A stretch of DNA of 43,788 nt from a virus. Taxonomy: Duplodnaviria; Caudoviricetes. Positions 1-43,788 of this stretch are shown piece after piece (the stretch's first letter is position 1; each line of letters opens with the position of its first letter). The notes under the pieces were generated by a model. That model was given only the letters and a program-made list of their open reading frames with translations, was not told where the DNA came from and searched no databases. A program made the translations under genes and the position numbers. The stretch covers positions 1-43,788 of the IMG/VR virus record IMGVR_UViG_3300020515_000010; one strand, given 5' to 3'.

Positions 1-320
1 CGATAATTTTTGAATACATTTAATAGAAACTTAATATTTTAACTTAAGTTATGAAATACTAAATTTTTAATTGTTTTTTTTTATAATTTTTTAACTGAAA
101 GTATCGGTAATTTAAATATAAAATATTCTAAAAATAGTAATTTTATGTTATTAACTCTATTTTATTGTAAACTAGCCTTTTAGTTCTAGTTTATAATAAA
201 ATAGAATTTTTAATATTAAATTAGTTTAAATGAGGAGGTGGTGTTATAATAGTTTTATATCAACTAATCCTAATATTTTATATATATATTTAATCTATTC
301 CCGCCCTATCCACCCATTAA
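1..320. other. Very AT-rich non-coding region, candidate replication origin/control region
   Basis: No credible ORF; long A/T runs; palindrome TAACTTAAGTTA at 40-51; long inverted repeat at 153-208. Confidence 0.4.
153..208. repeat. 23-bp imperfect inverted repeat
   Basis: AACTCTATTTTATTGTAAACTAG (153-175) versus CTAGTTTATAATAAAATAGAATT (186-208), 10-nt loop, 2 non-Watson-Crick positions; imperfect pairing extends to about 138/223. Confidence 0.85.
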
Positions 321-322
321 TT

Positions 323-556
323 TTATATTATAGATTTATGTTTGTCAATAGTATCTTTAATGTATTTCTCTGAATCTAAACCAAGCCTGAAGTCTGCTTC
401 GCAGTCAGTGCACCTGAAATATACTTCCATACTATCATTGACCTTTGAATAAGTAAAGTGACCCTTACCTAAAATGTCAAGTGGACATTGAACCTTGTTA
501 GCAAGATTTTTATTTACAATGCTTGTGAAATAATTCACTTCTTGTATTGATAACAT
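323..556 (-). CDS. Small Cys-containing (putative zinc-binding) hypothetical protein
   Basis: 77-aa ORF with CPLD...H...CTDC; overlaps no other gene; divergent from the RNR gene. Confidence 0.65.
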   Translation of the reverse strand: MLSIQEVNYFTSIVNKNLANKVQCPLDILGKGHFTYSKVNDSMEVYFRCTDCEADFRLGLDSEKYIKDTIDKHKSII

Positions 557-560
557 CTAT

Positions 561-589
561 TTGACTTCCCTCATAAACTAGTGTAGAAT
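561..589 (+). promoter_or_regulatory. Sigma70/SigA-type promoter for the RNR gene
   Basis: TTGACT-17 nt-TAGAAT; SD-like AGGAG before ATG 632. Confidence 0.7.
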
Positions 590-631
590 ACTATTATCTC
601 ACAAATCAAAAAACTAGGAGTTAGAACATTA

Positions 632-2572
632 ATGCCATTTATCAATGAAAACGGATCCATAGTCGATCCATACAAGAACTTTATACACATCTCAAGATAT
701 GCAAGATGGATAGAAGAAAAAAATAGAAGAGAAACCTGGCTAGAAACAGTAGAACGTTATATCAACTTTATGAAAGATCATTTAGTATTAAATTATGGTT
801 ATAGTCCAAATGCTAAAATTTTTGACGAAGTAAAAGATTCAATTTTAAATCATAAAATTATGCCTTCAATGAGAGCGTTAATGACTGCAGGTCCAGCATT
901 AGACCGTGACCACATTGCAGCATACAACTGTTCTTTTATTGCAGTAGATAGCCTACGTTCATTTGATGAAGCAATGTACATTTTAATGAACGGTACAGGC
1001 GTAGGATTTTCAGTAGAAGGAAAGTATGTAGATGAACTTCCAGTAATTGCAGAATCATTTAATCAAACAGCAACAACAATTGTTGTAGAAGATTCTAAAC
1101 TTGGATGGGCAAAAGCATTTAAAGAATTAATTGCATTATTATCACAAGGTCAAATACCACAATGGGATATGTCAAAAGTTCGTCCAGCAGGAGCAAGACT
1201 AAAAACTTTTGGTGGTCGTGCTTCTGGTCCAGGACCACTTAACGCATTATTTACATTTACAACAGATACATTTAGAAACGCAGCAGGTCGCAGACTAAAA
1301 CCAATTGAGGCACATGACTTAATGTGTAAAGTTGGAGAAGTTGTTGTAGTTGGTGGAGTGCGTCGTAGTGCTTTGATCAGTCTTTCTAATCTTGATGATT
1401 TTGAAATGGCAAAAGCAAAAAGTGGATCATGGTGGGAAACTCAAGCACAAAGATCTTTAGCAAACAACTCAGCAGTTTATAACGCTAAACCAAACACTGC
1501 ACAATTCTTACGTGAATGGAGAAATCTTTACGAATCAAAATCTGGAGAAAGAGGAATTTACAATATTGATTCAGTTCGTAAACACGTAGAATCTTTTGGA
1601 AGAAGAGACGCTTCCTTGATTGCTGGAACAAATCCATGTGGAGAAATTATCTTACGTCCAAATGAATTTTGTAATTTAACAGAAGTAGTTATTTCTGCAG
1701 AAGATACAAAAGAAGATTTAATGGAAAAAGTTAGACTTGCCACAATACTTGGAACATGGCAATCAACATTAACTAACTTTAAATACCTTCGCAAAACATG
1801 GAAAGATAATTGTGAAGAAGAAAGATTACTAGGAGTTTCTTTAACTGGAATCTATGGTAACAAAATTACTTCAACAGCAGGAAAAGCATTAGAGCAGTTG
1901 TTGACTGACATGAGATTAGAATCAGTTAGAGTTAATGATAACGAAGCAAAGAAGTTAAACATTAATCCTTCTGTATCTATTACTTGCGTTAAGCCTTCTG
2001 GCACTGTAAGTCAACTGGTCGGGGTGTCTAGCGGAATTCATCCGTGGTATTCAGAATACTATGTTAGAACTGTACGTGGTTCAAACAATGATCCATTAAC
2101 ACAATTTTTAAAAGATTCTGGAATTCCAAATGAAGCAGATGTAATGAAACCTGATGAAACAACAGTGTTTTATTTTCCTCAAAAGGCTCCAAAGAATGCA
2201 ACAATAACAAAAGATTTAACAGCCATAGATCATCTAGAGATGTGGAAGATTTATAGAACTTATTGGACAGAACATAACCCTAGCGTTACGATCAATGTTC
2301 ACGAAGATGAATGGCTAAGAGTAGGTGCTTGGGTATTTGATAACTTTGATTCAATTGGTGGTGTATCTTTCTTACCAGCGAGTGAGCATACTTATAAGCA
2401 AGCCCCATATCAAGAAATTTCTAAAGATGAGTATGAAGAATGGGTAAAGAAATCTCCTTCAGATATTCAATGGGAAATGCTTTCAATGTATGAAAAAGAA
2501 GATGGAACTACTGGATCTCAAGAATTATCTTGTGTAGCAGGGGTATGCGAAATAGTAGATATTACTAAGTAG
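632..2572 (+). CDS. nrdJ: Class II (adenosylcobalamin-dependent) ribonucleotide reductase
   Basis: PSMRALMTAG, YNCSF, GGVRRSA, TNPCGEI, TCVKPSGTVSQL and C-terminal CVAGVC; no R2 subunit gene nearby. Confidence 0.93.
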   Translation: MPFINENGSIVDPYKNFIHISRYARWIEEKNRRETWLETVERYINFMKDHLVLNYGYSPNAKIFDEVKDSILNHKIMPSMRALMTAGPALDRDHIAAYNCSFIAVDSLRSFDEAMYILMNGTGVGFSVEGKYVDELPVIAESFNQTATTIVVEDSKLGWAKAFKELIALLSQGQIPQWDMSKVRPAGARLKTFGGRASGPGPLNALFTFTTDTFRNAAGRRLKPIEAHDLMCKVGEVVVVGGVRRSALISLSNLDDFEMAKAKSGSWWETQAQRSLANNSAVYNAKPNTAQFLREWRNLYESKSGERGIYNIDSVRKHVESFGRRDASLIAGTNPCGEIILRPNEFCNLTEVVISAEDTKEDLMEKVRLATILGTWQSTLTNFKYLRKTWKDNCEEERLLGVSLTGIYGNKITSTAGKALEQLLTDMRLESVRVNDNEAKKLNINPSVSITCVKPSGTVSQLVGVSSGIHPWYSEYYVRTVRGSNNDPLTQFLKDSGIPNEADVMKPDETTVFYFPQKAPKNATITKDLTAIDHLEMWKIYRTYWTEHNPSVTINVHEDEWLRVGAWVFDNFDSIGGVSFLPASEHTYKQAPYQEISKDEYEEWVKKSPSDIQWEMLSMYEKEDGTTGSQELSCVAGVCEIVDITK

Positions 2573-2577
2573 CAACA

Positions 2578-2586
2578 TGCTAAAAT
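2578..2586 (+). promoter_or_regulatory. Extended -10 promoter
   Basis: TGCTAAAAT in the short intergenic gap; GAGG SD before ATG 2602. Confidence 0.55.
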
Positions 2587-2601
2587 AGATTAGAGGTAAC
2601 C

Positions 2602-5600
2602 ATGTCACATAAGATCTCTAATTTATTTGCATCTAGAGCATTTTCAGAGCACCCACTTGCCTTATGGGCATTAGACGATGAAATGTCTTTTATATCACTA
2701 TTAAGTCAAAACAACAAAAATATTTTAAATTGGACTAAATATAATGCAGAAGAAGCCGTAGGTGTAGACCACGCTCCAAATACTCCCCTCGTAGATGAAA
2801 TATCTTCAATAGTTATTCCTATTGCGGCATCTCCACAATACATAGATTTTTTGGGACCAAATATAAATCTTGACTTAACAAAAGATCAAGATAAAACAAC
2901 AGTAACTATATCTTCTTTTGTATACCCATTTGAATCAGCAATTCAAAGTATTGAGATTGGTTTTGCTTATAAAAATAATGCAGATGCAAATTACACATAT
3001 GACATTAGTCAAATAACTGCAAGGCAACAAGAGTGGCTTAAGATTACTCACACAATTGATTTAGTACAGAAAGATGTTTTTCGAGGGTATTTAAAAATAT
3101 ATTATTCTGGAAATGTTATAAGTAATGACTATGCTGTTCAAATAAATGGTTTATCTATTGGTCAATGGTCTGAACCTTTTCAATCAGATAGCACTGGTGT
3201 TATACCAGTAACTATTCCAGATTCTGCATTAGATTCATTAATTCCAAACGGAGATCCACTTGGAGTAAAAGTTGTTGTAGCAGATGCCTATGGGTTACTA
3301 GATGGAAAAAATGCATATTACTTTGTAGATAACAATAAGATGCTTGCTGTAAATTATGGACTACCTATGGCTTTTGGATCTGACAATGTTACAAAAATAT
3401 ATGAATCTGTTACCGAAGGAGTTCCATCTTTAGTTTTTCCTGGTCAAGGGTTTTTAAATAGATCAGGGATTTATAAACAATATACTGCAGAATTTTGGTT
3501 AAGACTATTTACAGATAGTGCAACACCAATTAAAATTTTTGGACCACTTAGTTCTAATGATGGTTTATATGTTGATGAAGAATTTTTAACTTTTAGAATA
3601 GGAAGATATACTAAGTCTCATTTTGTTGGTAAATGGTTTAGACCAATGTTAGTACATTTAAGATATAGTCCAGATAATTTTAGTGTTTTAATTAATGGTG
3701 ATACCGTTATATCTATTGAGTTAGATCAAGATTATTTGTCTTTTCCATTTCCAAGAGAAGACTGGGTAGCCTTTTATGGTAATGATAGTGTTACACCATT
3801 TGAAATAGATTCATTTGCAATATACCCATATTTAATGCCAAATCAACTTGCTAAGAAAAAATATGTTTATGGACAAGGTGTTGCAAACGTAGAGAACGTT
3901 ATTAACAACTTTAACGGAGAATCTGTTTATATAGATTTTCCATTTGCTAACTATTCTTCAACAATGAATTATCCAAACATGACTGGTTGGAACGCTGGAT
4001 TTTTTAATAACATAGAGTCAAACTCTAAGTTTTTATCTTTTCCAAAATATACTCTTCCAGAATTTGTTTATGTTGGAGATGATTTAACTGTTTTTGATTT
4101 ATCTGTAGATTATAGAACTTGGTTAGATGTTAATGAAAAAACTTGGGATTTTTGGAATAATAATGATTGGCAAAGTATGAGAATTCTTTCAGCAGCAGAT
4201 CCTTTGTATGACAATATGATTCTTCAAGATGGAGATTATACTTTTATTAAATTAAAACCAAATGATTTATATAACGAACTTAATGGGTCAATATATTTTG
4301 ATTCTATGAATCCTATTGATTCTGCTGTTAAATCAATCTTTGGAATTTTTAGAGCACCAGACGAATTGCCAGAAGAGCCAGAAGTTGTGATGCAGTTTAC
4401 TAGTAAGGTTAGTTTTAATAACTTTAGAATAGAAGTTGATACTTCTGGATTAAACTACTATTATAATGAAATACTTTTAGAAAATAAAGCATTATCAGCA
4501 AGTGCTGATTTTGTTGCTGGTATAGAATTAGATAGTTTAAACTCTAACTATGCTGCAACATTACAAAACTTTTTTGCAAGCCCTCAAAATTTATCACTAA
4601 ATGTTGGAGGGTATGAATTAAGTACCTTCTCTGGAAGAATATATAAAACTAACTTTAATAACAAACTATACACATCTAAAGATTTAACATCATATATTGG
4701 TGACGATGGAATATTTAATACTACTACAGATACCTACCTTATGAAATATGTTGGAAACTATACTCATCATATTATTAAAACAGACGAAGCATTGTTAGAA
4801 GATATAGGTTGCGTTGGATATTGGGAAGACTCTTTACCACTTTCTTATTTTGCTAAATTTGTAAAAGATGAATCACAAAATGATTATTACGACTTAGATA
4901 TGTTGCAGTTTAACATAGATAGTTCATCCTCATTGATTACAGGAGGAACTCCAGTAGGAACAGAAGATACTGCACTTAAGGTAAGCACCTATATCAGTAT
5001 CCAAGACTATGCTTCGGTAGGAAATAAGCCATACACAGATTATGTAAATGTTGAGGCTATAAAAGAAAATAGGGTACTAGAAATAGATAACTACACATAT
5101 GGTCAAATAGTAAATACTAAATTTGAGGTAGTAGATGGAACAATTATATTCCCTCCAAAAGAAGAAGTAGATTTTGAAGACTATTATATAACAACACACA
5201 TTGAATTAAAAACTGAAGGTCTATTAAACAGATCTGTAAAAATTAAAAACATGTCATACTCATCCCTAGCATTTGATGAAAAAACATTTTATCCTATTGG
5301 AACTAGAACAGGAAACAAAATATATCCATTCCATAAAATAGATGACGCATATGTATTTAAAACAAGAAACCCATTTAAAATTTATAAAGACTCTACCCCA
5401 TACATTCATTTAACTGGAGATTCTGGAATATCAGTATTGCCTTATGAAATAGATGGGGTTAGAGGATTAACAATACCTATCAATAATCAAAGATCTCCAG
5501 AGTACACTCTTGGGGGTATTCAATTCTGGTTGTTCTATAACAAAGACTATACTATTAACTCAAGAACCAAAGTAGGAGAAATAAAAACTTCTGCAGTAGA

Positions 5601-6171
5601 TCTAGAAATTTATATGGAAACAGAAACAGGTAATAAAAGAGGAAAGATAAAACTTTATAATGCTGAAACTGGCCTTGAAGATACTAGTTCAATTTTTTAT
5701 CAAAACGGCAGGGTAGTAACTAATCCAGTTATAGAACCACTATCATGGACATCAATAGTAATATCATTCGCACAAGAAATAAACCTAAATAGTCAAATAG
5801 GACAATTTGAAATATATGAAGGATTTGTTTATAACAACATAGCAATGTATAATAAGTCTGCTGCTATTTTTGGTACCATTGTTCAGTCTAGAGACTGGAA
5901 TGATGTTAAATCTACAATTGTTGACATTCCAGGGCCAAATGATCCTTTAGTTAATAATTCTTGGCTGAGTTGGACAAACTATAATTGGAGAGAAGTTTGG
6001 CTAACTGAAGATATTATATCTTTTACAGTTAATGGAGAAGAAATTCATCAATCATTATTTGGTTTACCTAAGGCAACAATTAGTGATTCTTCAGTTTTAT
6101 CTTTAAATTCAGACTCATTTAGAATACTAAGTGATGCAACTTGGACAATGTATGAAGGAAAGGTTGTGTAA
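2602..6171 (+). CDS. Large beta-rich virion/minor tail protein, probable LamG/concanavalin-like domains
   Basis: 1189 aa; HPLALWALDD at the N-terminus, YTAEFWLR...W...VLING...IDSFAIY LamG-like segment, Trp-periodic motifs. Confidence 0.6.
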   Translation: MSHKISNLFASRAFSEHPLALWALDDEMSFISLLSQNNKNILNWTKYNAEEAVGVDHAPNTPLVDEISSIVIPIAASPQYIDFLGPNINLDLTKDQDKTTVTISSFVYPFESAIQSIEIGFAYKNNADANYTYDISQITARQQEWLKITHTIDLVQKDVFRGYLKIYYSGNVISNDYAVQINGLSIGQWSEPFQSDSTGVIPVTIPDSALDSLIPNGDPLGVKVVVADAYGLLDGKNAYYFVDNNKMLAVNYGLPMAFGSDNVTKIYESVTEGVPSLVFPGQGFLNRSGIYKQYTAEFWLRLFTDSATPIKIFGPLSSNDGLYVDEEFLTFRIGRYTKSHFVGKWFRPMLVHLRYSPDNFSVLINGDTVISIELDQDYLSFPFPREDWVAFYGNDSVTPFEIDSFAIYPYLMPNQLAKKKYVYGQGVANVENVINNFNGESVYIDFPFANYSSTMNYPNMTGWNAGFFNNIESNSKFLSFPKYTLPEFVYVGDDLTVFDLSVDYRTWLDVNEKTWDFWNNNDWQSMRILSAADPLYDNMILQDGDYTFIKLKPNDLYNELNGSIYFDSMNPIDSAVKSIFGIFRAPDELPEEPEVVMQFTSKVSFNNFRIEVDTSGLNYYYNEILLENKALSASADFVAGIELDSLNSNYAATLQNFFASPQNLSLNVGGYELSTFSGRIYKTNFNNKLYTSKDLTSYIGDDGIFNTTTDTYLMKYVGNYTHHIIKTDEALLEDIGCVGYWEDSLPLSYFAKFVKDESQNDYYDLDMLQFNIDSSSSLITGGTPVGTEDTALKVSTYISIQDYASVGNKPYTDYVNVEAIKENRVLEIDNYTYGQIVNTKFEVVDGTIIFPPKEEVDFEDYYITTHIELKTEGLLNRSVKIKNMSYSSLAFDEKTFYPIGTRTGNKIYPFHKIDDAYVFKTRNPFKIYKDSTPYIHLTGDSGISVLPYEIDGVRGLTIPINNQRSPEYTLGGIQFWLFYNKDYTINSRTKVGEIKTSAVDLEIYMETETGNKRGKIKLYNAETGLEDTSSIFYQNGRVVTNPVIEPLSWTSIVISFAQEINLNSQIGQFEIYEGFVYNNIAMYNKSAAIFGTIVQSRDWNDVKSTIVDIPGPNDPLVNNSWLSWTNYNWREVWLTEDIISFTVNGEEIHQSLFGLPKATISDSSVLSLNSDSFRILSDATWTMYEGKVV

Positions 6172-6183
6172 TTGTATTTGTTA

Positions 6184-6192
6184 TGGTACAAT
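6184..6192 (+). promoter_or_regulatory. Extended -10 promoter, probably leaderless
   Basis: TGGTACAAT 7 nt before ATG 6200; no SD. Confidence 0.6.
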
Positions 6193-6199
6193 TATGTAT

Positions 6200-6565
6200 A
6201 TGAAAAAGCCACAAAACCCAAAAGATGGTAATAGTAAGTTAACAGTATTACAAAAACAACAAAGATATGGCCTATATGTATGGCAAATGGACCACAATGG
6301 AAGAGCCTTTGGAGATGGAAGAGGTAACGTTATGAACATTCCAGGCGATCAATATGACTTGGGTAAGATGGCTAAAGTAAAAGAAGCAGCCCATTATTAT
6401 GGAGCACCAGCAGGAAAGGTTATTTTTATGCCAGGGGTAAGAAGAATTTCAGAAATGGAACACTCAGAACAACTTAATAGAATGAAAGAAGGATACATTG
6501 CTAGCGAAACAGATATCGGAGCATGGATGGATGCAGAAAGAGGTTTAAAAGCAAATGGAGAATAA
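6200..6565 (+). CDS. Hypothetical protein upstream of portal
   Basis: ORF track 6131-6565; start moved to ATG 6200 to remove the overlap and fit the promoter. Confidence 0.7.
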   Translation: MKKPQNPKDGNSKLTVLQKQQRYGLYVWQMDHNGRAFGDGRGNVMNIPGDQYDLGKMAKVKEAAHYYGAPAGKVIFMPGVRRISEMEHSEQLNRMKEGYIASETDIGAWMDAERGLKANGE

Positions 6566-8114
6566 CTTAGAATCTATTGCCAAAATTGACAATTTAGACA
6601 AAATGGAAAAGGCAGCGAAGTCAGATGACTTTATGGTTGATGCCGAATTAGCAAAATCTTATGATGGACTAGATACCAACTTTAAACGAAGAGCATCAAG
6701 AAACCTAAACAAAGCCTTTATGGGGCAAGAAGATAGCAAATCAAAACAACTATTCCCAGAACAAGATTTAGTAACAGCATACGGACTATACGATGTTGTA
6801 ATCCCACCATACAACCTAGATGAACTAGCATACTTTTACGAAAACTCATTTGCTAACCATGCTGCAATCAATGCAAAAGTTTCAAACATTGTTGGCCTTG
6901 GTTATTCTTTTGAAGTAACAGACTCTACAATGGCTAGACTTGAAGACGCAGAATCTGAAGAATCATTAATGAGAGCACAAAGAAAGATTCAAAGATCTAA
7001 AGCCTCTATGGCTGAATGGCTAGAAAGTCTTAACGACGAAGATACCTTTACTCACATCTTAGAAAAAGTATATACAGACGTAGAAGCCCTAGGAAATGGA
7101 TACATTGAAATTGGTCGTAAAGTAAATGGAGAAATAGGATATGTTGGACATATTCCTGCTTCAACAATTCGTGTTCGTCGTTTACGTGATGGCTACATTC
7201 AAATAGTTAATCAAAGAGTTGTATTCTTTAGAAACTTTCAAGGCACAGAAGATCAAAACCCTGTAACCACAGATCCTAGACCAAACGAACTAATTCATAT
7301 CAAGAAGTATTCTCCAAAAACTTCTTACTATGGAATTCCAGACACAGTGGCAGCAGCAACCTCTATGGTTGGAGACAACTTAGCAGGTAAGTATAATATT
7401 GACTACTTTGAAAACAAGGCTGTTCCTAGATACATTGTGTCCTTAAAAGGTGCTAAGTTATCTGTTGACGCTGAAGATAAGTTGTTCAGATTCTTACAAT
7501 CAGGACTTCGTGGACAAAACCACAGAACTCTTTACATACCACTTCCTGGAGATAGCCCAGATAATAAAGTAGAATTTGATATGAAGGCTATTGAAAATGG
7601 AGTACAAGAAGGATCATTCGATAGATATCGCAAATCAAATCGTGACGATATTTTGATGGCTCACCAAGTACCATTTTCAAAAGTTGGTGGAGGTGCTGGA
7701 GTTTCAATAGCATCAGCCTTATCTTCTGATCGTACCTTCAAAGAACAAGTTGCTAGACCTGCTCAAAGAAACTTAGAAAAGGTTATTAACAAAATTGTTA
7801 AAGAAGAAACAGATATGCTACAATTTAAACTTAACGAACTAACTCTGACCGACGAAGTTACTCAAAGTCAGATTGACGAACGATACCTACGTATGCAGGT
7901 ATTAGTTCCGAACGAAGTTCGTGAAAGACTTGGGTATCCTGTTCGTCCAGGAGGCCAAGAACCAATTGTTCTAGGTTCACAAGCAAGGGCTGAGATAGCA
8001 GCACAAGCAAGTGGAAATAGAATGAGGGATCAACAAAGAACAAATAACGCAAGCGACTCTGAAGCCACAACCTCTGGCAGAAATGCACAGGGCGAGGGTA
8101 GAGCAAGTCAATAG
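6555..8114 (+). CDS. Portal protein (HK97/PBSX-like)
   Basis: LGNGYIEIGR, HIPASTIRV, ELIHIKKY...YYGIP, YFENKAVP, VPNEVRERLGYP; position before protease and capsid. Confidence 0.92.
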   Translation: MENNLESIAKIDNLDKMEKAAKSDDFMVDAELAKSYDGLDTNFKRRASRNLNKAFMGQEDSKSKQLFPEQDLVTAYGLYDVVIPPYNLDELAYFYENSFANHAAINAKVSNIVGLGYSFEVTDSTMARLEDAESEESLMRAQRKIQRSKASMAEWLESLNDEDTFTHILEKVYTDVEALGNGYIEIGRKVNGEIGYVGHIPASTIRVRRLRDGYIQIVNQRVVFFRNFQGTEDQNPVTTDPRPNELIHIKKYSPKTSYYGIPDTVAAATSMVGDNLAGKYNIDYFENKAVPRYIVSLKGAKLSVDAEDKLFRFLQSGLRGQNHRTLYIPLPGDSPDNKVEFDMKAIENGVQEGSFDRYRKSNRDDILMAHQVPFSKVGGGAGVSIASALSSDRTFKEQVARPAQRNLEKVINKIVKEETDMLQFKLNELTLTDEVTQSQIDERYLRMQVLVPNEVRERLGYPVRPGGQEPIVLGSQARAEIAAQASGNRMRDQQRTNNASDSEATTSGRNAQGEGRASQ

Positions 8115-8164
8115 TTGTTATAAACTCTTAATATCCTTAAAACACATTATATAATGGAACTAGT

Positions 8165-9523
8165 ATGACTAATATGCATAAAGCATTTTGGCACTCAGAA
8201 AAAGACAACATCACGTTGTCTATGCCAATTGCAAAAGTAGACAAAGAACGCAGAATGGTTTCGGGTTTTGCGACACTTGACAATGTCGACAAACAATCAG
8301 ATATAGTGCCTACAGACGTAAGCATTAAAGCGTTCGAAAGATTCCGTGGCAATTTAAGAGAAATGCACATGCCAATTGCAGTAGGCAAGGTTGTGTCATT
8401 TAAATCAGATAAGTTCTATAATAGAGACGAAGACAAATTTTACAATGGAGTATACGTAGATGCATACATTTCTAAAGGTGCTCAAGATACTTGGGAAAAA
8501 GTTCTTGATGGTACTCTTACTGGTTTTTCTATCGGGGGTAGTATTAATGATTCTGACAAAGCCTATAACTCCGACATGGATAAAGAGATTCGTGTTATTA
8601 AAGACTATGACCTCCACGAATTATCACTAGTTGATAATCCAGCAAATCAATTTGCAAACATAATTTCAATTCAAAAAGCCTCTAACGGAACAAATACAAT
8701 AGAAGGAATGGCCACAAAAACAGAATTTGAAAATGTTTACTGGTCAAAAGAAAATCAAATAATTAGACTTTCAAAAGAAGAAGATCCTCGTAATGATGAA
8801 ACATGGATTGGTTTTGTTGAATCAAACGACGTAGATAAGGCTTCTGTGATAAAAGATTTATTAAAATCACAGGACATAAGACTTGGTGAAACATCCAAGG
8901 CTGATCAAATTAATAAAGGAGGTAAGAACATGGCAAAAAAAGATAATGTAGAAGCAACAGAAGTTGTTGCAGAAACAAAAGTAGAAAAGTCTGTAGATAC
9001 AGAAGTTGAGACTGTCGTTGTAGACGAAATCGTGAAGTCTGATAGTCCAGAAGAAACACCTGCTGAAGAAGCACCAGTTGTTGAAGAAACACCTGCTGCT
9101 GAAGAAGCACCTGTTGTTGAAGAAGCAAAAGAAGTTTCTGAAGAAGTTGTTAAATCTGAAACTACAGAAGCCACTCCTGCACAAGAAGTTGCACAAATTG
9201 ATTTAGCAAAGGCTGTTGAAACAGTACAAGCCTCTGTTAATGAAGTTAGCAAATCCGTTGTGACAGCAGTTGAAGAATTAGCAGCAGCCGTTAAATCAAT
9301 TAACGAAAAAGTTGCTGAAATTACAAAAGGCATTGATTCAGTTAAAGGGGAAATTACTGAAGTAAAAAACAATGTTGAAGAGTTTGGAAAGCGTGTCGAT
9401 GCAGTAGAAGATGATACAGCGGTCCGTAAATCTGGCGACCTCGGCGGGGTCGTACAGCAAAAAATACAAAAAAGGTCGATGTGGGGCGGGCGTTTCCTCA
9501 ATTCCGCTGATCTATATCGTTAA
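8165..9523 (+). CDS. Prohead maturation protease fused to an acidic coiled-coil scaffold
   Basis: RMVSGFAT, LREMH, GTLTGFSIGG, ELSLVDNPAN; C-terminal E/A/V/P-rich and coiled-coil region. Confidence 0.88.
   Translation: MTNMHKAFWHSEKDNITLSMPIAKVDKERRMVSGFATLDNVDKQSDIVPTDVSIKAFERFRGNLREMHMPIAVGKVVSFKSDKFYNRDEDKFYNGVYVDAYISKGAQDTWEKVLDGTLTGFSIGGSINDSDKAYNSDMDKEIRVIKDYDLHELSLVDNPANQFANIISIQKASNGTNTIEGMATKTEFENVYWSKENQIIRLSKEEDPRNDETWIGFVESNDVDKASVIKDLLKSQDIRLGETSKADQINKGGKNMAKKDNVEATEVVAETKVEKSVDTEVETVVVDEIVKSDSPEETPAEEAPVVEETPAAEEAPVVEEAKEVSEEVVKSETTEATPAQEVAQIDLAKAVETVQASVNEVSKSVVTAVEELAAAVKSINEKVAEITKGIDSVKGEITEVKNNVEEFGKRVDAVEDDTAVRKSGDLGGVVQQKIQKRSMWGGRFLNSADLYR
8930..9523 (+). CDS. Nested in-frame scaffolding protein (internal start)
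   Basis: Strong SD AAAGGAGGT upstream of in-frame ATG 8930 (MAKKDNVEATE...) at the domain boundary. Confidence 0.7.
   Translation: MAKKDNVEATEVVAETKVEKSVDTEVETVVVDEIVKSDSPEETPAEEAPVVEETPAAEEAPVVEEAKEVSEEVVKSETTEATPAQEVAQIDLAKAVETVQASVNEVSKSVVTAVEELAAAVKSINEKVAEITKGIDSVKGEITEVKNNVEEFGKRVDAVEDDTAVRKSGDLGGVVQQKIQKRSMWGGRFLNSADLYR
9050..9128 (+). repeat. Short tandem duplication in the scaffold (EETPA(A)EEAPVV x2)
   Basis: gaagaaacacctgct...gaagaagcacc(a/t)gttgtt repeated. Confidence 0.8.
9481..9503 (+). repeat. Left arm of long-range inverted repeat (partner 13451-13470)
   Basis: GTGGGGCG-GGCG-TTTCCTCAATT is complementary to GATTGAGGAAA-T-CGCCCCAC. Confidence 0.8.
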
Positions 9524-9547
9524 CATTCACTGGGAGGTGAAAAAATT

Positions 9548-10531
9548 ATGTCAGAAGAAATTTTAAATAAGGCGGCTGTAACAGGAGTTATTGCTTCAGG
9601 AGGAATTGGCGGTGTTTCAACACCATCAAGCGAACTTGGACCAGTAGGAACAGCAAAACCAGCAGATGGTGGAGGTATCCTAAATCCAGAACAGTCACGC
9701 CAATTTATCGAATACATCTTTGAACAACAAGTTCTTGCTCGTGATGGTCGCCGTGTAACAATGCGTGGCAACACAGCAGAATTAGAAAAGATGAACGTTG
9801 GAGAACGTGTAATCCGTGCTGCTGCTCAAGCAGACGCAGCATACACAAATGCTGGAGTTACTTTTACAAAGGTCGAAATTACTACAAAGAAAGTTCGTCT
9901 TGATTGGGAAGTATCATCCGAAGCACTAGAAGATAATATCGAAGGTGCAGCATTAGAAGATCACTTAGTTCGTACAATGACTCGTGCATTTGCAAACGAT
10001 CTTGAAGATCTTGCAATCAACGGAACAGGTACAGGCTCAAATACATTCCTTAACATTTTGGAAGGTTTTGTTGCCAAAGAAAACAATGGTCACAGTGCTA
10101 CTTACGGAACAGATATTGAAGACTTACAAGCACTTGTGCTTGCAATGCCACGTAAATATCGTGCTTCTCGTTCAGCAATGAAGTTCTATGCCGATACTGA
10201 AACTGTTGCAGCAATTATCAACGGTCTTGGTTCAAGTGGTAACTTAAACACTGAAAGAATCGTAGAACGTGTTATCGATGGTGCAGCACCTCAAACAATT
10301 GGTGCTCCAATTCAATACCGTGTTCTTGGTCTTCCATTAGTTGAAGTTCCATTGATGCCAGCAGGATTCGTATCATTGACATTCCCAGAAAACCGTATTT
10401 GGGGATTCCAAAGAGACGTTACTGTTCATCGTGAATTCCAACCTAAGAAAGATACAGTAGAATATACTACTTTCTTACGTTTTGGTGTTCAAATCGAAGA
10501 AGAAGACGCAGTTGCTTACATGCAACAATAG
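9548..10531 (+). CDS. Major capsid protein (HK97 fold)
   Basis: GGILNPEQSRQFI, EALEDNIEG, ANDLEDLAING; SD GGAGGT; followed by a terminator. Confidence 0.92.
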   Translation: MSEEILNKAAVTGVIASGGIGGVSTPSSELGPVGTAKPADGGGILNPEQSRQFIEYIFEQQVLARDGRRVTMRGNTAELEKMNVGERVIRAAAQADAAYTNAGVTFTKVEITTKKVRLDWEVSSEALEDNIEGAALEDHLVRTMTRAFANDLEDLAINGTGTGSNTFLNILEGFVAKENNGHSATYGTDIEDLQALVLAMPRKYRASRSAMKFYADTETVAAIINGLGSSGNLNTERIVERVIDGAAPQTIGAPIQYRVLGLPLVEVPLMPAGFVSLTFPENRIWGFQRDVTVHREFQPKKDTVEYTTFLRFGVQIEEEDAVAYMQQ

Positions 10532-10549
10532 TTCTCTTTAGAACAACTC

Positions 10550-10590
10550 GAAGGGGGGACACGTAAAAATGTCCTCCCTTCAACTATTTT
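10550..10590 (+). terminator. Intrinsic terminator after the capsid gene
   Basis: Stem GAAGGGGGGACA / TGTCCTCCCTTC followed by aactatttt. Confidence 0.8.
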
Positions 10591-10595
10591 ATAAA

Positions 10596-10604
10596 TGATA
10601 TAAT
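10596..10604 (+). promoter_or_regulatory. Extended -10 promoter
   Basis: TGATATAAT immediately after the terminator. Confidence 0.65.
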
Positions 10605-10620
10605 AAACTTGGAGGATATT

Positions 10621-10806
10621 GTGTACGAATCTAATAATAAAATTGCTTTATATATAGAAAATGCAAGCGTTACTGATAAAGAATTAGGTAAATTAGTTCG
10701 TGGATATAATATCGTTTCAGAAGAAATTGCAAATCAATGGGTAGAGAAAAATAGTAAAGTTAGAATTGCTACCCCACAGGAGGTAGCAGCCGCTTACGGC
10801 TTATAA
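10621..10806 (+). CDS. Small hypothetical head-associated protein
   Basis: ORF track 10609-10806; GGAGG at 10611 favours GTG 10621. Confidence 0.65.
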   Translation: MYESNNKIALYIENASVTDKELGKLVRGYNIVSEEIANQWVEKNSKVRIATPQEVAAAYGL

Positions 10807-10808
10807 TT

Positions 10809-11681
10809 ATGGAAATATTAAGACATACAGATACAACTAGTTTAGTAGCATCTTTTCAAGTTTCATCAAGTGCAAGACACACATTAGAATATGACGACCT
10901 ATTAACAGGAGAGTCCTTCTCAGCCTCAGCAACACCACTATACGGCACTGTTTCCTTTACATTGAACAGCAAGTACCTAACCTATACAGGAAACCTTGTA
11001 GCGTCTGTTAAAAACGTTTCTGGAGATGTTGTAGCGTTAACCAACATAGACGTAGTAAGACCATACTGTAATACAGATAATATTGCATCAGCATTGAACA
11101 TTACCGACGGTAGTGAATTAGACTATGAAAGAATTACTAGATATATCATAGACTCACAAACACAAGGATTCTCATTTGTAAGAAAAGAAAAAGAAGTGGT
11201 AGGAAATGGATCTGACTACTTACCAGTAGATGAAAAGATATACAAAATTTATAAAGTTTATCAAAACGGACATTTAATATTTGATTCCACATCTGCAGTT
11301 AATGAAGTTTCTTTATTGATTAGTAAGGATGGAACATCTATAATCTCAGTAGATCCAGAAGTTCCAGAGAATAAGATTAATTATAAACAAGTTTGGAGAG
11401 AAAGATATCTAGACGCAGACTTTAATGAAGGCTCTGAATATGTGATAGATGGTGATTTTGGGTGGAAGGTAATTCCACAAGATGTACAAGAGGCTTCAGA
11501 ACTACTTATTCAAGATCTAAAGAATAATACTTTACAGTACGTAAACAGATATATTGAATCATTTGATAATGATGACTATAAGATTAAGTTTGCTAAAGGT
11601 GCTATATCAAATACAGGTAACGTAACAGTAGATAAGATCTTGGAGAAATACAGAAACAGAATCCGTCTCGGGGTGTTGTAA
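10809..11681 (+). CDS. Head-to-tail adaptor
   Basis: Synteny; GDFGWKVIPQDVQEASELL and TGNVTVDKILEKY adaptor-like C-terminus. Confidence 0.7.
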   Translation: MEILRHTDTTSLVASFQVSSSARHTLEYDDLLTGESFSASATPLYGTVSFTLNSKYLTYTGNLVASVKNVSGDVVALTNIDVVRPYCNTDNIASALNITDGSELDYERITRYIIDSQTQGFSFVRKEKEVVGNGSDYLPVDEKIYKIYKVYQNGHLIFDSTSAVNEVSLLISKDGTSIISVDPEVPENKINYKQVWRERYLDADFNEGSEYVIDGDFGWKVIPQDVQEASELLIQDLKNNTLQYVNRYIESFDNDDYKIKFAKGAISNTGNVTVDKILEKYRNRIRLGVL

Positions 11682-12152
11682 ATGCTTCCTAATGCAACAG
11701 GAGGACTTAACGACATTATGTTTCCAATGACTGCTGACGTATATTATGCAGAAACAAAACAACTAGATTATGGCAACGTGTCAAAGACTTGGGTATATGA
11801 TAGAACTGTAAAATGTTCAGTAATCACAGAACAGTCTGGTGACCTCATTGGTGAACTAAAGACAAAGGGAACAGACTTTGTATATGACTCAAGTAATTTT
11901 TTTAGAACACCAGAAGATTTAAGAAAGAAGTCTAATGGAAAGTATTATCCAATAACCTCTATATCTGTAACAAATATAAAAGATGCTTCAGGAACTGTTG
12001 TATGGATTAATGGATCAAACAAGCCTAACTCAGCAGAACCAGTTCCAACCAAGTATGAAATTAAGACTATAGTTCCAACATTTAATTATGACAACACTTT
12101 AAGATATCTAAGAGTATTTATAAGTAAGTCTCAGAATCAAAGGTGGGAATAA
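11682..12152 (+). CDS. Putative head closure/stopper protein
   Basis: Synteny; 156-aa beta-rich protein. Confidence 0.5.
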   Translation: MLPNATGGLNDIMFPMTADVYYAETKQLDYGNVSKTWVYDRTVKCSVITEQSGDLIGELKTKGTDFVYDSSNFFRTPEDLRKKSNGKYYPITSISVTNIKDASGTVVWINGSNKPNSAEPVPTKYEIKTIVPTFNYDNTLRYLRVFISKSQNQRWE

Positions 12153-12838
12153 TGAGAGTTAAATTAGATGCAACCGACCTTATGGCTACTTTAAAAAATA
12201 CAGTTCAATACTCGGATTCATTCTTAAAACAACTTAAAGCAAGCGAACCAAAACTAACACAAAAGATTGCCGATACTTCTATTGTTGCTTTCTATGAATA
12301 CATGGATGGAATTGCAAGATCTCATCCAGGAATGTTTCATCACGTTTATGAATGGGGTCAAGTAGGAGATCCATTTGGAAGACTGTTTGAATTAAATAGA
12401 ATCTTGGCTAGAAACAGTGCAAGAATAGATGCAGACTTTTTAGCATCTCAATCAACATCTCCAAACGGAACAGAACCATTTTACGATAAGGCTCAAATAA
12501 TGGAAGAAGGAAGCCCAGTTATTGTTAAAGAAAAAGATGCTTCAGTTCTATTCTTTGAAATAGAAGGAGAAGAGTTCTTTAGACATGGACCTATTTATAT
12601 AGCAAATCCTGGGGGTAGTGCAACAAGAGGATCTTTCCTTAATGCATATAATGAATTCTACCAATTTTACTTTACTAACTTTTATTTAAAGACTATAAGA
12701 TTTTATGAACACTTTGATACACCACAAGAATTTATTAGAAATTTCAAGTCAGCAGTTAAAAGTAAGACTGGTGCTGCTGCCGCAGGTCGCAAAATGGCTT
12801 TGTCATGGATTGAATCAGCCCCAGGAGATGTAGCATGA
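12152..12838 (+). CDS. Putative neck/tail completion protein
   Basis: Synteny; TAATG coupling gives start 12152. Confidence 0.45.
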   Translation: MRVKLDATDLMATLKNTVQYSDSFLKQLKASEPKLTQKIADTSIVAFYEYMDGIARSHPGMFHHVYEWGQVGDPFGRLFELNRILARNSARIDADFLASQSTSPNGTEPFYDKAQIMEEGSPVIVKEKDASVLFFEIEGEEFFRHGPIYIANPGGSATRGSFLNAYNEFYQFYFTNFYLKTIRFYEHFDTPQEFIRNFKSAVKSKTGAAAAGRKMALSWIESAPGDVA

Positions 12839-13434
12839 AAATTTACAGACCAGAAAATATAATTAATAGATATGTTTGGGAACAATTTAAAACCCAAGCA
12901 CCTTCTTTCTATAATCTTTATCCACCAACTGTTGGTGCCGATGACTTTATTCCATTCTTTCCAGCGGGTACAGGAAATATACCTCCTGAAATTATAGAGA
13001 ATGATTTACCTTACATAGTATTCGATAAATTCACTAAAGTTAGAACAGGTAAATACAAATATTTCTACCCTATTAAAAGTGAGCAAATGAGATATACCAT
13101 TTATGGTGGTTCTTTATATGGGGCTGCAACCAATGGTTCAGATCGATATGGGGTAACAATTAATCTTACTTCTTTAATTACCCTTGTATTAGATAGAGAA
13201 GATGTTGCAGCAAATGATATAAATGAATTTGCAGAAGAACTATATGATGACTATCCTGTTTCTGCAAGTCCTTCTGTATATGATTATTATAAATATAGGT
13301 TTCAATGTATAAATGTCTTCCAATCGGGGTATGCAGAAACTCAACAAGATGTATCTAACCTTATGGAGTATAAGCCTTCTAGGGACCTTATTATTAAATA
13401 TGATTATCATTCAAAACAGTATAATGAGTCATAA
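12835..13434 (+). CDS. Putative tail terminator protein
   Basis: Immediately upstream of the tail tube gene; LPYIVFD motif. Confidence 0.5.
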   Translation: MKIYRPENIINRYVWEQFKTQAPSFYNLYPPTVGADDFIPFFPAGTGNIPPEIIENDLPYIVFDKFTKVRTGKYKYFYPIKSEQMRYTIYGGSLYGAATNGSDRYGVTINLTSLITLVLDREDVAANDINEFAEELYDDYPVSASPSVYDYYKYRFQCINVFQSGYAETQQDVSNLMEYKPSRDLIIKYDYHSKQYNES

Positions 13435-13439
13435 AAGCA

Positions 13440-13503
13440 CGATATAATTAGATTGAGGAAATCGCCCCACTTTTCCTAAAAACAAGGAAGGTGAAAAAAA
13501 TAT
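13440..13503 (+). promoter_or_regulatory. Promoter and structured 5' leader of the tail tube gene; right arm of long-range inverted repeat
   Basis: TATAAT at 13443-13448; alternative stems AGGAAA/TTTCCT versus CAC-T-TTTCCT/AGGAAG-GTG covering the SD. Confidence 0.65.
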
Positions 13504-14181
13504 ATGGCAACATTAGGTAATAGCAATCAAATTATCGTAGGTGCAGCACAGGTATTCGTATCTACAGCAGGTGCTCTTGAATATGTACCAAATTCAGGAT
13601 CAGGATCTGCAGCAGTATACAACTTTGGTTCAGGTTCCGTAACAGGAATTCCAAATTTCGTATCTGGAACACGTTACGCAGATACACTTGAAGCAAATGC
13701 AAACTACAGAAACGTAGGCTACACAATGAATGGTTTGGAATTACAATTCCAACCAGACTTTGGTGAAGTTCAAGTAGATCAACTACTTGACGTAGCAAAA
13801 CTTTACAAGCAAGGTATGCAAGTTAACATGGTTACAGCATTCGCTGAAGCCACACTTGAAAATCTTCTTGTATCTATTGCAGGCAAAGATACAGAACTTT
13901 CAAATGGAGCAACACAAGACACTTTAGTTCTAAACTCAGGTGAACTTGGTGCAGTTCCAGTTGAACGTGCACTTATCGCAGTTGGTCCAGGTTCTGGAGA
14001 TCCAGAAGCAACAGGAGCAACAGCAGTAGAAAGAGTTTATGTAGCACACCGTGCATTGTCAATCGACAACGTAACAGTTTCTGCAAAGCGTGACGAACCT
14101 TCAATGTTTGAAGTTTCATTCCGCTTACTACCAACAGCAAATGGTTCATACGGTAAAATCGTAGACCGTGTAGTTGGCTAG
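13504..14181 (+). CDS. Major tail (tube) protein
   Basis: IIVGAAQVFV, NVGYTMNGLEL, VQVDQLLD, EATLENL, FEVSFRLLP; flanked by promoter and terminator. Confidence 0.85.
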   Translation: MATLGNSNQIIVGAAQVFVSTAGALEYVPNSGSGSAAVYNFGSGSVTGIPNFVSGTRYADTLEANANYRNVGYTMNGLELQFQPDFGEVQVDQLLDVAKLYKQGMQVNMVTAFAEATLENLLVSIAGKDTELSNGATQDTLVLNSGELGAVPVERALIAVGPGSGDPEATGATAVERVYVAHRALSIDNVTVSAKRDEPSMFEVSFRLLPTANGSYGKIVDRVVG

Positions 14182-14201
14182 TAACAACTTCATATACACT
14201 T

Positions 14202-14230
14202 AGCCCACTCCCTTCTGGGGGTGGGTTTTG
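14202..14230 (+). terminator. Intrinsic terminator after the tail tube gene
   Basis: AGCCCACTCCC-TTCT-GGGGGTGGGTT running into a T tract. Confidence 0.85.
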
Positions 14231-14239
14231 TGCTATAAT
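14231..14239 (+). promoter_or_regulatory. Extended -10 promoter for the chaperone/tape measure operon
   Basis: TGCTATAAT directly after the terminator; SD AGGAGG before 14264. Confidence 0.7.
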
Positions 14240-14263
14240 TTTAATATATCCATAGGAGGATAA

Positions 14264-14605
14264 ATGGCAACAAGTGTCTATGAAGTCGTAGAAATTGAAC
14301 TAATTGACGGTACAAAATTAACCCTAAGACCTTTAAGAATTTCTCTATTAAGAGATTTCATGAAAAAATTTCAAGGCTTAGATAATGTAGAAGTAGCATC
14401 TGATAATGATAAGTCAATGGATTTGTTAATGGATTGCATCACAATTGCAATGCAACAGTACAATCCTGAATTAGCAGATAAGAAAAAACTTGAAGATTTA
14501 GTAGATCTTCCAACAGTTTATAAAATTATTGAAATTGCCTCGGGGGTTAAACTTAACGACCCAAATTTACTAGCAGCAACGGCGGCTCTAAGTGGTCAGA
14601 ACTAG
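14264..14605 (+). CDS. Tail assembly chaperone (gpG-like)
   Basis: 113 aa, between tail tube and tape measure. Confidence 0.8.
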   Translation: MATSVYEVVEIELIDGTKLTLRPLRISLLRDFMKKFQGLDNVEVASDNDKSMDLLMDCITIAMQQYNPELADKKKLEDLVDLPTVYKIIEIASGVKLNDPNLLAATAALSGQN

Positions 14606-14937
14606 ACCTCGTTGCTATAGAATCTGAGGTATTTCTTCTTGGTAATTGGAAAGATTACCAGGAATTGGAGGACAGATTATCGATGCCTGAACTAGTGGCC
14701 ATTCTCGAAGCAAAGAGAGAACAAGACCATATTAACAGGAAGTTTTCAGCAGCACTACAAGGTGTTGACATCGATAAGAATAAAGTCTCTGGTGATGAAT
14801 GGGAACGTCTCAAGGCTAAAGTATATAGTAAAGGTCAAACAACTAATCCAAGAGATATTGTTGCCTTACAAGGACAAGCCGCTAAGCGTGCTGGTTTTGG
14901 TATAGGTAATGGTTTGGATTACGAGGTGATTCAATAG
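14264..14937 (+). CDS. Tail assembly chaperone, -1 frameshift product (gpGT-like, about 224 aa)
   Basis: Slippery C CCA AAT and A AAT TTA at 14560-14569; -1 frame open from 14557 to 14937 (GGSKWSELDLVAIESEVFLLGNWKDYQELEDRLSMPEL...). Confidence 0.8.
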
Positions 14938-17900
14938 TGGTTGATGCACAGGCCAATATTAGAGTCAATCTCGATGCTGCTCAAGCCCTTGCAGAATTAA
15001 AAGCCTTAGAAAAACAAATACAATTTTTTAACAAAAGCATTATTCAAGGATCCTCTGAAGCATCTAGGATTCAAAAAGAATTTTCTACTAGTTTAATTCA
15101 TAACATAAATGCTACAGGTAAATTTACTGCCTCAATGGGCAAGGTACATACAGAAACTGAAAGATTTACTAACGCTCTTGAAAAAAATAAACTATCTGCT
15201 AGAGAATACTTTAGATATTCTATGGCTTCCACAAAATCATTTGGAAAACTCTTTGGTAAAGAATTTGGAACTATTACTAAGGTAGCAGAAGAAAGAGTAA
15301 AATTATTACAAACTAGACATATTGAATTAGGTCGTGCCGCTGATGGTGCTATGAGAGCAGTTAAAATTGTTCCTAACTCTCTTGATTATTCAAAACCTAT
15401 TACCCAAATGCAACTTGCTATTCAAAAACAACAAATTTTTAATAAACTTTTAGACGCTGGAACAACAAAACTTTTAAACTTTGGTAAGAATACCCAATGG
15501 GCTGGACGTCAGTTGATGGTTGGTTTTACCATTCCTCTTACTATTCTTGGTTCTACAGCCATTAGAACTTTTAGAGACATGGAAATGCAGGCTATTAGGT
15601 TTAAAAAAGTATACGGAGATATCTTTACATCTACAGTAGAAACAGATGCTGCTTTAGAAAGTATTAAAAAACTAGCAAACGAATACACAAAATATGGAGT
15701 TGCTATTACAGATACTATTAAAATGGCTGCAGATGCAGCAGCAGCAGGTAACTCTGGAGCACAGTTAGAAAGCGTTGTTGCTCAAGCAACCAAACTTTCA
15801 GTACTTGGTGGGGTAGCACAAGATCAAGCATTAGAGGCAACAATTGCAATTCAAAACGCATTTGGTGCAACTGGAAAAGAACTAGACAAGACAATTAACT
15901 TTTTAAACGCAGTTGAAAACCAAACAGTAGTAGCACTTGATGATATTACTCAGGCTATTCCAAAGGTTGCTCCTGTAATTCAATCACTTGGTGGAGATAT
16001 TAAAGACTTAGCATTTTTTATGGCCGCAATGCAAGAAGGTGGAGTAAAAGCATCAGAAGCAGCAAACGCTTTAAAATCTGGTCTTGCATCTTTAATTAAT
16101 CCATCAAAAGCAGCAAATGAACAGGCTAAAGCATTAGGAATTAATTTAAATGGAATAGTTGAACAAAATGCAGGAGATCTAAAAGCAACAGTTATGACTT
16201 TTGCTACAGCACTAGAGCCACTTGATGAGTTGTCAAAATCAAGATTAATTGAAACAATTTTTGGTAAGTATCAATTTGCAAGATTATCTACTCTTTTTGA
16301 AAACGTAAATAAAAGTGGAACTCAAGCATCTAGAGTTTTATCTTTGGCTGCAGCCTCAACGGAAGAATTAGGAATTATGGCAGAACGAGAATTAGGTGTT
16401 ACAGCAGAATCTGCAGCAGTAAAGTTTCAGGCTGCTATAGAAAAATTAAAAGCATCTTTGGTTCCTGTTGGTCAAGCATTTGCAGAAGCATTAACACCTA
16501 TTATAGAATTTGCAACTAAAGCCTTAAATAAGTTTAACAATTTTTCAGACGGTACTAAAAAAGCAATAGTTGCAGTTATAGCAGCAATTGGTGGTATTGG
16601 GCCAGTACTTTTGATGTCTATTGGTTTGATTGCTAACGGTATTGCTAATATTGGTAAGTTTATTAATTTACTTCGTAAAGGATATCAATCATTAACAGTA
16701 GGTGGTGGTGAATTAGGTTTATCAACACAGTATTTAAGTTCTGAACAATTAGAAGCATTGTCTGTAGCAAATAATTTACATAATGCTCACGAAATGTTAA
16801 CTGATCAATTTGCATTAGAGGCAGGTGCTTTAATGAGGTTGACTAGTGTTTATAAGCAAGCAAATCAAGCAGCATCTTCATTTGCACAAACTAATCCACA
16901 ATTTTTTGCAGCAGGAGCCGCAAGTAAAATAAAAAATCCTAAATTTGGAAAACCTATGGCTAAAGGTGGTTGGGTTCCAGGATCAGGAAATAAAGATACA
17001 GTTCCTACAACATTGATGCCTGGAGAATTTGTTGTAACTAAAAAAGCAGCACAGGCTAATTCACAAACTCTTGAAGCAATGAATAAAGGTGGTCAAACCT
17101 ATAGGTCTTCTGGTACTCCTGGATTTGGAAAGATGGCTTACAGAGGTGGAGGCTCACTACCTCAATCTGATTCTGTATCCTTAGTTGGACATCTTCAAAC
17201 TTCTGGATTACACTTAAGGCAGGGTACTAAAAAAGATAATGGTGCTTATAGATATTCTGGATATACAATGTTTGGAAATCATTCTTTTAATCAATTAACA
17301 CAAAATCGTGCAGCAGATATTAGACCACTTATGGGTGGAGCAAATGTAGAAGGCTATCCATTGTTTAGAAAAGAAGCACAAGACATTGCAGATTTAATCA
17401 AAACTAAACCTGATTTAACTATAAATGAAAAAGTAGCCTTAAAAGTTTTGCAAGCAGAATTAAAACAATTTCCAACTAATGGTGCTTGGCAAGGTGAAAT
17501 GGGAAGACGATATGCACTTAATGCTTTGGCTGCAGAAGGGTTAGATCCTAATTCACCACAAGGTAAAAATGTATTAAATGAAATGCAAAAATCATTTAAG
17601 AATGCCTCTTCTGGTTCTAAAAATTCTGATCAATTAACAAGTAGATTGTATTCTAATGCTGATGAACTATGGGCAAAAGGTATTTTGGGCGATAAAGGTA
17701 TGAGATCAAAAGTAAAAAAAGGCTCGCCTCATAAAGAATATAGAAAAATGCCTATTGTTCAATTACTTCGTATGTTAAATGATCCAAACTTAGTAAGAGC
17801 ACAAGGAGGTTTTGGTTTAACTGTTCCTAAATTTTTAGATCCTAAATATGATAATGCAGGAAATCTTGTTAGTGTAATGGGTATGCCAATGACAAAACAA

Positions 17901-20900
17901 ACTGCTGGAGTAACAACTACTAAACCTAGTGTTGGTGCAAGGGCAAAAAGTTTTTCACAAAGACCTTCGGCAAAGTTTGGAGCACTTGCTGCTCTTGGTA
18001 CTGCTGTTGCAGGAACTGCTGCTCAAGCAGTACAAAATCGTCAATCAGGTACTCCTTCATATGGAGAACAAGGTGTAACTCCAGCAATGTTAACTCCTGG
18101 AGAGTTTGTTGTTAATTCAAAATCTGCACAAAAATTTGGACCACAATTACAGGCTATGAATAAAGGTGGCATGGCTTACAGAGCAGAGCCAAGTGGACCA
18201 GGGTATGATTTTAAAGTTACAGATAAAAGATCTTCTCAAAACATTAATACTATTCCATCACAATCAACTGTTGCTAGATCTTCAATGAAACAATCTTTGG
18301 GTTCTGCAACTAGCACAATAAGTAGTGCTGGTAAAAAAATTGTTGAAAAATTAATTACAACAATGGGAAAAAATACATTAGTAGTTGATAAAAATACAGA
18401 AAGTTTAGATGATGCAACAAAGCAATCAAATAAAATTCAAAAGAGTCAAAGACTTGGTAGGGCTGCAAGTGGAATTGGTATGGGTGGATTTGCAATAAGT
18501 GGTGCTGCGATGGCAGTAGGAATGACTTCTAAAGATCCAAGAACTCAACAGTTAGCAAATAATGTGTCTATGGCTGCAGGAACAATTGGAAGTTTAGCAA
18601 TGGCCGCACCAATGCTTGCAAATCCTTTAGTCTTAGCAGCAACTGCAGCAGTTGGATTGCCAACAGCATTATACCTAATGAAAAAATCAATAGACAATGC
18701 AAGAGTTAAAGGATATGAATTTGCAACATCTATGAGTAACACTTCAGATGATTTAAAAGCAATGGGAGAGATGACTGGAAACGTTTCCGCTTCAGAAGTT
18801 GCAACTAGACAAAGAGAGTCAAGAACTTCCCCAATAAATCCATTACGAAGTGATTTTGGTGATACATTTATAACATCAGATTTAGGTAAACAATTATTAA
18901 ATCAAACAAGTCAATTAACTAAAGATAATATGGGTCCAGGAAGTGGAAAAATAATTGGTGCAAAACTTGCTGACTATGTTGTAGAAGGGTTGATAGATCC
19001 AGCACAAGCACAAAGCATAGCACAAGCAATAGGCACTTCTTTGGGTAGCCAAGATATATCTATGAGTATTAATGGTAAGTTAGAAGAACTTATTGGTATA
19101 AATGGAAATGACCTATATAAAGATCCATTAGAAGTAAGAATTAGACTTATTGAAGAATCAAAATCACAAAGTCAAGATTTTGCAAATACAATTCAAACAC
19201 AATTATCTAAAATTGATTCAAATAAAATATGGACAGATAGTGGATTTTATGATTTTTCTGGAATAGGAAAAAGTTTTTTTGAATCTTGGAAAACTGGAAC
19301 AGTTGATGTTGCTAAACTAGGAGATCTTATATTTGGTACAAATACATTTAAAGATAAAGGATTTGCAAAAATAGCAGGACAACAAGTTGGTTATAATGAA
19401 TCTGCATTAGAAACTTCTAGAAAAGCATTAGATACATATGAAGTTCAAGTTCAAACAAAAAGACAAGAATTTATAGAGCAAGAAAAAGTATTAAGAAATG
19501 CTATTCAAAATACAACTAATTCAGAAGAGCAAACAAAACTACAAAATAAATTAAACGATCTTTTGCTTTATAGAAATAATCTTGAAAATGATTATGTTGC
19601 TGGTAGAAAAGAGATAACTGATCAGCAAAAACAAACATTAGATTTTGTTATGAAAACTTTTACTACTAATAAACAAATACAAGATCAGATGTTAAAGGGT
19701 AGTAGCGAAGCGGTATCTATTAAATATAAAGATACACCTCTTGCTGGAATAGCATCTGCATTTACAACTCAAACAGAAGGGTTTAAAAATAAAGAAGTTA
19801 CTTTCTTAATTAATACACAAGTTTCATCTGGAAATATTGGGCTAGAACAGGCTATGTCTTTGATGAGCGTTATGACTGGAAAAGATGGAAAACTTAGTGA
19901 AGAAGGAATTCAAAAACAAATTACTTTATATGCAGAAGCCAAGGGTATCGGGGTAGAAGGATTAGATAGAATACTAGTTGCTACTAGAGAAGTTCAAGAT
20001 AGAGTTGAAAGAGGAGAAACAATAAATCTATTTAGAGATTTAGATCCAACAAAATTTGCTCAGGCTACTTCATTCTTAGAAACAGCAACTAATTTAAGTG
20101 ATAAAGATGTAAATATGGATGCAGTTATTGATACTGTAAGTATAGATGATATGGTATCTGCTAGCGAAGATATTGCTAAAATGAATAAAGAACTTCCAGA
20201 TAAAATAACTAAAGAAGCATTAATTAAATTTTCTGAAACAGATTCAGATTTTGTGGGCATTCAACAGAACGTTGATTGGTTTGATAGTTTGCCAGACGAG
20301 CAAACAAAGTATTCAATTCAAATTTATAGAACAATCCTTGAAACTATTGATGCAGATAAAATGAGAACTAGATTAGAAAATCAAAAGAAAGCATCCGCAT
20401 CGTCTTCACTTAATCCAGGAATGAGTACTACAGTTACTGATGAAGAAGTTGTAAGAGCATCAGCGGATGAGGCCGTTAGACTAACTAAAAAATATTTTGG
20501 ACCAGGGTCATTGTATGCATCAGTAATAGGAGAAGATGGAGAGGCTGGTGGAGGTGGTGGAGGAATCGTACCAATACAAACAGCACAGTTAATAGAATTA
20601 AGAATGAAAGGGCTAGATCCAGCAGCAGCAGGAAGTCTAGATTTTGCTTCAGCAGGAAAAATATTAACTGGAACAGTTAAACAACAAAGACAAGCAATTT
20701 CTGAATTAAATGCTTCCTTAAGAGAGGCATCTATTCAAGCAGAACTATTAAAGACTGATGAAGAAATGTTACAAGATACTATGACTTCTGCAACTAATGC
20801 TATAGGTGCATACATAGATATGCTTGAACAAACAAGAATTAATCCAATTCAAGATCAAATAGATCAATATAATGAACTCTCTAATGCTCAACAAAAACAA

Positions 20901-22301
20901 ATAGACCTTTATAGTAAAGGGTTGCAACAACTATCTGATAAAGAAGATAACATTAATAAGATTTATGATGAAAGAATTTCTGCTATTGATAAAGTAACTC
21001 AAGCAAATGATAGAGCGGCACAAAGACAACAACGACAAATTGATTTGGCTTCAGCAATTGCTTCTGGTGATTTTGGTGCAGCCGCAAGTGCAGCAGCAGA
21101 GATTACTAACGCAGAGGCTCAAGCACAATTAGAAGATACTAGGGCAGCACTTGAACAACAACAACAAGCAGAACTTGCTGCTTTGACGGTAGAAATTAAT
21201 GGTCAACTATATACTCGTGAACAAATTGAAACTAATATTAAGTCTCTTGAAGAGTCAATATATCAAACTACTTTATTGGTTAGAGCAGAACAAGAAAAAA
21301 TTGTTAATATTGAAAAGACTATTACTGCTGAGAAAGAAAAACAACGTAAACTTCAAGTGTTAACACAGATGAGTCAGATTGCTACTCAGATGCAAACAAC
21401 TGTAAATCAGTCAGCACGTCAAGCAATGGGTGCACAACTTGGATATCTTGGTCAGTCAATAGGTTTAGATCCAAATAGTCCTGAGTCTGTTGCTGCAATG
21501 AGTCAATCATTAGGAATAAATGTTCAAGCCCTTTCTGATTCTATTTTAAAATCTCAACAAATTGCTACATTAACAGCAACAGAGTTTGCACTAGAAGCAG
21601 AAAAAGCAAAAAAGAAAGCAGGAGATTTATCAAGATTTTATGGAGAAGCAAGCGTAGAAGGAAAGAATTCATTAGGATTCTTAACAAACTTAAGTGCAGC
21701 ATGGGCTGGAGATTCAAAGAAAAGTGGATTGGGTGGTATGGTTTCTACAGGCAGAGACATACTTACAAGTTTATCTCAGTCAGCAGACGCAATTAGAATT
21801 GGAAAAGTTCAAATACAAAATGCAGTAGATAGTGCTTTAGCATCAATAAGATCAGCAAGAAGACCTTACGCTTTTGGTGGAAACGTAAAAAGAATGGCAA
21901 TGGGTGGAAATGTAAATTATAAAGGATCTACTGAACCAGCACCAGTAAGGATGGCAATTGGAAACCTTGTTCCAGGATTAGGAAATACAGATAGGGTTCC
22001 AGCATTATTAACACCAGGAGAATTTGTTGTTCGTAAATCTGTTGCAAAAGAAAACTTAGGATTACTACAAGCAATGAATGGGGACGTTTTTCCAGGAATG
22101 AAAGGTGGCATAGGTGCAAACACAATCATGGCACCAATTACAAATACAGTTATGGAAGGAAGCACAACACTGTATAATAATAGTTATAGCGTTAATGTAA
22201 ATGTTGCAGGAACAAACTCTTCAGCAGATGAAGTTGCAAATGTTGTAATTAGAAAGATTAAGGGTATGAACGACAGAGGAATAAGAGGTAGTAGATACTA
22301 A
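14937..22301 (+). CDS. Tape measure protein with inserted domain
   Basis: 2454 aa, Ala/Gln-rich helical; TP901-like core (MQEGGVKASEAANALKSGL); hydrophobic segments; three PGEFVV motifs. Confidence 0.92.
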   Translation: MVDAQANIRVNLDAAQALAELKALEKQIQFFNKSIIQGSSEASRIQKEFSTSLIHNINATGKFTASMGKVHTETERFTNALEKNKLSAREYFRYSMASTKSFGKLFGKEFGTITKVAEERVKLLQTRHIELGRAADGAMRAVKIVPNSLDYSKPITQMQLAIQKQQIFNKLLDAGTTKLLNFGKNTQWAGRQLMVGFTIPLTILGSTAIRTFRDMEMQAIRFKKVYGDIFTSTVETDAALESIKKLANEYTKYGVAITDTIKMAADAAAAGNSGAQLESVVAQATKLSVLGGVAQDQALEATIAIQNAFGATGKELDKTINFLNAVENQTVVALDDITQAIPKVAPVIQSLGGDIKDLAFFMAAMQEGGVKASEAANALKSGLASLINPSKAANEQAKALGINLNGIVEQNAGDLKATVMTFATALEPLDELSKSRLIETIFGKYQFARLSTLFENVNKSGTQASRVLSLAAASTEELGIMAERELGVTAESAAVKFQAAIEKLKASLVPVGQAFAEALTPIIEFATKALNKFNNFSDGTKKAIVAVIAAIGGIGPVLLMSIGLIANGIANIGKFINLLRKGYQSLTVGGGELGLSTQYLSSEQLEALSVANNLHNAHEMLTDQFALEAGALMRLTSVYKQANQAASSFAQTNPQFFAAGAASKIKNPKFGKPMAKGGWVPGSGNKDTVPTTLMPGEFVVTKKAAQANSQTLEAMNKGGQTYRSSGTPGFGKMAYRGGGSLPQSDSVSLVGHLQTSGLHLRQGTKKDNGAYRYSGYTMFGNHSFNQLTQNRAADIRPLMGGANVEGYPLFRKEAQDIADLIKTKPDLTINEKVALKVLQAELKQFPTNGAWQGEMGRRYALNALAAEGLDPNSPQGKNVLNEMQKSFKNASSGSKNSDQLTSRLYSNADELWAKGILGDKGMRSKVKKGSPHKEYRKMPIVQLLRMLNDPNLVRAQGGFGLTVPKFLDPKYDNAGNLVSVMGMPMTKQTAGVTTTKPSVGARAKSFSQRPSAKFGALAALGTAVAGTAAQAVQNRQSGTPSYGEQGVTPAMLTPGEFVVNSKSAQKFGPQLQAMNKGGMAYRAEPSGPGYDFKVTDKRSSQNINTIPSQSTVARSSMKQSLGSATSTISSAGKKIVEKLITTMGKNTLVVDKNTESLDDATKQSNKIQKSQRLGRAASGIGMGGFAISGAAMAVGMTSKDPRTQQLANNVSMAAGTIGSLAMAAPMLANPLVLAATAAVGLPTALYLMKKSIDNARVKGYEFATSMSNTSDDLKAMGEMTGNVSASEVATRQRESRTSPINPLRSDFGDTFITSDLGKQLLNQTSQLTKDNMGPGSGKIIGAKLADYVVEGLIDPAQAQSIAQAIGTSLGSQDISMSINGKLEELIGINGNDLYKDPLEVRIRLIEESKSQSQDFANTIQTQLSKIDSNKIWTDSGFYDFSGIGKSFFESWKTGTVDVAKLGDLIFGTNTFKDKGFAKIAGQQVGYNESALETSRKALDTYEVQVQTKRQEFIEQEKVLRNAIQNTTNSEEQTKLQNKLNDLLLYRNNLENDYVAGRKEITDQQKQTLDFVMKTFTTNKQIQDQMLKGSSEAVSIKYKDTPLAGIASAFTTQTEGFKNKEVTFLINTQVSSGNIGLEQAMSLMSVMTGKDGKLSEEGIQKQITLYAEAKGIGVEGLDRILVATREVQDRVERGETINLFRDLDPTKFAQATSFLETATNLSDKDVNMDAVIDTVSIDDMVSASEDIAKMNKELPDKITKEALIKFSETDSDFVGIQQNVDWFDSLPDEQTKYSIQIYRTILETIDADKMRTRLENQKKASASSSLNPGMSTTVTDEEVVRASADEAVRLTKKYFGPGSLYASVIGEDGEAGGGGGGIVPIQTAQLIELRMKGLDPAAAGSLDFASAGKILTGTVKQQRQAISELNASLREASIQAELLKTDEEMLQDTMTSATNAIGAYIDMLEQTRINPIQDQIDQYNELSNAQQKQIDLYSKGLQQLSDKEDNINKIYDERISAIDKVTQANDRAAQRQQRQIDLASAIASGDFGAAASAAAEITNAEAQAQLEDTRAALEQQQQAELAALTVEINGQLYTREQIETNIKSLEESIYQTTLLVRAEQEKIVNIEKTITAEKEKQRKLQVLTQMSQIATQMQTTVNQSARQAMGAQLGYLGQSIGLDPNSPESVAAMSQSLGINVQALSDSILKSQQIATLTATEFALEAEKAKKKAGDLSRFYGEASVEGKNSLGFLTNLSAAWAGDSKKSGLGGMVSTGRDILTSLSQSADAIRIGKVQIQNAVDSALASIRSARRPYAFGGNVKRMAMGGNVNYKGSTEPAPVRMAIGNLVPGLGNTDRVPALLTPGEFVVRKSVAKENLGLLQAMNGDVFPGMKGGIGANTIMAPITNTVMEGSTTLYNNSYSVNVNVAGTNSSADEVANVVIRKIKGMNDRGIRGSRY

Positions 22302-22891
22302 TGGCCACTAGTGGATATTTATTAGGAAGAAAAAGATTTGGTAGACCTCAAGGTGTAATTTGGTCAAATAACTCTGGCGTGTTAAGTAATGGAATTTTAG
22401 TTCCAGATGGCGTTGAAGGTGAAGATTTTATTGTTCTATCAGATCATGGTAGAGGAGAAATTGGTTTTAATAAACAAAGAATTGAAAATAGAAAGAGAAT
22501 GGTTAATGGCAATATGCGTTCATATCATGTTGCTGATAAGGTAACGGCGTCTTGGTCTTGGGATATGCTTCCTTCAAGAGCATTTAGTAACGATCCTATA
22601 TTTAGTGATACAACAGGTAAGCAAACTTCTTTGTCAGAAGAGTACACTGCTGACGGTGGTGCTGGCGGGGTAGATTTAATTAAATGGTATGAAGATAATC
22701 CTGGTTCATTTTATATGTTCTTAGCATATGATAGATATGATAAATTTACTAGTTCTGCATATGCAAATATGGATAAGTATAATGAAATATTAGAAGTGTA
22801 TTTTTCTTCCTTTGACTATACCGTTGTAAAAAGAGGATCAACCAATACCCACGATTTCTTTAATGTGGATGTTTCACTTGAGGAGGTCTAA
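22301..22891 (+). CDS. Putative distal tail protein
   Basis: Follows the tape measure gene; RKRMVNGNMRSY, SWSWDMLPS, C-terminal VSLEEV. Confidence 0.55.
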   Translation: MATSGYLLGRKRFGRPQGVIWSNNSGVLSNGILVPDGVEGEDFIVLSDHGRGEIGFNKQRIENRKRMVNGNMRSYHVADKVTASWSWDMLPSRAFSNDPIFSDTTGKQTSLSEEYTADGGAGGVDLIKWYEDNPGSFYMFLAYDRYDKFTSSAYANMDKYNEILEVYFSSFDYTVVKRGSTNTHDFFNVDVSLEEV

Positions 22892-25800
22892 TGTTTCAAG
22901 ACGAAGACCTTCAAAATTATATTAAAACTAATAACACCCTTAGTATTGAATCATTTGTAGTTGCTGAATGGAACTTAAATGATTTAGAAAATGTTGCTAA
23001 TTATGGTAACTATAGGTATCGTCCGACTAGTGCATCAGTTCAATTTAGAACAGTACCAAATTCATTTGACCCTAATGATGTTGGCAACTACTATACTGGT
23101 GGGTTAGACTCAACAAAAGCCTCAGAGTTTTTGACTGATAAGGACGATGCCCTAATTAAATTTATAGAGCCAGAAAAGAATAGAGAATTATTATTTAGTC
23201 TTAAAGAATGTTTTCAACCGTTTCGCCCACGTTCGGGTATAAATAAATTAATGTGGTTTAACAATAAATATATTGATAATATTAGATCTGCTCGTAGACC
23301 AAGATATTATATGGCTTCAAGAGATGATGAATTTAAATATTGGAGTTCATATAGAAAAGAAGAAAATACTGAACTAGGTTTATCTTCTACAATTCAATCT
23401 AACAATGTTGGTCATCCTATTGAGGATGCTGTTCCGTTTGTTGTTTACAATAATCCAGTTCCAGCAAATAGAGTTGTTGTAAAGATGCAAACAAATCTTG
23501 CTGAAACATCTAGAGGAGAAATAAGAACCCCAGATGGTGAAACAATTACTGATCCACTTGCCAATAGAGACAAGTCAAGTATTCCTAAAAGATGGGCTAT
23601 TCAATATTTAGATTCACAAGATAATTGGGTAGAGGCAGCAGCATTTGATGAAAACTCTACAAGAATAGATGGATCAAATATAGTTTCATGGGATGGGTAT
23701 GTTGAATTATATTATGGAATAAGAATCCCAGAAGAATATAAAGAACAATTTAATTTGGTAGATTATTTAAGTGCAAGTACTCAACTTCCTTTAGGATTTA
23801 TGAATGGTGAATCATACTTGGTTGGAGGAAACGAAAGCAACCTAGGATCTCTTTATACTTGGAATACTGGTTTATCCGATTGGGATGTCAGCACTCCAGA
23901 CTATGGTTTTTCATTATTAGAAGATAACGATGTTAAAAGAACTGGCCTTATAAGAGAATTAACTAATCCTAAGTATTTTGACCTAGATGGTCGAAGGGTA
24001 TATAGAGATATAGTTTATCTAAAAGGATTAAGACTAGTAGTGGAAACATTAAATGGTCCTGAAACTACTTTTGATTTAATTGAACTATCTCCTAGATTAA
24101 AAGCAGATATATCTAACTATGTTTCAGACTTTGAAATAAATAAGATTATGAGTAATGATTCTACAGGCCTGCCAGTCGGTGGCCTTCTAGCATCTAACGG
24201 TAACCTAAACCTAATGAACTATGACTCAGCCTTTAGTGAGCAAAATGAAAATAGTATTGTATCCCCATATTTAAAACCAAATGTTAAGTTTGATTTTTAT
24301 GAAACAATCTTAGATGTAAATGGTTATGACAAATTTGTTCCATTAAAAACTTTTTATGCAGAAGACTTTCCAAAAGTTGCAGGCGGAGTAAACGATGTTC
24401 CTATTACTCTTAGAGACTTTTTCTTTAGACTAGAAACAACAAAGGCTCCAAATTTATTCTTGCAAAACACAACGTTGACTTCAGCAATAGCCATCTTGTT
24501 AGATAATATAGGTTTTAGTAATTATGTATTTAGTACAATTACTAACGCTACAGATCCAGTTATTCCATACTTCTTTGTTGAGCCTGATGTTAGTGTGGCT
24601 GAAGTATTACAAAGACTTGCCGTGTCAACTCAAACAGCAATGTTCTTTGATGAGTACAACAATTTTGTTTTGATGTCAAAAGAATATCTGTTGCCTGAAT
24701 CTGGTGTAAGATCAACTAACCTTGAGATACTTGGTGAGACATCTGAGAAGGGTATTGTAAATCTAAGTAATATTGATAGTGCAGAAGTAACTATTATTAA
24801 CTCTGGCAACATAAACTATACAACAAGATACATTCAAAGATCTCCTAGTAGTTTTAAACAAGGACAATATTTTGATGAGGATAGAACTTATATTTATAAA
24901 CCAGTTTTACTTTGGGAAGTTGCATCTGATCAACAACAAAAGACTATAAATGAAAAAGCAAAGAACGCTCAAGGATATACTTTGGGTGCTGTTCCTATTA
25001 ATGCTAATCTTTCTTCTACCCCACCAAATGTTGTTAATAGAATTGTTGTAAACAATGTTATTGATTTAGGCGAAAATGTTTATTGGCTTCCAAGATTTCA
25101 AGGGTATCTATATGCAAATGGAGAAATTATTAGATATGATGCTGTAGAGTATGCTATATCTGGATCTCAAAAACAATGGATAACAAGTAATCAAGAATAT
25201 CAAAAATATTTTGGTAGTTTGCCTTTTAATGGAAAAATGTATCCTACTGGCAATATTAGAATATATTCTGAACCACATTATCAAGTTTTAAATCCTGGAG
25301 AAATTACTGAGCAAGTTGTGTTTCAAAATGGAGAAGTCAAGGCACATGGTCGTGGACAATTTGGTACACAGATAACTGAACACTATTCTGGATTATCAAC
25401 ATACTGGAGTGATAATAATAATGTTCGTGGGTGTGTTATGAAATCTGAATATCTATTTAATACAAAGCCAGTAGACAAAATATCTTTTCCAACTTTTCCT
25501 GCACTTGGAGATGCTGTTGGTGTAAGCAATACTAGTGCACAACAATCAACTAGAACTGGAATTATTGCTAATTTTAATAGACAAAATATTCCAACAGATG
25601 ATGCGTTAAAAACTCCTAAGTCAACAGATTCTGCAGTGGTTCAATCTTCTGCTTTAGTTTTTTCTGGACCAACTCCAATTCCACAGGGTATAAAGCCAAG
25701 AGATTTAGTTTCTTATGTATATAAGCAAATAGATAATGACTATACGCACTTTGGAACTAGAATAAGAATTATTGGAAAGAAAGGAGCCTCAACTGGTTCT

Positions 25801-27225
25801 CAAACTCCACTAAACTCTACTGAGTATTTTACTGTTACTTCTACAACTGATCAACAATCAACTTTGTCTGGTGGATCTGGTGGTCTTGGTATTATGATTA
25901 ACCCAGATAAAAACTACGGATACTTTTTTGAAATTATGTCTTTAACTACAGATAACTTGCAACAGTTTACTACACAAAACGAAACAACTGGAGAAACTAC
26001 AGTTATACATAATATAGTTTTTTATAAAGTAGTTCCAGGAATAGTTGATGGTACTACAGTAGCAGTACCTAAAAAACTTTGGGGTGGAATAGGAAAAATA
26101 TTAGTTGATGAAGGAACCTTAGTAGGACAAGATAGATTAACTGCTCAAAGTAATCCAACAGTATATGATTTGGCTGTAGAGTATGAAGACATTGGAAGTG
26201 TTAGAAGATTTTATTTATATATTAATAATGCTATTGTTGCAACCGTAGATGACGTAAGTCCACTACCTTGGTATAACGGCATGGCCTTATTTACTAGAGG
26301 GTCCTCTAAGTGTATGTTTGAAAACATTTACGCTTTAAAGAATATTCAACAACAGGATGTTGGAGCAACACTTGTTAAGAATGTTAGAAACGAATCTGGT
26401 AGATTAGCAACAACAAGTATATCTCAAGTATTTGGTGACGATGAGTTAACTAGTTCTGAATCATTAAGAAAGTACTCTATTTCAGGATTAATTCAATCAA
26501 CACTTTTGTCTGGAATTAGTTCTGGTGCAGCACCTAAATATAAGATATACTTTGAAGAGTTTGGTACTATCTTTAGAGAATGTGCATATTTTAATATTAG
26601 ATACGATCAAGCCTACCCTGCTTTAGTTGCCGCAATAGCCCCCTCTTTAAGTAGAGAAAAATCTTTTACTATATCTGGTTTTAAAGCAGGTAGTTATGGA
26701 GCAGAGTTTTTAATTTTTAATAACACTGATAAACTTATGGCCTTAGATGAAACAACAGGTAACTATTTAAGAATATTCGGTGTAACCTTTACTCAAAATA
26801 CTTCTAATGTTTTAACTGTAGATGACTTCTTTAGAAAACGTTCAGATCAATCTGATCCTATTTATGTCAATAATACTTTGTACTCTCCTCAGGTAGCACA
26901 AAAAACTTATCAAAATATTCAGTTGAGTAGATCTAAGTATGGTAAAAGAGAGTTCTCTCTTGATTCTCCATACATTCAAAATGATGATACTGCTAATGGC
27001 TTGATGTCTTGGATTGTTAATAAGACTTTGAGACAGAGAAAGAAGATTGGGTTAGAAACTTTTGGTACTTCTCATCTTCAACTTGGAGATCTTGTTACAA
27101 TAGATTATACCCTTCCAGATGGTTATAAGTTTGTTGATCCAGAAACACAGTTTGTTGTTTCTTCAGTATCTTATAGAAGAGATCAGAATGGTCCAAATAC
27201 AACAATTAGGGTGGTAGAAGTCTAA
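22891..27225 (+). CDS. Large tail tip/baseplate hub protein
   Basis: 1444 aa; AEVLQRLAVSTQTAMFFDEYNNF and C-terminal HLQLGDLVTI hub-like motifs. Confidence 0.7.
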   Translation: MFQDEDLQNYIKTNNTLSIESFVVAEWNLNDLENVANYGNYRYRPTSASVQFRTVPNSFDPNDVGNYYTGGLDSTKASEFLTDKDDALIKFIEPEKNRELLFSLKECFQPFRPRSGINKLMWFNNKYIDNIRSARRPRYYMASRDDEFKYWSSYRKEENTELGLSSTIQSNNVGHPIEDAVPFVVYNNPVPANRVVVKMQTNLAETSRGEIRTPDGETITDPLANRDKSSIPKRWAIQYLDSQDNWVEAAAFDENSTRIDGSNIVSWDGYVELYYGIRIPEEYKEQFNLVDYLSASTQLPLGFMNGESYLVGGNESNLGSLYTWNTGLSDWDVSTPDYGFSLLEDNDVKRTGLIRELTNPKYFDLDGRRVYRDIVYLKGLRLVVETLNGPETTFDLIELSPRLKADISNYVSDFEINKIMSNDSTGLPVGGLLASNGNLNLMNYDSAFSEQNENSIVSPYLKPNVKFDFYETILDVNGYDKFVPLKTFYAEDFPKVAGGVNDVPITLRDFFFRLETTKAPNLFLQNTTLTSAIAILLDNIGFSNYVFSTITNATDPVIPYFFVEPDVSVAEVLQRLAVSTQTAMFFDEYNNFVLMSKEYLLPESGVRSTNLEILGETSEKGIVNLSNIDSAEVTIINSGNINYTTRYIQRSPSSFKQGQYFDEDRTYIYKPVLLWEVASDQQQKTINEKAKNAQGYTLGAVPINANLSSTPPNVVNRIVVNNVIDLGENVYWLPRFQGYLYANGEIIRYDAVEYAISGSQKQWITSNQEYQKYFGSLPFNGKMYPTGNIRIYSEPHYQVLNPGEITEQVVFQNGEVKAHGRGQFGTQITEHYSGLSTYWSDNNNVRGCVMKSEYLFNTKPVDKISFPTFPALGDAVGVSNTSAQQSTRTGIIANFNRQNIPTDDALKTPKSTDSAVVQSSALVFSGPTPIPQGIKPRDLVSYVYKQIDNDYTHFGTRIRIIGKKGASTGSQTPLNSTEYFTVTSTTDQQSTLSGGSGGLGIMINPDKNYGYFFEIMSLTTDNLQQFTTQNETTGETTVIHNIVFYKVVPGIVDGTTVAVPKKLWGGIGKILVDEGTLVGQDRLTAQSNPTVYDLAVEYEDIGSVRRFYLYINNAIVATVDDVSPLPWYNGMALFTRGSSKCMFENIYALKNIQQQDVGATLVKNVRNESGRLATTSISQVFGDDELTSSESLRKYSISGLIQSTLLSGISSGAAPKYKIYFEEFGTIFRECAYFNIRYDQAYPALVAAIAPSLSREKSFTISGFKAGSYGAEFLIFNNTDKLMALDETTGNYLRIFGVTFTQNTSNVLTVDDFFRKRSDQSDPIYVNNTLYSPQVAQKTYQNIQLSRSKYGKREFSLDSPYIQNDDTANGLMSWIVNKTLRQRKKIGLETFGTSHLQLGDLVTIDYTLPDGYKFVDPETQFVVSSVSYRRDQNGPNTTIRVVEV

Positions 27226-28001
27226 TGGCATCAAGTAAAAAACCTCCAAGTAAAGCAAAAACTCAAGAAAGAGTAGAATATTTAAAACAGCAGGTTAAGT
27301 TATTACCTGAATCACAACAAGGAGTAGAACTTCAAAAAATTAAAGATGCAGCAAAAAAAGGAGGAGGATTAACAAAAGATGAACTAGTTGCTTTTGATAA
27401 AAGATTTAATACAACACTTTATGGCGTAGATGGAAAAAGTGGAACTATTGGAAAAAATAACGCAGTCACGTTCTCAGCCACAGTTTCTACAGCAAGCAAC
27501 AATACTCCTTACACATACACACCTCCAGATGTTGTAGTTAAAACTCCAACTAGAGATGTTGTTAATTTTACAGATGATTCTAGTATAGGTGTAGAACTTC
27601 TTACTAATTTGTTGTTTGAAAATTTGGGGGCAAATGAATTAGTTAAATTTGAAAGACATGATACTATCGAGGGTACTAATGCAAACTATGACATTATTTC
27701 TAATCTATCTGATATACAAAAAGAATTTGATCCTTCTAGGTTAATATCTAGGCAAAAACCTGATAGATCATATTTTGACATATTCAATATTAAACTGGAA
27801 AATAAAATACCTAGCGATAAGTATTTAAAAAACAACCCAAAGATTGATGGTACAGGTCAAACAAATATTACAGACTATGTATACATAGATTCAGTTGGTA
27901 ATTTAGTAATTGAATTAGTTAATATGAATTCAGATGAGTTGGTAGAAGTAGAAGTAGAGTCCAGTGGTACAATATATGTGGGGTACGAAATTGATTACTG
28001 A
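27225..28001 (+). CDS. Hypothetical tail-module protein
   Basis: 258-aa ORF coupled by TAATG. Confidence 0.65.
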   Translation: MASSKKPPSKAKTQERVEYLKQQVKLLPESQQGVELQKIKDAAKKGGGLTKDELVAFDKRFNTTLYGVDGKSGTIGKNNAVTFSATVSTASNNTPYTYTPPDVVVKTPTRDVVNFTDDSSIGVELLTNLLFENLGANELVKFERHDTIEGTNANYDIISNLSDIQKEFDPSRLISRQKPDRSYFDIFNIKLENKIPSDKYLKNNPKIDGTGQTNITDYVYIDSVGNLVIELVNMNSDELVEVEVESSGTIYVGYEIDY

Positions 28002-29118
28002 TAGCGGAAAACAACTTGTAGCAAAGTATTTACTTGGGCAGGCTCCTGCCTATGCCACCTATTTGGCTGCTGGAGTGGGATCTAAGGCCCTTTCACAAGA
28101 AGAGACAATACTTATACCTCCTAATAAAGATTCACTTGATTTTGAGGTGTTTAGAGTTCCCATTACTTCTAAAGGTTTTATCAAAGAAGATGGGGTAGAA
28201 AAGATTGTATTCAAAGCAGAAATGCCATCAGAACAAAGATATCAAATAACTGAACTTGGAATATATCCAGCAGCAAGTAATTCAGTAGCAGGAAAATATG
28301 ATAGTAAATTGTTAGTTACCTTTTCTCCAACAGAACAATGGCAGTATGTTTTAAATGGTAGTGCTTCTGCAGTGCCATATCCAAATGAGGCTATAGATAG
28401 TGATTCAGCAAATGATATAAATAATGACATTGAAGATGTTTTATTCATTAACTCAGATTCTACAATATTTAATGGTCAAGATAGAAAGAATAGAAATGAA
28501 GGTCCTAGATTCTTAAATACCTCTTTAATGATAAATGGCAGTGCTTCATTTTTATCAGAAACTTTTATACCAACAGTAAATTCAATTTCTCTTGAAAACT
28601 CTAATATTAATTTTGATCTTGGTCAAAACCTTCCAGATGATAAACTTAAAATTGCTTTATCTTTAGTTAGCAAAACTGGTGTGACTAATGCTAATCCAGA
28701 TGCTGTAAGAATTAAAGTAGAGTTTATTAATAATTTATCTGGTGTTGCTATTGCGGCTCCAAAAGCCACTTTAAAAATATCACTTACTGATGCAGATTTT
28801 ACAGACGAGTTTGATAATGTTAAAAGATATATTATTGTAGAAAAGACTTTGTCTCAATTTGTTAAAGATGATAACTTTTCTTGGTCAAACGTTAACTATA
28901 TTAGAATATATGCAACAGTTATTGTTAGCAATAATCCTAGCGATAATTATTATATAGTTTTTGACGGTATGCGTTTAGATAATTTAACTTCAGAGAATCC
29001 TTTATATTCTTTGTTTGCTTATAATCTATTAAAAACTGATGATGGTTATCCAATTCTTAAACAAGAAAATACTAGTAATTATATTGAGTATAGATTTGGA
29101 ATTGGCGTTGATGGATAG
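27991..29118 (+). CDS. Putative tail/baseplate protein
   Basis: Likely TTG start (MITDSGKQLVAKYL...ITELGIY), resembling tail-collar/baseplate N-termini. Confidence 0.6.
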   Translation: MITDSGKQLVAKYLLGQAPAYATYLAAGVGSKALSQEETILIPPNKDSLDFEVFRVPITSKGFIKEDGVEKIVFKAEMPSEQRYQITELGIYPAASNSVAGKYDSKLLVTFSPTEQWQYVLNGSASAVPYPNEAIDSDSANDINNDIEDVLFINSDSTIFNGQDRKNRNEGPRFLNTSLMINGSASFLSETFIPTVNSISLENSNINFDLGQNLPDDKLKIALSLVSKTGVTNANPDAVRIKVEFINNLSGVAIAAPKATLKISLTDADFTDEFDNVKRYIIVEKTLSQFVKDDNFSWSNVNYIRIYATVIVSNNPSDNYYIVFDGMRLDNLTSENPLYSLFAYNLLKTDDGYPILKQENTSNYIEYRFGIGVDG

Positions 29119-29585
29119 TGCCAAAATTTATTATACCTATAAATAAACTTCCCCCACCCGCTCAAGACGGTACACAAAATTTACGTTTTAGAATAACTAC
29201 AGATGACAAAAACAGTTTATCTCAGTGGTCTACAATATTTTCTGTAGAAAGTGTTGGACAAATTGATCCAGATCAAGTAGAATCAAATATTACAGCCTTA
29301 ACTTCTGATGGACCATTTGAAGTAGTTTGGAATCAGAATGTTTCTACTTCTGTAAATAGTCACGGCATTGTTGATAACGAATTACAGGCTTATGATATTT
29401 TTATTAAATGGAATTATGATGCAGATTTTAATTATTTTGGTAGGGTAACTGGTAACAAGGTTACTATTTATAAACCTTTACCTGCAACTTCTTTAAGGGT
29501 TATTGGTCAACTACCATCTCACCCTATACCAACAGAGACAATTGTAAGATTTCAAATATTTGATACAGGAGTTGTTCCACTCTAA
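29118..29585 (+). CDS. Hypothetical tail protein
   Basis: 155-aa ORF, TAGTG coupling; LRFRITTDDKNSLSQWS. Confidence 0.6.
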   Translation: MPKFIIPINKLPPPAQDGTQNLRFRITTDDKNSLSQWSTIFSVESVGQIDPDQVESNITALTSDGPFEVVWNQNVSTSVNSHGIVDNELQAYDIFIKWNYDADFNYFGRVTGNKVTIYKPLPATSLRVIGQLPSHPIPTETIVRFQIFDTGVVPL

Positions 29586-31864
29586 TGACTTATCCACAAG
29601 TTTATAGTTCTCAGACTGGCCAATGGACTAGTTTATTTGAAGAGGCTGTATCTATAGAAAATGTTGGGGGTATAGATTTAACTAATCCTCAAGATAATGA
29701 TATATTGACTTATAACTCTGCTTGTGCTAATTTTATAAATGAACCTATTACGGCAATAATTAATACCCAAAATATAACACCTATAACAATTAATGCTTCT
29801 GGGCTATCTACATTTAATAGTGCTTCAGTTATTAATAATGCAAATATTAATGGAAATCTTGTTGTTGGAAGTAGTTTAACAGTTAATGGTGTTTTGATTA
29901 CAGGATCGTCTCCATCCGCAACAGTTACTACAGAACAGATTCAAGACTCAACTGCACCACTATTTGATCACGCTTTTCACACAAACATAACAGCAACTTA
30001 TGACGATGCCAATAATAGAATACTTTTATCTGCATCAGCATCGTCTGCTTCGGTAACCGTTACAACAGAAGAGATCCAAGATGCAGCAGCACCTCTTCTC
30101 AATCACGCATTCCACAATAACATAACAGCAACCTACGATGACGCTAATAATAGAATATTGCTTTCAGCCTCTGCTTCATCTGCCTCAGTAACTGTTACAA
30201 CAGAAGAGATCCAAGATGCAGCAGCACCTCTTCTCAATCACGCATTCCACAATAACATAACAGCAACCTACGATGACGCTAATAATAGAATTATTCTTTC
30301 TGGATCTGCTTCTTCAGGATCAGTAAGCATGTCTACAGAAGATGTTCAAGACATTGTTGGGCCAATGTTTGCACATGTTAATCACACAAATGTTACAGCA
30401 TCTTATAATGACGGAACAGGACAAGTTTTACTTTCAGTAGCAAGTCCATCAGGTGGATCAAATCAAACAAACTTTTATGACGTAGTTAGAGACTATGCTG
30501 TAGTTGCTGGAGAAGCAAACTCCGCAACTAAAATTCAAAATGCATTGAATGCAGCAAGAGATGCGGGTAGTGGGATAGTATACATTCCAGCAGGAACATA
30601 CAATATAGAAAGTACTTTACAAATATTTTCTGGAACAACACTATACTTGACACCTAAAACAGTTATATTTAGACAATTTGCAACCTCTCCTTTGCTTGCT
30701 AATGGTGCTAACGGTGCTAGTTATTCTGGATATAGTGGTCAGGGTAATATTAGAATTATAGGAGGCATTTGGGAGTCTAGAGGCCAAGCATATCCAATTC
30801 AACCAGCAATGGCTATAAGTATTGGTCACGCTACAGATGTTGTTATTCAAGATTTAACAATATCAAACGTTGGTGGGTATCATGCTATTGAAATTAATTC
30901 AAGTAAAAATGTTAAGGTAGAAAATTGTAGATTTACTGGATTTAAAGATACTGGAAATAGAGCATATTCTGAAGCAATTCAAATAGACTATGCAGGTGAA
31001 GGTTTATTTGGATGGTTTGGTGCCTATGATGGTACACATTGTCAAGACATAATTATTGATAAATGTTATTTTGGATCATCTGGTACAGCAGGAACAACTT
31101 CTTGGCCTTCAGGAATTGGAAGTCATTCTTATTCATCAGGTTCATATCATAAAGATGTAAAATTTATTAATAATACTTTTGAAGGTATGACAGAGTATGC
31201 TATTAGATCATTTTGTGTATACGATAATTTATTGATTTATGGTAATGTTATTAGAAATTCTTATGGTGGAATTGCCATTGGCTTAGATGGAAATAAAAAT
31301 CATTCTTCAAGTGTATCTAATACATCTATTCTTGGGTATGCTCCACAAGTTTCATATAATACTATTATAAGTAATAACCTTATTGATAACTCAGGAACTT
31401 CAGGAGCAAGCGGTATCTGGGTAATAAATGCTGAAAATATAAACATAGTTAATAACGTTATCAGAGGTATAACAAGGCAAAGTGATTATATTGCAGATGG
31501 AATTCTTGGTGTTAAAATTATCAATGGTAACATTTCTAACAATGTTTTACAAAATATTGCAAATGACGGCATAGATTTAAGAAAAAATTCAAGAAACGTA
31601 ATGATATCTAATAATACTACTATGAATGTTTCACTTACTACCAATAATACATTTAGACATATATATTTAAATGATGATGCTGACGATTGTTCAATTATAT
31701 CTAATAGGGGATACAGAACAGCCGCCAATATTGCTGCTCATGGAATGGAATTTACAAGCACTACCAACAATCTTAGAATTTTTGGAAACCAATATACGAC
31801 TTCGGCTACTACTGCAATCTTGAATAATTCAGTTGGATCAAATACAACCGTGACCAACACCTAA
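29585..31864 (+). CDS. Tailspike/receptor-binding protein with right-handed beta-helix (pectate-lyase-like) domain
   Basis: DVVRDYAVV...KIQNALNAA...VYIPAGTY followed by N/I/G-rich beta-helix coils; N-terminal 45-aa repeats. Confidence 0.8.
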   Translation: MTYPQVYSSQTGQWTSLFEEAVSIENVGGIDLTNPQDNDILTYNSACANFINEPITAIINTQNITPITINASGLSTFNSASVINNANINGNLVVGSSLTVNGVLITGSSPSATVTTEQIQDSTAPLFDHAFHTNITATYDDANNRILLSASASSASVTVTTEEIQDAAAPLLNHAFHNNITATYDDANNRILLSASASSASVTVTTEEIQDAAAPLLNHAFHNNITATYDDANNRIILSGSASSGSVSMSTEDVQDIVGPMFAHVNHTNVTASYNDGTGQVLLSVASPSGGSNQTNFYDVVRDYAVVAGEANSATKIQNALNAARDAGSGIVYIPAGTYNIESTLQIFSGTTLYLTPKTVIFRQFATSPLLANGANGASYSGYSGQGNIRIIGGIWESRGQAYPIQPAMAISIGHATDVVIQDLTISNVGGYHAIEINSSKNVKVENCRFTGFKDTGNRAYSEAIQIDYAGEGLFGWFGAYDGTHCQDIIIDKCYFGSSGTAGTTSWPSGIGSHSYSSGSYHKDVKFINNTFEGMTEYAIRSFCVYDNLLIYGNVIRNSYGGIAIGLDGNKNHSSSVSNTSILGYAPQVSYNTIISNNLIDNSGTSGASGIWVINAENINIVNNVIRGITRQSDYIADGILGVKIINGNISNNVLQNIANDGIDLRKNSRNVMISNNTTMNVSLTTNNTFRHIYLNDDADDCSIISNRGYRTAANIAAHGMEFTSTTNNLRIFGNQYTTSATTAILNNSVGSNTTVTNT
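29921..30445 (+). repeat. Four tandem 135-nt (45-aa) repeats
   Basis: Units start at 29921, 30056, 30191 and 30326; 98 nt identical between 30059-30156 and 30194-30291. Confidence 0.93.
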
Positions 31865-31866
31865 CA

Positions 31867-31875
31867 TGGTATACT
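31867..31875 (+). promoter_or_regulatory. Extended -10 promoter, probably leaderless
   Basis: TGGTATACT 8 nt before ATG 31884; no SD. Confidence 0.55.
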
Positions 31876-31883
31876 AGATAATT

Positions 31884-32324
31884 ATGGCATCAATATCCCT
31901 ACCCGAAAAAGGACAGCCAATAGATGTTAATTACATCTACGAGATGGCTAGTCAAATCAATAGTTTAACAAATGCTCTTGCGGTAAGATCATCAAGTAGT
32001 TCACAAGTCAACAAGGTCACTGAGACCACAGGCAACCTTAGATTTTTTGCAGCAACATTACCAGTATCAGCAAAAACTGCATCCTCTAATGAAGTTATAG
32101 ATATGCCAGATTTTAATTATTCAACTGCTGGATTTAGTAAAACCCCAGTGGTGGTAGCGACAGTAGTTAACAATGGTGGAGTAAGTGGTGTAGATGCTGG
32201 TAACAGTACTACAGTAGTTTTAGATTCAGTAGGAACCTCTTTAGCAACAGGTGTATTAAAGTTTGGACTATCAGGTGGTTTAAATATAAGCATTAATTTA
32301 ATTGCTATAGGTGTACCTAACTAA
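31884..32324 (+). CDS. Small tail-fibre-like protein
   Basis: FSKTPVVVAT...INLIAIG C-terminus resembles H-type-lectin/gp53-like fibre tips. Confidence 0.55.
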   Translation: MASISLPEKGQPIDVNYIYEMASQINSLTNALAVRSSSSSQVNKVTETTGNLRFFAATLPVSAKTASSNEVIDMPDFNYSTAGFSKTPVVVATVVNNGGVSGVDAGNSTTVVLDSVGTSLATGVLKFGLSGGLNISINLIAIGVPN

Positions 32325-32328
32325 TTTG

Positions 32329-32337
32329 TGATATAAT
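32329..32337 (+). promoter_or_regulatory. Extended -10 promoter at the start of the replication block
   Basis: Intergenic TGTGATATAAT; SD AAGGA before 32364. Confidence 0.65.
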
Positions 32338-32363
32338 CTTATAACATTTAAATTAAGGAATAT

Positions 32364-32561
32364 ATGATCAAGTGTCTCAAGTGCAACAAAGGAAGAATGT
32401 TTGTTGACAGAGTATTTCTATCATATAACCATTTAGAATTATATTGCTTGGCTTGTGGAAAAAGAGAAATGTATCAAAACCCAGAAAGACATGGTAAAAG
32501 AGCAGCATGGATAATGAATTCAGAAAAGATAAGAGCGAAGAGACTAGGCAGCACGATCTAA
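32364..32561 (+). CDS. Zinc-ribbon protein
   Basis: CLKC...CLACG. Confidence 0.7.
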   Translation: MIKCLKCNKGRMFVDRVFLSYNHLELYCLACGKREMYQNPERHGKRAAWIMNSEKIRAKRLGSTI

Positions 32562-33061
32562 AAAAGATAAAACCAAGTAAGGCTATATTTTTTTTAGACA
32601 AGAATCTTGTAAGACTATTACATTATAATAGAGCAAACGATATCTGTGAACTTTATAATTTTAATCTAGATAAAGAACAAACTATGCTATATAGTGATTT
32701 TAAAAAGCATAGAAGAAGAGCCTACAACGTAGGTAGCACTTTAAAAATATTTAGAAGATCAAGAATGCAAATGGAAAGATGGATTGATTTAGGATTAATA
32801 TCTCCACCAGTTGGAACTACCCCAGGTGGTGAAAGAAAGTTTCAACAGATGTCCTATTTTTCAGAAGATGACCTATTTACAATTCGTTCAGTTCTTGCTA
32901 CAATACATAAAGGAAGACCTAGAAAAGATGGAAGAATAACTCCAAGAAGAGATTTACCTACAGAGAAGGAGTTGCGTTCTTTGATAGGAGATAGTATAAT
33001 GTTATATACAAAGACAGAGGATGGGCGGTTCATTCCTGTATGGCAAGAAGAAACGTGGTAG
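32507..33061 (+). CDS. Putative MerR-like HTH DNA-binding protein
   Basis: YNVGSTLKIFRRSRMQMERWIDLGLISPP...YFSEDDL; start uncertain. Confidence 0.55.
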   Translation: MDNEFRKDKSEETRQHDLKKIKPSKAIFFLDKNLVRLLHYNRANDICELYNFNLDKEQTMLYSDFKKHRRRAYNVGSTLKIFRRSRMQMERWIDLGLISPPVGTTPGGERKFQQMSYFSEDDLFTIRSVLATIHKGRPRKDGRITPRRDLPTEKELRSLIGDSIMLYTKTEDGRFIPVWQEETW

Positions 33062-33064
33062 TAA

Positions 33065-33265
33065 ATGATTGATAAAACAACAGTAAATGTAACACTTGGT
33101 TACACATTAAATTTAGGAAATTTTCAAAGCCTTAGGGTAGATCTTGGTTGTACTGACTTTGTTCGTGATGGAGAAAATCATGACGAGGCTATGGAACGTG
33201 TTTACAAGTTCATAGAAACAAAGGTAGTAGAAAAAATTGAGGATGCGAAGAAAGAACTAGAATAG
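33065..33265 (+). CDS. Hypothetical protein
   Basis: 66 aa, TLNLGNFQSLRVDLG; coupled to the next gene. Confidence 0.7.
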   Translation: MIDKTTVNVTLGYTLNLGNFQSLRVDLGCTDFVRDGENHDEAMERVYKFIETKVVEKIEDAKKELE

Positions 33266-33570
33266 TGGCTGATCGTAAGATTAGGTATGCACTAATTACT
33301 AGATTTAAAAAGTTAGCATCTCAAAAAGATATGGTAGTAAATATCAATATTCATATTGAGCAATGGGCTTCACAATCGCTTATTGACTCATATGGATTAG
33401 ACACTTGCTATGATATGCTTGATTACTATTTTGAAGTGTCTGAGACACCAGACTGGAAATGGTTTGTTAACAATGCAGATAAGATATTTAAAAACTTGAC
33501 TGTAAGAAAAGAAGATGCTAGAATTAGAGCCGTACTTCGTGAACAAGCAAAAGATTGGCTAGGTAAATAA
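33265..33570 (+). CDS. Hypothetical protein upstream of helicase
   Basis: 101 aa; TAGTG and TAATG coupling. Confidence 0.7.
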   Translation: MADRKIRYALITRFKKLASQKDMVVNINIHIEQWASQSLIDSYGLDTCYDMLDYYFEVSETPDWKWFVNNADKIFKNLTVRKEDARIRAVLREQAKDWLGK

Positions 33571-34796
33571 TGTCAGCAGAATTAGAAGGCAAAGTCCTAT
33601 CTGCTGTATTAAAAGATAAACAAATACATATATTGTTACAAGCAAATCCAGATGCTTTATTTAAAACACATAAAGATGTTTGGGATTTTGTTAGAAATTA
33701 TCAAGAACAAAATAGTACAGTTCCTTCAGTTGATTTAGTTGTAGAAAAGTTTAGAGACTTTAGTCCAGTTGGTGAAATAGGTGGAACTAAACATCATTTA
33801 GAAGAATTAAGAACAGAGCATTTACAAAGTAGTCTAAGTAATGTTTTAATGGACACTGCTAGTAAATTAAAAAATAATCAACCTAATGAAGCACTTAATA
33901 GTATTATAACCAAGACATCAGAATTAAAAAGAATAACAGCAGACATTAGAGATGTTGATGCAGTTGATATCGAAGATGCTCTTGCTTACTACAAACATGT
34001 AAAGGAAATGAATGAAAAAGGTATTGGCGGTATTAAAACAGGTCTTGCGGGTTTCGATAACTATCTTCCAGCGGGTATTGCTCCTGGTCAGTTTGGTATT
34101 CTTCTTGCTTATCCTGCTATTGGCAAGTCTTGGCTTGCACTCTTTATGGCTGTTCAGGCATGGAAGAACGGAAGAAAGCCACTAGTCTTATCTCTTGAAA
34201 TGACAGAGACAGAAGTCCGTAATCGTGTATACACAATTATGGGACAAGGAATGTTTTCTCATAGAAAGTTAAGTTCTGGAGTTGTTGACCCAGAAGCATT
34301 TAAAATATGGGGAGATCAACACTTAAAGAATATGCCACCATTTCATATCGTTTCTAATGATGGATTGGGTGAAGTTAGCCCATCAGTTTTGAGGGGTAAA
34401 GTAGATCAATACTCTCCAGATATAGTTTTTGTTGATTATATTCAATTGATGCAATCAAACAACTATACAGATAATGAAGTTGTAAAAATTAAAAACATAT
34501 CTAGAGAATTAAAGATACTTGCTATATCAGAACAAGTTCCTATTGTTGCTATTGCTTCTGCTACACCAGATGATGCTACAGATATGTATAGTGTCCCATC
34601 TCTTGGTCAAGTTGCTTGGTCTAGACAGTTGGCTTATGATGCTGACTGGGTACTTGCACTTGGTCGTGCTGCAGGAAGTAGTATTCTGGAGTGTATCTTT
34701 AGAAAGAATCGTCATGGTTTTTCTGGAGAATTTATGATTGACATTGACTTTGATTCTGGAAGGTTTATGTATAAGGATAATGAGGGGGTATCTTAA
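33570..34796 (+). CDS. dnaB: Replicative DNA helicase
   Basis: Walker A AYPAIGKS, SLEM, IVFVDYIQLM, ISRELKILA, YDADWVL, KNRHG. Confidence 0.93.
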   Translation: MSAELEGKVLSAVLKDKQIHILLQANPDALFKTHKDVWDFVRNYQEQNSTVPSVDLVVEKFRDFSPVGEIGGTKHHLEELRTEHLQSSLSNVLMDTASKLKNNQPNEALNSIITKTSELKRITADIRDVDAVDIEDALAYYKHVKEMNEKGIGGIKTGLAGFDNYLPAGIAPGQFGILLAYPAIGKSWLALFMAVQAWKNGRKPLVLSLEMTETEVRNRVYTIMGQGMFSHRKLSSGVVDPEAFKIWGDQHLKNMPPFHIVSNDGLGEVSPSVLRGKVDQYSPDIVFVDYIQLMQSNNYTDNEVVKIKNISRELKILAISEQVPIVAIASATPDDATDMYSVPSLGQVAWSRQLAYDADWVLALGRAAGSSILECIFRKNRHGFSGEFMIDIDFDSGRFMYKDNEGVS

Positions 34797-34803
34797 ATAC
34801 TAT

Positions 34804-34812
34804 TGATATAAT
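34804..34812 (+). promoter_or_regulatory. Extended -10 promoter, probably leaderless
   Basis: TGATATAAT 6 nt before ATG 34819. Confidence 0.65.
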
Positions 34813-34818
34813 TTAGGT

Positions 34819-35133
34819 ATGTCATACAGTCATAGAAAGATCACTAAATTTGGTTTAGAAGGTGAGATCTTTGATGACGCCAAGATTCCTAAAATAAAAG
34901 ATCAATACATCAATATGATCTGCAATGGTATGAGACAAAAAGGTTATGTTCCAAGATATGACATTGACCCAGACTTTACAATCAGTTACAATGGTAAGAC
35001 ATTTGAATTTAAACTATCAGTTTACGGAGTTTATGTTGGAAAGAAAAGAGCAAAATGCGTAAAGGGAATCGACAAGAACCAAGTTATAACATCAACTACT
35101 ACTCAGAATCTCAAATCAGAAGAAGTCTTCTAG
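34819..35133 (+). CDS. Hypothetical protein
   Basis: 104-aa ORF between helicase and primase. Confidence 0.7.
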   Translation: MSYSHRKITKFGLEGEIFDDAKIPKIKDQYINMICNGMRQKGYVPRYDIDPDFTISYNGKTFEFKLSVYGVYVGKKRAKCVKGIDKNQVITSTTTQNLKSEEVF

Positions 35134-36008
35134 CCTCTGGCATAGACATAGTATCAGAAGTAGATATAGACTTTATTATATTTTGTCCGTTTCATAATAA
35201 CAATAGAACTCCAGCAGGAGAAGTTCATAAGACTAGTGGTATGTTTTATTGTTTCGCTTGTCAGGAAACTAAGGAACTTGTAGAAGTTATAATGCAGGCT
35301 TCAGGTAGATCATATTTTGAGGCAGCAAGATTAATTGATTCTAAATCTGATAGTAAAAATATTTTAGAGAATGTTACACAAATGCTTGAAAAGAAAATTG
35401 AGTTTGAAGAGTATGATTCTGAAATGATAGATAAGTTAAACAGTAATGCTTTGAGTATGGAAAGAGCAGCAGATTATTATAAGTCAAGAAAGATAACTAA
35501 AGAAAGTGTTATTAAATATAAACTAGGATATTCAGATAAACAGGATATGGTTACCATCCCAGTTTATTCTCCTAATGGAATATGTTTAGGATTTGTTGGT
35601 AGATCTGTAGAGGGAAAGGTTTTTAAGAATACCCCTGGATTACAAAAGAGTAAGACGTTGTTTAATTTGCAAAGAGCCAAAAGGCATGATAAGGTTTTTG
35701 TTGTAGAGTCATCATTTGATGCAATAAGGTTAGAACAAGTTGGTGTTCATGCTGTTGCTACTCTTGGTGCTACTATTTCAAAAGAACAAAGAAAACTTCT
35801 AAAACAATACTTTAATCAAGTTATAGTTTTAGGAGATAACGATGAGGCTGGAAGAAATATGTCTAAGAAAATGATTGAGTTTTTTGGATCAGGATGTATA
35901 GCACCAGAACTTCCAGAGGGTATAAAAGATGTTTCAGATTTGTCTAATGATGATCTAAAGTTATTTGTAGATAAGTTTGACAATGTACTATACTCTATGC
36001 TAAACTAG
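35055..36008 (+). CDS. dnaG: DNA primase
   Basis: CPFH...CFAC zinc finger, GFVGRS, TOPRIM VVESSFDA and GDNDEAG, KDVSD. Confidence 0.9.
   Translation: MRKGNRQEPSYNINYYSESQIRRSLLASGIDIVSEVDIDFIIFCPFHNNNRTPAGEVHKTSGMFYCFACQETKELVEVIMQASGRSYFEAARLIDSKSDSKNILENVTQMLEKKIEFEEYDSEMIDKLNSNALSMERAADYYKSRKITKESVIKYKLGYSDKQDMVTIPVYSPNGICLGFVGRSVEGKVFKNTPGLQKSKTLFNLQRAKRHDKVFVVESSFDAIRLEQVGVHAVATLGATISKEQRKLLKQYFNQVIVLGDNDEAGRNMSKKMIEFFGSGCIAPELPEGIKDVSDLSNDDLKLFVDKFDNVLYSMLN
35977..36006 (+). promoter_or_regulatory. Promoter for the ssb-dnaE operon
   Basis: TTGACA-18 nt-TAAACT with TG extension. Confidence 0.65.
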
Positions 36009-36050
36009 AACCACTGCTCATATACAGAGCAAAACATTAAGGAGAAATAT

Positions 36051-36701
36051 ATGTCAATTATAAAAGGACTAAAAAATATTGAGGCTGCAATTGATAAGCC
36101 AAAATATGATTCAAACAGCCCAAAGATAAAGTGGCTAAAACTAGACGATGGTCAAAGTGTTCAAATTCGCTTTGTAAGTGAATTGGATTCAGACTCTCCA
36201 CACTATGATGAAAAGCGTGGACTTGCTATCGTTGTAAAAGAACACACAAATCCAAAAGACTACAAGCGTAAGGCTGTAGATACTATGGATGAAGAAGGTA
36301 AAGACTGGGCAGAAGAAATGCATCGCAAAGATACTAAAGCAGGATGGGGAGCACGTCTTCGCTTCTATGCTAACGTATTGGTAGATGATGGCATTAACGA
36401 TCCATACATTGCAGTATGGAGTATGGGTGTTTCAAAGTCTGCAACATTCAATACAATTAGAGAATATGCTTCTGAGTCATCAAGCATTTCAAACATGAAT
36501 TGGAAATTAAAAAGAAATGGCAAGGGTACTGAAACAACTTATACTCTTATTCCATTAAAAGAAGATACTGAACCATTTGATTGGTCTAAGTTCGAATTTC
36601 CAAATGTTGAAAATGCTTTGAAAAAAGTTCCATATGCAGAACAAGAAGCGTTTTATTTGGGATTTGATAATCCTACTACCTCAACATCAGTTGACTGGTA
36701 A
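36051..36701 (+). CDS. Single-stranded DNA-binding protein (gp32-like)
   Basis: WLKLDDGQSVQIRF, KLKRNGKGTETTY, terminal DW; between primase and polymerase; SD AAGGAG. Confidence 0.7.
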   Translation: MSIIKGLKNIEAAIDKPKYDSNSPKIKWLKLDDGQSVQIRFVSELDSDSPHYDEKRGLAIVVKEHTNPKDYKRKAVDTMDEEGKDWAEEMHRKDTKAGWGARLRFYANVLVDDGINDPYIAVWSMGVSKSATFNTIREYASESSSISNMNWKLKRNGKGTETTYTLIPLKEDTEPFDWSKFEFPNVENALKKVPYAEQEAFYLGFDNPTTSTSVDW

Positions 36702-36720
36702 TTAACCGAAAGGCTATGGT

Positions 36721-39700
36721 TTGAATTACGTACCTCTGCACGTCCACACGCACTATTCATTAATGGATGGTGTTGCAACTCCAGAAGAGTATTGCAAACG
36801 TGCTAAAGTTAACGGAATGCAAGCCATAGCCATCACTGATCATGGTGCACTATCTGGACATCGTCCGATGTATCGTGCAGCAAAAGCCGAGGGTATAAAG
36901 CCAATCCTTGGTATAGAAGGCTATATTACTCATGATAGATTTGATAGAAGAGATAAAGCAGAACGAGCAGGTAATCCTTTAGATTTAGTTTACAATCATA
37001 TTGTTATTCTTGCTAAGAATCAACAAGGTTTAGAGAATTTAAATAGGTTAAATGAAATAGGTTGGACAGAAGGTTTTTATAAAAAGCCTAGAATAGATTT
37101 TGAAGTATTAGAAAAGTATAAAGAGGGTTTGATTGTTTTATCAGCCTGTATGTCTGGTTTGATTAATAAGGCATTAGAACATAGTGAATATGCTGCTGCT
37201 AAGAAACATTTGTCTTGGTTTAAAGATGTGTTTGGTGATGACTTTTATGTAGAGGTTATGCCTCATAATTCTAAAGAGATGAATAAAAACCTTTTGGAAA
37301 TAGCAGATAGTATGGATATTAAATCTGTTGTTACCCCAGATTGTCATCATGCTACTAAGGATCAAAAGATTATTCAAGAAATTATGCTTCTTTTAAATAC
37401 TCACGCTAAATTAGAAAAAGATATTAAGTTTGAAAAATCTCAAAAGATTGACAACATTATGAAACGTCTTGACTATTTATATGGTGAAAACAGAATGATG
37501 TCTTTTAGATCTTTTGATATCCATTTGCTTTCATATGAAGAAATGAAGCAGGCTATGAATATGCAGGGTATAGATAGAGATGATATTTATAATCATAGTG
37601 TTGAGATTGCTGATAAGGTAGAAGATTATAATATTGTTTCTCATTTAGATTTACTACCCACAAAAGTTGATAACCCACAAGATACTTTAAAAGATTTAGT
37701 TATCAAAGGATTGGTCAATAAAGGTCTTGCTCATAAAGATGAATACTTAGATAGAGCATTAGAAGAGTTAGAAATTATTGAAGATAAAAACTTTGCACCA
37801 TATTTTTTAATTGTAAGTAACATGCTTAATTGGGCTAAAGAGCAAGGAATTCTTGTTGGTCCAGGTCGTGGCTCTGCAGCAGGATCTTTAATTTGTTACG
37901 CACTTGGTATTACTGAGATAGATCCTTTAGAATATGATTTATTGTTTTTTAGATTCGTAAACCCAGACCGTAACGACTTTCCAGATATTGATTCAGACAT
38001 TGCTGATTCAAGACGTGACGAAGTTAAAGCATATCTTGAAAAAGAATATGAAAATGTTGCTTCAATTGCAACATTCTTAATGTTTAAAGGAAAAGGAATT
38101 GTAAGAGATGTATCTAGAGCATTTGATATACCTTTAGCAGATGTTAATAAAGTTTTAAAAACAGTAGATGATTGGGATGACTTTACAAAGTCAACAACAG
38201 CACAATGGTTTAGATTAAAGTATCCAGAAGTAGTAACATACGGAGAGCAGTTGCGTGGTCGTATTCGTGGAACAGGTATTCATGCCGCAGGTGTTGTAAC
38301 TGCTAAAGAACCTATTTTTAAATATGCTCCAATGGAAACTAGAACTGCACCAGGAACAAAGTATAGAATTCCAGTGGTTGCTGTAGACATGGAAGAAGCA
38401 GCAGACATAGGTTTAATTAAATTAGATATTCTTGGATTAAAAACTTTAACGGTGATTGACGACACATTAAAATCTATTAAAGAAAGACATAAGATTAATA
38501 TTAGATTGAATGAAATTAAATTAGACGACAAAGGTGTATATGAAATGTTGTCAGAAGGAAAGACAAAGGGTGTGTTTCAATGTGAAGCAACTCCATATAC
38601 AAACTTGTTGGTAAAGATGAATGTTTCTAATTTAAATGAACTTGCCGCTTCCAATGCTTTAGTAAGACCAGGTGCTATGAACACTATTGGTAAAGACTAC
38701 TTGTTAAGAAAACACGGTAAGCAGGTCACAGAGTATATTCATCCTATTATGCAAGAGTTTACAAAAGATACATATGGTTGTGTTTTGTATCAAGAACAAG
38801 TTATGCAAGCATGTGTTTACCTAGGTGGAATGACAATGGCAGAATCTGATAAGGTTCGTAAGATCATTGGTAAGAAAAAAGATGCGGCAGAGTTTGATGA
38901 ATTTAAAGATCGCTTTGTTGTTGGAGCATCAAAACATATTACACCATTTAAAGCAGAACAACTATGGCACGACTTTGAGGCTCATGCGGGATACTCATTT
39001 AACAAATCTCATGCCGTTGCTTATTCAACTCTGTCTTATTGGACGGCATGGTTAAAGTATTATTATCCAACAGAATTTATGTATTCATTATTAAAGAATG
39101 AACAAGACAAAGATGCTAGAACTGAATACTTGATTGAAGCAAAAAGAATGAATATTTCGGTTAAACTTCCTCACGTTAATGAGTCTAATAGTGATTTTAA
39201 AATCGAGGGTAAAGGAATTAGAATAGGACTATCTGCAATTAAATGGATCTCAGACGGAGTATCTGAAAAGATTATTGCACATAGACCATATACTTCTAAA
39301 GAAGAGTTTACTAAAATAGCGTCTAAAAAAGGTAGTGGCATTAATTCAAGAGCAGTACAAGCACTAGATGCTTTGGGTGCTTTAACTTTTGACGATAATC
39401 CTAGAGATGATGTAAAGGTAAAAGAAAACTTGTACGAATATTTAAACTTACCAGAGTTTAAAACAAGTGTACCTCCTCACTTTTATGCATACTTAAATAG
39501 CGTAGAAGATTTTGATGAAGAAAATGTTTTTGTTTTGATGGGTGTAATTAAAAAAATTAAAAGAGGAAAAGGTTGGTCGAGAGTAGAACTAATGGACAAC
39601 ACAGGACTCATTGGCATATTCGATGATGAAGAAACTAAAATAGAACCAGGAAGAACTTATATTCTTGCTGTTGCTTCAAACAGAATTATGGAAGCAGTTC

Positions 39701-39999
39701 CTGTAGACGAGATTAAACAAAATTTTAACAATCCACTAATTAAGTTTTTAAATTATAAGTCATTACCATATAGCAATGATGAGAAATATGTGCTATCCTT
39801 TAAGCCTAGAGTAACAAAAACAGGAAAGAAAATGGCAAACATGATAATTGCAGATGCTTCTAGAGATATGGAATCAATAGTTGTATTCCCAACAATGTTC
39901 TCTCAAGCATATATGAAGTGCGAACCTGGTAAAGCAAACAAAATGATTTTCGATCTAACAAAAGACGGAACTAAAACACTGAAAGAGGTAAGTAAATGA
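36721..39999 (+). CDS. dnaE: DNA polymerase III alpha subunit
   Basis: PHP LHVHTHYSLMDG and ITDHG, GPGRGSAAGS, PDIDSD, HAAGVV, KLDILG, YSFNKSHA. Confidence 0.96.
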   Translation: MNYVPLHVHTHYSLMDGVATPEEYCKRAKVNGMQAIAITDHGALSGHRPMYRAAKAEGIKPILGIEGYITHDRFDRRDKAERAGNPLDLVYNHIVILAKNQQGLENLNRLNEIGWTEGFYKKPRIDFEVLEKYKEGLIVLSACMSGLINKALEHSEYAAAKKHLSWFKDVFGDDFYVEVMPHNSKEMNKNLLEIADSMDIKSVVTPDCHHATKDQKIIQEIMLLLNTHAKLEKDIKFEKSQKIDNIMKRLDYLYGENRMMSFRSFDIHLLSYEEMKQAMNMQGIDRDDIYNHSVEIADKVEDYNIVSHLDLLPTKVDNPQDTLKDLVIKGLVNKGLAHKDEYLDRALEELEIIEDKNFAPYFLIVSNMLNWAKEQGILVGPGRGSAAGSLICYALGITEIDPLEYDLLFFRFVNPDRNDFPDIDSDIADSRRDEVKAYLEKEYENVASIATFLMFKGKGIVRDVSRAFDIPLADVNKVLKTVDDWDDFTKSTTAQWFRLKYPEVVTYGEQLRGRIRGTGIHAAGVVTAKEPIFKYAPMETRTAPGTKYRIPVVAVDMEEAADIGLIKLDILGLKTLTVIDDTLKSIKERHKINIRLNEIKLDDKGVYEMLSEGKTKGVFQCEATPYTNLLVKMNVSNLNELAASNALVRPGAMNTIGKDYLLRKHGKQVTEYIHPIMQEFTKDTYGCVLYQEQVMQACVYLGGMTMAESDKVRKIIGKKKDAAEFDEFKDRFVVGASKHITPFKAEQLWHDFEAHAGYSFNKSHAVAYSTLSYWTAWLKYYYPTEFMYSLLKNEQDKDARTEYLIEAKRMNISVKLPHVNESNSDFKIEGKGIRIGLSAIKWISDGVSEKIIAHRPYTSKEEFTKIASKKGSGINSRAVQALDALGALTFDDNPRDDVKVKENLYEYLNLPEFKTSVPPHFYAYLNSVEDFDEENVFVLMGVIKKIKRGKGWSRVELMDNTGLIGIFDDEETKIEPGRTYILAVASNRIMEAVPVDEIKQNFNNPLIKFLNYKSLPYSNDEKYVLSFKPRVTKTGKKMANMIIADASRDMESIVVFPTMFSQAYMKCEPGKANKMIFDLTKDGTKTLKEVSK

Positions 40000-41000
40000 T
40001 ACTAATAGATGAACTATTATCACAGTTAGATCCTAGTTTAAGAAAAAGATTAACTATAGGAACTGACGTAGAAGTAAGAAAACAAAAAACTCCAAGTATT
40101 GGATTGACAAAGGCTTTAAAAGGTGGCTTTGCTTATGGTAGACAAGTTTTAATTTGGGGAAACAAATCAGCAGGTAAATCTTCTTTTTGTTTACAAATGA
40201 TTGCCGAAGCACAAAAAGATGGAAAGATGTGTGCTTGGATAGATGCAGAACAATCTTTTGATCCAGAGTGGGCTAGACGATTAGGTGTTGACACAGATAA
40301 GTTAATTTATTCAGAAGCAAGAACGGTAAACGATATGGTTGACGTTGCTACTCAGTTAATGAAAGCAAAAGTAGACGTGTTAGTTGTAGATTCAATATCA
40401 GCATTACTTCCTGCAATATATTTTGAAAAAGATTCAACAGAATTAAAACAGTTAGAAAATACAAAACAGATAGGTGCAGAAGCAAGAGATATGACTAATG
40501 CTGTAAAGATGTTAAATTATGCTAACAATCAAGACAGTCAAACTCTTCTTATTTTAATTTCTCAACAACGTAACAATATTGGTGCAATGTATGCTAGTCA
40601 TCAACCAACTGGTGGACACGCTGTTAAGTTTTTTTCAAGTACCATTGTTAAACTTTGGTCAAGTGAATCAGAAAACCAAGCAATCAAAGGTAAAGTAGCG
40701 GTTGGAGATAAGTTTATAGAATCAAAAATTGGTCGTGCAGTTAACTGGAACATTGATTTTAATAAAACAGGTCCAGCATTTATTGGAGGATCTTACGATT
40801 TTTATTTTGATGCAGAAGTTGTAGGAGTAGATAAAGTAGCAGATCTAGTTGATACAGCAGAAAACTACGGAGTTATTGAAAAAGGTGGAGCATGGTACAC
40901 AGTATTAGGTGAAAGATTTCAGGGTAGAGCAAAGGTAGTTGAATACTTAAAAGAAAACCCTAATAAAGTAAAAGAGTTAGAAGCATTACTTGAACAATAA
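39996..41000 (+). CDS. recA: RecA-like recombinase
   Basis: GNKSAGKS, WIDAEQSFD, VVDSISAL, GGHAVKFFSS, KGGAWY. Confidence 0.92.
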   Translation: MILIDELLSQLDPSLRKRLTIGTDVEVRKQKTPSIGLTKALKGGFAYGRQVLIWGNKSAGKSSFCLQMIAEAQKDGKMCAWIDAEQSFDPEWARRLGVDTDKLIYSEARTVNDMVDVATQLMKAKVDVLVVDSISALLPAIYFEKDSTELKQLENTKQIGAEARDMTNAVKMLNYANNQDSQTLLILISQQRNNIGAMYASHQPTGGHAVKFFSSTIVKLWSSESENQAIKGKVAVGDKFIESKIGRAVNWNIDFNKTGPAFIGGSYDFYFDAEVVGVDKVADLVDTAENYGVIEKGGAWYTVLGERFQGRAKVVEYLKENPNKVKELEALLEQ

Positions 41001-41148
41001 TTATAGTGTTTACCCTGGTAAGTTTGTATGCCATGAATGTAAAGCGATAGTTGGAACAGCAAGGCTATATCAAGAAAAAAGGGAGTTGACTTGGATGTGT
41101 TTAGAAAAGCACTTATCAAAAGTTGTCTTTCCTTCAAAGGGGTATTAA
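40990..41148 (+). CDS. Small zinc-finger protein (absent from the ORF track)
   Basis: TTG-start 52 aa MNNNYSVYPGKFVCHECKAIVGTARLYQEKRELTWMCLEKHLSKVVFPSKGY; fills the gap and is TAATG-coupled to the next gene. Confidence 0.7.
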   Translation: MNNNYSVYPGKFVCHECKAIVGTARLYQEKRELTWMCLEKHLSKVVFPSKGY

Positions 41149-41438
41149 TGTCTGAGCGTGGAGAGTTGAAAAGAATTGGTGCTAAACAGCATAAAAATTC
41201 TGGTAGAGGAATGGTAAAGGCAGACGGTAGCAATGAAGATTTTGTTATAGATGTTAAAGAATATTCTAAGTCATATTCTGTTAGCCAAGACTCTTGGGCT
41301 AAGATTGTATCAGACACAATGAAAGTAGACAGAGCAAAAGATCCAGCATTAATGATTGTTCTTGGCGAGGGTAGCAAAAAAGTAAGACTTGCTATAATAG
41401 AGTGGGAAGTATTTGAACAACTAAGAGAGAAGAAGTGA
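41148..41438 (+). CDS. PD-(D/E)XK nuclease, Hjc-type Holliday junction resolvase-like
   Basis: MSERGE...NSGRGMVKADG...IDVKE; start reassigned to ATG 41148. Confidence 0.65.
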   Translation: MSERGELKRIGAKQHKNSGRGMVKADGSNEDFVIDVKEYSKSYSVSQDSWAKIVSDTMKVDRAKDPALMIVLGEGSKKVRLAIIEWEVFEQLREKK

Positions 41439-41749
41439 TGGAAACTACAGTAGAGTTATTAAATAAAGTAACAGAGTTTAACGAAATATCAGAGTATATG
41501 CATGACGAAGAGTTAACAAAGGCTTTAGTTGTCATTACAAAGTTAATATCTAATCCAGATCTGCCACCAGCAAAGGCTACACTGCTAATCACACAACTAC
41601 AGGCTTATGCTGCCAAGTTTGCTATGCTGGCTGCTTGGTATTCACACGTTAAAAAAGATGATAGAGCAAAAAAGAATATGTACTATGCAATGAGAGAAGC
41701 AATCGACAAATTAGTTGATGCCCTTAAATACAATGTTAGGACATTCTAG
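41438..41749 (+). CDS. Hypothetical helical protein
   Basis: ORF with TGATG coupling. Confidence 0.7.
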   Translation: METTVELLNKVTEFNEISEYMHDEELTKALVVITKLISNPDLPPAKATLLITQLQAYAAKFAMLAAWYSHVKKDDRAKKNMYYAMREAIDKLVDALKYNVRTF

Positions 41750-42522
41750 TGGCTAAATCATTAGTTAATAAAATTATTAAAAAGAAAGAAAGTCAAATTG
41801 ATTTATCTAAGATTGCAGATCATATTGAACAAGGTCAGTTTAAGGTTAATACAAGATCTGGTTTTACTCAAAAGAAAACTTTTAGCCCATCTACAATTGT
41901 ATTTGGTCAAGGTCACTGTGCAAGATATTGGTATTTAGCATTTGAGGGTAATGAATGGGAAGAAAAGAATACAGGCATCAACTATGCCAATATGAATGCT
42001 GGAACAAGTGGTCATGAAAGAATACAAAAGGCTTTAGAGGCACAAGGTATTCTTGAATGGAGTGAAAAACAAATTGTTAATGCCGATCCTCCAATTTTTG
42101 GGTATGCAGATGCAATGGTTAGTTTAGATGATCAACTAGTTCTTCTTGAAATCAAGACAACTAAAAGTGAAGCATTTGATTATCATAAAAATAATGGTCA
42201 TGCAAGTGCTTACCATGTAGAACAACTTCTAATTTATATGAAGATTTTAAAACAAAAAGTGGGTGCTATTGTTTACGAATCAAAAAACACTCATGAGATA
42301 TGTGTTATTCCTGTTGTAGCAAATGAAAAGCATGTAGAGTTTATTGATTATCTTTTTGATTGGATGCAAAAAACTTATAAAGCCTTTCAAGATAAACAAC
42401 TTCCAGAAAGAGCGTATCGTGTTGGATCTAAGGTTTGTATGTCTTGCCCACTTGAAAAAGTATGTAACTCAAGAGAAGAGGGTGTCATAAAAATTGAGAG
42501 AAGAAAAGAAATTGAGCAATAA
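41749..42522 (+). CDS. Cas4-like PD-(D/E)XK exonuclease with Fe-S cluster
   Basis: SPS...CARYWY, GTSGHERIQ, GYAD...EIKT, QLLIY, CMSCPLEKVC. Confidence 0.85.
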   Translation: MAKSLVNKIIKKKESQIDLSKIADHIEQGQFKVNTRSGFTQKKTFSPSTIVFGQGHCARYWYLAFEGNEWEEKNTGINYANMNAGTSGHERIQKALEAQGILEWSEKQIVNADPPIFGYADAMVSLDDQLVLLEIKTTKSEAFDYHKNNGHASAYHVEQLLIYMKILKQKVGAIVYESKNTHEICVIPVVANEKHVEFIDYLFDWMQKTYKAFQDKQLPERAYRVGSKVCMSCPLEKVCNSREEGVIKIERRKEIEQ

Positions 42523-42808
42523 GGTATGTCAATGGTGTGATGATGAATTTAAAACAGTTAGCAAGAATCAAATTTATTGTTCACCAAAATGTCGTGCCGA
42601 ATCAACAAAGAAAAAAATTGTTGAAAGATATCAAATTTCTAAATTCAAATCAAGAGTTGGCAAGGAAAGAAGATGTGCTGGAGGCTGTGATACTTTGATA
42701 AGTGTTTACAACGATGCTGGTTTTTGCAACGCATGTCTTGTTAATCAGAAAAAAGTAGATAAGTTTATTAAAGACCTAAGGGATTATTTTGACTATGAAG
42801 AAAAATAA
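42512..42808 (+). CDS. Cys-rich zinc-finger protein
   Basis: CQWC...YCSPKC...CAGGC...CNAC; likely TTG start 42512. Confidence 0.7.
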   Translation: MSNKVCQWCDDEFKTVSKNQIYCSPKCRAESTKKKIVERYQISKFKSRVGKERRCAGGCDTLISVYNDAGFCNACLVNQKKVDKFIKDLRDYFDYEEK

Positions 42809-43403
42809 ATTATTATATATAGGACATCCTAAAAGTATTTTGGCTATAGATGCTTCAACTAACTCTATGGCATTTTCAGTATATGTTGAAGGAGAACTAA
42901 AGAAGTTTGGAAAGATTAATTTTTACGGCAAGCATGTATATGAAAGAGCAGGAGATGCTTGTAAAAAGTTAATTCCATTTCTTAAAGATTTTAATATAGA
43001 TGCTGTAGTTATTGAATCTGCAATATATACCAATTCACAAAAAACTGCTATTAACTTGGCTATAGTTCAAGGTGCTATTATAGGATCGTCTCAGGTTGCT
43101 GGAAATAGAACTGTAGTGTCTTGTTCTCCAGTTGCTTGGCAAAACTGGATTGGTAATAAAAAACTTACAAAGCAAGAGAAAGAAGAAATAAAACTAGCAG
43201 ATCCTAATCATTCATTTTCTTGGTATAAGCAAAAAGAAAGAGAAAAAAGAAAACAAAGAACTATAAGAATAGTTAATATTGAATTTGGTTTAGAATTAGA
43301 CGATGACGATGTAGCAGATGCAGTTGCAATAGGATGGTATTCATTTAAAAACTGGAATAGGCTAGTAGATGAACCTCATAATATTGACAAGAAACAGGGG
43401 TAG
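42795..43403 (+). CDS. RuvC-like Holliday junction resolvase
   Basis: ILAIDAST, VVIES, DDVADAVAIG RNase H-fold acidic residues. Confidence 0.8.
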   Translation: MKKNKLLYIGHPKSILAIDASTNSMAFSVYVEGELKKFGKINFYGKHVYERAGDACKKLIPFLKDFNIDAVVIESAIYTNSQKTAINLAIVQGAIIGSSQVAGNRTVVSCSPVAWQNWIGNKKLTKQEKEEIKLADPNHSFSWYKQKEREKRKQRTIRIVNIEFGLELDDDDVADAVAIGWYSFKNWNRLVDEPHNIDKKQG

Positions 43404-43412
43404 TGATAAAAT
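43384..43412 (+). promoter_or_regulatory. Near-consensus sigma70-type promoter
   Basis: TTGACA-17 nt-TAAAAT with TG extension. Confidence 0.6.
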
Positions 43413-43563
43413 GAAACTATACACAAATGAAGTATGGCTAAAGAAAAGGATTAATGTTGATAAGAAAACTCCTTTGGAAGTTGCTAAAGAATGCGGAGTT
43501 AGCCTCGAAACTATCTATGTCTATATGGCCAAGTTCCAAATCAAAAAGTCAAAGAGAAAATAA
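43411..43563 (+). CDS. Small HTH DNA-binding protein
   Basis: KKTPLEVAKECGVSLETIYVYMAKF. Confidence 0.7.
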   Translation: MKLYTNEVWLKKRINVDKKTPLEVAKECGVSLETIYVYMAKFQIKKSKRK

Positions 43564-43788
43564 TGGCTGACTATAAGTATCCAGATTTTGAAAAACAACT
43601 TGAAGATCGCATGAAGTTTATTCGTGATATCTCAACCCAAGCACCTGCGGGTAGAAAGATATTAGATGAATGCCTAGATATAGCAGAACTACTTATTAAA
43701 AAGAATAACTCTTATGGTAGTTCATATAGTCATCCTATTAACATATTCAGTAAATCTACCCCAAAAGAACAAATTTATATCCGTATTG
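43563..43788 (+). CDS. Partial nucleotide-modification-associated (DUF1599/Nmad1-like) protein, truncated by the window end
   Basis: Open frame MADYKYPDFEK...ELLIKKNNSYGSSYSHPINIFSK...IYIRI with KNxxYG motif. Confidence 0.6.
   Translation, partial: MADYKYPDFEKQLEDRMKFIRDISTQAPAGRKILDECLDIAELLIKKNNSYGSSYSHPINIFSKSTPKEQIYIRI

Follow-up and report, generated by a model that had tools for sequence, protein, structure and literature searches.

Pairing between two bacterial messages at the 5′ end of one of them has been described for hly and prsA2 of Listeria monocytogenes (available excerpt of PMC8722363). The locus described here is carried by a virus of the class Caudoviricetes (IMG/VR record IMGVR_UViG_3300020515_000010; the window denotes the entire 43,788-nucleotide stretch of DNA that was analysed) and likewise shows extended complementarity between two protein-coding transcripts. 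Compared with hly-prsA2 as that excerpt presents it, the donor site lies mid-transcript (at the end of the scaffold ORF or in the gap before the capsid gene) rather than in a 3′ UTR, both pairing messages come from phage virion genes, the covariation spans capsid proteins that are 31–100% identical, and the pairing is predicted from sequence. The earlier note on this DNA knew of no system of this kind. The Listeria pair, as far as the excerpt describes it, is comparable, and the claim stands for phages: a literature search found no published description of capsid-tube mRNA pairing, nor of cases involving phage virion genes.

The antisense RNA-OUT of IS10 is cis-encoded. It is a dedicated antisense RNA whose duplex blocks a ribosome site (available excerpt of PMC4737173). 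Unlike in IS10 as described there, both partners here are sense mRNAs, their loci lie 3–7 kb apart, their pairing is imperfect and stops well short of the Shine-Dalgarno sequence, and neither is encoded opposite the other. Two further cases are cited in the available part of PMC8722363. In Bacillus subtilis, pairing of RoxS and yflS at the extreme 5′ end blocks RNase J1. In the irvA-gbpC pair of Streptococcus mutans a coding-region partner is protected, as would also occur if the duplex of this phage acted mainly on the head message, which is not the best explanation of our data. As cited, both cases are without phage genes, unlike the capsid-tube pair.

Two complementary arms precede the capsid and tail-tube genes

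The two arms (Table 1) are both on the sense strand and lie 3.9 kb apart. As the earlier note had reported, positions 9481–9503 pair with 13451–13470 through 8 and 12 base pairs flanking a 3-nt bulge, two G-U pairs included (−30.5 kcal/mol). The capsid start is located 44 nt past the end of the left arm and the tube start 33 nt past the end of the right arm, and GGTGAAAAAA is common to both ribosome-binding regions. The terminator proposed between the arms is also present as a hairpin, with a weak U tract. To the note's description of a right arm just after a TATAAT box it can be added that a transcription start 6 nt downstream of this hexamer would put the four pairs at 13451–13454 outside the tube mRNA. 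Without these positions 16 pairs are left, and the 22 nt from 13454 give −29.2 kcal/mol.

Duplexes of similar strength are rare in randomized sequence. When the tube leader was shuffled 300 times, no version attained −32.4 (mean −14.9, with −25.7 as the best), and among 5000 synonymous recodings of the left arm two attained −31.8. Most of the left arm is coding sequence, with the codons MWGGRFLN near the scaffold end, and an internal Shine-Dalgarno sequence with ATG is found in the protease/scaffold ORF of 63 of 84 complete relatives. Searching positions 8000–15000 of the window against Rfam 15 gave no match at the gathering score and two sub-threshold matches (E 2.7 and 3.8), neither of them at the arms; the same database gave no match on three related loci (L081, L240 and L205). 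No tRNA genes were found, and a host search in GTDB genomes returned no match.

Table 1. Features of the head and tail-tube gene region, with positions in the window
Feature	Position	Strand	Basis or remark
−10 box TATAAT just 5′ of protease gene	8150..8155	+	Consensus match only; predicted start of protease-scaffold-capsid mRNA
Head maturation protease ORF, scaffold region at C-terminus	8165..9523	+	PHROG 9427, E 7e-115; translation; left arm in last codons
Probable nested in-frame scaffold gene	8930..9523	+	Inferred from strong Shine-Dalgarno sequence and ATG
Predicted local hairpin, arm core in loop 9491-9502	9477..9519	+	MFE fold; hairpin by itself z −1.08 versus shuffles
Left arm, capsid-mRNA side	9481..9503	+	Core 9493-9500; synonymous codons nearly fixed
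Capsid Shine-Dalgarno sequence	9533..9539	+	From sequence
HK97-type major capsid protein	9548..10531	+	PF05065 homologs; ~40% identity to annotated Streptomyces phage capsids
Terminator-like hairpin 3′ of capsid gene	10550..10581	+	−10 box next, 10599-10604
Tail-tube promoter −10 box TATAAT	13443..13448	+	Sequence; hexamer position shared by relatives
Right arm	13455..13470	+	Predicted first 16 nt of tube mRNA; 13451-13454 pair too, upstream of predicted +1
Weak leader hairpin over tube Shine-Dalgarno sequence	13468..13493	+	3-nt overlap with right arm; z 0.01; not general in relatives
Major tail (tube) protein	13504..14181	+	40-48% identity to Streptomyces phage proteins, mostly annotated major tail protein; gene order
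Terminator hairpin 3′ of tube gene	14203..14231	+	−10 box next, 14234-14239

The arms change together in related phages

The comparison set comprised 110 distinct related loci with capsid proteins 31–100% identical, cultured Streptomyces and Rhodococcus phages included. Complementarity is conserved in these relatives, in which the arms change together and the helix is kept by about twelve sequence solutions. Cultured phages with the element are LukeCage, Circinus, Coruscant, Annadreamy, Muntaha, Comrade, Trina, NiceHouse and Francesca. In the 24 distinct core pairs, C-G occupies column 9 in 21 and A-U in 3; column 3 is U-A in 17, C-G in 4, A-U in 2 and unpaired in 1; and column 2 is G-C in 13, A-U, C-G and G-U in 3 each and unpaired in 2. 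Complementary arms of entirely different sequence occur on separate branches (L181, L188, L202, Trina, Francesca and NiceHouse). Because the arms are complementary even where their letters are wholly replaced, the two messages likely pair. A weak match was seen in L220.

Across 14 lineages, duplex energy averages −25.7 with the own partner versus −14.9 with swapped partners, a difference reached in none of 100000 permutations. The loci are related to one another and their counts are not independent; when each <80% capsid cluster is represented by a single locus, pairing holds in 138 of 150 core cells (permutation p 0.0007), and a 70% cluster cut leaves five units (p 0.05). The left arm lies inside the scaffold ORF in 106 of the 110 loci, where its Phe codons are TTC in 101 of 102 cases, versus 33% in the rest of the ORF, and its Leu codons are CTC or CTA in 101 of 104, versus 30%.

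Could a conserved peptide motif and a Shine-Dalgarno-like stretch match by accident? The left arm does encode a conserved W-G-G-R/H/S-F-L, and the right cores are mostly purine-rich. However, the synonymous positions are nearly fixed and switch together with the partner, and NiceHouse has a left arm that lies entirely outside coding sequence and a right arm that does not resemble a Shine-Dalgarno sequence. The swap test above and the rank tests below also contradict such an accident, which the covariation largely refutes and which we consider scarcely credible.

In structure, the duplex consists of two helices with a bulge or internal loop, about 17–22 bp in all, with an uninterrupted core that is often 8–10 bp. 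The position of the bulge or loop shifts between lineages. This movement, an excess of internal G-U pairs in the sense over the antisense orientation (46 versus 21) and constant gene order fit poorly with the earlier note's alternative, in which the arms act as inverted DNA sites that are bound by a phage protein or serve for inversion. Near-identical rigid inverted repeats are absent, Rhodococcus phages have an entirely different sequence, and in 58 of 76 cases the duplex is stronger in the sense than in the antisense orientation. Moreover, the full motif was found at no other promoter of the window, and an inversion would disrupt the scaffold gene and turn the capsid gene around, whereas gene order is the same in all 154 kept loci (chosen for having both genes on the same strand). 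Concerted change of two binding-site copies can mimic covariation, and A-C columns exceed G-U columns (69 versus 52) in a Watson-Crick-anchored ungapped count whose anchors are wrong in several loci; even so, we regard a DNA site as very improbable.

The helix edge points to two probably separate transcripts

Of 88 distinct leaders, 66 carry a −10 hexamer 6–7 nt 5′ of the core. Watson-Crick pairing is found one base 5′ of the core in 63 of the 88 and at each of the next four positions in 24–35, and the helix is thus predicted to begin where a separate tube mRNA starts (+1). Of 70 relatives, 69 have a strong hairpin after the capsid stop and 67 have one after the tube gene, the three misses at the tube gene being cut contigs. 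Since both genes end in such hairpins, pairing is probably between two mRNAs. Covariation and specificity, together with a helix that ends at the predicted +1 and with the conserved terminators, give good support to the earlier note's proposal that separate capsid and tube mRNAs pair at the RNA level. Judging from these patterns, the RNA duplex is very probably real, and it probably forms between separate mRNAs.

The arms are found in the same strand and order, the U tract of the capsid terminator is weak in this phage, and some pairing reaches at least one base upstream of the predicted +1. These features would suit a helix within one long read-through late transcript, with the capsid and neck genes looped out. 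However, the strong hairpin past the capsid gene, the fixed spacing of the −10 box before the arm, the fading of pairing upstream of the start set by this box, and the retention of the match at arm distances of 3.0–7.4 kb make such a structure highly unlikely.

Two other roles for the arm were rejected. A duplex that promotes frameshifting or read-through out of the scaffold gene into the capsid gene is at odds with a stop-to-start gap that occurs in all three frames (53, 23 and 30 of 106), and no conserved slippery heptamer was seen upstream by eye. Likewise, a conserved −10 box for an antisense promoter at the left arm was absent on inspection by eye.

The tube leader is specific for the capsid upstream region

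In 63 of 67 loci the tube 5′ end has its best partner immediately 5′ of the capsid gene. When tiles are ranked, the leader tile is first in 23 of 31 cases and has at most two better tiles in 28 of 31. We prefer these two tests to a count of loci with no better window (68 of 110), which favours the leader by design. Among outgroup phages with 24–35% capsid identity and other tails (Ares1, Summit, Clo-PEP-1, RcKickapoo, 0105phi7-2 and Weasels2), the leader test ranked first in none of nine, three of which had 1–3 better tiles of 90. A conserved partner was also looked for at the neck and chaperone 5′ ends, and none was found. A second candidate site in the tape-measure gene (near 17141, −31.5) was rejected; it depends on bases upstream of the predicted +1, falls to −21.4 without them, and recurs at no fixed place in relatives.

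Predicted loop display and changes at the ribosome-binding sites

Folding leaves the arm core mostly unpaired in 47 of 70 relatives. The 7-bp stem of the local hairpin that displays the core is 90.5% paired in register, and this hairpin is more stable than synonymous recodings in 56 of 60 cases. Two-sided changes occur in only one of its seven pairs, and RNAalifold returned no consensus for it. Net binding is below −5 kcal/mol in 98 of 101 cases, a threshold that a shuffled-leader control passes in 80 of 180.

Upon pairing, the tube ribosome site is predicted to open by more than 1 kcal in 35 of 69 cases and to close by more than 1 kcal in 13, with an opening of 0.92 kcal compared with 0.36 kcal when the arms are shuffled (p 0.02); in this phage the site changes little. 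The closures, together with a loop that meets an unstructured 5′ tail in the geometry of RNA-OUT and RNA-IN, would be consistent with IS10-like repression, whereby capsid mRNA on the tube 5′ end lowers translation or triggers decay and so caps or delays tails. We judge this distinctly unlikely, because the duplex stops 24–63 nt short of the tube start, always leaving the Shine-Dalgarno sequence free, and the site opens more often than it closes.

The capsid ribosome site gains accessibility in 5 cases and loses it in 12 of 69, and we therefore rejected the left arm as a capsid anti-Shine-Dalgarno sequence freed by the tube leader; a few lineages (L116 and L205) fold in this manner. The same predictions bear on a rather unlikely reading in which the duplex acts mainly on the head message. 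Immediately 5′ of the capsid ribosome site it would be cut by RNase III or would halt a 5′ exonuclease, such that a stable capsid-only mRNA is released and protease and scaffold output is lowered. The two helices around a bulge or internal loop would fit this role, as would the position of the W codon that opens the duplex, which in 104 of 106 loci lies 62–76 nt upstream of the capsid start. A capsid-only fragment would also be free of scaffold ribosomes that might otherwise strip the duplex, and RNase III cuts IS10 duplexes according to the available excerpt of PMC4737173. However, folding predicts no general opening of the capsid ribosome site, and in L220 and L188 the arm follows the scaffold end instead of keeping a fixed distance to the capsid start. 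The uninterrupted core of 8–10 bp, moreover, is short for RNase III.

A proposed model in which capsid mRNA stabilizes tube mRNA

The best explanation, to which we give about an even chance, is that the capsid message covers and stabilizes (or activates) the tube mRNA through the duplex, and that tube output follows the level of capsid mRNA. Its sequence basis is complementarity, covariation, specificity, the spacing of 6–7 nt past the −10 box and the hairpins after both genes. Two separate late mRNAs would likely be joined by the arms. The predicted 5′ end of the tube mRNA would bind the predicted hairpin loop in the capsid mRNA, the 5′ strand of this hairpin would unzip, and the tube ribosome site may open modestly in about half of the lineages. 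The bound 5′ end would be shielded from pyrophosphate removal and from RNase J/E, and thus from 5′-end-dependent decay, so that tube output would likely track capsid mRNA in a positive head-to-tail coupling. Such stabilization resembles hly-prsA2, with an IS10-like initiation at the loop. The RppH enzyme of B. subtilis requires unpaired 5′ bases (PMC3997798), and Mycobacterium tuberculosis carries both RNase E and J (PMC7509114).

Ribosomes that translate the scaffold ORF run through the left arm and should strip off its partner, and lasting protection would therefore need translation pauses or a processed capsid mRNA. A more far-reaching and unlikely version holds that capsid and tube RNAs pair one to one, with a single helix guarding both 5′ ends (the primary end of tube, the processed end of capsid) as a protein-free counting device that would fix the head-to-tail ratio and would have been kept in freshwater phages as well as in those of Streptomyces and Rhodococcus. 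The balancing of head and tail production that the earlier note attributed to the pairing is a plausible hypothesis.

Implications

Tailed phages build their heads and tails in separate pathways, and the match in output between the two is usually credited to promoter and ribosome-site strength. The presence of the element in cultured phages makes the proposal testable now, and naturally different arm pairs provide ready swap controls. In such phages the pairing could be broken unknowingly if the end of the scaffold gene were recoded or the tube gene relocated. If the proposal is true, it would be among the few mRNA-mRNA controls known for bacteria or their viruses, and would constitute a direct link between the head and tail pathways through their two most abundant virion mRNAs.

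Genome setting and locus sample

The window belongs to an AT-rich, siphovirus-like genome with genes in the order portal, protease/scaffold, capsid, neck genes, tail tube, chaperones, tape measure and then replication genes. Among cultured phages, its closest relatives are Stanwilliamsviridae infecting Streptomyces (capsid ~40% identical) and phages of Rhodococcus, Trina among them, and from these we infer an actinobacterial host. Internal starts comparable to that within the protease ORF occur in 63 of 84 relatives. The −1 frame beyond the chaperone heptamer is open and conserved in many relatives; we read this as an ordinary chaperone frameshift, whose two parts are entered as separate genes in several Streptomyces phage records.

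Features of the window and their coordinates
Feature	Position	Remark
Inverted repeat	138-223	38 nt, in an AT-rich stretch upstream of the ribonucleotide reductase gene
−10 box	8150-8155	9 nt ahead of the protease start codon; the predicted mRNA would be nearly leaderless
Protease/scaffold	8165-9523	
Probable scaffold	8930-9523	In-frame internal start with strong SD inside the protease ORF; 197 aa, acidic
Left arm	9481-9503	
Small hairpin	9526-9541	Overlaps the SD of the capsid gene within the window's clade; absent from the L036 clade of related loci
HK97-type capsid	9548-10531	
Right arm	13451-13470	
Tail tube	13504-14181	
CCCAAAT heptamer	14560-14566	Correct phase, upstream of the tail-chaperone stop
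−1 frame ORF	14665-14937	
Tape-measure repeats	16974-17084, 18080-18113, 21969-22079	Segments 70-85% alike
Tail-spike repeats	29906-30351	Three repeats, 135-nt period

Related loci were gathered from IMG/VR with the window capsid, the window tube and the capsid of phage LukeCage (best 80 each), and ten regions from cultured phages were added. Among these 248 sequences, 165 contain both genes; in 11 of these the region ahead of the capsid gene was truncated or not long enough, and their exclusion left 154 loci with 110 distinct pairs of upstream regions. Many are closely related, so counts given here represent non-independent events.

Conservation of the complementary arms

The sequence bears out the placement of the two arms in the earlier note and the pairing proposed there, which folds as two helices of 8 and 12 pairs around a 3-nt bulge (−30.5 kcal/mol). 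Shuffling the tube leader 300 times never gave an equally strong duplex, and recoding the left arm synonymously 5000 times gave one twice. This arm also encodes the last scaffold residues, a point absent from that note.

The complementarity is also conserved in relatives, and the two arms switch together. To align the core, an uninterrupted stretch often of 8-10 bp, the Trp codon served as anchor for the left arm and, for the right arm, the first AGGA downstream of a −10-like hexamer; this gave 24 distinct core pairs. Six inner columns are paired in 23 or 24 of these, and the outer columns pair less (13/24 at column 1 and 15/24 at column 10). In the L036 clade both sides of column 9 have switched, A-U replacing C-G, and columns 2 and 3 each show three Watson-Crick pair types where a His or Ser codon takes the place of Arg. 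When a single locus is kept per 80% cluster, 138 of 150 core cells are paired (p 0.0007); the 70% level leaves five units (p 0.05).

Three loci (L181, L188 and L202) and phages Trina, Francesca and NiceHouse retain complementarity with entirely different arm sequences. Approximately twelve forms in all were counted, on separate branches of a capsid tree. The encoded peptide fails to explain the left arm, because the arm is wholly intergenic in NiceHouse and straddles the stop codon in Trina and Francesca. The core codons are nearly fixed (TTC in 101/102; CTC in 91/104 and CTA in 10/104). Elsewhere in the ORF TTC makes up 33% and CTC 10%; the capsid gene uses them at 77% and 9%.

Partners were also swapped among 14 lineages, with windows positioned on the duplex itself for five distant loci. 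The mean duplex energy is −25.7 with the own partner and −14.9 with swapped partners, a difference matched by none of 100000 permutations. In 8 of 14 rows the own partner is best, a count limited by cross-pairing between close lineages.

Partner specificity and accessibility

For 63 of 67 distinct 22-nt queries from the predicted tube start, the best partner among a median of 1436 windows is found 40-135 nt ahead of the capsid start; for the other four this partner ranks 2, 3, 3 and 5. Tested in the opposite direction, the leader of the tube gene is the top-ranked tile in 23 of 31 loci and is outdone by at most two tiles in 28, with failures at L126, L140 and L220. It ranked first in none of nine tests with outgroup phages. 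No conserved partner was found for predicted 5′ ends of neck and chaperone transcripts in 22 loci.

Locus L220 has a 95-nt gap between scaffold stop and capsid start. Judged by eye, its arms, which rank poorly, seem to be kept where the scaffold ends and to include several G-U pairs, possibly as a decaying copy. In Rhodococcus phage Weasels2 the head genes are related but the tail module differs, and there is no clear pair of arms; the element may follow the tube family.

Once the cost of unfolding both sides is included, net binding stays below −5 kcal/mol in 98 of 101 loci; shuffled controls reach this in 80 of 180 cases, and the means are −12.0 and −5.1, respectively. On the left side, the core folds as mostly unpaired in 47 of 70 loci, with paired strands on either side, and is likely displayed in a hairpin loop. 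Across 33 sequences a 7-bp stem there shows 90.5% pairing, which drops to 32-49% when the register is shifted; its changes are mostly one-sided (G-C/G-U), and RNAalifold did not recover a consensus containing it. In 56 of 60 cases the left region folds more stably than its synonymous recodings do, significantly so in 14; the window's own hairpin is unremarkable against shuffles (z −1.08).

Predicted transcripts and function

Transcription normally begins 6-7 nt after a −10 hexamer. The core starts at this distance in 66 of 88 leaders, and Watson-Crick pairing upstream of it falls from 63/88 at the first base to 24-35/88 at the next four. A strong hairpin is present downstream of the capsid stop in 69 of 70 loci, and one lies after the tube stop in 67; most have a further −10 box beyond them. 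From the −10 spacing, the pairing edge and these hairpins, we predict that the tube gene probably has its own short, separate mRNA, with the right arm at its 5′ end. Cis pairing of the arms ranks below protection of this mRNA and below action on the head message, as do DNA sites and repression. Regarding DNA sites, internal G-U pairs number 46 on the sense and 21 on the antisense strand; this strand evidence is modest, and an ungapped count leaned the opposite way. Regarding repression, folding predicts that the duplex opens the tube ribosome site in 35 of 69 loci and closes it in 13, a gain in opening only slightly above that from shuffled arms.

What stays constant is where the duplex starts: at the base predicted to be first in the tube mRNA. 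Passages of published reports state that B. subtilis RppH requires unpaired 5′ bases (PMC3997798) and that M. tuberculosis has both RNase E and RNase J (PMC7509114). On these grounds we favour protection of the tube mRNA as the predicted function, by which tail supply would follow the head message. This reading is hardest to reconcile with translation of the scaffold, since in 106 of 110 loci the ribosomes making that protein pass over the left arm. The conflict would disappear with a processed capsid-only mRNA, which belongs to a rather unlikely alternative in which the duplex acts mainly on the head message. Folding gives no opening of the capsid ribosome site by the duplex (5 gains and 12 losses among 69). 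Tube mRNA protection combined with such a processed mRNA is unlikelier still.

Relation to known systems

No Rfam family matches the element. Our literature search, in which subscription journals were thinly covered, found no account of head and tail mRNAs of a phage pairing with each other, though supplementary tables of phage RNA interactomes or motif screens could hold one; the consulted portion of bioRxiv 10.64898/2026.06.19.733364 deals with host RNAs. The target position resembles that of hly-prsA2, and the phage pair is a candidate member of that type. Predicted initiation is like that of IS10, as described in part of PMC4737173, but the phage pair lacks both an antisense RNA encoded opposite its target and a duplex over the ribosome-binding site. 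The arm complementarity is real, deeply conserved and RNA-level, and would represent a variant of trans mRNA-mRNA control with a predicted function. The cultured phages offer a direct route to testing the function of the arm pair.
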